DNA of 64,000 nt from a virus, in IMG/VR virus record IMGVR_UViG_3300005913_000002; one strand, given 5' to 3'. This document shows, in pieces, positions 1 through 64,000 of this stretch; positions within the stretch are counted from its first letter, which is position 1, and each line of letters begins with the position of its first letter. The notes below the pieces were generated by a model. That model did not search any database. It was not told the origin of the DNA and saw only the letters and a list, made by a program, of their open reading frames with translations. The translations under genes and the position numbers were made by a program.

Positions 1-3
1 AGT

Positions 4-1173
4 GTGCAAGGTGGAGATACATTATCAGGAAGGTATTTTTATACAGATTTTTTACCCAATCAAGAACTCGATGTTGATCCTGTTGCATGGTATCAATTGA
101 TTGCTGATTTTAAAGATCAATTTATAGAAAACAAAAATATTGACAACTCATCAATTGGATTTTTTAATCCAGGTTATGGTGGATTTAACGATCTCAGAGC
201 AGTTAGTACAACTACATCAACTGGCACAGATAGTGGCGCATTATTAGTATACGGCGGAGCAGGCATCGGCGGCGACGTTAATATTGACGGACTTACAAAA
301 GTTTGGAATTCGACAAGTGCAACTTCTACCTTTACAGGTGCTATGCAAATAGCAGGAGGTTTAGGTGTTAACGGCGCAATTTATGCTCGATCAATATATG
401 TTGACGGAGTACCACTAGATGAACCTTTTTGGAATGGTGGACAAATAACTAGTCCGTTCTATGTGGCTAACATCGAAGGCGCAACAAGCACCATGACAGG
501 TGCATTAAAAGTACTCGGCGGCGCAGGCATAGGCGGTGCATTGTATGTAGGCGAAAGTATTACATTAGAAAGTCCTAATCAAGTTGATAGTGTTTACTTT
601 CGTATGCGAAATACTGCAACTAACGGACAAAGTTACACATGGAGAGTAGGCGGAAATAACTTTGCAGGCCAAAGTGGTGCCAACTTAAATGAAGGCGGTC
701 TAACTTTATATAATGACACAAACAATACATACCGTTTAGCAATAACAAAAGGTACAGGAAACCTGCTTGTAGGTGCTCAAACAGACAACGGAACAGACAA
801 ATTACAAGTGTCCGGTAGTGTCCGATTCGGAGACGGTCAACTGTTTACTCGTAGTACCAGCATAAATAACACTAGTACTACAGTTATAGACAGTTTTCCT
901 GCCGCAACTTACAGAACTGCAAAGTTATTAGTGCAAGTTGCTGACGGAATTGGGTCCGGAGCCAAGTTCCATGTAGTTGAGATCGTAACTTTACTTGATA
1001 ATGACGGAAACGTTTACAAGTCAGAATACGGTATTATTACAACAGGAGGGTCGTCGGGAGAGTTTGCAGTAGATTATAATGTAGGTGGTAACGGATTAGT
1101 TAGACTATTATTCACAGCAGACCAAACAACGGCAAAATTGGTAAAAGTCTTAAGGACAGCAATAAGCAGGTAA
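4..1173 (+). CDS. virion structural/fibre protein, 5' probably truncated by window edge
   Basis: Repeated TGALxVxGGxGIGG motifs; C-terminal domain (IDSF..YRTAKLLVQV..HVVE..YGII) shared with next ORF. Confidence 0.6.
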   Translation: MQGGDTLSGRYFYTDFLPNQELDVDPVAWYQLIADFKDQFIENKNIDNSSIGFFNPGYGGFNDLRAVSTTTSTGTDSGALLVYGGAGIGGDVNIDGLTKVWNSTSATSTFTGAMQIAGGLGVNGAIYARSIYVDGVPLDEPFWNGGQITSPFYVANIEGATSTMTGALKVLGGAGIGGALYVGESITLESPNQVDSVYFRMRNTATNGQSYTWRVGGNNFAGQSGANLNEGGLTLYNDTNNTYRLAITKGTGNLLVGAQTDNGTDKLQVSGSVRFGDGQLFTRSTSINNTSTTVIDSFPAATYRTAKLLVQVADGIGSGAKFHVVEIVTLLDNDGNVYKSEYGIITTGGSSGEFAVDYNVGGNGLVRLLFTADQTTAKLVKVLRTAISR

Positions 1174-1191
1174 AATGTTAAGGATTAAGAA

Positions 1192-4100
1192 ATGGCAAAC
1201 ATAAAAGATTTCGTCGTAAAACAAGGCATAGTTGCAGAAGGGACCGCAGCGTCCAATAACACTGCAACTGGTGCATTACTTGTAGGCGGCGGAGCGGGTA
1301 TAGGCGGTAACGTCAACATTGGTGGTTATATTAAAAGGCAGGGAGATGTAACTAGCGATACACACAGTCTAGGTGCGCAATTATCTTTTAGAGATGCGGT
1401 ATTCACTGATAGTTTAGTAACAGGCAGATCAGCCTGGGGTATTGTAAACTATTTTGGCAATCCACAATTAGATACAATCAGTGAAGATGCAACATACACT
1501 AACGCTACTAACATCTTTATTAAAGGTCCTGCTCAAGCAGTTGCTGGCGGCAATTTAACAATTGAAAAGTCTTGGGCATTATATGCTAGTTCAGGTAGTT
1601 TTTATATTGGTGAAACAAGTGGCAGTACAAGTACTGCGGCTGGCCAAGCATTACAGATAGCAGGCGGTGTTAGTTTTGGCAACGGAATTTACGGCGCAGG
1701 TGGCGGAAGTCTATTCGGTTACTACGAAATTGATGGTAGCCAAGTTTTAACAAAGGCAACACAAAACGTAGGTCTTGCAGAATTTCCAGACGGCATTTTA
1801 ATATCAACTTCTACGCAAGCAGTTAGCACAGCAACAGGAGCATTAGTTCTTTCAAACGGCGGCGGCATTGGCGTTGCAGGCAATGTATATGTAGGTGGAT
1901 ACTTAGCAGTATTAACAACTGCAACAATTTTAGGCACAGAAAATGCATCCAGCACATCAACTGGAGCGTTAAGACTCGAAGGCGGTCTAGGCATAGGGCA
2001 AGATCTGTTTGCACAAAACGGCGTCTTTGTTTCTGGAAATTCAAATACTAGCACGGTCGGCGGCAACAGTGTTCAAATTACTAGTGGTGGCGGCCTAGGT
2101 GTTAGCGGGTCTGCATTAATTCAAGGTCTAGTATACTTAGAAAACACTACAGACTCAGATGCTGTTGACACAGGTGCATTGGTTGTACGAGGCGGTGTTG
2201 GAATTGAACAAAATTTAACAGTTAATACTGTTGATATTGTAGGTACAACCTTAGCAACTGATGAAAGTTCAGGTGCATTAACAGTTGCAGGCGGCGTAGG
2301 AATTGCTGGTAATTTAGTAATTGGTGCTACTGACAGTTCTACTGGAACTACTGCATCAAATGCATTAGTTGTAGCAGGCGGCGGATACTTTGGCGGCGAT
2401 TTGTCAGTTAAAGGAACAACAGTAATTGAAGGAGACCTATTACTATTAGGTATAGGTACACAAGTCACAATTAATTCAACAAATACTTACATTGTTGATC
2501 CGTTAGTCGAAATTGGCGGCGGTATAGATGGTTCTATGCTAACTGTTCCAGATGTATATGACAAAGGTTTATTAATACATTATCAAAATGCAGCAAGTAC
2601 AGTAACAGATTGGCGTGCATTTATTGGTCTAGAAAACACTACTGAACGCTTTATCTTTAAAACAGATATTGATCCTAGCGTAGAAGGTGAAGATCCCTTT
2701 GGCGATTATTATAACAGCGGTACCTGGAGTACATTAGAAGCAGGTAGTTTAGTTTTAAGAAATGATTTAACAGTTAACGGAACAGCAAATGTTACCGGAT
2801 CTGCTGAGTTTGAAAATACTGTAACATTTACTAGTGCAGCATTTTCATCGACACAAATTTTAGATAATGCGTTACAAGTTCCAAATGGCGGCATTGGCGC
2901 AAGATATTTGTACATTGAAGAATCTGGTTTTATTAAAAATGCTGAAATTCTAACAACTGGTACAATTAACAATAACATCGGCGGATTGTTTACTAATACT
3001 TTCCAGTTTGCTAACTTAACTGAGGCAAACAGTACTGACACCGGCGCAGTAACAGTTGGTGGCGGCGTTGGTATTGGTGGTAATTTATATGTTGGCGGCA
3101 ATCAAGTACTGTACGGAACATTATCTATTACAGATGAAACACAATCTGTAGACAGTAGTACAGGAGCATTAACTGTTCTTGGTGGTGTTGGCGTTGGTAA
3201 GAATCTAAATGTAGGCGGAACTGTTGCAATTACAGACGCAACTAACAGTACCGGTACTGATAATGGTGCGTTGACTGTGGCAGGCGGCGCCGGCATTGCA
3301 GGTGATGTATATGTCGGCGGCTTTATTGTAGCAACTAACACTGTAACTGTTTATCAATTAATTGTCACAAGCGAAGAAGATAGCACAGCAACAGATAATG
3401 GTGCTGTAACTATTGCAGGCGGCATAGGTGTTGGCAAAACTATAAATGCAGATAGAATTAATGTTCAAACTGCTAGTATTAACAGCGGAACAAGTTCTAC
3501 TTCAACTAATACAGGTGATTTAGTAGTTACTGGTGGTGCAGGTATCGGTGAAAACTTACATGTAGGAAATAATCTACAAGTTTACTCAACATTAACATCA
3601 ATAAGCACTAATACAGGTGCATTAGTAGTCGAAGGCGGTGCCGGCATCGGTAAAGATGTCTACATTGGTGGTAAAATTACTAGAAACGGTGAAGTTACTG
3701 TAAGCCAATTAAACTTGGGCGGTGCAGCACTAGCAATTTCGACCTCTACATATATAGACGAACTGTCAAGCGGCACACCTAGCAGTTTAGCAATTAATAG
3801 TTTTGGTCGTCCTACAATTGTAGGAACATTAAATCCAACATGGGGCGATGCTTCTACATTATATATCGATAATGCTCCGCAATTTACAGGTGGAGCCGAT
3901 GCTACACGCAAGTGGGCCGCATTCGTTAATCAGGGTGCAGTAAAAATTGCAACTGGCACAGTTAACAACGGTACTACAAATAGTGGTGCATTACAAGTTG
4001 TTGGTGGTGTTGGCGTTGGCGGTTCACTAACCGTTGGTGGAAAAGTTAAAGCAAACACTGTTGAAGTTGGATCTAACTTAATTAGTTCTCCGGGAATTAC

Positions 4101-4416
4101 AGGTAAGAGCGATGCAACTGCTGCAACTATTGATACATATGTAGGTAACGAATTTACTACAGCAAAATATCTAGTACAAGTTAATGATTTAGGAACACCT
4201 AACAAGTTCCATGTTGTAGAATTAATGGTAACATATGATGGCAGTGCTGCAACCAGCGGCGTTTATATCAGTCAATACGGTATTATTACAAACACAGGCG
4301 AATTGGGCACGTTTGATGTCACTTACAATTTAGGTGATATCAATGTTATCTTTACACCAAACTATACTCCAGTAAGTATGAGTATACGAGCGGTGCGATT
4401 TGCAATCATAACTTAA
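1192..4416 (+). CDS. Gly/Thr-rich repeat virion fibre protein (1074 aa)
   Basis: Many TGALxVxGGxGIG repeats; N-term DFVVKQG like next ORF; AAGGA RBS. Confidence 0.65.
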   Translation: MANIKDFVVKQGIVAEGTAASNNTATGALLVGGGAGIGGNVNIGGYIKRQGDVTSDTHSLGAQLSFRDAVFTDSLVTGRSAWGIVNYFGNPQLDTISEDATYTNATNIFIKGPAQAVAGGNLTIEKSWALYASSGSFYIGETSGSTSTAAGQALQIAGGVSFGNGIYGAGGGSLFGYYEIDGSQVLTKATQNVGLAEFPDGILISTSTQAVSTATGALVLSNGGGIGVAGNVYVGGYLAVLTTATILGTENASSTSTGALRLEGGLGIGQDLFAQNGVFVSGNSNTSTVGGNSVQITSGGGLGVSGSALIQGLVYLENTTDSDAVDTGALVVRGGVGIEQNLTVNTVDIVGTTLATDESSGALTVAGGVGIAGNLVIGATDSSTGTTASNALVVAGGGYFGGDLSVKGTTVIEGDLLLLGIGTQVTINSTNTYIVDPLVEIGGGIDGSMLTVPDVYDKGLLIHYQNAASTVTDWRAFIGLENTTERFIFKTDIDPSVEGEDPFGDYYNSGTWSTLEAGSLVLRNDLTVNGTANVTGSAEFENTVTFTSAAFSSTQILDNALQVPNGGIGARYLYIEESGFIKNAEILTTGTINNNIGGLFTNTFQFANLTEANSTDTGAVTVGGGVGIGGNLYVGGNQVLYGTLSITDETQSVDSSTGALTVLGGVGVGKNLNVGGTVAITDATNSTGTDNGALTVAGGAGIAGDVYVGGFIVATNTVTVYQLIVTSEEDSTATDNGAVTIAGGIGVGKTINADRINVQTASINSGTSSTSTNTGDLVVTGGAGIGENLHVGNNLQVYSTLTSISTNTGALVVEGGAGIGKDVYIGGKITRNGEVTVSQLNLGGAALAISTSTYIDELSSGTPSSLAINSFGRPTIVGTLNPTWGDASTLYIDNAPQFTGGADATRKWAAFVNQGAVKIATGTVNNGTTNSGALQVVGGVGVGGSLTVGGKVKANTVEVGSNLISSPGITGKSDATAATIDTYVGNEFTTAKYLVQVNDLGTPNKFHVVELMVTYDGSAATSGVYISQYGIITNTGELGTFDVTYNLGDINVIFTPNYTPVSMSIRAVRFAIIT

Positions 4417-4421
4417 CATAC

Positions 4422-4445
4422 AGGGCAACTTAGTTGCCCTTTTTT
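4422..4445 (+). terminator. rho-independent terminator
   Basis: AGGGCAAC-TTA-GTTGCCCT followed by T run. Confidence 0.85.
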
Positions 4446-4452
4446 ATTTTGG

Positions 4453-4460
4453 TATAAATA
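4453..4460 (+). promoter_or_regulatory. T4-type late promoter TATAAATA
   Basis: Exact T4 gp55 consensus directly after terminator. Confidence 0.75.
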
Positions 4461-4502
4461 CTCGAATAATATACATCGCCGTCATGTGGAAAGGGAAACT
4501 GA

Positions 4503-7500
4503 ATGGCACAAGCAGATTTCATCGTTAAAAACGGTGCAGTAATTCTTAATGGGTTAACTGCCACCTCAACAAGTACAACATCGGGTGCCTTGGTAATTCA
4601 AGGCGGTATTGCTACATCAGGGCAATCAACATTTGGTGGCAATTTAAACATTGTAAACACTACTACCGCAGTATCAGACACTACTGGTGCGTTAACTGTA
4701 GTAGGCGGAGTGGGTATTACTGGTGACTTATGGGTCAAAGGAGTAAATCTTACTCAAAGTGATCCTCATGTAGTTTATGTTTCCGAGTCAGGCAATGATG
4801 CAAACGACGGGTTATTGCCGCAGTCTTCAGTACAAACAATTAAACAAGGTTTAATTTTAGCCAGAAATATATATGATACTACTGGTCAGGGTGCAGATGT
4901 TAGTTTACACGCAGGTGTGTACGTAGAAGAATTTCCGTTATATGTATCAACAGGTACTGCTGTTAAAGGAGCAGGACTTCGTCAAGTAACAGTTCGTCCT
5001 ACTACTGCTACAAATACTTTTACGGGTTTTTTGCTAGACGGCGAAACAACTATCAGCGACTTTGCTATTACAAGTTTTTATAAACCTGGTTATGCATTTG
5101 CTTATGCTCCTAATGCAAAAATTACAACACGCAGTCCTTACGTTGAGCGTTTTTCCGTAATTACAAGAGGTTCAAACCCTACTGCTAACGATCCGTATGG
5201 ATACGATAGCAACGACGCAGGCGGCGGCGCATACTTAGATGGAAGTCAAGTTGATAAATCTTCATTAGAAGCAGCATTTTTATTCAACGAAGCCACGTTT
5301 ATTACTCCTAGTTCTACTGCTATCTACGCAACTAACGGAACTAGAGTTGAATTACTAAACGGATTTAGTTACTTCAGCGAAAAAGGTATTCACTTTGAAA
5401 GTGGATCAGAAGGTTGGGGCGGAGCAGGTCAAACTAAATTACGTCTCGCTAATACTACAGGCACATTTGCTGTAGGTGATTTCTTATACTACAAAGGTTC
5501 TACAGGAACCGTAGTTGCTAGTGGTGAAATTGCTGCTGTAGATTCTGATTATATCTACATCGATGGAAAAGCATCTGGATTTATTGAGTCAGCAGACCGT
5601 GCTGGAAAAGTTGTTAACGTTTACGGCAACACTGAAATCAGCAGTTTTCAGCGTAAAATTGGTAACGGATCTGTGCATTTTACAACAGATGGTGATTTAT
5701 TAGACATTGTTAGTGATGCCGATCTTCAATATGGTACAGGTGCATATACATTAGAAGCATGGGTATTTTTAGATCAAGGTGGTAGAACACAACAGATCTT
5801 TAACAAAGGTACTACTGTAGCCACTGAATTTGGTTTATATATCGACTCTGCTAATAAAGTAACTGGTCAACATAGTAGTACATTAATGACAGGTACTAGT
5901 GTATTGAGCACAGGCACTTGGTACCACGTTGCCTTATCAAGAGATACTGGAAATAATTTATACTTGTTTGTAGACGGAGGATTAGAAGCGACCGATACTT
6001 CTACTGCAAATACTACAAACGGTGAAAGTTTAACAATTGGTGGTAAAACTGGAGTTGCTAGCAACTCAATTAGAGGTTATATTGACGAAGCACGAGTAAG
6101 TTCAGTTGCTAGATATACAGCCGGCTTTACTCCGTTAACAATTTCTTTTAATTCTGACATCAGCACTACTGTTCTAATCCACGGTGATGGTGCAGATACA
6201 AGCATTGATATTAAAGATGACGGCCAAGGTTCTCAAAATGTTTACACAACAACTGCAACAAGTGAAGATTCAGTAATTGCTAGTGCGCAGGCTATTATTC
6301 TTGCAGACTATAGACAATTTGGCGGTGAATTGCGCTCAATTGGTTCTGCAGTCTGTTACGGCAACTACGGTATATACGCAGATGGTGAAGGTGTTGACCT
6401 AAAAGCAATTGCATTTAACATGAGTTATATTGGATCAGGAAAAGATCTATCCAATGACGCTACTTTAGCAGTTCAAGCAAATGAAATTATTAGTCTAAAT
6501 GGTGCTAAGGTATACTATCAAACAGTTGACCATATTGGAGATTTTAGAGTTGGACCTGAATTCCGTATTAATCAACGTACAGGTAACGTTGACTTTGGAA
6601 CTGCTAACTTCCGGTTAGGCCCGTTATCTAGTTTAACAGTTAGTGACGGTGTTAATGCTGTTGTTGTACAACCTAGTAGCATTTCAGTAGGATCGCTGTT
6701 GCTTGGCGGCAATAGAATACAAACTATTAGCGGCAACTTAATTTTAGATCCTAATGGAAGTTTAACTACAATTGAAAGTGATTTACAAGTAAATGGCGGC
6801 TTAAACTTTACAGGACAATTTTTAGCAACTAGTGTAGCAAACAGTACTAGTACTACTACTGGTGCTATTGTCGTTAGTGGCGGCATTGGTCTTGCAAAAG
6901 ATTTATATGTTGGAGGAAATGCAACTGTTGCTGGAAATTTAATAGTTAAAGGATTAACTACTACAGTTAATAGTACTCAAACAAGTATCAGCGATCCTGT
7001 ATTAGATTTAGGTACTGGAGCAGATAATACTGATATTGAAATTAATGATGGATGGGATCGAGGATTATTATTTCATTACAACACATCGCCCACTCAAAGT
7101 GTAGCAAGTTATACTAGAAGTTTCTTTGGTATGGACAATGCTTCTGAGGATCTTGTTTACAAAGTTGGAGTTGCTAACGGAACACTTACTTCATTAGATC
7201 CTGACTTCTCTTCATTAGGAAGTTACGGCGGTGCAAAATTTGGTCGTCTATATTTAGAATTATTAACTCCTGGGTCTCCTAGTGACGGCGCACTAGTAGT
7301 TAAAGGCGGCGGCAGTATTGCCGGTGAGTTGTATGTACAAAATACTCAAGTAGTTACTACTGGAACTATAAATCAATATGCAGTAACTGAAGCAATTGGC
7401 GGAGAAGACATTGATGTAGACGTTAATATAGGAATAGTAACTTTTACAAATACTTCTACTTTACAATCAGTAACTAGTAGAGGAAGTCAAACTGACCAAA

Positions 7501-10500
7501 TTGTCTACTTTACAAATACTACAAATTCATTTAATACTATAACTGGTGCTGTAGTAATTACAGGCGGACTAGGTGTAGGTCAAGATATACACGCAGAAGA
7601 CATTTATTCTAACGGTGCGTTAGTTGTTACAGAAGGCACAATTGGTGCATTAGGTATTACTGCACTATATGCAGGAACTGACACTGCTGTTAGCAGCCAA
7701 ACAGGTATTGTTTACGTATGGAGCACTTCTACTTTAGAAACAGTAACGTCTAGGGGAAGTTCTACTAGTCACATTATAACATTTACTAATACTGAAGAAT
7801 CTACTGCAACAGATAACGGTTCAGTAGTTGTTTCCGGAGGTGTTGGAGTTGGTGGTAATTTAAATGCAAGTCAAATATTTGCAAATGTTGGATATTTTAT
7901 CGGTGGCAATTCTTCAGTATCAGAAACTACTGGCGATTTAATTGTAACAGGTGGCGCTGGTATCGGTGAAAATTTAAACATTGCTGGAATTACAACTGTA
8001 CTATCCAATCAATCATCTATTGATACATCAACAGGTGCATTGTTAGTAGTAGGCGGCGTTGGCATTGGTCAAGATCTAAATGTAGAAGGTGAAATTACAA
8101 GCAATATCGGACAATTAACTTTGAATGGTATATCATCGTTAATTAATGCAACATCAAATTTAGATATTACTGGTGGAAGTAATTTAGGAATTACATCAGT
8201 AGGACAACTAACTATCGGTTCTTCTTTAGCAGTGGTATTTACTGATACAAGTGTAGTATATATTAACGGAACAGTAAATGCAACTAACAGCGGATCAGGA
8301 GCATTAGTCGTAGCAGGCGGCGCCGGGTTTGGCGGCAACATTTACGCAGCAAATATTTTCTCAAATAACAGCCAAGTAATTACTAGTGCAAACTTAGGTG
8401 CGTTTGGTGTAACGTCATTAACTACTGGTTCAGGAATATCAATATCTACGACAACTGGCGCAGTAATAATTGAATCAATTGACACATTACAAGATGTAAC
8501 CAACAGATGGTCAACTACAACAAATATAGTTACTATACAAAATGATACAGCAGCAAGCAATACTGCAACCGCAGCATTAATTGTTCAGGGAGGCGGCATC
8601 GCAAGTGATAGTTTGTATACTAATTTTGCAATTGTTGGAACTAATTTACAAGTTGACGGTAGCGCACAAATAAATGATGTATCTGATGCAAGCAACGAAA
8701 CTACAGGAGTATTAACTGTTGCCGGCGGCGTTGGCGTTGCAAAGAGTTTATGGGCCGCAGCATTGTATGACGACGGCCAGCGTGTTGTAACTAAGATTAA
8801 TCCTAATTCTGGACCTGGTATTACAATCACTGACGAAATTGGTATTGGAACAGCAACAAGTTTTACAATTAATAATGCAGGTGTTATTGCTGCTGTTGGT
8901 AGTGCGTACATTGGAATAAGTTCAGCAACAGGTATCGTTACAATTACTAACTTAGGTGTACAAACTCTAACCGCAGGTACAGATACAAGTGTAAGTAGAT
9001 CAACTGGTACTGTGACAATTTGGAGCACTAGTACATTGCAATCAGTAACTAATAGAGGTGCAACAACTGATAACGCAATAAGCATTACTAACACTACAGA
9101 TGCTAATACTTCCACTGCCGGGGCATTAATTGTTGGCGGTGGCGCCGGAGTTGCTAAGAATTTAATTGTTGGCGGTAATGCTGCTGTTTACGGCAATCTA
9201 CAGGTATACGGTAAGCAGACTTATGTAAATTCAACTCAAACTGTAATTACTGATCCGGTAATCGGAGTAGGTGCAGGAATAGACAACAGCAATTTAGGTG
9301 TTAATGATGGTTTAGATCGTGGTATATTGATGCACTACAATACTACTGCTACTGAAAACATATTCTACGACAATCATGCCTTCTTAGGTATGGACAATGC
9401 TACACAAACGCTTGTGTATAAAACAGATGTTTACCCAGAAGGAGTTCAAGAATTTCCTGCACTATTCTCCAACACAGGCTCATTTGGATTAGCACAGTTT
9501 GGTGGATTGTCCTTAACAAATAACACAGTTGCTTCAAATACATCAACTGGCGCTTTAACTGTAGATGGCGGTGTCGGCATTGGTGGAGCATTGTATGTTA
9601 AAGATGCAATTTTTGTTAACGGCAATCAAGTTCTCACATCAGGCGGTGGAGGCGGTAGCGGATATGTAGAAGCATTGTATGCAGGAACAGATACCGCAGT
9701 TAGTGCAAATGCAGGTGAAGTTACAATATGGAACACAAGTACGCTTCATTCTGTTACTGAACGAGGTAATCAAACTGCGTTTAATATAATTATTGGAAAT
9801 GTAACTACTGCATCAAATGCAACTGAAAATGGTGCATTTAAGGTATCAGGAGATACAATTCTAAGTAAGAGCGCATTTATTGTAAACAATGCAATTTTAG
9901 GTGCAGAACTTCCTGCAGCATCTGATTCGAATGCAAATTTATTCTTACCATTTAGAGGAACCCCGGGTACTTATAGAAATTATGTAGAATTACAAGCAGT
10001 TAATGCAAACGACGTTTCAAATTTAGATGGCGGCGCATTTATTAAATTTCGTACAAGCACAACAGCAGCATACGGTCCGGAAATTGGTGGCGTTAGGCGT
10101 GCAAGTGGCGATGGCGATTTTGTAATTAGAACAGGTAGTAACACACCGCAAGATAGAGTCACTGTTAAAGATGACGGCGACGTTGTAATGACTGGCGATT
10201 TATCTGCCGGTAGTTTACAAAACACTCCGGTCGGTAGTGTAACATCTAGCACAGCAAGATTTACAACTCTCGAAGCCAACGGCGCAGTTAAACTTACTAA
10301 CACTACAGAAGCAACTAGTTCAGTAGACGGCGCAGTAGTTGTTGGCGGCGGCTTGGCAGTAGGTTCTAACATTGTTGTTGGACCTGGTGCAGAAACAAGA
10401 GGAGTTAAAAATGCTAACATTTATGCTAGCGGATCATTCACAACAGCCGGCGACGCCCAAGCAGGTACATATGTTTTACGAAAATCTTTAGGAACTACAT

Positions 10501-10847
10501 CACTTATTGCATTAACAACTGATGAAGGAATAGTAGGAACTACTAATCAAATAACTTTGCTTGACAATTCTTCTTACACTTTTAAAGTGTTAGTGACTGC
10601 AAGAGCAACTGCTTCGAGCAATGGCGGTGCGTGGGAATTTAACGGAGTTATTACTAGAGATACTGGTGCAGGATCGACTAATATGAGAATTGTAAACAAA
10701 ACTAAAATATGGTCAAGTTTAACTGGGTACGATGTTGAAGTTGTAGCAGACACTGCAAATGGGTCTTTGCAAGTTAGTGCAAAAGGCCATGACAGTAATT
10801 TTGTTAGATTCGTTGCAAGAGTAGATACTGTAGAAGTAACTACCTAA
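4503..10847 (+). CDS. giant virion fibre protein with LamG/ConA-like domain (2114 aa)
   Basis: VYVS.SGND.NDG motif, LamG-like TLEAWV..WYHVA..GYIDEARVS, many GALxVxGG and TLQSVTxRG repeats. Confidence 0.7.
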   Translation: MAQADFIVKNGAVILNGLTATSTSTTSGALVIQGGIATSGQSTFGGNLNIVNTTTAVSDTTGALTVVGGVGITGDLWVKGVNLTQSDPHVVYVSESGNDANDGLLPQSSVQTIKQGLILARNIYDTTGQGADVSLHAGVYVEEFPLYVSTGTAVKGAGLRQVTVRPTTATNTFTGFLLDGETTISDFAITSFYKPGYAFAYAPNAKITTRSPYVERFSVITRGSNPTANDPYGYDSNDAGGGAYLDGSQVDKSSLEAAFLFNEATFITPSSTAIYATNGTRVELLNGFSYFSEKGIHFESGSEGWGGAGQTKLRLANTTGTFAVGDFLYYKGSTGTVVASGEIAAVDSDYIYIDGKASGFIESADRAGKVVNVYGNTEISSFQRKIGNGSVHFTTDGDLLDIVSDADLQYGTGAYTLEAWVFLDQGGRTQQIFNKGTTVATEFGLYIDSANKVTGQHSSTLMTGTSVLSTGTWYHVALSRDTGNNLYLFVDGGLEATDTSTANTTNGESLTIGGKTGVASNSIRGYIDEARVSSVARYTAGFTPLTISFNSDISTTVLIHGDGADTSIDIKDDGQGSQNVYTTTATSEDSVIASAQAIILADYRQFGGELRSIGSAVCYGNYGIYADGEGVDLKAIAFNMSYIGSGKDLSNDATLAVQANEIISLNGAKVYYQTVDHIGDFRVGPEFRINQRTGNVDFGTANFRLGPLSSLTVSDGVNAVVVQPSSISVGSLLLGGNRIQTISGNLILDPNGSLTTIESDLQVNGGLNFTGQFLATSVANSTSTTTGAIVVSGGIGLAKDLYVGGNATVAGNLIVKGLTTTVNSTQTSISDPVLDLGTGADNTDIEINDGWDRGLLFHYNTSPTQSVASYTRSFFGMDNASEDLVYKVGVANGTLTSLDPDFSSLGSYGGAKFGRLYLELLTPGSPSDGALVVKGGGSIAGELYVQNTQVVTTGTINQYAVTEAIGGEDIDVDVNIGIVTFTNTSTLQSVTSRGSQTDQIVYFTNTTNSFNTITGAVVITGGLGVGQDIHAEDIYSNGALVVTEGTIGALGITALYAGTDTAVSSQTGIVYVWSTSTLETVTSRGSSTSHIITFTNTEESTATDNGSVVVSGGVGVGGNLNASQIFANVGYFIGGNSSVSETTGDLIVTGGAGIGENLNIAGITTVLSNQSSIDTSTGALLVVGGVGIGQDLNVEGEITSNIGQLTLNGISSLINATSNLDITGGSNLGITSVGQLTIGSSLAVVFTDTSVVYINGTVNATNSGSGALVVAGGAGFGGNIYAANIFSNNSQVITSANLGAFGVTSLTTGSGISISTTTGAVIIESIDTLQDVTNRWSTTTNIVTIQNDTAASNTATAALIVQGGGIASDSLYTNFAIVGTNLQVDGSAQINDVSDASNETTGVLTVAGGVGVAKSLWAAALYDDGQRVVTKINPNSGPGITITDEIGIGTATSFTINNAGVIAAVGSAYIGISSATGIVTITNLGVQTLTAGTDTSVSRSTGTVTIWSTSTLQSVTNRGATTDNAISITNTTDANTSTAGALIVGGGAGVAKNLIVGGNAAVYGNLQVYGKQTYVNSTQTVITDPVIGVGAGIDNSNLGVNDGLDRGILMHYNTTATENIFYDNHAFLGMDNATQTLVYKTDVYPEGVQEFPALFSNTGSFGLAQFGGLSLTNNTVASNTSTGALTVDGGVGIGGALYVKDAIFVNGNQVLTSGGGGGSGYVEALYAGTDTAVSANAGEVTIWNTSTLHSVTERGNQTAFNIIIGNVTTASNATENGAFKVSGDTILSKSAFIVNNAILGAELPAASDSNANLFLPFRGTPGTYRNYVELQAVNANDVSNLDGGAFIKFRTSTTAAYGPEIGGVRRASGDGDFVIRTGSNTPQDRVTVKDDGDVVMTGDLSAGSLQNTPVGSVTSSTARFTTLEANGAVKLTNTTEATSSVDGAVVVGGGLAVGSNIVVGPGAETRGVKNANIYASGSFTTAGDAQAGTYVLRKSLGTTSLIALTTDEGIVGTTNQITLLDNSSYTFKVLVTARATASSNGGAWEFNGVITRDTGAGSTNMRIVNKTKIWSSLTGYDVEVVADTANGSLQVSAKGHDSNFVRFVARVDTVEVTT

Positions 10848-10856
10848 AAATAAACA

Positions 10857-10864
10857 TATAAATA
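10857..10864 (+). promoter_or_regulatory. T4-type late promoter TATAAATA
   Basis: Exact consensus in short intergenic gap. Confidence 0.75.
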
Positions 10865-10885
10865 TTGGATAAGAGTTAGAAAACT

Positions 10886-13800
10886 ATGGCAATAAATTTT
10901 GATACCAACACACCAGGCAGCGTAACGCTTAAATCGCCGTCAACGGGCACTGTTACCTTAACATTACCTGATACTGCTAATACCAGCGGTTGGCAACTAG
11001 TATTAGCAGATAACACAGGCACATTAGAATTTGTGCCTCCTGGCACCGGCGCAAGCGGCGTAGCAGGTGTAGACGGTGCTACCGGTGCTACTGGTCCTAT
11101 TGGTGCAAGCGGAGCAACTGGCGCTACTGGCCCAGTGGGCGCAAGCGGCGCAGCAGGAGCAAACGGATCTACCGGTGCTACAGGTCCTATTGGTTCAACT
11201 GGGTTAAGCGGTACAGTAGGTAACGCAGGCTCAACCGGTGCTACAGGATTTACTGGTGCTACAGGAGCAACCGGTGCTACAGGATTTACTGGTGCAACAG
11301 GCGGCATTGGTGCTACGGGCGCTGCAGGCGGCGCAGGTTCAGCAGGAGCAACAGGTGCTAGCGGATTGGGGTACGATGTTACATCTACAACTAGTCATCC
11401 AACAGCAGTAGGTACTAGAACTTTTACTGTTAACAAAGCAAATGCTTATGTAATTGGCGGCCGAGTACAAATTACTTCTACAGCAGTTCCTACAAACTAT
11501 ATTCAAGGTACTGTTACGGGTATTGTGGGATTAAACATAACTGTTAGTGTAGATTCAGTAGCAGGTTTTCCGGGCCAAACTTACAGTTCTTGGAAATTTT
11601 CAGTTGCCGGCCTAAACGGAACAACAGGCGCTACTGGGCAAACAGGTGCATTCGGATCAACAGGTGCAACTGGTCCGGGCGGTAATACAGGTAATGACGG
11701 TGCTACTGGTGCTACCGGTATTCAGGGTAACCAAGGATCAACAGGTGCTACAGGTCCTCAGGGAGCAAGCGGCTCAGCCGGTGGCGCAGGAAACCAAGGT
11801 TCGACAGGAGCAACTGGTTATACTGGAACTACAGGTGCTACTGGTGCAACTGGTTTACAGGGAACAACCGGTGCTACAGGACCGAGCGGAGTCGGCGGCA
11901 CTACGGGCGCAACTGGTTTTAATGGATCAACCGGTGCTACAGGTCCTAGAGGAGCAGGAACATGGACTCCTATTTTAGGAACAGGAGTATCATCTACTGA
12001 TTATACAGTGTTTACAAAAACTGGTGGATCAAACGGTGCTTGGGATGTTCATGTATATTCAGCAGAAGGATTTGTAAGAGGTGCCGCAGTTGCAGCAAGA
12101 GCAGGCGGGACTGCTACTTATCGTGTGATGTTTGGTTTAAACAGTGATCCTGCTGCAAATGCAAGTTTCTCTTCAATTGATTATTCATACTACATGAATA
12201 ACGGTTCTGTTGCAATTTATGAAAGCGGAGCAAGTGTAGCAGGTAGTTGGGGAACATATACTACTTCAACAGAATTTCAAATTACTTACGATGGATATTT
12301 TGTAAGGTATTACAAAGACGGAGTAATGCAGAGAGAAGTTTCCCGTATAATGGGAACTGCATTATATTTTGATAGTTCGTTTAACTATACAAATAATTCA
12401 TTAACTAATGTGTCATTTGGTATGGCTGGCGAGTTAGGCCCTGAAGGTGCTGCTGGTGCAGGTATTGGTGCTGGCGGAGCAAACCAAGTTATCTATAAAG
12501 ATAGTGGAAACTTATTTGCTGGTAGTAATAATTTAACATTTGATGGTTCAAATTTAAATATCGGTGGCGCATTACAGTTTGACGGTAAAATAAACTGGGA
12601 TAGTACTACTGGTACCACGCAAAAAGGTTCTCCAACTATTGCGTTTCACAGTGTTCGAAGCGGACTAAAACATCCCAGTTACTTGGACGAAAACTTCTTA
12701 AGCGGAAGTAACAACATCAATGTTTACAATAACTCTGGTGGTAGTAATGTAACTATTACTCGAACAGCAAATAACTCAACTATTAATGCTCCTACTACTA
12801 GCGGATATGTTTTAACAATTAATCATACAGGAACTGTTGCAAGTCCTGGGTTTGGTGGTTTTAACTTTGCCGTAGGTACTAGAGCCAATGCAATTTTAGT
12901 TTCAACTTTTACAGCGAAATTACCAACAGGCAGAACAATTAACTGGGGTTCTAATGCCATCGGTACTAACGGAACAAGTTACTGGTTAACTAATAATACA
13001 GGCACAGGCAAGTGGGAAGAATATTCTTATGTTGTTATATGTGGCAATAGTGGTAGTTTTAGTAGTACTCACTTTTTCTATGTAACTGGCGGTGCAGCAC
13101 CTAGTGCAGGAGCACCATTAACTTGGTATTTGGCAAGCAGTGCAATTTATGATGTAACTGATCAAAGAAGCGATGTACTTTATCTAGATCGTGTCGGCAG
13201 CACCCCTAACATCAAAGGATACGGTGAAGGACAGATCATTATTGATGGATCTACTACTGGCAAGGGTGTTTATCTAAATCATTATGTAAATGGCAACGTC
13301 TATGCTGCAAGTGGCGGCGGCAAACTAGCAGTAGGTGGTGGTACTGGTCCGACGTATACATTAGATGTTTACGGTACAGGTGCAGTTAGAGATTACTTCC
13401 GTATTACCAATGCTGGTGGCGCACAGAAACTGTTAATGGGTAACCAAGATAGCAGCGGCACTAATAATCCTAATATTATTACAGCGGCTAACGGTACGCT
13501 GTCATTTGGAACAGGAAACACTTGGGCTACTAGTGGCGGCACTGTTAGTAATTTTGCAACTTTTGCAAGTGCAGGAGCAACAATTGTAGCAGGATCAGGT
13601 ACAACACCTGCTCTAAAAATTAACCCAGGCGGAAACAGTTGGAGTGAAGGTATTCGAATTAATCCTAGCCCAGGTGGTTGGTCCGGACTATATCTCCCTT
13701 CTACAGCAGACGTTACCGGCGGCACATGGTTAATAGGTAAAGCAGGCGGACTTGCCAACCAGTTCATCTTAATGAAGAACGGATTTACTGGATCTGTAGC

Positions 13801-16800
13801 AGTACGCTCAGATGCTGCCTTTGACGTAAGTTCGACTACAGGTAGATTTACATTTGGTTATAATCCGTATGTAGGTACAAATCAAATATGGCACGCAGGA
13901 AACTTAACTGATGCAAGTCAGTTGGGCAACAGTGGCGGATATGTCGGCGCTGGCGGCATTGCAACATTTCAATATGTAAGAACAACAGGCGGCGGCCTTG
14001 CTGATACTTCTGGAACATCATCAGCACTAAGAATCTATGCTCCTGGAGGAGCAGCATACGCTACTGGAACTAATGCAGTAACTGGTGCTATTAAAATTCG
14101 GTTACCGCAGTATCGTTCATCTACAATGATGAGAATGACTGTCAAGATTTTCGAATACGCTGGTGGAACTGGTGCAGGAACTAGTAGAAGTATCGAACTA
14201 GGCGGATACAACTATGGTCCAGGCGGCTGGTATAACACTTTTGCTACACAAGAAACTGACGGTGGCGGAAACATTAATGTACGCTTCGGACATGACGGAA
14301 CGAAAAATGCTATCTGGATTGGAGAAACCGGAACAGTATGGTCATACCCACAAATTTTTGTTACAGAGTTTCAAGCAGGGTACAATAATTTTGGATATAC
14401 ACAATGGGTAGACGGCTGGTCGGTTAGTATAGACAGTAGTTTTGGTACAGTTGAAACCAACATAACTGCTGCAAGAATTCACACTAGCGATAACCTAACT
14501 AACCTAAGTCAGTTGACTAACGGTCCTAGTTTTGTATCTGCATACTATACAGGACCTACTGACTTCCGTGGTGGCGATCACATGTTTACATCTGAAGGAA
14601 CTGGCGCCAGCACTATCAACAACAGCACCTATGCTCTACAAGTTGGTCCCTTTAACAATCGTATTACAACTGCAAACAGTTACTACGGCGGTATTGCGTT
14701 TAACCATTTGTTAAACTACAGCGGCGGTACATTAAACGACGACAGCACAAGTTATAATACTTCGCCGCATGCATGGATAGGTTTGCGATTGCATGATACT
14801 CCTGGTAGCGAACGAAGTTTCTTAGTATTTGCTACCAAGCCAGGTACTGGTACTAGTAATGCTGGCGCAGACATACCTAACGAACGTATGACAATTGATC
14901 CAGTTAATGGATATGTTGGTATTAATGTACCTGATCCTACTCATAGATTACATGTTAACGGTGACGTTCGTTTCCAAGGCAATAGTCGTGCGTACTTTGG
15001 TCCTAATAGTACATGGGGTGCAGATTTAATTATCGGCGGCAATGGTAGAACTGACGCTACTAAGTCTACTGTGGCGGCAACTAATGGAAATTTACACATT
15101 GACGCTGCTAACGGCTATGATTTGTACTTAAACTATTACAGCGGCCGTCCTATATATGCAAGAGGCAGCAATACAAACTGGGACAGTGGTAATTTAAGTA
15201 ATTTAAGTCAGTTGACTAACGGTCCGGGATTTATTACATCGAGCGGTTCAGCAGGCAGCATCAGTGGTGTCACTATTGATCGTATTGTTTACGGACAAAA
15301 TTCTACTAAAACAACAGAAACCGGGTTAACACAAGCACTTTCTTCTGGATTCTATAACGCCTATAACAACGGTACTCCTACAGGTACATGGTATACTGCA
15401 ATACATGTTCGCCATACTAACACTGGTAATAATTACGGCGGCCAGATTGCAATGAGTTTCTACAACGACGGTGATATTTACAATCGTCGCATTGAAAACG
15501 GCAGTTACAGTACTTGGCGTAAAATTTGGAACAACTTTAATTTAACTAACCTAAGTCAGTTGACTAACGGACCTGGATTTTTAGGCAAGTTTGGTAATAC
15601 TTATTATCAATTAGATACATGGTTGCAAGGTACAGGAACACACGGCTTATATTTTCCAAGCAGTGGAGCAGGAACACACTTCCATCCTAACCCTGCAACT
15701 TACGGTTCATTCTTAGTCCAAGGAAGCAAGAACGGATATTGGGGCCAGATGTATTTGACCAGCACAGGTCAGCAGGGTATGATGACCTCCGGAAACCTTG
15801 TTGGCTGGTACAATCATAGCGGTGGATGGAAGTTCCGTTTCAACAGCGGTGATGTGTTCTACGTCTATAGTGCATCAAACGGAGGCGGCTCTGCAAGAAC
15901 AGTATGGCATAATGGTAACTTAACTAACCTAAGTCAATTGACTAACGGACCGGGCTTTGTTACAGGAGCAAGTCAGTCATTAAGTTACAGAGGAGCAATA
16001 ACAGGCGGCTCTCAAACAGAAGGAGTATTAAACTCCGGTTGGTACACAGTAAACGAATCAGGATATGGCACATTCTTGTTCCATATGGGCGGCGCCACTT
16101 CATCTACTCGTAGTGTTCAAATGTATTTCCACTACGATGATCGCATGTGGATTAGAACTGGACGAAACAGTGAAACACAATGGGACGGTGTTGGAAGATA
16201 TTCTAGATTAGTATGGACCAATGGATCATTGACTAACCTAAGTCAATTGACTAACGGACCGGGATTTGTTTCAAGTGGGAGCAGTCCTACATTCCAGGAA
16301 GTTTATGTCAACGGTTGGTTCCGTAACAACACTAGTGGCAACGGTTTATATAACCAGGGAAACGCAAACCACTGGTATGCAAGCGCAGGCAACTACTGGG
16401 ACACTGGGCTAACTACGTCTGGCGGTATTAGACTGCGTATTGGTTATAATGGTACGGTTAGAGGACACTTATATTGTGATACTAGCAGCAACTCAGGTCT
16501 ATTAAACCAAAGCGGCTCGTGGAAAGTTCGTGTTAATGGTAGCGACACTGAAATTTACGATCTGTTATATTGGAATGATGGCCGTGGATACATCTTCTAC
16601 GATAGAAACAATACTGGTTATTATGTAGACCCTGCAAGTACATCTAACCTTAACGTTATTAACAATGAAGGTCAATATGGTAGATGGTGGGAACCAAAGG
16701 GCGTAGGTGGCAACAGCGGTAACGGTGGCCACGCATATAGAATTTTCCAAGAAGGCGGTGGCTGGGGATTTCCATATCCTGACTTACGTATTGCATTCCA

Positions 16801-17524
16801 TACTGGTATTAAGTTTGGTGCAAACACAAGTTATGAAGGTATGCGTTTCTACACTGATTACGATATGAGTAGTCGTGTTATGCAGGTCAACGGTGGTTCG
16901 AACTATATCTACATGGACCGCTGGATTAACGTTGCTGGTAGCCAAGGTATATTTTCTGGTACCAACGGTGCCCACTTTTATCCAAATAACGCAACTTACG
17001 GAGCATGGAGAGTAGACGGAACACGAAATGGTTGGTGTGGTATACACTTTACTACTAGTGTAGCGTTAATGATGAATAACAATGACGGTGGTATTCATCG
17101 AGAAGGTGATGGATGGAAGTTTTATTTTAGTGGTAATAACATTTATGCAAGAGGAGAAGTTACTGCTTACTGGTCAGATCGTAGATTAAAACAAGATATT
17201 ACTCCGTTAACAAAAGGTTCTGGTCTAGAACTTATTGATAAACTAGTACCATCTCACTTTGTTTGGAATGCATTAGCAAGAGAAGTAAATCCAGAGTTTA
17301 AAGAAGGACAAGAAGAAACTGCGTTAATTGCTCAAGAAGTGCAAGAAATATTACCAATTGCTGTTGCTGAAAATAAAGCAGGTAGAAGAGCAGGTAAAGG
17401 TTCTAGCATGGAGAGTTATCTAACTGTTAAATACGATAAGATAACGCCCTACTTAATACAGGCAATTAAAGATCTAAAAGCAGAAATAGAAGAACTAAAG
17501 GAAAAAATAAATGGCTCTAATTAA
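10886..17524 (+). CDS. long tail fibre: collagen-like N-term, modular receptor-binding region, C-terminal peptidase S74 chaperone (2212 aa)
   Basis: Gly-X-Thr triplets; pyocin-knob-like and shufflon-like (GWFRN..G.GLYNQ) modules; WSDRRLKQDI..LIAQEV..V.YDKI..LIQAIKDL S74 signature. Confidence 0.85.
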   Translation: MAINFDTNTPGSVTLKSPSTGTVTLTLPDTANTSGWQLVLADNTGTLEFVPPGTGASGVAGVDGATGATGPIGASGATGATGPVGASGAAGANGSTGATGPIGSTGLSGTVGNAGSTGATGFTGATGATGATGFTGATGGIGATGAAGGAGSAGATGASGLGYDVTSTTSHPTAVGTRTFTVNKANAYVIGGRVQITSTAVPTNYIQGTVTGIVGLNITVSVDSVAGFPGQTYSSWKFSVAGLNGTTGATGQTGAFGSTGATGPGGNTGNDGATGATGIQGNQGSTGATGPQGASGSAGGAGNQGSTGATGYTGTTGATGATGLQGTTGATGPSGVGGTTGATGFNGSTGATGPRGAGTWTPILGTGVSSTDYTVFTKTGGSNGAWDVHVYSAEGFVRGAAVAARAGGTATYRVMFGLNSDPAANASFSSIDYSYYMNNGSVAIYESGASVAGSWGTYTTSTEFQITYDGYFVRYYKDGVMQREVSRIMGTALYFDSSFNYTNNSLTNVSFGMAGELGPEGAAGAGIGAGGANQVIYKDSGNLFAGSNNLTFDGSNLNIGGALQFDGKINWDSTTGTTQKGSPTIAFHSVRSGLKHPSYLDENFLSGSNNINVYNNSGGSNVTITRTANNSTINAPTTSGYVLTINHTGTVASPGFGGFNFAVGTRANAILVSTFTAKLPTGRTINWGSNAIGTNGTSYWLTNNTGTGKWEEYSYVVICGNSGSFSSTHFFYVTGGAAPSAGAPLTWYLASSAIYDVTDQRSDVLYLDRVGSTPNIKGYGEGQIIIDGSTTGKGVYLNHYVNGNVYAASGGGKLAVGGGTGPTYTLDVYGTGAVRDYFRITNAGGAQKLLMGNQDSSGTNNPNIITAANGTLSFGTGNTWATSGGTVSNFATFASAGATIVAGSGTTPALKINPGGNSWSEGIRINPSPGGWSGLYLPSTADVTGGTWLIGKAGGLANQFILMKNGFTGSVAVRSDAAFDVSSTTGRFTFGYNPYVGTNQIWHAGNLTDASQLGNSGGYVGAGGIATFQYVRTTGGGLADTSGTSSALRIYAPGGAAYATGTNAVTGAIKIRLPQYRSSTMMRMTVKIFEYAGGTGAGTSRSIELGGYNYGPGGWYNTFATQETDGGGNINVRFGHDGTKNAIWIGETGTVWSYPQIFVTEFQAGYNNFGYTQWVDGWSVSIDSSFGTVETNITAARIHTSDNLTNLSQLTNGPSFVSAYYTGPTDFRGGDHMFTSEGTGASTINNSTYALQVGPFNNRITTANSYYGGIAFNHLLNYSGGTLNDDSTSYNTSPHAWIGLRLHDTPGSERSFLVFATKPGTGTSNAGADIPNERMTIDPVNGYVGINVPDPTHRLHVNGDVRFQGNSRAYFGPNSTWGADLIIGGNGRTDATKSTVAATNGNLHIDAANGYDLYLNYYSGRPIYARGSNTNWDSGNLSNLSQLTNGPGFITSSGSAGSISGVTIDRIVYGQNSTKTTETGLTQALSSGFYNAYNNGTPTGTWYTAIHVRHTNTGNNYGGQIAMSFYNDGDIYNRRIENGSYSTWRKIWNNFNLTNLSQLTNGPGFLGKFGNTYYQLDTWLQGTGTHGLYFPSSGAGTHFHPNPATYGSFLVQGSKNGYWGQMYLTSTGQQGMMTSGNLVGWYNHSGGWKFRFNSGDVFYVYSASNGGGSARTVWHNGNLTNLSQLTNGPGFVTGASQSLSYRGAITGGSQTEGVLNSGWYTVNESGYGTFLFHMGGATSSTRSVQMYFHYDDRMWIRTGRNSETQWDGVGRYSRLVWTNGSLTNLSQLTNGPGFVSSGSSPTFQEVYVNGWFRNNTSGNGLYNQGNANHWYASAGNYWDTGLTTSGGIRLRIGYNGTVRGHLYCDTSSNSGLLNQSGSWKVRVNGSDTEIYDLLYWNDGRGYIFYDRNNTGYYVDPASTSNLNVINNEGQYGRWWEPKGVGGNSGNGGHAYRIFQEGGGWGFPYPDLRIAFHTGIKFGANTSYEGMRFYTDYDMSSRVMQVNGGSNYIYMDRWINVAGSQGIFSGTNGAHFYPNNATYGAWRVDGTRNGWCGIHFTTSVALMMNNNDGGIHREGDGWKFYFSGNNIYARGEVTAYWSDRRLKQDITPLTKGSGLELIDKLVPSHFVWNALAREVNPEFKEGQEETALIAQEVQEILPIAVAENKAGRRAGKGSSMESYLTVKYDKITPYLIQAIKDLKAEIEELKEKINGSN
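13901..16263 (+). repeat. six dispersed in-frame direct repeats (NLTNLSQLTNGPGF) in tail fibre gene
   Basis: Core TAAGTCARTTGACTAACGG; AGTCARTTGACT begins at 14507, 15206, 15554, 15932, 16241, with a degenerate copy at 13916. Confidence 0.9.
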
Positions 17525-17909
17525 AAGTGTTGAACTAGCAAATGGAATTATTGCTGATCAAGCATACCACGTAGTTAGCGATGTAATTACATTCAAAATT
17601 CCATCAGACAAACCTGATCCCGGCGGTGTCAGGCCGGACAGTGCGCCTGACCATGTGTGGAAAAAAGGATACTACGGACGAGTGTGTGTTAAAGTGTATT
17701 ATAACAAAACGGCAAGAGATGCAGGTAAATCTGCTATTTTAAATATAGGAGTGTATCCTACTGATATACCCGCAGATTTACAAGCAGAAACAAAAACTGA
17801 ATCTAACTTAATTTGCACGTTAGATATAAATTCATCTGCTAGTATTATTGAGCAAGCGTATTCTTACTTAAAAACTCTTGATTATTATGCAGATACAGTA
17901 GAGGAATAA
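17511..17909 (+). CDS. fibre-associated hypothetical protein (assembly chaperone-like)
   Basis: Overlaps fibre stop; C-terminal QAYSYLKT motif typical of small fibre-downstream proteins. Confidence 0.55.
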   Translation: MALIKSVELANGIIADQAYHVVSDVITFKIPSDKPDPGGVRPDSAPDHVWKKGYYGRVCVKVYYNKTARDAGKSAILNIGVYPTDIPADLQAETKTESNLICTLDINSSASIIEQAYSYLKTLDYYADTVEE

Positions 17910-17910
17910 T

Positions 17911-18315
17911 ATGTCAGTAACTTATACTTGGCGAATCACCGGACTTAGAACTAAAACTGAAGGCAGTAATACTGACGCAGTTGTCCAAACTCACTGGGAA
18001 AAAATAGGAACAGATGAACACGGTCATACTGCTTCTTTTATAGGGGCAACGCCCTTTACATCAGTTAATGTGCCAGAAGGAGAATTTTTACCTTTTTCTC
18101 AATTAACTGAGGAAGTTGTATTAAGTTGGATTCAAACAACGATAGATTCTAATCCATCATATAAAGCACACATAGATGAAAGAATTCAAAAGAAACTTGA
18201 TTACTATCATGTAAGCGAACCTAACTTACCATGGAATAACGAACCTTCAGTTGCGCCGATTCCGGAAACTAGAGATATTAACGATCCAAACGAATTACCC
18301 GGATCTGAACGATAA
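17911..18315 (+). CDS. fibre-associated small protein, paralog 1
   Basis: MSVTYTW..VV..HW..G.D..G..F.PFSQLTEE.V.SW family motif; GAGGA RBS. Confidence 0.6.
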   Translation: MSVTYTWRITGLRTKTEGSNTDAVVQTHWEKIGTDEHGHTASFIGATPFTSVNVPEGEFLPFSQLTEEVVLSWIQTTIDSNPSYKAHIDERIQKKLDYYHVSEPNLPWNNEPSVAPIPETRDINDPNELPGSER

Positions 18316-18370
18316 TTTTATTGTTCATTATCTACATACATAAATAATTTTATCTTAACGGAGATATAAA

Positions 18371-18556
18371 ATGAACCCAGATCAAAAAATTGAATTGTCT
18401 TTAGACATTAACGCACTTAACACTGTTATGGCAGGCTTAGGTAAATTACCATACGAGCAATGTTTTGCAGTAGTTGACGAAATTAGACAACAAGTAGGAC
18501 CTCAAATCCAGCAGCAAGGCGGCAGCGGAGCAATGGGACCCGGCTCAGAACACTAA
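18371..18556 (+). CDS. small hypothetical protein
   Basis: GGAG RBS, TAAATA at 18341; LN.VM..LGKLPY motif. Confidence 0.6.
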   Translation: MNPDQKIELSLDINALNTVMAGLGKLPYEQCFAVVDEIRQQVGPQIQQQGGSGAMGPGSEH

Positions 18557-18586
18557 ATACAGTATTAATTTTATCGGAGATAAAAA

Positions 18587-18970
18587 ATGGCTGTAACTTA
18601 TGACTGGGGCGTAGAAACTATAGAGATGTACGAAGAGTACAATGGTTTAGAAAATGTAGTATATCGAGTAGTATGGAAGTGTACTGCGACTGGAGATAAC
18701 GGCGTAGTAAAAGATCAAATCGGAGTAGTTGATTTAAACTTACCTACAACATCAACTGGATATGTTTCAATTGCTGAATTACCGAGAACACAGATTGTAG
18801 ATTGGGTTAAATCTAAAGTTGCAGTTTCTGTAGTTGAGAGAAGTTTAGTTCCTCAAAGCAAGACTGTAAGTTTTATGGACACTACATCAACTACAGTTAC
18901 TGTTGCAGAGCAAATTGCTGCTAACCAAGCGCAACAAGCGTCTGATACGCCAACTCCAGATCCAGTCTAA
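18587..18970 (+). CDS. fibre-associated small protein, paralog 2
   Basis: MAVTYDW..LENVVYRVVW..IVDWV; GGAG RBS, TAAATA at 18554. Confidence 0.6.
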   Translation: MAVTYDWGVETIEMYEEYNGLENVVYRVVWKCTATGDNGVVKDQIGVVDLNLPTTSTGYVSIAELPRTQIVDWVKSKVAVSVVERSLVPQSKTVSFMDTTSTTVTVAEQIAANQAQQASDTPTPDPV

Positions 18971-18973
18971 TAA

Positions 18974-19534
18974 ATGCAAGGCGAATGGGCTTATCTTAAA
19001 AGTCATTTTTCGGTAGAACAATGCAATACTATAATTAGCAAAGCATTACAACTGCCAGAAATGCAAGGTAAGATGGGTCCAGACAACAGCAAAGTTACTG
19101 ATTGGCGTCGAAGTACAATACGTGGTATAATGAGAACTCCCGAATGGGAGTTTCTCTATAAAGAAATAGATGAATTAACTGCAAAAGTTAATGCAGATTG
19201 GTTTCAATTAGATTACACCCATCTTCCTGCAATACAATTTGCATCGTATGATGAAAAAGAACAAGGATGTTATAAAAGACATTGTGATACTTTTTTAGCA
19301 CCTTTACCTACACACAGAAAAATAAGTTTTACTGTTCAACTATCAGATGAAAATAGTTATGAAGGCGGAGATCTTTGTTTTTATGATGTATGTGCATTAC
19401 CTAATCAAGAAAATATGCGAGTTAGAGGCACCGTTTGTTTCTTTCCTAGCATTGTGTTTCATGAAGTTAAGCCAGTAACAACCGGCATTCGACATAGCCT
19501 TGCTGGATGGTACGAAGGTCCTCATTGGAGGTAA
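18974..19534 (+). CDS. 2OG-Fe(II) oxygenase (PKHD/prolyl-4-hydroxylase-like)
   Basis: HCD..RKISFTVQLS..YEGGDL..FPS..HEVKPVTTGIRHSL.W. Confidence 0.88.
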   Translation: MQGEWAYLKSHFSVEQCNTIISKALQLPEMQGKMGPDNSKVTDWRRSTIRGIMRTPEWEFLYKEIDELTAKVNADWFQLDYTHLPAIQFASYDEKEQGCYKRHCDTFLAPLPTHRKISFTVQLSDENSYEGGDLCFYDVCALPNQENMRVRGTVCFFPSIVFHEVKPVTTGIRHSLAGWYEGPHWR

Positions 19535-19542
19535 ATACTACT

Positions 19543-19866
19543 ATGATTACTTACGAATGGGATTTTCCGAGATTTCAAACTAGACCTTCACAGGACGGTT
19601 TAAGTGATGTTGTCTACAATATTGAATATGTACTTACTGGTCATGATGGCGAAGGCCATGGGCATCAGTTATTTGGTAATGTTGATGTAGGTAGTCCAGA
19701 AGCCGACTCATTTAAACCATTTAGATTACTAACACAACAAGTGGTAGAAACTTGGGTAATAGATGCGTTAGGCGAAGAATTGCTAAACGATTTAAAAGAA
19801 GTGATCACTAATCAAATTGATTCTCAACGATTGCCTGCAACTTCCACTTTAAATAGACCTTGGTAA
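19543..19866 (+). CDS. fibre-associated small protein, paralog 3 (start moved to ATG 19543)
   Basis: MITYEW..LSDVVYNIEY..F.PF..LTQQVVETWV; TAAATA at 19532. Confidence 0.6.
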   Translation: MITYEWDFPRFQTRPSQDGLSDVVYNIEYVLTGHDGEGHGHQLFGNVDVGSPEADSFKPFRLLTQQVVETWVIDALGEELLNDLKEVITNQIDSQRLPATSTLNRPW

Positions 19867-20295
19867 TTAACCAATAATATCAAACAATAATTCTATTTTA
19901 GTTTTATTAGTCTTGTTTGTAAGACTGCGTTTTACACCTTGATGTAAAGGTTTAGGCCAATGAGTTAAGTCACACCATGCATACCCTACATGTTCATTGT
20001 TAAGTGTAGGAATAAATTCTCGATCAATGATTAAAATATAAGTGTGATAATAAAAGTGTTGATCTTCACTTGTAAACAATTCTAACGGAATTGTTTTTCT
20101 AATGGTGGGAGTTTTTCCCACTTCTTCTGATATTTCTCTTTCAAGTGCAGCATACGGCGTAGTATCAGATTCTTCTTTTTTTCCTCCGACAATACCCCAA
20201 GTTCCTGCAGTTTTACCTTGATTTCTCAATAAGAATAAAAATCTTTTTGTGTCTTTAGCAAGAAAAAGTCCACCACTTGCAATAATATCGGTCAT
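19867..20295 (-). CDS. NUDIX hydrolase
   Basis: WGIVGGKKEESDTTPYAALEREISEEVG Nudix box; ATGA overlap with gp15 stop. Confidence 0.88.
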   Translation of the reverse strand: MTDIIASGGLFLAKDTKRFLFLLRNQGKTAGTWGIVGGKKEESDTTPYAALEREISEEVGKTPTIRKTIPLELFTSEDQHFYYHTYILIIDREFIPTLNNEHVGYAWCDLTHWPKPLHQGVKRSLTNKTNKTKIELLFDIIG

Positions 20296-21722
20296 AAAAC
20301 TAATCGCCATTCTCCAGGATAATACATACCATCTACACTCTTAGACCACTGCTCACCGTCCCATTTGTATTGTATTCCTGTATATGAATTAGTTATGTAT
20401 ATAACTTCTGTTGCAGCGGTTGAATTGAAAATCACATTCCATTGTACACCGTCCCACTGAATTATGTCATTAGCAGTTGCACTGAGTCTACTTTCGTTGG
20501 CATTTTGCCAAGCAGTCGGACCGTCATCTGATGTAGAATCGATATCTTCTAATATCAGATAACGTGTGTCAATTGTAGGATCACCTGGATTATAAGTTAA
20601 TGGATTAATGACAGCATTAATCGTACCTCTACTGTAAGACTGCGTTAAATCGTATATGTCAGTATTTAATAAAGTTTCATTGTCAAATTGAATACTTAAC
20701 AAATCCATTTCAGTTTCACCTAACGGATTAGTACTCAAGTATCCTACAACTACTCCTCCTTCAGGTTTCGTTAGTTCCAATCTACTTAGCCCTGATCTAA
20801 ACTTACCAGGGTAAACATCTAATAATGTTTGCCAGTTTATTTCAGTACCGCCTCTTACTGGTATGATTTCTAAATCATTTCTAATTAAATTTTCACCAGG
20901 AGCCATTAACTTTGCATTATTGTTGTTCAATAGTAAAGAAAAATTTCCAGGAGTAACTACTACTGATCCAACGGGTTGACTAAATGCCAATTGACCATTT
21001 TCTGCAAGACTTCCTGGTTCTTCTGAAAATATATTAGCAATAATTTTTGTAATAATTCCTAATTTTTTAACTTTAGCAGGAGTTGTCAACCATATGGGTG
21101 TTTCAAAAGTCAACTGACAAATGTCAATATCATTGTCTGTACCTTGAGGAACTTGTCTGCTGGTCCAATTAGTACTCATTAATTCCACATAACTTAAACT
21201 TGTCCAATCTATAAAATTACTTGTAGTTTGAAGTTCTAGTGCAGGCCTAAACAATACCAGCAATTGTTCTAAAATTTGCAATTTTTGTTCAGTGTTAGTT
21301 GACCATATGTCTGCAGTAAACGTAAGTTTATAAGGCATTGGCATCAGTCGTTCTACAGTGTAATTTTCACCTTGCACATTAGCGTAATCTTCTATAGTTT
21401 GACCGTAAGTAGGACTTTCTGGATTTTCATCTACATAGCCATATTGTCTTTCTCGAATATTCATTTTGCCAACATACGTAGGATCTTGTAGCATTGCACG
21501 ATTAAAATCAAGTCCTTTAATGTAGCAAGCGATAAACGGTGCAGAAGCCAAAACGTTTTCACTGTTCTTCTTTAAAGTGCTAGCAACTTGCCTAGTCATG
21601 TCACCGTAACGAACTGGAATCTGTACAAGGTTACCTCTGCTATCTTTGTAACTAAAGTTACTAAGCAATCGTATAAATTGTGTTAAGTAGCGGCGTATTT
21701 GCCCGTCATAAAAATGTTCCAT
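20292..21722 (-). CDS. gp15: tail sheath stabiliser/terminator, T4 gp15-like, with C-terminal extension
   Basis: HFYD.QIRRY..QF..IPVRYG..PMPYKLTF..QILEQ....FRP. Confidence 0.75.
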   Translation of the reverse strand: MEHFYDGQIRRYLTQFIRLLSNFSYKDSRGNLVQIPVRYGDMTRQVASTLKKNSENVLASAPFIACYIKGLDFNRAMLQDPTYVGKMNIRERQYGYVDENPESPTYGQTIEDYANVQGENYTVERLMPMPYKLTFTADIWSTNTEQKLQILEQLLVLFRPALELQTTSNFIDWTSLSYVELMSTNWTSRQVPQGTDNDIDICQLTFETPIWLTTPAKVKKLGIITKIIANIFSEEPGSLAENGQLAFSQPVGSVVVTPGNFSLLLNNNNAKLMAPGENLIRNDLEIIPVRGGTEINWQTLLDVYPGKFRSGLSRLELTKPEGGVVVGYLSTNPLGETEMDLLSIQFDNETLLNTDIYDLTQSYSRGTINAVINPLTYNPGDPTIDTRYLILEDIDSTSDDGPTAWQNANESRLSATANDIIQWDGVQWNVIFNSTAATEVIYITNSYTGIQYKWDGEQWSKSVDGMYYPGEWRLVL

Positions 21723-22927
21723 TAATTATCCGCCTGTGGTCTTTGTTTCTTTAACGCCTTACTTAGGCTTTGTCTTTCTTCAACAACTGAACCTGCAATA
21801 GTTGCAGTATTACTATTGTTTATAAAACTGCCTACTTGAGTTTGCTTTGTATCAGCAGCAGGAGCAAGTGCTCCGTCTGCAGGCTCGTTAGTCATATTCA
21901 TTCTCACATTACTTTCTACATACACCCAACTTTGACCGCTAAATCTAAATAATCTATTAGGCAAATAATCAGTTCTTAGATGAAATGCACCTCTTGCAGG
22001 ACCATACGGAAATTCAATGCCAAAAGTATAAGGTGCTCCGTTTGGAGGCTTTCCGTCTCCTTGCAAATAACTGATATAAACATCTTTATCAGGATTTACA
22101 AATACTGAACTAGCATCTATTTCGTGTGTATCTTGGCTTGCATCCGCATCTAAACTTGTAACATCAGCAACATCTAAAGTTTGTCCGTCATCTTTTAACG
22201 GAAGAATGTAATATTGATCAGTGTCATAACCACTTAATCCTGCATCTTCTTCTGCTTGTGCAATGATTTGATTGTTAATTTCTATATTCTTACGATACTG
22301 AGACATGACATCTCGCAAAGTATTTTCTCCGTCACCTGCATCTTGATCCAATATTTGTTTAAATTCTTGACTATCAACTAAAGGTTCACATTTAGCACGT
22401 AATAAATGCGGGTACCATGTTTGACTATATCCGCTAGCAGGTCTTGTAACATCAGTTACTACATAAAATCTTTTCAATGCAACCATGTCATCACTTAATG
22501 CATACTCGTCTTTTAAGTGAGGTAATTCTAATACATCGCCTGACATTAATTTACGACCCATTAACTCTACACATCCACGTAGATGGAAAGTGATCATAAT
22601 GTTGTCATTACTTAAGAAGAATCCAAATTGACTTAGGTTAAAATCTATGTCTTGCATGGTATAAATTCCACGGAAAACATACACATCTTTTTCGTATTTT
22701 CTATCCCTGTTTTCCATAAACAACACATCTTGTATTCCTAATTCAGGAATAGGATTGCCATTTACAGGGGTTGTAGGAGTTGATTCACCGTCTAGCGGAT
22801 CTTCAGTTCCTATATATTTGTGTACAACAATGTCAGTTCCGCCTACTTGAAATTGCTCGTTAATAACACGATCAAGCATACGAAAGTCATTGCCTTTTTC
22901 TGGGCGGTAAAGAGATAGTCTTGGCAT
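21722..22927 (-). CDS. gp14: neck protein, T4 gp14-like
   Basis: Position between gp13 and gp15; LSQFGFFL..ITFH..GDVLELP pattern. Confidence 0.6.
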   Translation of the reverse strand: MPRLSLYRPEKGNDFRMLDRVINEQFQVGGTDIVVHKYIGTEDPLDGESTPTTPVNGNPIPELGIQDVLFMENRDRKYEKDVYVFRGIYTMQDIDFNLSQFGFFLSNDNIMITFHLRGCVELMGRKLMSGDVLELPHLKDEYALSDDMVALKRFYVVTDVTRPASGYSQTWYPHLLRAKCEPLVDSQEFKQILDQDAGDGENTLRDVMSQYRKNIEINNQIIAQAEEDAGLSGYDTDQYYILPLKDDGQTLDVADVTSLDADASQDTHEIDASSVFVNPDKDVYISYLQGDGKPPNGAPYTFGIEFPYGPARGAFHLRTDYLPNRLFRFSGQSWVYVESNVRMNMTNEPADGALAPAADTKQTQVGSFINNSNTATIAGSVVEERQSLSKALKKQRPQADN

Positions 22928-22934
22928 AGTCTTG

Positions 22935-22950
22935 TATTTATAGGTAAATA
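22935..22950. promoter_or_regulatory. back-to-back late promoters
   Basis: TATTTATA (minus TATAAATA) at 22935 and TAAATA at 22945 in a 28-bp divergent gap. Confidence 0.75.
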
Positions 22951-22955
22951 ACTAC

Positions 22956-23714
22956 ATGAGCGAACTAGAAACTGAAAAACAAAGTGTCGTAGATTATATC
23001 CGTACTATGCTAGGTGACGGTATGATTGATGTTGAACTCGATCCTGTACATTACAATACAGCAATAGATCGATCCCTGCGTTATTATAGAGCACGAAGTC
23101 AAAACTCTGTTGAAGAAAGTTTTGGATTTTTAACTTTGCAAACAGACGTTAACGACTACACTCTTTCAGACGAAGTGATGCAAGTTCGGCAAGTTTTTAG
23201 ACGCAGTATTGGATCTAGAACAGGAGGAGGCGATGGCGGAAGTTTGTTCGAACCGTTTAATCTTGCCTACAGTAATACTTATTTGTTGTCAAGCAGCAAT
23301 ATGGGCGGTTTAGCAACTTACTATGCTTTTGCCAGTTATCAAAAGCAAGTTGGTAAAATGTTTGGCTCCCATATTAACTTTGAATGGAATCCTACTACAA
23401 AGCATTTACATATTAGCCAGCGTCCACGTGGAGAAGAAGTAGTGTTGTTATGGATGTACAATTACAAACCGGATTTTTCTCTATTTAAAGACACATGGTC
23501 AGGTATATGGATACGTGATTATGCATTAGCAAACTGCAAAATTATGCTAGGCGAAGCACGTGAAAAGTTTAGTCAAATTGCTAGTCCTCAAGGAGGAACT
23601 AGTCTAAACGGTTCTGCACTTAAATCAGAAGGCAAAGCAGAACTAGAACGGCTAGAAATGGACTTAATCAACAACAAAGATAACCAACAACCATTGACAT
23701 TTGTCATAGGATAA
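22956..23714 (+). CDS. gp13: neck protein, T4 gp13-like
   Basis: YIRTMLG..IDVEL..WIRDYALA..K..G..KF....P.GG..LNG..EG..E...LE. Confidence 0.8.
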   Translation: MSELETEKQSVVDYIRTMLGDGMIDVELDPVHYNTAIDRSLRYYRARSQNSVEESFGFLTLQTDVNDYTLSDEVMQVRQVFRRSIGSRTGGGDGGSLFEPFNLAYSNTYLLSSSNMGGLATYYAFASYQKQVGKMFGSHINFEWNPTTKHLHISQRPRGEEVVLLWMYNYKPDFSLFKDTWSGIWIRDYALANCKIMLGEAREKFSQIASPQGGTSLNGSALKSEGKAELERLEMDLINNKDNQQPLTFVIG

Positions 23715-23743
23715 TATAAATTATAGTATTACGAGGTAATACT

Positions 23744-24397
23744 ATGATCATTGGAGTGTGTGGGTTTATTGGTTCTGGTAAAGATACTGTAGCAGATTAT
23801 CTTACTAATATACATGAATTTCGAAGAGAATCGTTTGCAAATTCTCTCAAAGATGCAGTAGCATCAGTATTTGGATGGGACCGAACTATGCTAGAAGGCC
23901 GCACTAAACATGCTCGTCAGTGGCGAGAACAAGTAGACCCGTGGTGGGCAGAACGACTAGCAATGCCTCATCTAACACCACGCTGGATCTTACAATACTG
24001 GGGTACAGAAGTTTGTCGTAAAAGTTTCCACGATGATATATGGATCGCCAGCCTCGAAAATAAACTACGTAATAGCAAAGATGATATTGTTATTAGTGAT
24101 TGCCGTTTTCCGAACGAAATTAAAAGTATTCGAAATTCAGGTGGTATTGTAGTTCGTGTAAAGCGTGGAGATGATCCCGAATGGTATCGAGATGCAGCAG
24201 ATATGAATGCCGGAGATCAATGCATGAATTGGGCATTAGCAACTAGTCGAATAAAAAAGTTAAGTATTCATGCTAGCGAAACTGCATGGGTAGGAACTAA
24301 GTTTGATGCCGTATTGGATAATAACGGAACAATTGACGATTTGTATGAACAAGTTAAAAATCTGGTGTTAGATCCCCCCGGCGCCACGTCTGCTTGA
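23744..24397 (+). CDS. deoxynucleoside monophosphate kinase, T4 gp1-like
   Basis: IIGVCGFIGSGKDT, FA.SLKD, TPRWILQYWGTE, SDCRFPNE, HASE. Confidence 0.9.
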   Translation: MIIGVCGFIGSGKDTVADYLTNIHEFRRESFANSLKDAVASVFGWDRTMLEGRTKHARQWREQVDPWWAERLAMPHLTPRWILQYWGTEVCRKSFHDDIWIASLENKLRNSKDDIVISDCRFPNEIKSIRNSGGIVVRVKRGDDPEWYRDAADMNAGDQCMNWALATSRIKKLSIHASETAWVGTKFDAVLDNNGTIDDLYEQVKNLVLDPPGATSA

Positions 24398-24686
24398 GTT
24401 TATGCAATAGTCTCTGACAGTTAGCACAAACTGTTTTTAGATTTTCGTATTTGCAATTGTTAATATCTCCGTCTACATAATGTACATCAAACTGGCAGTC
24501 ATCGCCTTTGAAGCCGCATCTATCACAAGCGGCTTTCTTTTTATAACCTGATTTCCTCCAAGCAGGTTTAGATTTTTCAAAACCTTTAGCACAATGATCA
24601 CATATTGATCTATAATATGTACGGTCATCTTTCTTATAATTGACAGCAACAGGTCTACTATGACATTTTTTACATAAATCTCTCAT
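24354..24686 (-). CDS. small Zn-binding HNH-like protein
   Basis: CxxC pairs, CDRCGF..DVHYVDGDINNC..NL.TVCANC. Confidence 0.7.
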   Translation of the reverse strand: MRDLCKKCHSRPVAVNYKKDDRTYYRSICDHCAKGFEKSKPAWRKSGYKKKAACDRCGFKGDDCQFDVHYVDGDINNCKYENLKTVCANCQRLLHKLKQTWRRGDLTPDF

Positions 24687-24716
24687 ACTCCACCCTTTTA
24701 GATCCCTTTTGACTAG

Positions 24717-24754
24717 TATTTAACCCGGTGTTTTTTAAACATTGGCACTAAATA
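24717..24754. promoter_or_regulatory. divergent late promoters
   Basis: TATTTA at 24717 (minus) and TAAATA at 24749 (plus). Confidence 0.6.
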
Positions 24755-24791
24755 TATAGAGCAAAAACACTATTATGTGGGAGACAAAAAA

Positions 24792-27700
24792 ATGGCTTTA
24801 AATTCACCAGGCGTAGAAGTATCAGTAATTGACGAAAGTTTTTACTTACCAGCGGCTCCGTCCACTGTACCTATGATCTTTGTTGCATCGGCAGCAAACA
24901 AACAAAATGCAAGCGGCACAGGCTTAGCGGTCGGAACTGATCCTGCTAATGCCGGTAAAGTATATTTAATTACTAGCCAACGAGATTTATCCGATACGTT
25001 CGGTACACCGTTGTTCTATACAGACAGCAGTGGTAATCCTGTTCACGGCGGGGAACTAAACGAATATGGTCTACAAGCAGCCTATTCTGTATTAGGCGTA
25101 AGCAGTCGTGCATACGTTACTCGTGCTGACTTAGACTTATCACAATTAACACCGCAAGCAAGCGCACCTACAGGGTCTCCAGTAGATGGAACATACTGGG
25201 TAGATACTTCGAACACTAGATTTGGTGTGTTCGAGTGGAATGGAACTAGTGCAGCATTTACTAACAAAATGCCTCTAGTTATTGACAACGATAACGCTGC
25301 TACTGCAACAGTAAGCGGAGCAGGAGTTACTCCTAAAGCAAGTTTTGGTTCTAACGGACAATATGCTATTGTTGTAACAAGTGATAACACAAATACTTTA
25401 TGGTACAAAAATTCTAGCGGAAATTGGGTTGCAGTAGGTACTGACTTTGAAACAAATTTTAACAATACAGATACATTTGCAAGTTCTAGTTGGAAAACCA
25501 GTTTTCCAACGACAACTGGTACAGTATCGAGCCCGGACTTAACAGGTTACAACGGTAACACTTTGCTTATTAATGGCGAAGTTGTTACATTAAGCGGTAC
25601 TACTATTAGTGCATTAGCATCCAGCATTAACGCAACAATGCGTACAAAAGGTGTTGGAGCACGTATCAATGCAGGTGGCTTTATTGAATTATATTCTGAT
25701 GCAAGAGCAAGAAGCAACGGTACTGTATTAGATGGAAAAATTACTATTGCAGAAGGTACTGGATTAGTTGATATGATAACTGATGCGGGCTTAGCAGAAG
25801 GAACATTTAACAGTCCCACACTATTCCAAGGTCCCCATACTAAGTATCCTGATTTTAGCAATTTCCCTACAGGATCTGTATATGTAAAAACTACAACACC
25901 TAATACTGGTGCAGATTGGTATGTTAAAACATACGATAACGGTAGTTCTGCATTTACTTTAATGAGTGCTCCTATATACACTGATCCCCAAACTGCTATT
26001 AATAACATTAATGCAACTGGTGATATTACAGTAGGTTCTGTATTTGTACAACAAAACTACCAAGGTGGCGTTGGAACAGCATCTACTTCAACTGTAACTC
26101 CTCAATTAGCATCATATAAAATATGGCGTAGAAATGCAACAGGTGCTACTAAAATATCTTCTGTCGCTACAACTGACACAGTTACAACAGCATCAAGTTT
26201 TGTAATTGCAGAAGGCTTAGCAACTTCTACAAATGGTGTTGCAGATTACAGTTCTGCCTACACAGTTAGTTTAACAGCAGGCGACAGTGTTGATGATGTT
26301 ATTAGTGCAATTAATGCATTAAATATGACATATGTTACTGCATCTGCTGCAAGTTATGATTCAAGCGGTAACGCAACTAGCCTAACAATTCAACATAGTT
26401 TAGGCGGACAGATGATCTTAACTAACGGACTTGGTTCCCCATTAACAGCATTCTTAGGAATGAGCGCATGGGCAAGAAGCGAAGCAGGCGTAGAAAGCGG
26501 TACACGTAATTTATATGCTAAACCAGTTTATTCATCATCAGCATACTCTTTCTTTGCAAGTAACTGGAAGCCTTTAGTTTACGAATCTAAAGCAAGCACT
26601 CCATTTACTGATCCGGTTGACGGACAGTTATGGTATAGCAGTGTTGTTGATGAAGTAGATGTTATGGCCCACAACGGCAGCACATGGGTAGGCTACCTAA
26701 ATGCATATCCTTTAACAGATCCAGCAGGTCCTCAGGTTGCAGCACTTGCTCCAACTACTCAAAGTAATGGCGATCCTTTAGTTGACAACGATATTTGGAT
26801 TAGCACATCAGAAATTGATATGTACGGTCTAGACGTATATGTTCGTTCAGGCGGCAAGTGGGTATTACAAGATACGGCAGATCAAACAACTCCAGATGGA
26901 TGGTTGTTTGCAGATGCACGTTGGAGCACAGCAGGAGCTACCGCAGATGCAGGCGACATTGTTGAAATGTTAAGTAGCGATTATCTGGATCCTGATGCAC
27001 CTGATCCATCACTATATCCAACAGGTATGAAGTTATGGAACTTACGTCGCAGCGGATTTAACGTTAAAAAGTTTGTTGCTAATCACATTAACATTAATGC
27101 AACTGACGGTAAGAATTCACGTTACAATGACGAACAGATGGACGGTGGTAGTTCTACTACTCCTTATGTTGCAGATCGTTGGATTACTGTAAGTCCTAAC
27201 CGGGAAGACGGAGCAGGAAGTTTTGGCCGTCACGCACAGCGTGGTTTTGTTGTATCAGGTCTAAAAGTCCTAATTGACACAAGCCAAAGCATCCGTGATA
27301 CAGATACAGTTGTGTTTAACTTGATTGCAGCACCTGGCTATCCAGAAGCAATTCAAAACATGATTGCATTTAACGTTGACCGTGGTCAGACAGCGTTTAT
27401 TATTGGCGATACACCATTCCGCTTAGAACCAAACGGTACATCATTAAGTAATTGGGGTAATAACACTGCATTGGCATTTGACAACAACGAAGATGGCGCA
27501 GTAAGTTACGACGAATACATGGCTATGTTCTATCCAAGTGGTTATGCAAACGACAACTTAGGCAACTACATTGTTGTTCCTCCAAGCCACATGATGTTAC
27601 GTACTATTGCTATTAGCGATCAGAAGAGTTTCCAATGGTTTGCACCAGCAGGTACACGACGTGGCGGAATTGATAATGCAACAGCAGTAGGCTATATTGA

Positions 27701-28172
27701 CGGAACAACAGGCGAGTTTAAGACAACTTCATTACCACAGAGTTTACGTGATGTAATGGCCAGTGTTAAAGTTAACCCGATTGCAACTATTCCAGGCGCA
27801 GGTCTAGTTAACTTTGGTCAATACACTCGTGCTAGAAATGCAAGTGCATTAGATAGAATTAATGTTGTGCGTTTAGTAGCATATTTACGTAGACAGTTAA
27901 GCCTATTAGTTAAGCCGTTCTTGTTTGAACCTAACGATAGAATTACTCGTAACGAGATTAAACAAGCAACAGAAAGTTTCCTATTAGAATTAGTAGGACA
28001 AAGAGCGTTATACGACTTCTTGGTAGTATGTGACGAAAGTAACAACACACCTACAAGAGTTGACCGTTCTGAACTATGGTTAGACATTGCTATTGAACCA
28101 GTTAAGGCAGTGGAATTTATTTACATTCCATTGCGCATTAAAAATACTGGCGACATTGCAGCCGGACTATAA
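24792..28172 (+). CDS. gp18: tail sheath protein, T4 gp18-like, with large insertion (1126 aa)
   Basis: MALNSPGVEVSVIDES; WFAPAG..RG; RINVVRL..FEPND; VCDESNNTP..IEPVKAVEFIYI; GGGAG RBS. Confidence 0.95.
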   Translation: MALNSPGVEVSVIDESFYLPAAPSTVPMIFVASAANKQNASGTGLAVGTDPANAGKVYLITSQRDLSDTFGTPLFYTDSSGNPVHGGELNEYGLQAAYSVLGVSSRAYVTRADLDLSQLTPQASAPTGSPVDGTYWVDTSNTRFGVFEWNGTSAAFTNKMPLVIDNDNAATATVSGAGVTPKASFGSNGQYAIVVTSDNTNTLWYKNSSGNWVAVGTDFETNFNNTDTFASSSWKTSFPTTTGTVSSPDLTGYNGNTLLINGEVVTLSGTTISALASSINATMRTKGVGARINAGGFIELYSDARARSNGTVLDGKITIAEGTGLVDMITDAGLAEGTFNSPTLFQGPHTKYPDFSNFPTGSVYVKTTTPNTGADWYVKTYDNGSSAFTLMSAPIYTDPQTAINNINATGDITVGSVFVQQNYQGGVGTASTSTVTPQLASYKIWRRNATGATKISSVATTDTVTTASSFVIAEGLATSTNGVADYSSAYTVSLTAGDSVDDVISAINALNMTYVTASAASYDSSGNATSLTIQHSLGGQMILTNGLGSPLTAFLGMSAWARSEAGVESGTRNLYAKPVYSSSAYSFFASNWKPLVYESKASTPFTDPVDGQLWYSSVVDEVDVMAHNGSTWVGYLNAYPLTDPAGPQVAALAPTTQSNGDPLVDNDIWISTSEIDMYGLDVYVRSGGKWVLQDTADQTTPDGWLFADARWSTAGATADAGDIVEMLSSDYLDPDAPDPSLYPTGMKLWNLRRSGFNVKKFVANHININATDGKNSRYNDEQMDGGSSTTPYVADRWITVSPNREDGAGSFGRHAQRGFVVSGLKVLIDTSQSIRDTDTVVFNLIAAPGYPEAIQNMIAFNVDRGQTAFIIGDTPFRLEPNGTSLSNWGNNTALAFDNNEDGAVSYDEYMAMFYPSGYANDNLGNYIVVPPSHMMLRTIAISDQKSFQWFAPAGTRRGGIDNATAVGYIDGTTGEFKTTSLPQSLRDVMASVKVNPIATIPGAGLVNFGQYTRARNASALDRINVVRLVAYLRRQLSLLVKPFLFEPNDRITRNEIKQATESFLLELVGQRALYDFLVVCDESNNTPTRVDRSELWLDIAIEPVKAVEFIYIPLRIKNTGDIAAGL

Positions 28173-28203
28173 TTGGTAAATATAAGGAACAAGGAGCAAT
28201 AAT

Positions 28204-28851
28204 ATGGCAATTGGAAGTTTAAGCAGAATGGGAGTACCGTTACCTGGCGGTGGTCAAAGTAGCACAAGTCAGGGTTTACTAATGCCTAAACTGAAGTATC
28301 GCTTCAGAGTTACATTAGAGAACTTTGGTGTAACTAAACCTACAACTGAATTAACAAAGCAGGTGGTAACAGCGGCTCGCCCGTCGGTGCAGTTTGAGAA
28401 CCAAATAATCCATGTGTACAACAGTCAAATTAAATACGCTGGCAAGCACACATGGCAACCAATGAATATCACTGTGCGTGATGATGTTGGCGGTAATGTG
28501 ACTAAACTTGTTGGTGAACAACTACAGAAACAGTTTGATTTCTACGAGCAAGCAAGTGCTGCTTCTGGATCTGACTACAAGTTCTTATCACGTATTGAAA
28601 TGTTAGACGGCGGTAACGGTGATGGCGGATGGGCACCCAATGTTTTAGAAACATGGGAATGCTACGGATGTTATTTACAAAACGTTAATTACAACGAATT
28701 AGCATATGCAGAAAGCGCACCAATGGAAATTGCATTAACTATCGAATTTGATAACGCAATTCAAGTTGGCGCAAGCGGAGCACCACTGGGCGTAGGAGCC
28801 ACAATAGGAAGAACTATTTCTTCTCTAGCAACAGGCGCCGGCACTGTTTAA
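28204..28851 (+). CDS. gp19: tail tube protein, T4 gp19-like
   Basis: Follows sheath; PKLKYRFRV..AGKHTWQP..ITVRDD; AAGGAG RBS; TAAATA at 28177. Confidence 0.85.
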   Translation: MAIGSLSRMGVPLPGGGQSSTSQGLLMPKLKYRFRVTLENFGVTKPTTELTKQVVTAARPSVQFENQIIHVYNSQIKYAGKHTWQPMNITVRDDVGGNVTKLVGEQLQKQFDFYEQASAASGSDYKFLSRIEMLDGGNGDGGWAPNVLETWECYGCYLQNVNYNELAYAESAPMEIALTIEFDNAIQVGASGAPLGVGATIGRTISSLATGAGTV

Positions 28852-28865
28852 TAACTAACGCTAAT

Positions 28866-28893
28866 AAAAAGCACCCCTTAGGGGTGCTTTTTT
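28866..28893 (+). terminator. rho-independent terminator (possibly bidirectional)
   Basis: AAAAAGCACCCC-TTA-GGGGTGCTTTTT. Confidence 0.88.
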
Positions 28894-28909
28894 ACGGCTA
28901 AATAATAAT

Positions 28910-30589
28910 ATGGCTAATGCATTTACTAATTTTTTAGGGCAGGTGTTTGATTCACCGACACAATTAAAAGACTACGCACACGCTAGTCGATTGTACGTTG
29001 ACGACTTTTATCGCCTTGCTCCTAAACAAGGATTCATGTATTATGTTATTTTTAATATTGAATCAAACGGTAACCAAATAGTAACTGAATTCAAAGTTAA
29101 AAACGGGCAAGACGTTGGGTTGTTAGTAAAAAACATTGACCTTCCTAAATTTAAGATTAACACCGAAACTGTAAATCAATATAATCGTAAAACACAAATA
29201 CAAACAAAAATAGATTATCAGCCAGTGTCTATAGTATTTCATGACGATCATAATAATACAACTAATAGTCTATGGAAAGCATATTTTAACTATTATTTCA
29301 AAGACGGACAGAATGTTAATGGGTTAACTACTCCTCCTAGTTTCGGAGACACAAAATATAAAAAAAGCAATAACTCTATAGGTGAAACAACTTCTTATGG
29401 TTTAAATGCCGGCCAAACAAAACCGTTCTTTTCATCAATCGAAATTTATCAACTTAATAGAAAACAATTTACGGCATATAAATTAATTAATCCATTAATT
29501 AGCGATTGGCAACATGATAAAATGGATCAGACACAAAGTAAACTTTTGGAAAATAGAATGTCAGTAGTTTACGAAACAGTTATATACGCTACAGGGCAGG
29601 TCAAAATAGGTGATCCCGGAGGATTTGCAGAAATACACTATGATACAGTTCCAGGGCCGTTAAGTGTATTCGGTAGCGGAAATAACAGTCTATTTGGGCC
29701 TGGTGGGGTTATTCCGGGTATAGGGGAAGTGCTTGGCGGCGCCGGAGATGCAAGTCCTTTCGGACTTTTGAAAACAGCAAGAGGCGCAACAAACCTATTA
29801 GGCAATCTTAAGAATGTATCAAAATCTAGCATATTATCAGAAGGGTTAGGTATGTTAAATGATGTTGCTCGAACTGGAAAATTACCAGCAGCATTAGGCG
29901 GGTCAAGTCCTGCCGGAGTAGCACTCTCCTCATTGCCAGGAGAATCTCCAACTAAAGCAATTCCTAAAAACACTCAGGGAGGTAGTAATGTATCTAATGC
30001 AGGTCTTGCAAACAACGGACTAAGTCAATTCGGCGGCACATTAGGAAAAGTTGCCGGCGACATTAGTAACGGCATTAAGAGTATAGGCAACGGTATAGGC
30101 AATGTAATTAAAAAAATAATTCCAGCACAGAATAAGCCAGTTGTGGCTAGTGCGTTACCTACTGACTCAGTATCGTTGACTGCTATAAAATCTCAACAAC
30201 AGAGTATTGCAGTTGAAATCGAAAATCAAATTGCAGAAAATACAATTATTAAAAATCAAATAATGCCAAAAATTCAATCAGCAACATCTGAAGGCGACCA
30301 AGATACAGTTGATGAATTATACAGTCAACTTGACGCAGTAGGTTATACAGATCCTGCAAAATTGCAGCAAAATTTAGTTATAGTTAATCAAAATATCAGC
30401 ACGATTGACATTGCAATTGTTGATGCATCAGCAACAGAAAATCCTAATAATCAATTATCTGCAGAAAATGTAGATTTAGGAACTAGTCCTGACAATTATT
30501 ATAATGTAGGAGGCAATCCTGATTTAAATACAGAACCGAGTAGAGTATACAACAACGGCAAAGATACAACAACTTCATATTATGTATAA
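28910..30589 (+). CDS. tube-fold baseplate/tail tube initiator protein (gp54/gp48-like)
   Basis: N-half tube-like LVK.IDLPKF..NQYNRK..YQPVSIVFHDD; TAAATA at 28899. Confidence 0.55.
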   Translation: MANAFTNFLGQVFDSPTQLKDYAHASRLYVDDFYRLAPKQGFMYYVIFNIESNGNQIVTEFKVKNGQDVGLLVKNIDLPKFKINTETVNQYNRKTQIQTKIDYQPVSIVFHDDHNNTTNSLWKAYFNYYFKDGQNVNGLTTPPSFGDTKYKKSNNSIGETTSYGLNAGQTKPFFSSIEIYQLNRKQFTAYKLINPLISDWQHDKMDQTQSKLLENRMSVVYETVIYATGQVKIGDPGGFAEIHYDTVPGPLSVFGSGNNSLFGPGGVIPGIGEVLGGAGDASPFGLLKTARGATNLLGNLKNVSKSSILSEGLGMLNDVARTGKLPAALGGSSPAGVALSSLPGESPTKAIPKNTQGGSNVSNAGLANNGLSQFGGTLGKVAGDISNGIKSIGNGIGNVIKKIIPAQNKPVVASALPTDSVSLTAIKSQQQSIAVEIENQIAENTIIKNQIMPKIQSATSEGDQDTVDELYSQLDAVGYTDPAKLQQNLVIVNQNISTIDIAIVDASATENPNNQLSAENVDLGTSPDNYYNVGGNPDLNTEPSRVYNNGKDTTTSYYV

Positions 30590-30953
30590 TAATTTACCAG
30601 CACCTAACAAATCAGGGTCTTCTAGCGACGCTACACTAAAAAGTTTTCAATATTATAATGATGTTCCGATTGAATTAAATCAAAACACATTAACTGCTAT
30701 GATAGGATTTTTAGAATCTAGAAACTTTACTACAGAAAGTGCAGAAGTAATTGCACTCACTATAATGGTTCAAGCGACTCGTGAAAAATATAACCCTATG
30801 TCCTTGATCGAATCAATGAAAACATTAAACGAAACTGAACTAAGTACAATCGTAGCCGAAGTTTTAAATTTTAATAGATTTAAATCAAGTTTTTTAGGTT
30901 CAAAACAGGCAGTGGCACCTGTCGATAATGTTAGAAGAAATATTTTACCTTAA
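30582..30953 (+). CDS. hypothetical protein
   Basis: Coupled ORF in structural operon. Confidence 0.55.
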   Translation: MYNNLPAPNKSGSSSDATLKSFQYYNDVPIELNQNTLTAMIGFLESRNFTTESAEVIALTIMVQATREKYNPMSLIESMKTLNETELSTIVAEVLNFNRFKSSFLGSKQAVAPVDNVRRNILP

Positions 30954-31393
30954 TGAGAAATACTGCCAAAGGAAGATATCAAATTAAAAACCCTGAAAAG
31001 TATAGAGGGGCATCGGATCCAATCTATAGATCAAGTTGGGAACTTACTTTTATGATGTTCTGCGATAACAATCCTTCAGTAGTAGAATGGGCAAGCGAAG
31101 GGGTCAAAATACCTTACAGAGATCCGTTAACTGGAAGAAATACTGTCTATGTTCCAGATTTTTTAATTGTATATCTTGATAAAAATCAGCGAAAACATGC
31201 AGAATTAATTGAAATAAAACCAATTAATCAAACTGTTAAAGAAGCCGTAGGCAAAAATCCAATGAATCAAGCACAGTACGTTAAAAACATGGCAAAATGG
31301 GAAGCAGCAAATGCTTGGTGTAAACGATACGGAATGAAATTTCGTGTTGTAAGCGAAAATGATATTTTTCACAATCCGAATAAGAGACGATAA
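30953..31393 (+). CDS. gp4: head completion nuclease, T4 gp4-like (TnsA-type PD-(D/E)XK)
   Basis: NPEKYRG..YRSSWE..FCD.NP.V..WASE..YVPDF..EIKP..KWEAA. Confidence 0.9.
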   Translation: MRNTAKGRYQIKNPEKYRGASDPIYRSSWELTFMMFCDNNPSVVEWASEGVKIPYRDPLTGRNTVYVPDFLIVYLDKNQRKHAELIEIKPINQTVKEAVGKNPMNQAQYVKNMAKWEAANAWCKRYGMKFRVVSENDIFHNPNKRR

Positions 31394-31401
31394 GTAATAT
31401 T

Positions 31402-31884
31402 ATGACCAAGAAATTAGAAGAACTTTTTAATTTATTAGAATCTGAAACAATAGATCCTGTAGAGTCTGCTGATCAAACTCCGATTGAACCTCCTGTGTTA
31501 TCTTTACAGGAAAAATTAGAAGAATTTGATAAAATATCAGCAGCGTTGCCTAGAGTTAAAGGGCTAGGAGATATAAGTGACTCTGAATTAGATGCACTGG
31601 CTAACAAAGCAGAAAAAGCCTATGACGATCTAATGGATTTAGGTATGAATGTCGAAGCACGCTATGGATCTAGAATGTTTGAAGTAGCAGGTAACATGTT
31701 AGGACAAGCAATTGCCGCAAAATCTGCTAAAATCGATAAAAAATTAAAAATGGTCGAACTGCAACTTAAAAAATATGCAGTTGACAAGAAAAATGGTGAT
31801 ACAACACCGACCGAAATTCACGCTCAAGATGCGATTGTTATGGATCGTAATAGTCTACTTGAAAAATTAAAGAACTTGAAATAA
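31402..31884 (+). CDS. putative terminase small subunit (gp16-like)
   Basis: RMFEVAGNML..DKKLKMVELQLKK resembles T4-like gp16 core; near terminase large subunit. Confidence 0.5.
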   Translation: MTKKLEELFNLLESETIDPVESADQTPIEPPVLSLQEKLEEFDKISAALPRVKGLGDISDSELDALANKAEKAYDDLMDLGMNVEARYGSRMFEVAGNMLGQAIAAKSAKIDKKLKMVELQLKKYAVDKKNGDTTPTEIHAQDAIVMDRNSLLEKLKNLK

Positions 31885-31905
31885 ATACAGCATAGGAACA
31901 TCGTC

Positions 31906-32421
31906 ATGAGATCATTTAAAGAATATCTAACAGAATCAGTTAAAAAGTACAACTTTAAAATTAAAGTTGCACACGAATGCAACACTGCATCAGAGGCAAA
32001 GTTAAAAGGCTTACTTGAGCGGTTTAGTGTATCAGAATTTAAAAAATTAGGTAAGACACCAATTCAAGAACTTCCATTGGATTTTCCTACTTTAAGAAAT
32101 CAAGAAGTGCATATTTACGAAGTGTCGTTAGGTTATCCAACTACTCCCCAAGAACTAACAGAATATATAAGTTCTAACATGGGTATAAGCGCACAGCGTT
32201 TAGTAGTTAGAAATCCAGGAGAGCCGGGTGAGGAATACCAAACACCTGTAGAAAAAAGAGAAGGTGCTCTGTTAGATGATAGTGAATATAAAGAATCTAC
32301 TAATGCTAATCATGACGATTACTACGGTGAAGCCTACAATACTAAATTCTTAAAAGGAATTAGTGACGAATTAAAACAGCAGCGCAAGGCTCGCGGGGAA
32401 CAAATCCCTTCAGGAGAATAA
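31906..32421 (+). CDS. probable internal head protein
   Basis: N-term MRSFKEYLTE resembles T4 capsid-targeting sequence; TAAATA at 31882. Confidence 0.5.
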   Translation: MRSFKEYLTESVKKYNFKIKVAHECNTASEAKLKGLLERFSVSEFKKLGKTPIQELPLDFPTLRNQEVHIYEVSLGYPTTPQELTEYISSNMGISAQRLVVRNPGEPGEEYQTPVEKREGALLDDSEYKESTNANHDDYYGEAYNTKFLKGISDELKQQRKARGEQIPSGE

Positions 32422-32432
32422 GGAAAAATATT

Positions 32433-33539
32433 ATGCAAATGATTAACGTATTAAAAAGACTAGCAGAATTGGATGCAAAGAATCCAAACATTGCAAAACC
32501 AGTTCTAAGGGCCGACAAGTCTTTAGCAGAAATATCTGAAACTCCAAAAATTGTTTCTGAAGGCGTTCGACTGCCTAATATTTCAGAACCTGATTTAGCA
32601 GGATTACGAACACTAGCAGGTACTCGACAATTAAATGAATCAACTGTTGCAGAATACGGTATGGGAATGCCTATGGCACCTGCAGTACCGCAAATGCCTG
32701 CAACTATTAATATGAGCGCAGGCAGTGCTAACGAAATTGTTAGTATGTTTAGAGGCATTATGGATCTTGCAAAAAGTGACGGCATTCCTACACAAGCAGC
32801 GTATCCTGGAATGGGCGCACCAATGCCGAGCCTAACACCTCCAATGGGCGGCATGGAAGAGCCTGCTGATCCAGTTGGGTTAGATCGTGACGGAGACGGC
32901 GACCATGATATAGGAGATCATAGCATGGAACCTATTGACGATACAGGCGGCGATGAATTAGCAGACATGATGAAAAAATTACAAACTGGTGAGCCAGTTA
33001 AGATTAAAACAGACATGCCTGTTAAAGTAAGTACAGACGATGATGTTACGGCTACTACTGATAAAGAAGTCACATCAACTGATGATAACATGAACAAAAA
33101 AGAAGAAGGTAATGCATTTAGCGGTGCTTTGGCACAAGCAAAAGCCGGTGGCGAGGATGATTTTAAAGTTGGCGACAAAAAGTTTGATGTTGAAAGTTAT
33201 GCAAACAGCCCTGAAGAAAAAACAAAAGGATATAATCCAAACGATTTTGCTAATATCATTAACAAAGTACGATCAGCCGATTTAGAAACAACTCCATACG
33301 GTAGTGCATCAAATCCAATGCCCAACGCCACGGATGAAGAAGAAAGAATGGGTGAAAGTGTTGAAGATCGATTAATGGCCGAATACAAAGCATTTATGGC
33401 AGAAGGCGAAAAGACTATGAGTCGTGCAGCCAAAGGCATGATGAAGTATGGTAAAAAAGGCATGAAAGAATTAGCCGATGCTGGTAAAAAAGGTAAAGAC
33501 CTTGAACCGATTAGAGCCAAGTATAACAAGTACGATTAA
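32433..33539 (+). CDS. acidic low-complexity head-associated (scaffold/internal) protein
   Basis: Asp/Glu/Met-rich, DRDGDGD loop, AAGGA RBS. Confidence 0.45.
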   Translation: MQMINVLKRLAELDAKNPNIAKPVLRADKSLAEISETPKIVSEGVRLPNISEPDLAGLRTLAGTRQLNESTVAEYGMGMPMAPAVPQMPATINMSAGSANEIVSMFRGIMDLAKSDGIPTQAAYPGMGAPMPSLTPPMGGMEEPADPVGLDRDGDGDHDIGDHSMEPIDDTGGDELADMMKKLQTGEPVKIKTDMPVKVSTDDDVTATTDKEVTSTDDNMNKKEEGNAFSGALAQAKAGGEDDFKVGDKKFDVESYANSPEEKTKGYNPNDFANIINKVRSADLETTPYGSASNPMPNATDEEERMGESVEDRLMAEYKAFMAEGEKTMSRAAKGMMKYGKKGMKELADAGKKGKDLEPIRAKYNKYD

Positions 33540-33554
33540 TAAAATGGTTTAACC

Positions 33555-33582
33555 AAATAGGCTCTTCGGAGCCTATTTTTTT
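33555..33582 (+). terminator. rho-independent terminator with UUCG tetraloop
   Basis: AAATAGGCTC-TTCG-GAGCCTATTTTTTT. Confidence 0.9.
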
Positions 33583-33596
33583 CATTAAATAATAGC

Positions 33597-35180
33597 ATGG
33601 CTACAAAAAACTTAGAAAGCAAACTGATTAAATCAGCGCATATTACCCAGAGATTTTCTGAGGATGATATTGCAAATTTAATAAAGTGTCAAGACCCTAA
33701 AACAGGTGCTGCACATTTTCTTAGAAACTATTTTTATATTCAACATCCTACTAAAGGTAAAATTCAATATCAAGCATTTGATTATCAAGATGACCTTTTA
33801 CAAAGTTATAACGATCACCGATTTAGTGTGAATATGTTAGGACGCCAAATGGGCAAAACTACTACTGCTGTTGGATACTTACTTTGGTACGGAATGTTTG
33901 TTCCAGATAGTACTATTTTAATTAGTGCGCACAAATATACAGGTGCTCAAGAAATTATGCAACGATTGCGATATGCATACGAAACTTGTCCCGATTGGAT
34001 TAGAGCAGGAGTTACAAGTTATAACAAACAGAGTATTGAATTCGACAACGGTAGTCGTATTGTTGCACAAACTACAACAGAAACTACCGGTCGAGGTATG
34101 TCTGTATCGTTACTATACTGCGATGAGTTTGCGTTTGTCGAACCTAACATAGCCACAGAATTCTGGACTTCAATTTCGCCTACTCTTGCAACTGGCGGTA
34201 AGGCAATTATCACTTCTACTCCTAACTCAGACGAAGATCAATTTGCCAGCATTTGGAAAGAAGCCAACAAGAGATTTGACGAATTTGGGAACGACACTGC
34301 GTTAGGTAAAAACGGTTTCAGTCCTTTTAAAGCAGTATGGAGCCAGCATCCTGACAGAGACAAAAAGTGGGCAGATGAAGAAAAAAGTCGAGTAGGCGAA
34401 GAAAGATTTCGACGAGAGCATGAATGTGAATTTATTATCTTTGATGAAACACTAATTAACAGCCTTAAATTAGCCACTATGGAGGGCAAAGAGCCGGTTG
34501 TTAAAATGGGGCAAGTCCGCTGGTATAAAAAAATTAATCCTCAAGCAATTTATACGGTTGCACTAGATCCTAGTTTAGGCACAGGTGGCGACCCAGCCGC
34601 CATACAAATTGTCGAATTGCCTGCATTAGAACAAGTAGGAGAGTGGAGCCACAATACTACTCCCATTCAACAGCAAGTTAGGATACTTCGAGATATTTGC
34701 AAATACATTGAACAACATTGTGGCAGCGGAAGATCATTAGGTCAAATTTACTATTCTGTAGAAAATAATGCAGTTGGGGAAGCCGCGATTGTTGCAATTA
34801 ATGAGATGGGGGAAGATACTGTTCCGGGCATGTTCCTAAGCGAACCTATTAAGAAAGGACATGTTAGGCGTTTCCGTAGAGGTTTTAACACTACTAACGT
34901 ATCTAAAATATCTGCATGTGCTAAGTTTAAACAACTTATTGAAACTGACAAACTTACTGTTCACAGCAAAGCATTAATTAGCGAAATGAAAACATATGTG
35001 GCAAAAGGCGCTAGTTTCGAAGGCAAAACTAACGAAACAGACGACCTAGTGTCTGCTATGTTATTGTCAACCAGAATGTTGGTTATGCTAGGAGATTGGG
35101 ATACAACAGTATACGACAAAATAATGGAAGATCGTGCAATGGAAGATATGGACCTTCCGCTGCCTATTTACATCAGTTAA
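33597..35180 (+). CDS. terL: terminase large subunit, T4 gp17-like
   Basis: RQMGKTT Walker A, LLYCDEFAF Walker B, ITSTPN, FRREHECEF, ALDPSLG, DDLV. Confidence 0.95.
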   Translation: MATKNLESKLIKSAHITQRFSEDDIANLIKCQDPKTGAAHFLRNYFYIQHPTKGKIQYQAFDYQDDLLQSYNDHRFSVNMLGRQMGKTTTAVGYLLWYGMFVPDSTILISAHKYTGAQEIMQRLRYAYETCPDWIRAGVTSYNKQSIEFDNGSRIVAQTTTETTGRGMSVSLLYCDEFAFVEPNIATEFWTSISPTLATGGKAIITSTPNSDEDQFASIWKEANKRFDEFGNDTALGKNGFSPFKAVWSQHPDRDKKWADEEKSRVGEERFRREHECEFIIFDETLINSLKLATMEGKEPVVKMGQVRWYKKINPQAIYTVALDPSLGTGGDPAAIQIVELPALEQVGEWSHNTTPIQQQVRILRDICKYIEQHCGSGRSLGQIYYSVENNAVGEAAIVAINEMGEDTVPGMFLSEPIKKGHVRRFRRGFNTTNVSKISACAKFKQLIETDKLTVHSKALISEMKTYVAKGASFEGKTNETDDLVSAMLLSTRMLVMLGDWDTTVYDKIMEDRAMEDMDLPLPIYIS

Positions 35181-35196
35181 ACGCATAAATAGACTT

Positions 35197-36621
35197 ATGA
35201 ATATCATTGAAATAATTGCTCAAGACGTTTTTGACAAAGTTCGTAGTAGATTCTCTAATTTAGAGATGGGAGACGAATCAGGTGCAGTGACAAGCGCTCC
35301 TAAAGACGCAAGATTCTTTGACTTTGATTTTACTGTAGAAGGTAATAATCTAGGTCGTGTTAGTGTTTCTCTAAATGAATTAGGATCACTAAAAATATTC
35401 TACGGATACGATCTTGTAGAAGATGCAGATGCTATTTCTATGAGTATGTGGTATGATTTTTTAAAAGAAATGAGATTTTTTGCCAAACGTAGAATGTTAA
35501 GATTTGATACTAGAGATATTGCCAAAGGCAATCTTAACAAAAATGATTTTCAATATCTAGCACAAAATGGAACAAAGGAAAATAATATGAATGAGTCTAA
35601 CGGAATGTATGGAGGTCCAAAGACCAGTTTCCGTAAATTAGAAAATACATTACTTCGAGTACGTCACTCTAAAACAGTTGATGAAAATCAACGAGGCGCA
35701 AGAAGTAGAAATATCAATGCATTGTTTATTGAAAATGAAGCAGGCGAACGTTTTAAATATCCGTTTGTGCATTTAGCAGGTGCTAAAGCAATGCAACGAC
35801 ATGTTGCAAATGGTGGCCGACCGTACGATGATGTAGGTAATTCAATAATTGGAATGAGTGAACAAATTGCCCAATTAACTGCATTTAAACGCCATGTTGG
35901 AAATCATGACGGTATGAACGAAGAAGTAAATGAAATTTTAGAGCGTAGTCAACTAAAACTTAACAATCTTCGTAAAACAGTCGAAGGAATTTCAAAACAA
36001 GGTTTTTATCAACAATGGGTCGAAACAATCAATCCTGCTAATGATGAAGGATTTGTAATGGACCAAGCAACAATGGAAGATTACAAAAGTAAATTTACCG
36101 TTAAAAACTTTAAAGAAGACTTGACGCAGTATTTTCCTTTGATCCACAGCATTATGCAAGAAACAGGCGAAGTTGATTTAGAAGCATATGTTGCACATGT
36201 AGAAGAAGTTCAAGAATCTGAAGAAGATGAAATTCAACAAGTTGATGAGTTTTCTCAATTTGAAAATTGGGCAGACGACCTTACTGATCGTGATGCCGAA
36301 GATGAGGATAGTGAAGTAGTAGACGAAGCACCATATGATGAACAAGAAGGAATGGAAAACAAAGAGCCTACTCCAGAAAGACCAAATATGCGTGAAGTAG
36401 CAGAAGTGGTAAAATCATTTTACGATGCTTCTACTGGCAAGTTTCCAAAAGGTGAAACAGGAGTTATTACTCATATTAAAAAGCAGTTCGGCGATCACGC
36501 CGCAGCAGTAGCAGAACAGTTTGTTGGGCAGTTGTCGCAAAAAGGACAAGCACTTGAGCAACAACAAATGGATGCTCAACAATTTGAAGAAATCAAACGG
36601 TTAGCAGGCTTGGCAAAATAA
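35197..36621 (+). CDS. late hypothetical protein with acidic C-terminus (start moved to ATG 35197)
   Basis: Long ORF with TAAATA-N5-ATG. Confidence 0.6.
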   Translation: MNIIEIIAQDVFDKVRSRFSNLEMGDESGAVTSAPKDARFFDFDFTVEGNNLGRVSVSLNELGSLKIFYGYDLVEDADAISMSMWYDFLKEMRFFAKRRMLRFDTRDIAKGNLNKNDFQYLAQNGTKENNMNESNGMYGGPKTSFRKLENTLLRVRHSKTVDENQRGARSRNINALFIENEAGERFKYPFVHLAGAKAMQRHVANGGRPYDDVGNSIIGMSEQIAQLTAFKRHVGNHDGMNEEVNEILERSQLKLNNLRKTVEGISKQGFYQQWVETINPANDEGFVMDQATMEDYKSKFTVKNFKEDLTQYFPLIHSIMQETGEVDLEAYVAHVEEVQESEEDEIQQVDEFSQFENWADDLTDRDAEDEDSEVVDEAPYDEQEGMENKEPTPERPNMREVAEVVKSFYDASTGKFPKGETGVITHIKKQFGDHAAAVAEQFVGQLSQKGQALEQQQMDAQQFEEIKRLAGLAK

Positions 36622-36646
36622 AAATCATTTTTTGCAATCAATTAGG

Positions 36647-36693
36647 TTGCAACGATAAATAAAACTGTGTATACTTAATGTATGCACAGTTTT
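36647..36693 (+). promoter_or_regulatory. nested sigma70 and late promoter with inverted repeat upstream of ssb
   Basis: TTGCAA-17-TATACT; TAAATA at 36656; AAAACTGTGTATAC/GTATGCACAGTTTT inverted repeat. Confidence 0.6.
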
Positions 36694-36755
36694 TCTTTTT
36701 AGTCAGTTGGCTTTAAAGAAGCGGCATAATATAAAACATTTTAAGGAAAATCATT

Positions 36756-37769
36756 ATGGCAACTTTAGCAGAAATTCGAGCAAAACTTCAGGCATCATCT
36801 CAACAAAACACCGGCGGCTCAGCAGGTGGAGACAACGCAATTTACCCCCATTGGAACATCGCAGAAGGACAAACCGCAACGGTTCGTTTCTTGCCCGATG
36901 CCGATCCAAACAACACTTTTTTCTGGGTTGAACGTGCAATGATCAAATTGCCATTCGCCGGTATTAAGGGTGAAACAAACTCTAAACCCGTAACTGTGCA
37001 AGTTCCGTGTATGGAAATGTGGGGCGAAACATGTCCTATTCTTACAGACGTTCGCCCATGGTTCAAGGACAAGTCCTTGGAAGACATGGGTCGTAAGTAC
37101 TGGAAGAAGCGTTCTTACTTGTTCCAAGGGTTTGTTACTAATAGCGAACACAAAGAAGATGGCAAGACTCCCGAAAATCCAATTCGTCGATTCATTATCG
37201 GCAGTCAGATTTTTAATATCATCAAGGCCGCATTATTGGATCCAGACATGGAAGAATTGCCAACAGACAGTTTGCGTGGCGTTGATTTTCGCATTGTTAA
37301 AACTAGCAAGGGCGGTTATGCAGATTACTCTACCTCACAATGGGCTCGTCGTGAACGTGCTTTGAGTGAAGATGAACAGGCAGCACTCCAACAATATGGT
37401 ACGTTTAATTTGAAAGATTTCTTGCCTAAGAAGCCTGGCGAAGTTGAACTCAAAGTTATGAAAGAGATGTTTGAAGCATCAGTTGCCGTCGAAGCATACG
37501 ATCCAGATCGTTGGAGTCAGTACTTCAAGCCAGCAGGATTTAACGGCGGTAATACTGCTAATGCAGGATCTGCTCCTACTCCAAAAGCAGTAGCGACTCC
37601 AGTTGCAAAAGTAGAATCTGCTCCTGTAGTAGAAACTACATCTGCACCTTGGGAAGATGATGCCGCAGAAGCAGCGGCAAGTATTGCACCAGCAGCAGCG
37701 CCTGCAACTAGCGATGCGAGTTCACGAGCACAGGACATCTTGGCACGTATTAAATCACGTCAGCAATAA
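36756..37769 (+). CDS. gp32: single-stranded DNA-binding protein, T4 gp32-like
   Basis: VRFLP, CxEMWGETCP, G.DF.IVKT.KGGYADY.TS; heads recombination cluster. Confidence 0.85.
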   Translation: MATLAEIRAKLQASSQQNTGGSAGGDNAIYPHWNIAEGQTATVRFLPDADPNNTFFWVERAMIKLPFAGIKGETNSKPVTVQVPCMEMWGETCPILTDVRPWFKDKSLEDMGRKYWKKRSYLFQGFVTNSEHKEDGKTPENPIRRFIIGSQIFNIIKAALLDPDMEELPTDSLRGVDFRIVKTSKGGYADYSTSQWARRERALSEDEQAALQQYGTFNLKDFLPKKPGEVELKVMKEMFEASVAVEAYDPDRWSQYFKPAGFNGGNTANAGSAPTPKAVATPVAKVESAPVVETTSAPWEDDAAEAAASIAPAAAPATSDASSRAQDILARIKSRQQ

Positions 37770-37783
37770 TTTAGGAGATTAAA

Positions 37784-38839
37784 ATGGGAAAAGCATTTGA
37801 TATTTCTAAATTTAGAAAGTCAATTACTAAGTCTATTGACGGCTTAGGTATTGGCTTCAACGACCCGACTGATTGGATTAGTACTGGCAATTATGCTCTA
37901 AACTATCTAATCAGCGGCGACTTCCATCGCGGAGTTCCGATGGGTAAGGTAACTGTGTTTGCCGGTGAATCTGGTGCAGGTAAGTCATATATCTGCTCAG
38001 GTAACATTATTAAAGCAGCACAAGAACAAGACATTTATGTTGTACTGATTGACAGTGAAAATGCACTTGATCAAAAGTGGCTAGAAGATTTAGGCGTTAA
38101 TACTTCGGATGAAAAACTCCTAAAGTTGAACATAGCTATGATTGATGATGTAGCAAAAACTATTTCAGAGTTTATGAAAGAGTACAAAACAATGCCAGAG
38201 GACGAGCGTCCAAAAGTTTTGTTTGTTATTGATTCACTAGGCATGTTGTTAACTCCTACTGATGTTAATCAGTTTCAAGCGGGTGAAATGAAAGGTGATA
38301 TGGGCCGTAAACCTAAAGCACTAACATCACTTGTTCGTAACTGTGTCAATATGTTTGGTTCTTACAATGTGGGCATGGTGTGTACTAACCACACTTATGC
38401 GTCACAGGATATGTTTGATCCAGATGACAAAATTTCTGGCGGTCAAGGCTTTGTTTATGCATCAAGTATTGTCGTTGCTATGAAAAAACTCAAACTCAAA
38501 GAGGACGAGGACGGCAATAAAGTAAGCGATGTTTTAGGTATTCGATCTGCTTGCAAGATCATGAAAACTCGATATGCAAAACCTTTTGAAAGTGTGCAGG
38601 TTAAGATTCCATACTCGACTGGTATGGCGGCCACAAGCGGTCTTTTAGACATGTTTGAAAAGATGGGAGTCTTGACAAAATCAGGAAATAAGTTACAATA
38701 TATAAGTAAGGTATCTGGTGAAATTCATTCTTACTTCCGTAAAGGATGGACTGAAGACAACCTTAAAATTATTATGGGCGAGTGGAGTGAAGATTCTTTG
38801 CCCGTCCTTGCTAAAACTGTAACTGAGGAAGAAGTATAA
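37784..38839 (+). CDS. uvsX: RecA-like recombinase UvsX
   Basis: STGNYALN..SG, AGESGAGKS, IDSENA, VIDSLGML, TNHTY, SGGQG. Confidence 0.93.
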   Translation: MGKAFDISKFRKSITKSIDGLGIGFNDPTDWISTGNYALNYLISGDFHRGVPMGKVTVFAGESGAGKSYICSGNIIKAAQEQDIYVVLIDSENALDQKWLEDLGVNTSDEKLLKLNIAMIDDVAKTISEFMKEYKTMPEDERPKVLFVIDSLGMLLTPTDVNQFQAGEMKGDMGRKPKALTSLVRNCVNMFGSYNVGMVCTNHTYASQDMFDPDDKISGGQGFVYASSIVVAMKKLKLKEDEDGNKVSDVLGIRSACKIMKTRYAKPFESVQVKIPYSTGMAATSGLLDMFEKMGVLTKSGNKLQYISKVSGEIHSYFRKGWTEDNLKIIMGEWSEDSLPVLAKTVTEEEV

Positions 38840-39087
38840 TGGATGAAAGTTTAACTATGGAAATTTGGGATACATTTAAAGAATATATTCCAGAAAAAAA
38901 TAAAGAAACTGCTGCACATCAATATGTTGATTTTTTATTAAATCACGAAATTGAAATTGCTGAACTGGAAAGTTATATCGGTTATGACAATGCACTTGAT
39001 GTTGCTATCAGATCTGTAGTATCACAAGCAGCAGAGTGGGATGATCCAGAACCAGAGTTTGAAGACGAAGATAACGAGGAATACTAA
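38839..39087 (+). CDS. small acidic hypothetical protein
   Basis: Coupled between uvsX and uvsY. Confidence 0.6.
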   Translation: MDESLTMEIWDTFKEYIPEKNKETAAHQYVDFLLNHEIEIAELESYIGYDNALDVAIRSVVSQAAEWDDPEPEFEDEDNEEY

Positions 39088-39542
39088 TGAATTGGTACAG
39101 CAAAGTAAGTAAAGATATTGCTTACTTACCGGCTTGTATTGATTATTATTACTCTGAGTTAGAAGATGCGAAGAAAGAGGCTAAGATTTATGGTAACATA
39201 GAAAAAGCCTCTGCTTCTTTGCCAGGCATTGTAGCACAGCGATTTAACGAACTTCAAGAAATTGAAGGTATCCTTGAATACCTCAACATTGAATTACGTA
39301 GATTGCGATCAAAGACATTTAAAAAATACCTCGAAAATTATCAACGAGCATTGAGTTCGAGAGATGTTGAAAAATATGTTGACGGTGAAGCAGACGTAGT
39401 TGATATGGAAAAAATTATCAACGAGTTTGCATTGTTACGAAATAATTGGCTTGGCATCATCAAGGCTCTAGATATCAAACAGTGGCAAATAAGTAATATT
39501 ATCAAATTAAGAACAGCAGGAATGGAAGACGTTTCGTTATGA
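39087..39542 (+). CDS. uvsY: recombination mediator UvsY
   Basis: SSRDVEKYVDGE..IIKALDIKQWQISNIIKLRTAG; next to uvsX. Confidence 0.8.
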   Translation: MNWYSKVSKDIAYLPACIDYYYSELEDAKKEAKIYGNIEKASASLPGIVAQRFNELQEIEGILEYLNIELRRLRSKTFKKYLENYQRALSSRDVEKYVDGEADVVDMEKIINEFALLRNNWLGIIKALDIKQWQISNIIKLRTAGMEDVSL

Positions 39543-40732
39543 AACTTTATATCGAAGATTTGATGTGTAGATTAGGCAACGGTGGCCAGTACATGTTTTC
39601 AAACGGCACTGTAAAAGTCAGTTCGTTCGATCACAGTATTGTTTCTAACCTTTCTATGGCATGCGACGAACATCGCGGTCTTACTCTCAAGCAAAGAAAC
39701 GTTTCTATCAAGTTGTGTGAACGATATAAAGGCCAACTGATTGCAGCATTGGGCCAGGATGTTATCCCGGCGTTGGACAATCCGGAGTTCAAATCTCGGT
39801 TGTTAGAATCGTACATTCCTGTTTCGTCTATCGAAATTGAAGATAAGTGCATCAAGGTAAAATTTCCCTATAACGATAGTCTAGTGGCAAAAATTAAGAA
39901 ATATAAATCAGAGTATGCTGGACACAGAGTTAATTGGAATTCAGAAAACAAGTCTTGGGATTTTGATTTAGAAGAGGCTTCAGTTGTTTGGCTACAACAT
40001 AATATTGTTAATGATCAATATATCCTTGACCCGGCATTTAAACAACATTACGACAAGATCGCAGAAATTTTTGAGAAAATTGACAATTACGTACCTTGCC
40101 TGGATGTGATTGAAGATCAGTTTGTTTTTAGAAACGTACACACAAGTGTACCACAACCTAAAGTAAATGACCTTAAACATGTCATGTTGCTGGCACGAAT
40201 GTACGGAATTACTACCTGGTCTGAAAAGGTAGAAGAAATGGTTCAAAAGGCAAATTTTTCGCCTCTTTTTGAATCGTTTTTAACAAAAACTAACACGAAA
40301 GTGACAGAATTTGACTCAGAAGAATTTGCCATTGGTCAGTTTACTGACCTGTTCAAATACAATTTGCCTGCATTAATTGTTGTTCCGGGCGGTGATGAAC
40401 TACAGAGTTTGCGTACCTGGTATTTTTGGTTAAAATCACAAAATTTTGAAGAAAAAGACATTTCTGTGATGTTTAGACTAGATAACGGAAACGGTTCAGT
40501 CTTTAATGATCTTGTGAAAGAGTGTAAACTAAACAATCCCATTAGCGAAAATACAAAAGTTGTTTTCATTAGTCAGAAACTTCCAAAGCCTGTAGTAAAA
40601 TCTGGCCTGCAATTCAAATTTGTGGTTAATTTGAGTGCAACATGGAGTTCTCACTATAGTATCAACAGTTACATTGATACAATGTCTAATGTCATAAGAT
40701 ACGCTCCTACTAAGAAAGAAAAATTAAATTGA
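39539..40732 (+). CDS. hypothetical protein with HARP-like segment
   Basis: VKFPYN..LV.KIK..WN.ENK.W motif; coupled to uvsW. Confidence 0.45.
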   Translation: MKLYIEDLMCRLGNGGQYMFSNGTVKVSSFDHSIVSNLSMACDEHRGLTLKQRNVSIKLCERYKGQLIAALGQDVIPALDNPEFKSRLLESYIPVSSIEIEDKCIKVKFPYNDSLVAKIKKYKSEYAGHRVNWNSENKSWDFDLEEASVVWLQHNIVNDQYILDPAFKQHYDKIAEIFEKIDNYVPCLDVIEDQFVFRNVHTSVPQPKVNDLKHVMLLARMYGITTWSEKVEEMVQKANFSPLFESFLTKTNTKVTEFDSEEFAIGQFTDLFKYNLPALIVVPGGDELQSLRTWYFWLKSQNFEEKDISVMFRLDNGNGSVFNDLVKECKLNNPISENTKVVFISQKLPKPVVKSGLQFKFVVNLSATWSSHYSINSYIDTMSNVIRYAPTKKEKLN

Positions 40733-42186
40733 GTTTTTGCAAAATTGTAATCAAAGACGAAGTAAACGTAAAGATTGAAAATCTCGATCTTGAAACTCGT
40801 AAAGCGTTGGTTAAAAAATTCAAATATTTTGATCAAAAAGCCAGATACTTGCCTGCGTACAAATTAGGCAGGTGGGACGGTTGCACAAGTTTCTTCGGAC
40901 TTGGCGGTACCACCTACATGAGTCTATTACCTGAGGTAATTGAAGAACTTGTTCGCATGGGTTACGATCCTACACTTGAAGATTACCGAAAATCCACGCC
41001 GTTAGAATTTGAAAAAGTTGAAGAAGATTTTTGGGGAAATCAAACATGGCCAGAAGGGCATCGATTTGCTGGAGAAAAGATTAGACTACGTGACGACCAG
41101 GTAGAAGTTGTTAACAAGTTCCTTGAGAATCCTCAATGCATTCAGGAAATTGCTACAGGTTTTGGTAAGACAATTATAACTGCAACATTGGCAAAAATTG
41201 TGGAAAAATACGGTCGTACAATTACAATTGTACCTAACAAAAGTCTTGTTGAACAGACAGAAGAAGATTTTATTAACTGTCAACTTGATGTAGGTGTATA
41301 CTACGGAGATAGAAAAGACCTCAATAAAACTCATACTATCTGCACATGGCAAAGTTTAAATATTTTAGATAAGAAATCAAAAAACTCCACCGAAAATGAC
41401 TTACTGACTTTGGCAGAATTTTTAGATGGTGTGAGTACCGTAATGGTAGACGAAGTACACATGGCCAAAGCAGATGTACTTAAAAAGTTACTGACTCAAA
41501 ATATGAGCAATGCTCCTATCCGATGGGGCCTAACCGGCACCGTACCAAAAGAGGACATTGAATTTCTAAACATCAAGTCTGCATTAGGCGAAGTGGTGCA
41601 TCGAGTAGCGGCGTACGAATTGCAGGAAAAAGGAGTATTGAGTCAATGCCATGTTAACATTATTCAAACTCAGGAATGGAAAGAGTTTGAAAGTTATCCA
41701 GGCGAATTAAAATACCTAGTTACTGATAGCACACGCATGGAGTGGATTAGTAAACTAGTGTCAGGTATTGCAGAAACTGGAAATACACTCGTTTTGGTTG
41801 ACAGAATAGAGTCAGGAAAGTTTATAATAAATGAGATTCCAGACAGTGTGTTTATTTCAGGCGAAGTAAAAACTAAAGACAGAAAAGAAGAATACGATGA
41901 AATTAAAACTTCTACTAACAAGATTATTGTGGCGACTTATGGTGTGGCCGCTGTGGGTATTAATATCCCTCGTATTTTTAATCTGGTTCTTTTGGAGCCC
42001 GGAAAGAGCTTTGTCCGAGTTATACAAAGTATTGGGCGAGGTATTAGAAAAGCAGAAGACAAAGACTTCGTGCAAATTTGGGATTTAACTGCCAGTAGCA
42101 AATACGCTAAAAAACATTTAACAGAGAGAAAACGTTTCTACAAAGAAGCACATTATCCATTCACAGTAGAAAAGGTAAAATACTAA
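40729..42186 (+). CDS. uvsW: SF2 DNA helicase UvsW
   Basis: WDG, ATGFGKT, VDEVH, GLTGT, QSIGRGIR. Confidence 0.93.
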   Translation: MSFCKIVIKDEVNVKIENLDLETRKALVKKFKYFDQKARYLPAYKLGRWDGCTSFFGLGGTTYMSLLPEVIEELVRMGYDPTLEDYRKSTPLEFEKVEEDFWGNQTWPEGHRFAGEKIRLRDDQVEVVNKFLENPQCIQEIATGFGKTIITATLAKIVEKYGRTITIVPNKSLVEQTEEDFINCQLDVGVYYGDRKDLNKTHTICTWQSLNILDKKSKNSTENDLLTLAEFLDGVSTVMVDEVHMAKADVLKKLLTQNMSNAPIRWGLTGTVPKEDIEFLNIKSALGEVVHRVAAYELQEKGVLSQCHVNIIQTQEWKEFESYPGELKYLVTDSTRMEWISKLVSGIAETGNTLVLVDRIESGKFIINEIPDSVFISGEVKTKDRKEEYDEIKTSTNKIIVATYGVAAVGINIPRIFNLVLLEPGKSFVRVIQSIGRGIRKAEDKDFVQIWDLTASSKYAKKHLTERKRFYKEAHYPFTVEKVKY

Positions 42187-42689
42187 TGCAAATATTAACA
42201 CTTGATAATAAGATTTATCACCTCAATGACCTTCCAGATGAAATAGAAGACGACCTTAGATTTTCAGTAATGGACAATAGTGATCCATCGAATCCTGATT
42301 ATTTTTATATTCCGTTAATTTTCTTAGAAAGTTTTACTGCTCCGGCAGCAGTATTACAAATAGGTCCCTACAGAGTTAATATGCCTCTTGATTGGTGCAC
42401 TATTGTAGGAGATCCTGAAGGCCCTTCAATGGAAATTCTTCCACTGACAAGTTTAAATGATAGAGGTTTTAGAACTTTTACATTTAATCCTTTAAGTAGT
42501 TTTAGACCAGAATTTTTTGATGTTGATATCGTTGATGTCTATCAAGATGTTAAATGGTATTTTCCTAAAATGAAGCCAGGTCAATTGCTTTGCACTCCGT
42601 TAAGCAATGATCCTAAACCAGTGTGTGCATATTTTGTAAAAGAAGTTAGTAGGCAAAGTGAATTAGTTGATTACGGCCTGTGTTGGTAA
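42186..42689 (+). CDS. hypothetical protein
   Basis: Coupled to uvsW. Confidence 0.6.
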   Translation: MQILTLDNKIYHLNDLPDEIEDDLRFSVMDNSDPSNPDYFYIPLIFLESFTAPAAVLQIGPYRVNMPLDWCTIVGDPEGPSMEILPLTSLNDRGFRTFTFNPLSSFRPEFFDVDIVDVYQDVKWYFPKMKPGQLLCTPLSNDPKPVCAYFVKEVSRQSELVDYGLCW

Positions 42690-42690
42690 T

Positions 42691-42993
42691 ATGAGCAGGC
42701 TTACACCAGGTGCATCATATTCTTATGAAAAAATTGATGGGGTGACATACGCACAGGAATTATCATCAACTGAAAAAATAATCATAGGGTGGGATTGGAG
42801 TTCAGATGACCAATTACTGGCGCCTGAACATATTAGATCAAAACTTGATGATATTAAAGAAAAGAATTTATGGAATGAAATTCGAAGAGTAGCCCGGACT
42901 AATGTTACCTTGCAAAAAGCATTAGACCAGTGTATAATTATACATCACCTCAGTAAAGACAACCCTAAACCACTAGATTGGCATCCAGTATAA
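42691..42993 (+). CDS. hypothetical protein (start moved to ATG 42691)
   Basis: In-operon ORF. Confidence 0.55.
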   Translation: MSRLTPGASYSYEKIDGVTYAQELSSTEKIIIGWDWSSDDQLLAPEHIRSKLDDIKEKNLWNEIRRVARTNVTLQKALDQCIIIHHLSKDNPKPLDWHPV

Positions 42994-43454
42994 TGGCAGC
43001 AAAATTAGACATTGGCAAAGAACTAAGAGCAGTAAATTCTAGAAATTATGATTTCTATAATAACCTTACTGACGAAGAAAAGAAAGCATTTAGTCCGTAT
43101 CTCCTAATGAGGTTCGTGGGCAATCCTCAGTCTGATTCTGAAACTTATGAATTTACAATTGATCGTGTTAACGAATTTGTAAACAAAAATCATTGGGAAC
43201 TAAGCAAAGGTCATAAACCGTTGCTATGGAAAATGTTTGCAAGTTGCGGTACCGGCACGTCTTTGCGATATACATATCTTAAATCAGGTACGAAAGAAAA
43301 AGCAAACAAAATTGAAAAATTGTTAGAAGAACTGTATCCTGCTATGAAGATGAGTGATATTAAATTACTTGCATCTATGATGGACAAAAAAGATCGAGAC
43401 GAACTATTTGATAAAATGGGTTTTGACAAAAAGCAACGGAAAGATTACGAGTGA
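42993..43454 (+). CDS. putative clamp-loader small subunit (gp62-like)
   Basis: EKKAFSPYLLMRF..VNE..YLK pattern recalls gp62; replication cluster. Confidence 0.45.
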   Translation: MAAKLDIGKELRAVNSRNYDFYNNLTDEEKKAFSPYLLMRFVGNPQSDSETYEFTIDRVNEFVNKNHWELSKGHKPLLWKMFASCGTGTSLRYTYLKSGTKEKANKIEKLLEELYPAMKMSDIKLLASMMDKKDRDELFDKMGFDKKQRKDYE

Positions 43455-44146
43455 TTAAACTAGAAGAACAACCTTTTAACTGTGTACATTGCGGTAAGGC
43501 GTTTATGAAAGAAAAAACGCTAATTGCTCACATGTGCGAGCAAAAACGTAGAGTATTACAGAAAGAAGAAAAGCGAGTTCAGGTAGGATTTTTTACATAC
43601 AACAGATTTTATCAACTAACACAGAATGCCAAAAAACAAAAGTCTTATTCTGATTTTTGTAAAAGCAGTTACTATAATGCATTTGTAAAATTTGGCAGTT
43701 TTATCAATAATGTTAATCCGTTATACCCTGAACGATTTATTGATTGGGTGATTAAAAGCGGAGTTAAATTAGATCACTGGTGTCGAGATGAATTATACGA
43801 CAAGTATCTAGCGGATCTTGTAAAAATAGAACCTGCCGAAAGTGCAGTACAACGTAGTTTGCAATATATGATGGAATGGGCTGAAGAACAAAATGCAGAG
43901 TATACACATTACTTTAGATATGTAAGTGTTAATCGTGCAGTATATCATATTCGAGATGGAAAACTTTCACCGTGGTTAATTCTTAACTGTTCAGAAGGCG
44001 TTGAGTTATTGAGAAAGTTTAGCGACGAACAATTGGAAATAGTTGATAAAATTTTAGATTTTGGGTTTTGGTCAAAGAAATTTAAAGAAACTCCTGCTGA
44101 TGTTGCATTGGTTAAAGAAGTATGTAGGGAGATAGGAATTGCCTGA
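43451..44146 (+). CDS. zinc-finger protein (C2H2/C2HC-like N-terminus)
   Basis: FNCVHCGKAFMKEKTLIAHMC. Confidence 0.6.
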   Translation: MIKLEEQPFNCVHCGKAFMKEKTLIAHMCEQKRRVLQKEEKRVQVGFFTYNRFYQLTQNAKKQKSYSDFCKSSYYNAFVKFGSFINNVNPLYPERFIDWVIKSGVKLDHWCRDELYDKYLADLVKIEPAESAVQRSLQYMMEWAEEQNAEYTHYFRYVSVNRAVYHIRDGKLSPWLILNCSEGVELLRKFSDEQLEIVDKILDFGFWSKKFKETPADVALVKEVCREIGIA

Positions 44147-44726
44147 TATTGACTTAGACTTTGCTAATAGACAACTAGCATTAGATAAATTAACTCACAT
44201 TACTGCATCTCGTGCCGAGAACGGAGATTTTAAAAAGCACAACACTGGCGTATATTGTCACGTTATTCCGTATAATCCATTAACTGGCCTATCTGCAATT
44301 GAGTATAAGAAAGCAGAAGATAGAGGATATTTTAAAATAGACTTTTTAAATGTATCTGCTTATCAAGGAATAAAAAACGAGGAACAACTTGAACAGTTGT
44401 TAAAAATTGAACCGCTATGGGATCTATTAGAAGATTCTGCGGTATGCGATCAGATGTTTCACATTAACGGATATCATAATATGATTGCTAAACTTAAACC
44501 TCGTAGCATTGAGCAGTTAGCCATGTTTCTTGCTCTCCTCCGGCCTGGTAAGAAACATCTCATCCCAGTATGCAACGAAAAAGGTTTCGATGCTATTGAA
44601 AATGAGATATGGGTTAAAACAGAAGATGCTTATTTCTTTAAAAAGGCTCATGCTGTTGCGTATGCTCATGTAATTGTGGTACAACTAAATTTACTATGTG
44701 AAAATATTAGTTACGGTTTTTCTTAA
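44139..44726 (+). CDS. miniature family-C (DnaE/Pol III alpha-like) polymerase core
   Basis: PDIDLDF, KHNTGV, GYFKIDFL, LALLRPG, YFFKKAHAVAYA in DnaE order; TTG start with GGAG/AGGA RBS. Confidence 0.8.
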   Translation: MPDIDLDFANRQLALDKLTHITASRAENGDFKKHNTGVYCHVIPYNPLTGLSAIEYKKAEDRGYFKIDFLNVSAYQGIKNEEQLEQLLKIEPLWDLLEDSAVCDQMFHINGYHNMIAKLKPRSIEQLAMFLALLRPGKKHLIPVCNEKGFDAIENEIWVKTEDAYFFKKAHAVAYAHVIVVQLNLLCENISYGFS

Positions 44727-45090
44727 CGTTTCTAACCAGTTGAATGCTTTTACGTTTAACTCGTTTTTCTGCAATTTCACCTAAATTTACAATTGGTCCA
44801 AATATTATTTCAACATCTTTACTGTTAAATGTTTTAACATATGGTCTAAAGTCTATCATATCCTGTTTTAAGAATATGTTGATTGGAATTTTTCTATTGG
44901 ATTCCCACCACCATGTTTCTCCTAATTCTAGAAATAATTTTCTTTCTTCCTCAGAACGTATATCAGCATAACTATAGATGCTGGTAACATTGAGGTCGTA
45001 GTTGATTACTATTCCGATATATTCGTTAACCGATGTTTTTACACCGGTTATAAACGGAAAGTTTTTCTGAAAGTCGTCCTTACTGGTCAT
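44707..45090 (-). CDS. hypothetical protein
   Basis: 127-aa ORF, WWWESNRKIPINIFL. Confidence 0.6.
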   Translation of the reverse strand: MTSKDDFQKNFPFITGVKTSVNEYIGIVINYDLNVTSIYSYADIRSEEERKLFLELGETWWWESNRKIPINIFLKQDMIDFRPYVKTFNSKDVEIIFGPIVNLGEIAEKRVKRKSIQLVRNVKKNRN

Positions 45091-45106
45091 TAAAATAAAT
45101 ATATGT

Positions 45107-46207
45107 ATGCAAAAATTACCAGTTTATTTATACTCCAATTTAATGCAAGTGCAATTAGATGTGGACAATAATACAAGGATAGATAGAACAATGTACCAGC
45201 GTGAACTAAAAATACAAAAAGGACTTAAAAATAAAGTTCAAATTCAAGTTAAAAATTCTGACCAGAAAACTGTTAGAATCAAAGCCGCTGGCGCAACTAC
45301 CCAGGAAATTTCAACATCAAGCACAGAAATATTTTTAGATAGCACAACTGGCATTGTTGCAGGAATGACAGTTAACAGTAATAATGTGCTTCCGGGAACT
45401 TATGTTTCTTCTGTAAATGCAGATAGCGTTATTATTGCCAACCTAAATCCTGTTTACAACCTAGATACTGAGCAATTTCAATCACCTATATTAACTACAA
45501 TCAGTTCGGGTACATCAATAGCATTCAATCAAAATTTTGTATTCAGCATGTTTAATGCTAACGAACAACGACTAGTTTTAGAAAAACAATTAGAAGTTTT
45601 AGATGACGGTGTCACAACAGCAACTCGAGGCATAGCCTTATTAACTTTAAACGAAAACGACACCCGATCTTTATCAAGCGGATATTACAAATACGGCATT
45701 ACTCTAACAGACAGCGACGGCGGCAAATTACCATCATACTCGAATACCTACTACGGAATAGACGGTACGGTAAACTTAACACACGATTTATATCCTACAT
45801 TAAAAGAGAGTGGTTCTGTCGTAAGTTTTCAAAGATTTGCAAATGAGCAGACTAATTTATACGAATTTTACACAGGCAATTTAAGAGCATATCCAGAACT
45901 AACACAAACAACAACAGCCGCTCTTTACCTTGAGAATTTTACAGGCACAGTGCTAATTCAAGCAACACTAGATAATAGTCCCGGTTCGTTTGGAAATTAT
46001 GTAACTTTGGAAACAAAAACATATACTGGATTTACTGGAGTCGATTATGCTAATGCTGTTGGCAGTTGGAGCGATGTTAGAATAAAATGGATTCCGGATA
46101 CTGACGGAACTTATAATCATTACAGTCCACAATTGCCCGGAAATCCTACTCCAGGAACTGCATATTATCCAAACGGAAAAGTTGACAAAGTATTGTATAG
46201 AAGTTAA
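45107..46207 (+). CDS. late virion structural protein (beta-rich)
   Basis: TAAATA-N5-ATG; Thr/Ser-rich composition. Confidence 0.5.
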   Translation: MQKLPVYLYSNLMQVQLDVDNNTRIDRTMYQRELKIQKGLKNKVQIQVKNSDQKTVRIKAAGATTQEISTSSTEIFLDSTTGIVAGMTVNSNNVLPGTYVSSVNADSVIIANLNPVYNLDTEQFQSPILTTISSGTSIAFNQNFVFSMFNANEQRLVLEKQLEVLDDGVTTATRGIALLTLNENDTRSLSSGYYKYGITLTDSDGGKLPSYSNTYYGIDGTVNLTHDLYPTLKESGSVVSFQRFANEQTNLYEFYTGNLRAYPELTQTTTAALYLENFTGTVLIQATLDNSPGSFGNYVTLETKTYTGFTGVDYANAVGSWSDVRIKWIPDTDGTYNHYSPQLPGNPTPGTAYYPNGKVDKVLYRS

Positions 46208-46210
46208 AAT
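46182..46210 (+). promoter_or_regulatory. sigma70 promoter for primase
   Basis: TTGACA-17-TAAAAT, ATG 6 nt downstream. Confidence 0.7.
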
Positions 46211-46216
46211 ATATGC

Positions 46217-47209
46217 ATGAACCTCATACAATCAACTGTACAAACTTTCTTACCTGGTAAAAGAAAGGCTACTCCTAGCGGTTGGACAAGTTTTAATGCA
46301 GTCTGCTGTCACAATAGAGGCGAAAAAACAGACACTAGAAAACGTGGCGGGGTTCTTTTTAACGAAGAAGGATTTCAATATCACTGCTTCAATTGTAATT
46401 TTAAAGCAGGATGGAGCCCGGGCAGACTACTAAGTAAGAATACAAAAGACCTGTTTCGTTGGATGGGTATGGCCAATGACGAAATAACCAAATTAAATCT
46501 AGAGGCATTGCGATCTAAAGAAGACGCAGAGGTAGTAAAAACCCCAGTTATAAATTTTAACCTAGAGCCAAGATTGCTTCCTAAAGATAGCAAGCCGATA
46601 ATTGAATGGTTAGAAGAAGATCCTAATTCGGATGTTATTGCCTGTGCTGATTATATAGTTAATCGAGGTATGGAATTAGATTGGTACAACTGGCATTGGA
46701 GTCCAGAAAATGGTTATAGAGATCGATTACTTTTGCCCTTCTACTGCAATCAAGAGACAGTAGGATGGACTGGAAGAAAGATAACTGAAGGTAAACCAAA
46801 ATACCTAACTGATGCACAGGCCGGATATGTATTCAACGTAGATCCGCAACAAGATGATAGAGAATATGTATTAGTAGTAGAAGGACAGTTTGATGCCATT
46901 GCAGTAGACGGAGTGGCAATTATGCATAACGAACCTAATGCAACACAAATAGCAAGAATAAAAATGTTGGGTAAAACAGTTATTGTAGTACCGGACAGAG
47001 ATAAACCCGGGGCAAAAATAATAACAGCGGCATTAGAAAATGAATGGGCGGTTAGTATTCCGCCGTGGGAATCAGATATAAAAGATTGTGCCGATGCAGT
47101 TAAGAAATATGGTAGGCTATATACACTACTTACAATTATTAACTACAAAGAAACGAACAAGATAAAAATACAACTACTAAAGAAAAAACTAGAAAACTTA
47201 GATGAATAA
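46217..47209 (+). CDS. DNA primase, gp61/DnaG-like
   Basis: Zn ribbon (CC..HCFNC), GR..PKY, TOPRIM VVEGQFDA..PDRD..G, KD..D. Confidence 0.88.
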   Translation: MNLIQSTVQTFLPGKRKATPSGWTSFNAVCCHNRGEKTDTRKRGGVLFNEEGFQYHCFNCNFKAGWSPGRLLSKNTKDLFRWMGMANDEITKLNLEALRSKEDAEVVKTPVINFNLEPRLLPKDSKPIIEWLEEDPNSDVIACADYIVNRGMELDWYNWHWSPENGYRDRLLLPFYCNQETVGWTGRKITEGKPKYLTDAQAGYVFNVDPQQDDREYVLVVEGQFDAIAVDGVAIMHNEPNATQIARIKMLGKTVIVVPDRDKPGAKIITAALENEWAVSIPPWESDIKDCADAVKKYGRLYTLLTIINYKETNKIKIQLLKKKLENLDE

Positions 47210-48650
47210 ACCAAACTATAATGCAGAGATGCAAAAACTGTATCTCGAAATGTTTTTAGGAGATGCAGAAACTTTTGTACGCTGTCAAAACATTTTCGAT
47301 CCGGAAAACTTTGACAAGCGTTATCAAGATGCGGCAACCTTTATTACCAAATATGTTGACGATTACAAGGTAATGCCAGAAGTTACCATTGTTAATGCAT
47401 CTACTAGTAATTCGTTCGAATCTGTTGCGCTTGCAAAGGAAAACTATGAATGGTTGCTAAATGAATTTGAAACTTTTAGCAGGCATAAAGGCCTTGAGAG
47501 AGCGATTCTTAAATCAGCAGATATGTTGGAAAAAGGTGAGTACAATCCGGTTGAGAAACTGATTAAAGACGCTATTCAAATTAGTTTGAGCAGAGATATG
47601 GGAACTGATTACTGGGATGATCCTCGTGCTCGATTGTTGCGAATGAAAGACAATAATGGACAGATTTCAACTGGCTGGCCAAGCATTGATAGAAAGTTAT
47701 ACGGTGGTTTTAAAAGAGGCGAACTTAATATTTTTGCTGCCGGGTCAGGTGGCGGCAAGTCATTGTTCTTAGCAAACTTAGGTGTAAACTTTTCACTTGC
47801 CGGTTTAAATGTTGTCTACTTTACATTCGAACTTTCGGAAGAGTTAGTAAGTATGCGGATTGACTCGATGATTACCGATATTGCAGCCAAAGAAATTTTC
47901 CGCAACATTGATGATGTAGAAATGAAGGTTAAGATGACAGGTCGACGTGCCGGTGGAATGCAGATAAAGTACATGCCTTCAGGTAAGAATTGTAACGATT
48001 TGCGGTCATATTTAAAAGAATTTCAGGTTAAAACAGGAAAAAAACCTGACATTATTTTAGTAGACTACTTAGACCTTATGATGCCGCTATCTGTTAAAGT
48101 CAGTCCAAGTGATCTGTTTGTTAAAGACAAATATGTATCAGAAGAACTTCGTAACTTTGCTATGGAAACGCAGTCAGTAGTAGTCACTGCGGCACAGTTA
48201 AATCGTTCAGCAGTTGAGGAAGTTGAATTTGATCACAGTCACATCAGCGGGGGCCTGAGTAAGATTCAAACAGCAGACAACGTTATTGGTATCTTTACAA
48301 GCCGAGCAATGCGTGAGCGAGGCCGCTATCAAATTCAGTTTATGAAAACTCGGTCATCAAGCGGTGTTGGTCAAAAAGTTGATTTGGAATTTAACATTGA
48401 TACATTACGCATTAATGACCTAGGTGAAGAAGCAGAAGAGCAAAGTTTTGCAAGTCAGCGTAGTGCAGCAAGTAGTGCGCTAATTGACGGGTTAAAGAAA
48501 ACAAGTTTAGTAACTAGTACTAACGTAGATCCCGAAACAGGCGAAATAGATCCTACAAAAGGAATGCCAGTTTCTAAGATTGCAAAATCGAGCATGCCTA
48601 CAAGAAATGCTAGAGATATGTTAAATGCGTTTAGTCCCGAAAAAGACTAA
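47202..48650 (+). CDS. gp41: replicative DnaB-like helicase, T4 gp41-like
   Basis: STGW..ID..GG, AGSGGGKS, VDYLDLM, TAAQLNRS, TAD, KTR. Confidence 0.92.
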   Translation: MNKPNYNAEMQKLYLEMFLGDAETFVRCQNIFDPENFDKRYQDAATFITKYVDDYKVMPEVTIVNASTSNSFESVALAKENYEWLLNEFETFSRHKGLERAILKSADMLEKGEYNPVEKLIKDAIQISLSRDMGTDYWDDPRARLLRMKDNNGQISTGWPSIDRKLYGGFKRGELNIFAAGSGGGKSLFLANLGVNFSLAGLNVVYFTFELSEELVSMRIDSMITDIAAKEIFRNIDDVEMKVKMTGRRAGGMQIKYMPSGKNCNDLRSYLKEFQVKTGKKPDIILVDYLDLMMPLSVKVSPSDLFVKDKYVSEELRNFAMETQSVVVTAAQLNRSAVEEVEFDHSHISGGLSKIQTADNVIGIFTSRAMRERGRYQIQFMKTRSSSGVGQKVDLEFNIDTLRINDLGEEAEEQSFASQRSAASSALIDGLKKTSLVTSTNVDPETGEIDPTKGMPVSKIAKSSMPTRNARDMLNAFSPEKD

Positions 48651-49207
48651 AACCAATTAGATATATTATTTTTGGTAATATAATCAATTCCGTGTATCCA
48701 TTGATCTTCTTCGTTTAAATGAAACACTGCCTCTATTGTAGCAGGAGCATCTACCCAACTATTGGCAGGACTCCATGGCTCTTGACCAAAATATTCTCCG
48801 TCAAGTTGTTTAGGTGCCCATTGGCATATACCCAAGCATGTTCTAAATAATGCAGGCCCTTCGTTACCTGCAATTGCGGCCAGTATAGATATGTCAGTAG
48901 TAACACCTATATCTTTGGTAATTTGCATTGTAGTAGGTGCAGTCCAATCTAAGGTATGTACAATATATACTCTATTAGTGTCTACCGGACCTCCTATATA
49001 GACCTTATCTTCTTTTTTAGAAAGTATTCCAGTTTGCCGCATTATATGATCTAATGTAATTTTTTCGGTAGGTTTATTGACTACGAGACCCCACGATCCT
49101 GTCGGACTGTGTTTTCCTACTATGATAACAGATTTGGAAAAATAAGTATCTGCGTTATTTGGGCGAGATGCAATAATTTGTCCGGTTAGGTCTTTCTTTT
49201 CAATCAT
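48647..49207 (-). CDS. YqgE/AlgH (DUF179) family protein
   Basis: FSKSVI..H...GSWGLVVNKP..VYIGGPV..H..G...W...QL..E..W. Confidence 0.85.
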   Translation of the reverse strand: MIEKKDLTGQIIASRPNNADTYFSKSVIIVGKHSPTGSWGLVVNKPTEKITLDHIMRQTGILSKKEDKVYIGGPVDTNRVYIVHTLDWTAPTTMQITKDIGVTTDISILAAIAGNEGPALFRTCLGICQWAPKQLDGEYFGQEPWSPANSWVDAPATIEAVFHLNEEDQWIHGIDYITKNNISNWF

Positions 49208-49212
49208 TGAAA

Positions 49213-49231
49213 TATTTACCGGAAATAAATA
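49213..49231. promoter_or_regulatory. back-to-back late promoters
   Basis: TATTTA at 49213 and TAAATA at 49226, each 5 nt from an ATG. Confidence 0.7.
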
Positions 49232-49236
49232 AAGAT

Positions 49237-49923
49237 ATGAGCATGTTTGAATATACTGATCCTATCGAGATCCACAGCACCTTAAATCCTGTATTATGGA
49301 AGGACGATCACTTACGATCTAATGTAAGAGTTGCACTATTAAAAATTGCAAAAGAATTTTATGCATTTTTAGATTTAGATGTTACTTTGTTAAATTTAGT
49401 AGTTTCAGGTAGTCAAGTTAATTACAACTATACCAAACATAGCGATTTAGACCTACACCTAATTGTTCCCTACAGTCAAGTTAACTGCGACGTTGCAGTA
49501 GACGAATTGTTTGATGCAAAACGCAAACTCTGGGCACAACAACATGATATTAATATTGCAGGTGTTCCTGTTGAACTATATGTAGAAGATGTAGACCATC
49601 CTCCAGTTAGTAGCAGTTACTCTGTTATCAAAGGTGAATGGATTAATCGTCCTACTCAAGATGCAGTCAAATATGACAAACCAGAAGTAGAACGAGTATT
49701 TGCTATCTGGGAACGAGCAATTGACGGTGCAATTGCTACGGGAAATTTAGAAATGTGTCGCAATATTAAAGACATGTTAAAAATGTATCGTAAGGCTGGT
49801 CTTGCACAAGCAGGTGAATTTGGTGTCCCTAATCTAGTATTCAAAGCACTGCGTAACGACGGACAAGTAGGCAAACTCATGGATGCGATTGGTAAATTAC
49901 ACGATAGACAAATGAGTATATAA
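49237..49923 (+). CDS. Pol-beta superfamily nucleotidyltransferase (start moved to ATG 49237)
   Basis: GS.VNYNY..SDLDLH..VELYVED. Confidence 0.75.
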   Translation: MSMFEYTDPIEIHSTLNPVLWKDDHLRSNVRVALLKIAKEFYAFLDLDVTLLNLVVSGSQVNYNYTKHSDLDLHLIVPYSQVNCDVAVDELFDAKRKLWAQQHDINIAGVPVELYVEDVDHPPVSSSYSVIKGEWINRPTQDAVKYDKPEVERVFAIWERAIDGAIATGNLEMCRNIKDMLKMYRKAGLAQAGEFGVPNLVFKALRNDGQVGKLMDAIGKLHDRQMSI

Positions 49924-49933
49924 ATGTTATAAT
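49905..49933 (+). promoter_or_regulatory. sigma70 promoter
   Basis: TAGACA-17-TATAAT, ATG 5 nt downstream. Confidence 0.65.
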
Positions 49934-49938
49934 ATAGC

Positions 49939-50451
49939 ATGAATACAATTTATTTAGACATGGACGGTGTAGTAGCCGATTGGAACGCAGGCGTTGGAGA
50001 CTTTATCGGTTACAGGCTTGATGATCCTACTGCTATGTACTCTCCTAGTGATTGGGAAAAAATCCGTAATAATCAACGCATATTTCGACAGTTACCAAAA
50101 ATGCCACAAGCAGACGACATGGTTAATCTTGCTCGTCAATTTAGAGATGAAGCAGGATATGAACTATTATTCCTAACTGCTATTCCTCATTACAACGATG
50201 TACACTGGGCGTTTTGGGATAAAGTACTTTGGGCACAAGAGAGATATCCTGACATTCCTGTTCACTTTGGACCTTACTCAGAAGACAAACAAAATCACTG
50301 CAAGTCAAGTGATATTCTTGTTGACGATAGAATTGATAACTGCCAACAATGGGAATCTGTAGGTGGCATTACTGTTCGTGTAACCAAGGACTATCAGAAA
50401 GCCCTTGATCAAGTTGCGGAATTATTTTTAGAAGCAAGAAAGGTACAGTAA
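49939..50451 (+). CDS. HAD 5'(3')-deoxyribonucleotidase (NT5C-like)
   Basis: YLDMDGVVAD, LTA, K..W, ILVDDR..N. Confidence 0.85.
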   Translation: MNTIYLDMDGVVADWNAGVGDFIGYRLDDPTAMYSPSDWEKIRNNQRIFRQLPKMPQADDMVNLARQFRDEAGYELLFLTAIPHYNDVHWAFWDKVLWAQERYPDIPVHFGPYSEDKQNHCKSSDILVDDRIDNCQQWESVGGITVRVTKDYQKALDQVAELFLEARKVQ

Positions 50452-51257
50452 TGAAACGAGTATTTTTACTATTAGTTTTAATATTTGCATTAGCCGGGTG
50501 TGTTACTACCGATACTCTTCGGTATAAGCAACTAAATCCGCTACCAACCCAAAAGCCCAAAGAAGTATCATTAATCATAAACACATATGCCCTCGAAAAC
50601 CCGAGTCCCACAGTGATATATGCACACGGTTGCTCTGGGCTTGATGGCGCATATTTAGATTGGAAAAATAAATTAAATGACTGGGGCTACAATGTCGTAC
50701 AGCCAGATAGTCTGCGAAGTCGAGGATTCAATACGGCTTGCAGCAGGCGTGGTCTCGTAAATGTTACCAATAATGACAGACTTGAGGATGTACTAAAAAC
50801 TGCGGAATGGGTCAAGAAACAACCTTGGCATAAAGGTAAAATTGGTGTAATTGGATTTAGTATGGGAGCAATTGCAGCATTAAATTTGGCCGGGGACGGT
50901 GGAAATCTTTACATATTTAAATTAGAAACTCCTAGGGATGCGTATCAAAATATAAATATTTCAGCGGCTGTTGCTTACTATCCATTCTGCCTGCCAGATC
51001 ACTCCAAAGCGAAAATTCCAACTCTAATTTTAGTTGGAGGGTTAGATAACGGAACACCTCCAACTTGGTGCAATTATCTTGCCAATGAAAATCCGAATAT
51101 CGACTTAAAAATTTATCCCGGCGTTCATCACAGTTTTGATACTCCGGGATTTAATCATGTCAGTAAACATGGATGGATTGTTAAGTACGATGCCAATGCA
51201 GCCCAGGACGCTGAGAAGCGCACAAAAGAATTTTTCGAAAAACAATTGAAAAATTAA
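50451..51257 (+). CDS. dienelactone-hydrolase family alpha/beta hydrolase, predicted lipoprotein
   Basis: Signal plus lipobox LAGC; HGCSG; GFSMG; YYP; G.LD; YPG.HHSFD. Confidence 0.85.
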   Translation: MKRVFLLLVLIFALAGCVTTDTLRYKQLNPLPTQKPKEVSLIINTYALENPSPTVIYAHGCSGLDGAYLDWKNKLNDWGYNVVQPDSLRSRGFNTACSRRGLVNVTNNDRLEDVLKTAEWVKKQPWHKGKIGVIGFSMGAIAALNLAGDGGNLYIFKLETPRDAYQNINISAAVAYYPFCLPDHSKAKIPTLILVGGLDNGTPPTWCNYLANENPNIDLKIYPGVHHSFDTPGFNHVSKHGWIVKYDANAAQDAEKRTKEFFEKQLKN

Positions 51258-52075
51258 AAATAAGAAATATTGATTCTGTAAGGATATATAAATTCGTTAT
51301 TGTTGTAAGTTTCGTTCTTACGCAATTCAATTCGACTAGTTTTGCCCAAACAAATACTTGCCATAGTTCCTGGCATGCTTTGATTACCTATAAACAAATC
51401 ACAACCTGCTAATACTCTTGATAAGTGTAGCAGGTCTTCTGTGTTATAGTAATCGACTTCACACTTGTATAAATCTTCAAACCAAGCGTGTTCGCCTTCG
51501 TGTCCTACAAACACACATTGATCTGCTAGCCCCATGTCAATCCATTCTTTCCATTGCGGATTAAAGATAGGTGCGCCGTCTAAATATTTCTCATTACGAC
51601 TAATAACAATAGGGCGTCCCGGAATGCGAATGGGGTCTTTGCACTCTAACCAGGAACGTTGCTGAAGTGCTTCAAAGTTTGCCTCCATATCAACACCTTG
51701 GCTAGATGCATATTGATTACTGAAGTTCCTAGGCCAAATACCACTTGCTTGATGATGAAGACATTGTTCTTCAAATACGTTAGTAACTTCTTGTCCTTGC
51801 CATACTTGAAAATTTTTAATATAACTTTGGCTAGTCATTAAAGATTCTAACATATCAAAGTCTTGTTGTGTCATACGACCGCTGTGAATACCAGCGCCAG
51901 GCCAGCCGAGGTACTGTTTAACAACATTATCCATGTTGTTAAGACGAAGATAATAATCGCCGCCGCCTAACAATTTAACAACGGATAAACTAGTAAGCAC
52001 ATCACCTAATGTGCCTGAGTGGGTAAAAGATAGATTAGAAGTAGTGGACATTGGGTCTGATAAAATAACATTCAT
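51254..52075 (-). CDS. glycosyltransferase (GT9/heptosyltransferase-like), paralog B
   Basis: HSGTLGDVL.SL..; LAGCDLFIGNQS..LGK. Confidence 0.6.
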   Translation of the reverse strand: MNVILSDPMSTTSNLSFTHSGTLGDVLTSLSVVKLLGGGDYYLRLNNMDNVVKQYLGWPGAGIHSGRMTQQDFDMLESLMTSQSYIKNFQVWQGQEVTNVFEEQCLHHQASGIWPRNFSNQYASSQGVDMEANFEALQQRSWLECKDPIRIPGRPIVISRNEKYLDGAPIFNPQWKEWIDMGLADQCVFVGHEGEHAWFEDLYKCEVDYYNTEDLLHLSRVLAGCDLFIGNQSMPGTMASICLGKTSRIELRKNETYNNNEFIYPYRINISYF

Positions 52076-52802
52076 TTCTTTGTAAAGGTAAATCTTTGCG
52101 GCATTCGCATAGTGTAGTTTTTCCTAAGCCTAATGCAATACTTAGGCACATGCTTTGACTACCTATAAATTGTTCTGCGCCTGCAATCACTTGTGCAACT
52201 TCTAAAATATTTTCAGTTTTATAATGCTGAATTTTAATACCTAGGCTTTGCTCAAACCATGCATGTTCACTTTCTTTCCCTACATATACTGCCATGTCCG
52301 ACAGTCCTTTTTTAAAGAAATCTTTCCATGCTTTAGCATCGGGATCACATCCATACAGGTGTCTATTAACACGATTGACCACAATTGGCTTACCAGGAAT
52401 ACGAATAGCGTCTTTGATTTCTAACCAAGGCTGATACATGAATTCTTTATAATGTTTATAAAAGTCGAGACCTAATCCGGTAGCATACGAATACATGTAG
52501 TTACCGTTTTGTTTAACAATTTCAAAACCACACTCGCCTAGGTCGTGTGTAATTTCTTCACCGTTGTATGGTTTAAAACTGTTGATATAAGGAAGACTTT
52601 CTATTAAAGGTCGGAGTGCTTCGAACTGGGCTTCGGTCATCTCGCCCTTGTGATCGCCAGCATTTGGTGCACCTAATACACGGTGTGCCATACGATCCAT
52701 ATCGTTAAGACGCAAATAAAAATCTCCTCCACCTAAGTGCTTGACCATAGCAAGGGAGTAAATTAAATCGCCGAATGTTCCTGAATGTGAGAATGAGTTC
52801 AT
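52035..52802 (-). CDS. glycosyltransferase (GT9/heptosyltransferase-like), paralog A
   Basis: HSGTFGDLIYSL..; IAGAEQFIGSQS..A.GLGK. Confidence 0.6.
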   Translation of the reverse strand: MNSFSHSGTFGDLIYSLAMVKHLGGGDFYLRLNDMDRMAHRVLGAPNAGDHKGEMTEAQFEALRPLIESLPYINSFKPYNGEEITHDLGECGFEIVKQNGNYMYSYATGLGLDFYKHYKEFMYQPWLEIKDAIRIPGKPIVVNRVNRHLYGCDPDAKAWKDFFKKGLSDMAVYVGKESEHAWFEQSLGIKIQHYKTENILEVAQVIAGAEQFIGSQSMCLSIALGLGKTTLCECRKDLPLQRNECYFIRPNVHYF

Positions 52803-52841
52803 AGTGTTGTAAATTGTAGCATATTTACAACACTATGTCAA
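52800..52841 (-). promoter_or_regulatory. nested sigma70 and late promoter within 15-bp perfect inverted repeat
   Basis: Minus TTGACA-17-TACAAT; TAAATA at 52822-52827; CATAGTGTTGTAAAT/ATTTACAACACTATG. Confidence 0.7.
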
Positions 52842-52855
52842 CCCTGATTAAATTT

Positions 52856-55800
52856 TCATAAACCAGCGGCAGATAATCTTGCTTCTAATTCTTCAACTTT
52901 AGCAGACAGTTCTTGAATAGACTTTGTTAACACCGCAGTTAGTTTTGGATAGTCCACACTTAATGTGCCGTCACTATTTGTTCCGACTACTTCAGGAACA
53001 ACTTGCTGTACTTGTTGTGCAAGAAAGCCGATTTCAGTCTGTGAACCAAATCTTTCAGTATCTATCCAATTAAACTTAATTGAATTTAATGCAAGTGTAG
53101 CAGTAAGTCCTTGATCAATCGGATGTACATTTGTTTTTAAATTTGCATCTGAGGAACTATTAGTAACTTCGCCCTCTTGGCTTGAATACACTGCTCGGTT
53201 TCCGACGCCTTGTAAACTCTTAACAAATAAATTTTCTCCAATTCCTACTCCACCTGCAACTACTAGCGTTCCACTAAAAGTATTTGTTGCAATAGTAACA
53301 CCTGACAAATATAATTGAGTAGCAGTACTTGTAGGTCTACTGCCTGCAACTGCAAAGGTCCAAGTGCTAAATGTAACAATATCTTCGTCTGGACTTAAAA
53401 AATACTCGTCAATTAATATGGTCCAGTCTGTACCTGTTCTTGCAACTAATGTTCCTTCCAAGTAACTTAAAAATGCACGTTCTTTGACAATTGCTCTTAT
53501 TCTTTGCCCAGTAGTATATGCATGCTCTTCACTTTCAACGGCAAACTGTACCTCAGTATCAGAACCTATAGTTGCTAAACTAACAGGATTATCATATGCC
53601 CAAAGAACATACCCGAGACCTGGCTGGCCTATAAGTCCGTTTTCGCCTGCTATGCTAATTGCCCAAGAACTACTCGAAAGTCCTAGCGTTCCTTGAGCGT
53701 AATCCGATATAAAAATCAACGACGTAGTGGCTAAATTTACACTTTCGACTTGTCCGTCCATATAACTAAATGGTTGAGAATTAATTGCTCCTGCTCTAAT
53801 TCGCATACCTGCGGTGTATCCCGATACATTTGGAGTACCGTTAACATCGTATAAATCTGTAAATGTTTTAGTTCCTGTGCTAACAGTATTAGTCGAACTA
53901 CTAAAAGCAAGTAGTGCCGGACCTGTCGGACCTACTGGACCTTCGACGCCGGTAGCGCCTATTGGACCAGTCGCTCCGTCAGCACCTGTTGCGCCTGTTG
54001 CGCCTGTTCCGCCATTTCCACCATTAGGTCCAATTGGCCCAGTCGCACCTTGTATAGATCCATCAACTACTACTGTACTACTATCATTTAATGTAAGTAT
54101 TAATGTAGTACCTGTAACACTGGCAGTAGTAACATATTGTCCTTGAGGACCTGTAGCACCTGTGGCGCCAACTCCAGTAGCACCTGCAGGTCCAGTAGCA
54201 CCTGTTGCGCCTGTAGCACCTTCTGCTCCCGGATTTCCTTGCGCCCCTGTAGCACCCTGACCAGTAGCACCGGTTGCGCCTAAATCACCTGTAGGTCCAG
54301 TTGCACCTTGCGGACCAGTAGCACCTGTAGTTCCTAATGCACCTGTTGCACCTGTTGGACCAGTAGCACCTGTGGTACCTTGTACACCAGCACCAGTTGC
54401 ACCTTCTGAGCCTGTAAGTCCAGTAGCACCAATTACTGATCCAACGTTAATTTCGCTAGCATCATTTAATACTAACAACAATTCTGTTCCTGTTATTGAA
54501 GCAGTTGTAATATATAGTCCAGTGGCGCCTGTAGCACCTTGGGCAGCAGCACTTCCATCAATACCTTGCGGACCTTGTACACCGGTTGCGCCAGTTTCTC
54601 CTGTAGCACCAGTTGCACCAGTAGCACCTTCTGGTCCGAGTGGTCCTATTGGACCTGTTGCACCTTGTACACCAGTAGACCCTGGCACCGTAGAGTCTGC
54701 ACCTGTTGCACCTGAAGGTCCTGTTGCACCTGTTGCACCATCAACTCCGATTGTCCCAGTAGCACCTGTAGGACCTGTTGCACCAGTAGCGCCTTCGCCA
54801 GTTGCACCTTGTACACCCGTTGCTCCGTCATTGCCTTGATTTCCTTGCGCACCAGTAGCGCCTGTAGGACCAACAATATTACCGGCATTAATTTCACTAC
54901 TATCATTTAATGTAATTAACAAATTTGTTCCGGTTACAGTAGCAGTAGTAACGTATAATCCTGTGGCACCTTGTGCTCCAGTGGCACCATCATTGCCAAT
55001 AGCACCAGTTGCGCCAGCGCCAGTTGCGCCTGCAGGACCAGTTGCGCCTTGAACACCTGTAGCGCCTGTAGCACCGTCTGCACCAGTTGATCCAACTCCA
55101 CTAGGTCCTGTGGAACCTGCTGGTCCAGTAGCACCAGTTGTGCCAGGAACTATTGAGTCTGCGCCGGTGGCACCTATTTCTCCTTGTGGACCAGTGGCGC
55201 CTGTTGACCCGTAACTGCCAGTAGCACCAATTGCACCTTGTGGGCCAGTAGCACCAGTAGCGCCGTCGATACCTATGCCACCATCTGCTCCTGTAGCACC
55301 TATGCCACCATCTGCTCCTGTAGCACCTGAAACAGGGCCTGCATCAATTTCAGTCGAATCATTTAAAATAATAACTAGATTAGTGCCACTAATAGTAGCA
55401 CTAGTTACATATAGTCCTGTTGCACCTGCAGGTCCTGCTTCTCCCGTAGCGCCAGTAGCACCTGCACCTGTAGCACCAACATTCCCTGCAGGTCCTTGCG
55501 CACCTGTAGCACCCGGTAAACCAGTAGCACCTGTTGAACCTGCACCAGTAGCACCATCTGGTCCGGCAGGACCTGTGGCGCCAGCCGCACCAGTAGCGCC
55601 TTGTGGACCAGTTGCTCCGCCTGGATCGCCTGTTTCTCCTTGTGGACCTGTAGATCCAATTAAACCAGTTGCTCCTACAGGACCAGTTGATCCGGTTGAT
55701 CCAGGTCCGCCAATGGGGCCTTGAGGACCAGTTGCACCTGTAGTACCTTGTACACCTGCACCAGTAGCACCTTGATATCCTTGAATACCCAACGGTCCTC

Positions 55801-57166
55801 TTTCACCAGTAGCACCAGTAGCACCGCTGCCTGTTGCACCAGGTCCGCCTGTGGCGCCTTGTGGTCCAGTTGAACCAACTTCGCCTGCTACGTTAACAAA
55901 CCAAGTTGTTAATGTTGTAGCAGTACCCTGTGTACGGTCAACATATACTGTAACTGTAGAACCAGTAGTGTCATATGCAGTAATTTGTCCTTCTAACCAT
56001 TCGTTAACAGGAATACCGCTGGCATAGTTTTTAGCACGAACTCGCTGTCCAATTGACCAAACGGCTAAACTTTCTAAAACAAACACTTTTGCACCAGTGC
56101 CAATTGTAATAGAACTGTTTGAATAAACTCCGACACCTAATCCGTCTGGGCCCTGCACTCCAGTAGCACCCGTTGGACCAGTAGCACCGATTAGACCTGT
56201 AGCACCTGTAATACCGTCTACTACACTCAATGTTCCTGTGGAATCTACTGCAAGGCCAGCGCCGATAATAACACCGCCTAGTGTAGCAGTTGTAGCAGTG
56301 GGTAAAGTATACTGATTAGCACTTAGTAATCCTGCTGGAGTAATAGTCAACCCATTTCCAACTTGAATAACACCTACTGATGCTGTGGTTGCTGTAGAAA
56401 CCGCAACCTGTATTGTGGCAGTATCAACACTGACAACACCGGCATTTACCAATAAGCCGTCTCCAACTTGCATGATACCTTTTAGGGATTCGCTTGCAGT
56501 TGGAATACTGTTTAGATCGTTGAAGTTACCGCTGATACCCACAGCACTAACTGTTTGCACACTAGCATCAATTTTCCTACGGTCAAGGTCAAAGAATTCA
56601 AAATCAACACCAGTGCGGCTTGAAATTTCAATACCAAATACGCCGCTGGTCTCAAACGTCATTTCGCCGCTGACGCTGTTGAAGTTTACCAATCTAGTCA
56701 CGTTGGTAATACTGCTGACATCGCTGAATGTCACAACAGTAGCAGTAGACGGAACTGAAACATACACACGCATTGTGGCATATTGGTCTACTGGAAACTG
56801 TTTTAATCCTAAGGTAACGTTGGGAAACGCTTCTACATAATGTATCGGTGCTTCGTAGTAACTTAGAGCAACTGTGCCGCTTTGCGGGCCATGATTGAAC
56901 AAGCGTTGTGTCCAATCTGCTAGTTGTACTTCACGCAGTTCTGCACCTACCATGTAGTTTTGAAAGTCGTCTGCGTTTTCTACTCTAGTTGTGCTGGTAG
57001 TGCCTTTTACTGTGGCATTACGTTGCAGCCCTGTAATTTCGTCACGGGCAGCAGTTAGGCCTTGTACAGTGCCTTGAAAATTGTCTCTAAATCCCTGCGA
57101 ACTGTTATTTTGTCCTGATACAGGAAACTCTGGGTTAATTTGTGTTGGGTCGATATTGCTTGTCAT
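52856..57166 (-). CDS. collagen-like tail fibre with S74 chaperone (1436 aa)
   Basis: Long Gly-X-Thr tracts, 4x YVT.A...GT.L...LND.S linker, SSDANLK..GFLAQQV..VDYPKL..L.KSIQEL. Confidence 0.85.
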
Positions 57167-57199
57167 TTCTAATCCTAGAACGTAGATTCCACTATACGC

Positions 57200-57227
57200 T
57201 ATTTAGCCCAGATCGGTTAAGTAAATA
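57200..57227. promoter_or_regulatory. back-to-back late promoters
   Basis: TATTTA at 57200, TAAATA at 57222. Confidence 0.65.
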
Positions 57228-57232
57228 GATCT

Positions 57233-58189
57233 ATGCAACCATGCCCATACAACCAAGTAGTAAGTGACTACAAACGTTTTTATCTAACTTGGATAATCAA
57301 CAACATCTGTACAAATCATTGCCGCTATTGCCCAAAATATCTACACGAGGGCAAGAATCATCACTACGACTGGAGTGAAGCGGAATACTTTATCGACAGC
57401 ATATTAGAACAGCACCCCATGATACATTTGGTTATATCAGGGGGCGAGCCTACAGTAAGTCCTTTTTTACCAAAGTTACTTAAAAAATTTGCCAGCCCTA
57501 AACACTATGCTGGCGTCAGTAGCAACGGTGTTCGTAAGGCAGAATACTGGGACGGACTAGATGTAGAAAATCTAGGACTCAGTTATCATCCTGCGTTTCA
57601 CGACGACGGTTGGGTCGAACGAGCAAATCAAGCAAATCAGTATGTCAAACAGGTCACGGTGAATCTAATGATGGATCCCGACTACTGGGATCACTGCATG
57701 ATCATCTACGATCAACTGTTGAACGAAACTGACGTCTCAGTTATACCCACTATGATAGTAGATTGGGGATCGGGTCAAACTCCCACCTATACTGAACAGC
57801 AGCAACGCTGGTTCCTGGACAATCCTGCTGTGTATAGAAATCTTTGGGTGGACCCCATTGTTCCCAGAAACTTTGCCATTCTGGATCGTCAGGGCGAACC
57901 GGCATTTCCCGGCAAGAGTTGGACTGTGGAACTGATCAATCGCAGAGAAAACAACTTCGGTCGCTGGGAGTGCGACATAGGACTAAAATCCGCATTTGTA
58001 CAGTTCGACGGCAGTTACCGTAGAGCCAACTGCGAACAAGGCGGCTACTCAGGATGGATTCGAGACGGCTACAAGCAAGTGGTCAAGCCAGTGATCTGCG
58101 GCTACACAGAATGCCAATGCCTTACTGACATATCCATACCTAAACGCAAACAGTCTGCGGCAGTGTGGCGCATACAGCCAGTGAAATAG
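57233..58189 (+). CDS. radical SAM protein with C-terminal Cys cluster
   Basis: CTNHCRYC, SGGEPT, SNG, SYHP; C-terminal C..C..CGYTECQC. Confidence 0.9.
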   Translation: MQPCPYNQVVSDYKRFYLTWIINNICTNHCRYCPKYLHEGKNHHYDWSEAEYFIDSILEQHPMIHLVISGGEPTVSPFLPKLLKKFASPKHYAGVSSNGVRKAEYWDGLDVENLGLSYHPAFHDDGWVERANQANQYVKQVTVNLMMDPDYWDHCMIIYDQLLNETDVSVIPTMIVDWGSGQTPTYTEQQQRWFLDNPAVYRNLWVDPIVPRNFAILDRQGEPAFPGKSWTVELINRRENNFGRWECDIGLKSAFVQFDGSYRRANCEQGGYSGWIRDGYKQVVKPVICGYTECQCLTDISIPKRKQSAAVWRIQPVK

Positions 58190-58204
58190 CGGCGGCACTT
58201 CCTG

Positions 58205-58705
58205 TCAAATAGAGCGAAGCGACCCAGCGGTAGCGCCAGCGATTAGATCGGTAAACTGCTCATATAACGAACTAAAATCTATACATACTGCCCACCTATC
58301 CTCCCGCAGGCCCAGTACAGCATGCGGCACAGTGTGGTCAAACAATGCCCAATGGTACTGCGGAATGACAAACCTGTAGGCCTTACCGCCTTGTTTGAAT
58401 ACAGTAGGATAATCCTGTGTAAGTGAACAAACAGCACGGTAACGTCGAATACGATCCTGATGAAATCCTATTCCCGGCGGCTTAACCCACTGTAGATGCA
58501 ACTGACTGGGATGTAGACTGTAGTTGATACTGCTACTGACCCGTTCAGCGTCCAATGACTGTTCTGGCCATGACCATAAACCCGCATAACGTGCATCAGC
58601 AGTGTATCCATCCTGATTAGTGAGTAGATGCTGATTAGACTGTATGCGAGTATGTATTGACTGTAGTTCAACGGGCAGTACGGGCCATGCTAACAAATGG
58701 ATCAT
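58205..58705 (-). CDS. putative 2OG-Fe(II)/cupin-fold oxygenase
   Basis: HQD..FDHTVPHAV..R pattern; start uncertain (58705 or 58741). Confidence 0.45.
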   Translation of the reverse strand: MIHLLAWPVLPVELQSIHTRIQSNQHLLTNQDGYTADARYAGLWSWPEQSLDAERVSSSINYSLHPSQLHLQWVKPPGIGFHQDRIRRYRAVCSLTQDYPTVFKQGGKAYRFVIPQYHWALFDHTVPHAVLGLREDRWAVCIDFSSLYEQFTDLIAGATAGSLRSI

Positions 58706-58744
58706 AACAGTAAGCCTAATAACAGTCCCGTAGAAGAACACACT

Positions 58745-59189
58745 AGTGCAACGGCCAGCACACGGTGAGCAGCAACAGTGACTATATAGTGTTCTCTAGA
58801 TGTGTATATAGTGGGATAACGGAAAGGACGTAGTAAACGGCGTAGCATGGTATAAGAATGGTTATAGCAGTAATTATCACAGTGCAACAGCCCGAGGAGT
58901 ATATAGCGAGTAAAAAAAATTGTAAAAAAAATTTCAAAAGTTGAAAACAGTAATCCAACGAAGTTTTTAGAGAGAGGTCTATATAGTGGCTTAAAAATTT
59001 TGTGCGCAAATTAAAGTGGGTCCAGAGATCTCGGCCCCTGGTGATTACATCTAACTGGGGTGGGGATATTAGGAACTTTAGAGGGAACTTTGGGGGAGAA
59101 TTTGATTGCGCTGCTGCTAGCGCTAGTACTTTAGTAGTACTAGTGCCCCCCACCACCCCCCACCCCCCACGAGGCTGAGAAAGATTTAA
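58745..59189. other. non-coding segment with A-tracts, hairpin and G/C tracts (candidate terminus/origin)
   Basis: No credible ORF; C6-A-C2-A-C6-A-C6 at 59146-59168; hairpin 59120-59146. Confidence 0.4.
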
Positions 59190-59510
59190 TTATTTAAAAC
59201 TATATATAACGCCTTGTGCGCTAATTGTTTTAGTAATGCCATTTGCAGCCCATTCTGCTTCTATTGCACGTAATTGCTTGCGATCTTTAATTTGTGCATC
59301 TGCTACTTTAATTGCAATTTTAGTCTTGCGATAGTTAATGTATACGTTAGTTGCACTGTACAGCATCTCAAGCAATAACTTAATGCGCTCTGCACGTATC
59401 TTAACAGCATCTGTATACAATGAAGCATTAGCATAGTTGCGCATGCGAGCGTTTTGCATTGCTGCAAACTTGTATTGTGTAGCAGTAGTCTCAAGTGTAT
59501 GTGCTTGCAT
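59190..59510 (-). CDS. early hypothetical protein
   Basis: Own promoter upstream. Confidence 0.7.
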   Translation of the reverse strand: MQAHTLETTATQYKFAAMQNARMRNYANASLYTDAVKIRAERIKLLLEMLYSATNVYINYRKTKIAIKVADAQIKDRKQLRAIEAEWAANGITKTISAQGVIYSFK

Positions 59511-59549
59511 AGTGTGTGTGCTCTCTAGTGTGTGTGTTGCTGTGTATGT

Positions 59550-59579
59550 ATTATAACATACACTAGAGCAGTGTGTCTA
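59550..59579 (-). promoter_or_regulatory. early sigma70 promoter overlapping 15-bp inverted repeat
   Basis: TAGACA-18-TATAAT; ACTAGAGCAGTGTGT (59562) / ACACACTGCTCTAGT (59591). Confidence 0.7.
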
Positions 59580-59608
59580 GTAAAGACCCTACACACTGCT
59601 CTAGTACT

Positions 59609-59860
59609 TTATACTACCCAGCCTACGAATGTTTCGTAATCATATACTGCTACAACTGTATCTTCACGTGTATATACAATTAGTCCCCCGATGTTGTCTG
59701 CAGATGCATCTTGCAGTGCATACTCGTTTACAAACTGCTCTGTTAACTCATCTAACTCTGCATCTGCATCTTGTGCTAGTAGTGCATCTACTTGTGCATT
59801 GTAGTTTGCTGTTACGGGAGTAGTGTTAATAAACTCTATGTTGTATGTGCTTGCTTGCAT
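59609..59860 (-). CDS. early acidic hypothetical protein
   Basis: Own promoter; strongly acidic. Confidence 0.7.
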   Translation of the reverse strand: MQASTYNIEFINTTPVTANYNAQVDALLAQDADAELDELTEQFVNEYALQDASADNIGGLIVYTREDTVVAVYDYETFVGWVV

Positions 59861-59900
59861 GCTGTGTTACTCTCTCTCTACTGCTGTTGAACATGTGTGT

Positions 59901-59929
59901 ATTATAACACTAAACAAAGTCCCTGTCAA
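59901..59929 (-). promoter_or_regulatory. early sigma70 promoter
   Basis: TTGACA-17-TATAAT. Confidence 0.88.
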
Positions 59930-59942
59930 GTGGCGGGTTATT

Positions 59943-60134
59943 CTAACTTGCTGTAATTTCAGCAAGTAATTCGTTCAAGTCGTTGGCCATGTCCTGAGCA
60001 GCCTGCTCAGTGGCAAACTCTGTCTTGCCAATCCAGCCATTGTCCGTGTTGATCAAACGGTAAGTCTCACTCACTAGTACATGCTCTTGCGGAGCAATTT
60101 GGCGTGTCTTCATATCGATTTGAACTGCGTACAT
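59943..60134 (-). CDS. early hypothetical protein
   Basis: AGGAG RBS, own promoter. Confidence 0.7.
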   Translation of the reverse strand: MYAVQIDMKTRQIAPQEHVLVSETYRLINTDNGWIGKTEFATEQAAQDMANDLNELLAEITAS

Positions 60135-60166
60135 AGTAACTCCTGCGTGTTGCTGTCTATGAGTGT

Positions 60167-60195
60167 ATTATAACACTAAACAAAGACCCTGTCAA
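60167..60195 (-). promoter_or_regulatory. early sigma70 promoter
   Basis: TTGACA-17-TATAAT. Confidence 0.88.
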
Positions 60196-60203
60196 CCTCT
60201 GGG

Positions 60204-60461
60204 TTATTGCACACTACCATCCCACTCAACTGTCCACCCTTCTGCTTCCAGTTCTTCTAGTACAGCATTAAAGTCGTCCACAATGATCTGCAGTTGGCTG
60301 TATCGCTTAGTGTCCTTCTTGCGTAAGATGTTGCTGCCTTCCTTGTAGACTAACCACACATGCTCTGCACAGTAACTCTTGTGAGCCACGCTGGTGCAGC
60401 CGCAGGGCTTGGCCTGTGCTCCTAGGTACTGGCACTCTTTGTTGTATACGGTATTAGTCAT
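60204..60461 (-). CDS. small Cys/His Zn-binding protein (GcrA C-terminus-like motif)
   Basis: CQY..CG..SYCAEH..VY. Confidence 0.5.
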   Translation of the reverse strand: MTNTVYNKECQYLGAQAKPCGCTSVAHKSYCAEHVWLVYKEGSNILRKKDTKRYSQLQIIVDDFNAVLEELEAEGWTVEWDGSVQ

Positions 60462-60714
60462 TGTACTTGTTCTCTACTTGTCGTATGGTCTTGACCAGGT
60501 CTTGTTGTTGTTGTGTGTCTAAGTCTATGAACATCAGTATGCCTTCTACATAACTCTGCTCATGTTGCTGTGCCTTGGCCGTGCGCTCGCTTGCCCAGAA
60601 CAGCGCCAGTACTGCCCAGAACTCCCAATTGGTTAGGGTAACGTTCGATAGAGTCAGTACCAGCCCTAGTGCTAGGTACAGGGCTAGTCGTTGTATCATA
60701 CTCGCTTCATACAT
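60454..60714 (-). CDS. small membrane protein
   Basis: Two hydrophobic N-terminal segments. Confidence 0.6.
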   Translation of the reverse strand: MYEASMIQRLALYLALGLVLTLSNVTLTNWEFWAVLALFWASERTAKAQQHEQSYVEGILMFIDLDTQQQQDLVKTIRQVENKYND

Positions 60715-61556
60715 GTGGTCTTGGCCATTGCAGTCCAGTTACGGGGGAAACTCTTGCGCAGGTCCGCAATCTTCAGCACCATACGCAGGCTAAGTTCACG
60801 CAAGCGAGCGGCATTGTTGACCACAAACTCAATGATCTCATCACTGGCACCCGCTTCAAACTCGTATGTGTCCAGCATGCCGTCCTTTACAATCTGCTTG
60901 ATGCGAAGTATCTTTTCACGCTCAGTGTCCATCTGTAGATCGATGTAGTGGCACCGGCTTTCCAAAGCATCCAGGTGATCGCGAAGTTTCTTAGAGCGGA
61001 CATGTTCAAATTTAATGTTAGTGATAAAGATAGCGGCACCCTTGAACTCAAAGCGATCTGGGATGCCTTCTGTGCGCAACATGCGGCTGTCAGTGTTCCA
61101 AGCGATGAAACGCTTTTTGCTTGAGTCCAAGGCTGCCTTGAGGATGTTAAGGCTCAGGTCTTCCATTAGGATTGAGTCACAGTCGTCAAACACCAGTACT
61201 GACTTTTCATCGCTGTACTCGTACAGTTTAGCATATAGACCCAGTGCTGACATGGCACCCTTGACAATTTCGTACTTGGGTTTGCGGTTGCCCAATGTAT
61301 TGAATAGGTCGTCTTTCTCAAGTACCTGCTCAACACCGAAACTCTTGCCTACTCCTGGAGGACCGCTGACGATCATTGCTCGCACATCGCCCTGCTTGAC
61401 TGCCTTGGTCATCTCGGTAAGGATCTCAAAGCGCTCACGCAAGCGCTCAATGATCTCTTGATCAGACTCTCTTGCCACAGCCATTTCGTTAGCACGGATT
61501 TTCTCTTGATCAAACTCTAATACAGTTGCAACTGCGGTACTTTTTGCTTTGGCCAT
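60696..61556 (-). CDS. AAA+ P-loop ATPase
   Basis: GPPGVGKS, LVFDDCD, FITN, ALESR. Confidence 0.85.
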   Translation of the reverse strand: MAKAKSTAVATVLEFDQEKIRANEMAVARESDQEIIERLRERFEILTEMTKAVKQGDVRAMIVSGPPGVGKSFGVEQVLEKDDLFNTLGNRKPKYEIVKGAMSALGLYAKLYEYSDEKSVLVFDDCDSILMEDLSLNILKAALDSSKKRFIAWNTDSRMLRTEGIPDRFEFKGAAIFITNIKFEHVRSKKLRDHLDALESRCHYIDLQMDTEREKILRIKQIVKDGMLDTYEFEAGASDEIIEFVVNNAARLRELSLRMVLKIADLRKSFPRNWTAMAKTTCMKRV

Positions 61557-61584
61557 CTTGTGTTCCTTTTGCGTTTAAAAATGT

Positions 61585-61613
61585 ATTATAACACAGGGCC
61601 GGAGCCCTGTCAA
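61585..61613 (-). promoter_or_regulatory. early sigma70 promoter with internal hairpin
   Basis: TTGACA-17-TATAAT; ACAGGGC-CGGA-GCCCTGT in spacer. Confidence 0.88.
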
Positions 61614-61620
61614 GTGTTTT

Positions 61621-61974
61621 TTAATCTAAACGTGATCCAGCGTAGGCTTCAAATCCGTACTTCTTAAACACATCAGCGGCTGCTCGTGCACCTGCTTCTA
61701 GTGTGTCCACGTTCTGGCAACCGTAGCCACTTGGGTTCCAGATCTGGAATGCTTTGGTGTAGTTCTGTCTGATACCTGCGGCTTTCATTGCACGGCCTAT
61801 CTTGGTCGAACCTTTGATCGCCTTGCCCTCATGCTTATAGATGTTGACCCAAGCAAATCCACAAGCGTATTGATCAACGCCACCTAATCGAGTTTTGAAG
61901 TAGTTGTCGGCTGCTTCGTAGGCTGCTTCTTGTGCTTCACGTACAGCGGCTTTGATAGTGTCTACTGTGATCAT
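61621..61974 (-). CDS. early conserved phage protein
   Basis: CGFAWV..Q..EAGA.A.A..AYAGSRLD motif; AGGAG RBS. Confidence 0.7.
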   Translation of the reverse strand: MITVDTIKAAVREAQEAAYEAADNYFKTRLGGVDQYACGFAWVNIYKHEGKAIKGSTKIGRAMKAAGIRQNYTKAFQIWNPSGYGCQNVDTLEAGARAAADVFKKYGFEAYAGSRLD

Positions 61975-62007
61975 TTAGTGTGCTCCTATTGCGTTGTTGA
62001 TGTATGT

Positions 62008-62036
62008 ATTATAACAATAAACAAAAACCCTGTCAA
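62008..62036 (-). promoter_or_regulatory. early sigma70 promoter
   Basis: TTGACA-17-TATAAT. Confidence 0.88.
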
Positions 62037-62064
62037 CCGTAGGGTTGTTGCAAATTAGCCACAG

Positions 62065-62307
62065 TTACCATTGCTTCTTGTCGCCGCCCTGCTCGTTCCA
62101 ACGGTAGCCTGCGTAGTAGGCACGCATCTGGGCAAGGGTCATCTCTTCGCCGGTAATCTTGGGCAAGTTGCCTGTACCGTTTGGGTACCAATGTGGTTCC
62201 TCTGGGCGGCTGTAGTATGAATCAGCACTGCCACGATCAAACGGACTACCGTGGAACTGATCGAACTTTTGACCCTCAAACTCAACTTCAGTAACTTGAT
62301 CGAACAT
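62065..62307 (-). CDS. early conserved phage protein
   Basis: HGSPFDRGSADSYY.R..PH..YYAGY..NE motif. Confidence 0.7.
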   Translation of the reverse strand: MFDQVTEVEFEGQKFDQFHGSPFDRGSADSYYSRPEEPHWYPNGTGNLPKITGEEMTLAQMRAYYAGYRWNEQGGDKKQW

Positions 62308-62390
62308 TAAAATTCTCCCTTTACAATCATTGCCACGCCCATTATGATCACGGGCATCATTACTACTGCTAGATTAATTAGTGCTTGCAT
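62307..62390 (-). CDS. 27-aa hydrophobic peptide (not in ORF track)
   Basis: MQALINLAVVMMPVIIMGVAMIVKGEF; GGAG RBS; TAATG coupling. Confidence 0.6.
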   Translation of the reverse strand: MQALINLAVVMMPVIIMGVAMIVKGEF

Positions 62391-62420
62391 CTTCTACTCC
62401 TTGTTGCTGTTTATGTATGT

Positions 62421-62449
62421 ATTATACTGTCAAGCAGCCAACTTGTCAA
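62421..62449 (-). promoter_or_regulatory. early sigma70 promoter
   Basis: TTGACA-17-TATAAT. Confidence 0.85.
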
Positions 62450-62570
62450 CCAAAATCAACTGTGGCTTTCCTACAACACGACCGCCGTATATTGTTTGAT
62501 ATAGATCAGCGGCTGCTCGTATGCAAAACTTAATCTCAGTGCCATTGGGTTTGATCAGTGTGTACTGCAT
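62430..62570 (-). CDS. 46-aa early protein (not in ORF track)
   Basis: MQYTLIKPNGTEIKFCIRAAADLYQTIYGGRVVGKPQLILVDKLAA; GGAG RBS. Confidence 0.6.
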   Translation of the reverse strand: MQYTLIKPNGTEIKFCIRAAADLYQTIYGGRVVGKPQLILVDKLAA

Positions 62571-62591
62571 GCTTTTCTCCGTTGTGTATGT

Positions 62592-62620
62592 ATTATAACA
62601 AAGATCGAATACCCTGTCAA
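62592..62620 (-). promoter_or_regulatory. early sigma70 promoter
   Basis: TTGACA-17-TATAAT. Confidence 0.88.
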
Positions 62621-62627
62621 CTAGTAG

Positions 62628-62716
62628 GGGAAAAGGTGAACCCTGCGTACTTCACAGCAGGCAGGGTTCGGGGGTTGCCTGGGACACTACCCCCAGGGCT
62701 TAGGAGCGGCTCTCAG
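62628..62716 (-). ncRNA. GC-rich structured RNA element ending in terminator-like hairpin
   Basis: Minus: CCTGGG/CCCAGG versus GGGGGT/ACCCCC stems, then GAACCCTGC..GTGA..GCAGGGTTC-ACC-TTTT. Confidence 0.35.
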
Positions 62717-62719
62717 TTT

Positions 62720-62989
62720 TTATGCAAGGCCGAGAGCAAGAGCCTTGTAACCTGCGGCAACCAACTTGCGTGATGGAGTGCCAATTTCATACTCAGTTAC
62801 CTTTACACCATTACCTGCAACACGGCTTTTGGCATAGACTGCATAACCATTCTGGCGAATGCGACTTACTGAAGCACTCATATTCTTAATGCCAAATCGC
62901 TTGCTCGCTTCTGCTGGTGATAGTTTCTCACCAGCGTACATTGCTGAGAATAGTTTAAAGTCTTTGGTTTCTTTGCTAATCATTTTCAT
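62720..62989 (-). CDS. winged helix-turn-helix DNA-binding protein
   Basis: LSPAEASKRFGIKNMSASVSRIRQNGYAVY; basic. Confidence 0.7.
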   Translation of the reverse strand: MKMISKETKDFKLFSAMYAGEKLSPAEASKRFGIKNMSASVSRIRQNGYAVYAKSRVAGNGVKVTEYEIGTPSRKLVAAGYKALALGLA

Positions 62990-63033
62990 CTTTCTGTTTC
63001 CTTTTAAATTACACTGCTGTGCAGTTAATAACT

Positions 63034-63062
63034 ATTGTACAAGGATACTAATCAGTTGTCAA
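63034..63062 (-). promoter_or_regulatory. early sigma70 promoter
   Basis: TTGACA-17-TACAAT. Confidence 0.75.
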
Positions 63063-63115
63063 CGGCGAATTTGCCCAATTGCGTACAACTTGTTCGAGTT
63101 CGGTAAAATCTAAGT

Positions 63116-63337
63116 TCATTTATTATCTACTTTTGTTTTAAACACGCCTGCAAGGATCATAATTGCAAACCACGTTTGGATTGTATAGGGAATTACCAAT
63201 GCTGGGAACAATGTATTGACACTCCAGATAATTAGGAATGGTCCTGCAACAAGGACGAACAATACAAATAGAACTAATGCTGTAATCTTCATTTTATTCT
63301 TTATCGAAGAGGTCTTATTGACATTGCCTCTACGCAC
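63116..63337 (-). CDS. small membrane protein (start may be 63292)
   Basis: Two hydrophobic helices. Confidence 0.6.
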   Translation of the reverse strand: MRRGNVNKTSSIKNKMKITALVLFVLFVLVAGPFLIIWSVNTLFPALVIPYTIQTWFAIMILAGVFKTKVDNK

Positions 63338-63351
63338 ACGGCAGGGGTTAT

Positions 63352-63705
63352 TTAGAACGGAGCGTCTTCCATATCAGAAGTGTCTACTACAGGTGCCTTT
63401 GCCGCTTTGACTTTGGCTTTGATCTTCTCCATAGTAGGAGCCGTTGTGGCTTTGGGTGATTTAGTAGCACGTTTGCCTTGTGCATCTTCCAATGCGGCAC
63501 GTACTTCAGCATTACCGTTGTCAAAGTCGATGCTCAACAGGTAAGTAACGGCATCTTCTTTGCTCATAGGGGTTTTTAGTTGAACAATGTCGATGTCTTT
63601 GTGATCATTCTTTTGAAGGATCTTGACACGCATTTGATCGTTGGCGAAACGAACCTTCATTGAACCATTCAAGCGGCTCACGCCAGCATATGCAAAAATA
63701 GACAT
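63352..63705 (-). CDS. early hypothetical protein (start moved to ATG 63705)
   Basis: AAGGA RBS; KVRFAND..R.K.L.K..H.DI motif. Confidence 0.65.
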   Translation of the reverse strand: MSIFAYAGVSRLNGSMKVRFANDQMRVKILQKNDHKDIDIVQLKTPMSKEDAVTYLLSIDFDNGNAEVRAALEDAQGKRATKSPKATTAPTMEKIKAKVKAAKAPVVDTSDMEDAPF

Positions 63706-63765
63706 AATATTTCCTTTTCTCTCTGTGTGTAAAGTATGAACAGCACTATTGCTGTTCATGTATTA

Positions 63766-63794
63766 ATTATACTCTCTTTTGAAGACCTTGTCAA
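63766..63794 (-). promoter_or_regulatory. early sigma70 promoter followed by 5' hairpin
   Basis: TTGACA-17-TATAAT; ATGAACAGCA/TGCTGTTCAT at 63736-63759. Confidence 0.8.
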
Positions 63795-63970
63795 CCAAAA
63801 TCTGGCATATAGTGTTCTTCTTCTTGTTGCAAATCAGCCACATTATTTCCTTCAATCCAATCGAATACAATTTCAATTGGACACTCTAACATGACTGCAA
63901 TGGTCTTGGCACCGAAGCCCTCAATATACAATTGCTCAATGTCGTAGGCTAGTTCTGCTAATTTACTCAT
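63791..63970 (-). CDS. 59-aa acidic HTH-like protein (not in ORF track)
   Basis: MSKLAELAYDIEQLYIEGFGAKTIAVMLECPIEIVFDWIEG..; GAGGAG RBS. Confidence 0.6.
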   Translation of the reverse strand: MSKLAELAYDIEQLYIEGFGAKTIAVMLECPIEIVFDWIEGNNVADLQQEEEHYMPDFG

Positions 63971-64000
63971 GATTCTGCTGTCTCCTCAAATGCTTGGTCG

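Follow-up and report, generated by a model that had tools for sequence, protein, structure and literature searches.

We report that the 195-aa product of the open reading frame at 44139-44726 is, by its sequence homology, a further member of a family of split phage DNA polymerases described in 2021, and that its likely partner is not the adjacent zinc-finger protein but a GRGSS protein of about 175 aa that relatives encode in a distant gene. Together the two chains probably form a minimal, distributive, non-proofreading accessory DNA polymerase that would carry out short-patch synthesis beside a family-B polymerase. The initial annotation implied that the mini-polymerase was new, but the split enzyme had been published from sequence in 2021, as passages of that paper make clear (PMC7824862). 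What we add is three natural fusions of 375-376 aa and a residue-level audit, neither of which appears in those passages, and the observation that the steric-gate His is retained in a protein that has lost the canonical triphosphate-binding basic residues.

The gene and its reading frame

The window, by which we mean the whole 64-kb stretch of viral DNA analysed here, is part of a T4-like jumbo-phage genome, in which terminase and structural genes are followed by SSB, UvsX, UvsY, a DNA helicase, primase and DnaB. The order from SSB to DnaB is the same as in Phosso and PBECO4. The reading frame of interest is unbroken, as first annotated, and the ribosome-binding site claimed for it corresponds to a GGGAG that is a consensus match only (Table 1). 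Its first 8 nt are shared with the end of the upstream gene, stop codon included. In three sequencing runs, each from a separate study and none flagged as a possible source of the record, contigs cross the gene with zero substitutions and zero gaps, so it is not an assembly artefact. This stretch of DNA is present in salt-lake and freshwater metagenomes; the datasets listed as containing it include no RNA dataset, and a promoter scan stayed at chance level (24 vs 17.3 +/- 5.4).

All of the DnaE motifs originally quoted for the protein were found, in the order claimed: PDIDLDF at residues 2-8, KHNTGV at 33-38, GYFKIDFL at 63-70, MFHI at 106-109, PRSIEQLAMFLALLRPG at 121-137 and YFFKKAHAVAYA at 165-176. 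Their key residues can be mapped onto E. coli Pol III alpha (Table 1), for which we took residue roles from PMC8485763 and bioRxiv 10.64898/2026.06.29.735100.

Table 1. Features in and around the polymerase gene, and residue equivalences of its product.
Feature	Position	Strand	Remarks
C-terminal half of split minimal DNA polymerase III alpha (predicted)	44139..44726	+	195 aa, TTG start
Shine-Dalgarno-like GGGAG	44127..44131	+	7 nt before TTG, within end of upstream gene; consensus match only
231-aa protein with N-terminal C2H2-like zinc finger	43451..44146	+	PHROG 11058; context, conserved in cluster
127-aa gene	44707..45090	-	PHROG 11637; context, convergent, overlaps 3' end of C-half gene
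DNA primase and DnaB-like helicase genes	46217..48650	+	conserved downstream context
Catalytic, thumb and primer-binding equivalents in E. coli alpha			D3/D5/D68 = D401/D403/D555; H34 = H511; K66 = K553
Template-loop and steric-gate equivalents in E. coli alpha			R135-P136-G137 = R639-P640-G641; Y165 = Y754; H171 = steric-gate H760

Homology and fold of the C-terminal half

PHROG 11778, labelled "DNA polymerase" (197 positions), matches residues 3-189 of the 195-aa protein with an E-value of 3e-63. Pfam gave only a weak match to the Pol III finger domain, NCBIfam gave no DnaE match, and a single-sequence search of the PDB returned nothing relevant, so both a profile and a fold were needed. When a profile of 98 family sequences was run against the PDB, the hits at E<1e-3 were Pol III alpha chains only (best 7e-6), and the profile aligned with residues 539-641 and 739-771 of E. 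coli alpha. The AlphaFold2 model of the protein has a pLDDT of 95.7 and a pTM of 0.87, and its Foldseek matches at E<0.6 are DnaE or PolC without exception. With VIA, residues 1-192 of the model aligned to E. coli alpha 401-781 over 186-189 residues (Z 7.8-8.0). The best seven VIA matches were all family-C polymerases, with Z from 6.5 to 9.8 (PolC 9.8), and the next, unrelated, had a Z of 4.3. Across family-C structures, Foldseek and VIA aligned 186-189 of the 195 residues with rmsd 2.9-4.0. The DnaE-palm fold, for which an AlphaFold check had been proposed, is thus borne out by a model that aligns end to end with the 401-781 region.

According to this model the protein is a family-C core from which two large segments have been lost, one in the thumb and one in the fingers. 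The initial annotation listed PHP, clamp-binding and OB domains, much of the fingers and the thumb as missing. The first three are indeed gone and the fingers are incomplete in comparison with full-length replicative DnaE, but the thumb is shortened rather than wholly absent, and its remnant is a beta-hairpin carrying H34. The chain also has no GS motif of its own; in relatives, GRGS is located in the partner protein.

Conservation and selection

The C-terminal half is common to thousands of uncultured phages, its homologues falling into 6345 clusters when grouped at 90% identity and being reduced to 401 representatives at 50%. By tblastn it occurs in 96 isolate records, 91 of which cover at least 80% of the query, and the isolates include Phosso, PA5oct, XacN1, Atu_ph07, RaK2, PBECO4 and 121Q. 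Identity to isolate proteins is 37-47% over 89-98% of the length among the 60 matches listed, and several of the isolate proteins matched by tblastn are already annotated as DNA polymerase or DnaE-like.

D3, D5, K66, D68 and P136 are invariant in 98/98 C-half sequences, in agreement with the claim that all three catalytic Asp (D3, D5 and D68) are kept, while D7, H34, R135 and H171 are conserved in 95-97 of them (H171 in 96). The stretch from the first Asp to the stop codon measures 187-193 aa across 46 distinct relatives. Over 162 unsaturated pairs, which are not independent of one another, dN/dS has a median of 0.125 and a maximum of 0.25, and by this measure the C-half is under purifying selection. 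For the N-terminal half described below, close pairs give usable values of about 0.08-0.4, and values over distant pairs are unreliable owing to saturation and a loose N-terminal alignment. The C-half corresponds to just one-sixth of alpha in length, and a host dnaE that had been captured and was decaying could leave such a fragment. The signs of decay named beforehand were variable length, lost Asp and dN/dS near 1, but we see a nearly constant length, invariant catalytic residues, a low dN/dS and thousands of clusters, and we give decay almost no weight.

In relatives, a distant gene encodes the N-terminal half

Using Pfam PF07733 we identified a GRGS gene of 172-177 aa in Phosso, Atu_ph07 and PBECO4, lying 224 kb, 182 kb and 31 kb, respectively, from the C-half. 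The PBECO4 pair consists of ACQ29_gp488 and a 172-aa gene at 239918-240433. The N-half is found by tblastn in 94 isolate records, with genus counts near-identical to those of the C-half. In IMG/VR, N-halves are about 163-189 aa long and end 33-36 residues past the GRG, typically in EFLK or EFLR, and the C-half starts M-P-DxD; there is no intein family match at this break. In G023, the nearest relative with both halves (its C-half is 69% identical to ours), the C-half is at 202.7 kb, the N-half near 50 kb and a family-B polymerase at 81.7 kb, so the halves are ~150 kb apart. The model of the G023 N-half aligns with alpha 278-393 (Z 10.0, rmsd 2.4) and the C-half with 401-781, and the two halves are therefore contiguous without overlap. 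Residues 1-70 of the N-half (L146:2998-3513) have fair folding confidence and were matched to no DnaE region; they could be a lineage-specific interaction domain.

The N-half sits in a gene block of its own (L004-L006, L114-L193, L217-L296), with a ~100-aa gene upstream in 145/160 loci, a gene of ~115-150 aa downstream in 142/160 and a GroES-like gene in 131/160. No N-half was found in the window, nor was GRGS in any of its frames. Among virus records the nearest, G001, is a fragment of 13.6 kb that contains neither half and so shows nothing, and a scan of metagenomes with the N-half profile gave 80 loci, none of them tied to this phage. Even so, the proposal that a split minimal polymerase is completed by a separate GRGS-motif gene holds up, since this gene is present in relatives, maps to the region of alpha just ahead of the C-half, and is fused to the C-half in three clusters.

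Natural single-chain fusions

Among sequences from ENA and Logan we found both halves in one chain in P0188 (375 aa; L113:1066-2193) and in P0271 and P0272 (376 aa each; P0272 at L194:519-1649), the latter two being 78-81% identical to P0188. The N-half profile covers residues 11-180 and the C-half profile 189-374, with a junction of 8 residues that runs uninterrupted through E. coli 319-417 in the alignment. The two fusions that we examined at the DNA level are single reading frames. The fused gene occupies the C-half locus, ahead of a homologue of the convergent 127-aa gene. We consider the fusion the best evidence in this analysis for the GRGS protein as the partner.

A quick tree, midpoint-rooted and unfinished, places the fusions together in a single clade (SH-aLRT 100) within a 99-supported group of stand-alone C-halves, and this nesting suggests, without fixing the direction, that the fusion is secondary. 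A search for longer homologues of the C-half returned nothing, which is uninformative given that fusions exist. We also guessed that the upstream neighbour of the fused gene came from the N-half operon; a comparison gave this no support. In practice, P0188, P0271 and P0272 simplify a first assay, as one gene has to be expressed instead of two.

Gene neighbourhood

Database searches confirmed the primase, the DnaB-like helicase and a DNA helicase encoded at 40729, and primase and helicase genes lie downstream of the C-half in most loci. The zinc-finger gene, which had been put forward as a possible completing subunit, is upstream of the C-half in 79 loci, but it is within 100 nt in only 30 of these, can be up to 3.7 kb away and is often parted from the C-half by inserted genes. 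Pfam, PHROG and NCBIfam searches found no family-C (DnaE) homology in the zinc-finger protein, which does not favour that role. A gp59-like identity for it had no support against the T4 sequence, a single target and hence weak evidence. The gene at 42993-43454 is a conserved gene (PHROG 11758); its gp62-like label does not stand, as its profile scored 0.8 bits against T4 gp62 (again a single target) and it had no Pfam or NCBIfam match.

The most constant neighbour is the convergent 127-aa gene, within 100 nt of the C-half in 71/85 loci. In most relatives, over a range that runs from PBECO4 to the fusion lineage, it overlaps the polymerase half, a tight linkage. The ESM Atlas gave no named family for either this gene or the zinc-finger neighbour.

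A family-B polymerase alongside in relatives

No family-B polymerase gene was found in the window, so gp43 is absent from it, as had been noted. All three isolates and all six complete IMG/VR genomes (among 21 long records picked for the N-half) carry a family-B polymerase together with both halves. In G023 it is about 120 kb from the C-half cluster. Complete relatives are typically 285-490 kb, of which the window would be a fraction; because the two halves and family B are far apart in relatives, the absence of both gp43 and the N-half from 64 kb is expected. The idea that the split enzyme stands in for a missing gp43 therefore fails, family B being present, far from the cluster, in every complete relative tested. 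As a separate observation, the family-B polymerase is apparently in two reading frames in L002 / L008, L011 (Atu_ph07) and G019 (418 + 578 aa; 764 + 338 aa).

Active-site residues

A 2026 preprint on the cryo-EM structure of E. coli Pol III lists the residues around the incoming dGTP (bioRxiv 10.64898/2026.06.29.735100). In E. coli alpha, R362A or K553A abolishes activity and His760 is the steric gate against rNTPs (PMC8485763; bioRxiv 10.64898/2026.06.29.735100), and R390A lowers efficiency 27-fold (bioRxiv 10.64898/2026.06.29.735100). The phage N-half retains R362, G363 and S364, with GRGS in 50/50 sequences. The C-half retains equivalents of D401, D403, D555, K553, H511, R639-P640 and F756, along with Y754 in 70/98 sequences and the steric gate H760 in 96/98. 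In the column of E. coli Arg390, 50/50 N-halves have Glu or Asp, Arg396 falls within the gap at the split, and Arg709, Arg710, Lys714 and Lys715 fall within the deleted finger segment.

With the canonical basic residues lost, dNTP binding needs substitutes, or the enzyme is slow, or it has another job. Conserved basic residues that could act as stand-ins, judging from the alignments, are K138 (88/98) and K168 (90/98) in the C-half and the terminal K/R of the N-half (46/50). From the effects of R362A and R390A, we infer that the C-half has no activity by itself and that the dimer probably works slowly. Retention of the steric gate would favour dNTPs over rNTPs, which argues against a primase.

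Proposed function and alternatives

We propose that the 195-aa protein is one of the two subunits, the C-terminal one, of a minimal family-C polymerase without an intein, of the group 2.2 (RaK2/PA5oct/Atu_ph07-like) type. The other chain, a ~175-aa protein whose gene is next to a GroES-like gene at a distance of tens to hundreds of kb, would supply the first part of the palm and the GRGS nucleotide-binding motif, and the C-half would contribute the three metal-binding Asp, the primer-binding Lys, the thumb hairpin, the RPG template loop and the steric-gate His, so that the two halves rebuild a single active site adding dNTPs to a primer on a template. Since it has no PHP, clamp-binding or OB domain and has lost the index finger and several triphosphate-binding basic residues, the enzyme would be slow, distributive and non-proofreading. 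Its job would be short-patch synthesis beside a gp43-like replicase, with primer extension near the primase and helicase, or gap filling in recombination-dependent replication, as candidate tasks. It is very likely that the halves form an active heterodimeric nucleotidyltransferase, both their binding and their activity being deduced, and, if they do, a role as a template-directed accessory polymerase is likely in turn. We also considered a new job for family C, either Pol-alpha-like extension of RNA primers before the family-B replicase or template-independent or protein-primed addition, because the Asp, the GS motif and the steric gate are kept and the triphosphate-binding arginines and processivity domains are lost; this strikes us as possible but doubtful and, if true, would be a new function in a family already described.

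The main rival, which we think unlikely, is that the two halves are an active nucleotidyltransferase working outside replication, adding one or a few nucleotides, untemplated or on a special substrate (DNA ends, nicks, a protein primer or modified dNTPs), in genome-end processing, recombination or counter-defence. The loss of the clamp-binding, OB and PHP domains and most of the fingers, the loss or replacement of the canonical triphosphate-binding Arg/Lys, the family-B replicase already in this phage group, and the placing of the N-half among GroES-like and unknown genes, away from replication genes, would all fit such an enzyme, but its primer and template contacts (K553, H511, R639-P640) and steric gate are nearly invariant, and the C-half is kept in a primase/helicase cluster in about 80 loci. 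Activity of the 195-aa protein alone, or with the adjacent zinc-finger or 153-aa protein, seems improbable: it has the three catalytic Asp and is modelled with high confidence on its own, and the zinc-finger gene overlaps it here and is upstream in 79 loci, but it is without the GS motif, from which E. coli alpha cannot spare Arg362, the zinc-finger gene is adjacent in only 30 of those loci and showed no family-C homology in the searches above, and the natural fusion joins the C-half to the GRGS half instead.

We think it very improbable that the enzyme is the main replicative polymerase, replacing gp43 with processivity and proofreading provided by other subunits. The window without a family-B gene and the position of the C-half amid SSB, recombinase, helicases and primase might suggest this, but 9/9 complete relatives tested carry family B at a distance from the cluster, and the window is a fraction of a genome. 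It is just as hard to credit that the heterodimer is dead or nearly so and serves as a DNA- or protein-binding factor, such as a primer-terminus cap or a decoy for the host replisome; several triphosphate-binding basic residues are lost, but three Asp and a GRGS that are invariant down to ~30% identity are hard to explain without catalysis. We hold stand-alone or neighbour completion, a main replicase, an inactive factor and decay all to be unlikely.

Comparison with known systems

In group 2.2 jumbo phages, a phage-specific minimal Pol III alpha occurs beside the family-B polymerase and is made of separate proteins from distant genes, an N-terminal one that binds NTP and a C-terminal one that binds Mg and template, and passages of the paper describing them suggest that it may cooperate with family B in the synthesis of one strand or in repair (Iyer et al. 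2021, Viruses 13:63, PMC7824862). The C-terminal unit corresponds to PHROG 11778 and the N-terminal unit to PHROG 11127. Our protein resembles this system in its family, in the cut just before DxD, in its gene neighbourhood and in the family-B polymerase alongside in relatives; it is a stand-alone C-terminal unit of the ~190-210-aa kind starting from DxDxD and is homologous to the isolate proteins. It differs in coming from an uncultured salt-lake/freshwater phage and in the lack of an N-half gene within the window. In the literature searched, the coverage of which is incomplete, we found no biochemical or genetic follow-up on the split enzyme.

Bacterial Pol III alpha/DnaE and PolC (E. coli 2HNH and 5M1S, T. 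aquaticus 2HPI, G. kaustophilus 3F2B) share with the phage enzyme the Pol-beta-like palm, the three catalytic Asp, K553, H511, RPG, Y754 and the H760 steric gate. The phage enzyme, however, has about 370 aa in two chains compared with 1160 in one. It is without PHP, clamp-binding, HhH/OB and tau-binding regions, its thumb is a hairpin, alpha 642-738 is reduced to about a dozen residues in the C-half, and there are no direct equivalents of R390, R396, R709 and R710.

Cyanobacteria also make one family-C polymerase from two distant genes, by trans-splicing of a split DnaE through a split intein, with the cut near residue 775. The phage enzyme likewise has two distant genes, but it is intein-free, its cut lies in the palm before D401, and its halves are predicted to remain separate chains.

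The discovery value is small, because both halves are already labelled DNA polymerase in databases and a sequence-based account of the split enzyme dates from 2021. If active, however, a family-C core of about 370 residues would be very small and would show the catalytic minimum of the bacterial replicase, and the enzyme bears on why a second polymerase is retained across a large group of jumbo phages.

Other features of the window

Just beyond the helicase, at 49207-49923 (+), is a second nucleotidyltransferase near the cluster, a 238-aa protein with a GS...DxD motif of the pol-beta type, a weak PF22600 match and PHROG 36119. On the opposite strand, at 48647-49207 (-), the phage has an AlgH/YqgE-like (DUF179) gene (E 3e-31). 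Finally, the regions 1192-17524 and 52856-57166 encode repeat proteins of great length that are rich in Gly/Ala/Thr and in some cases contain collagen-like GAT repeats; they are probably tail fibres or whiskers.
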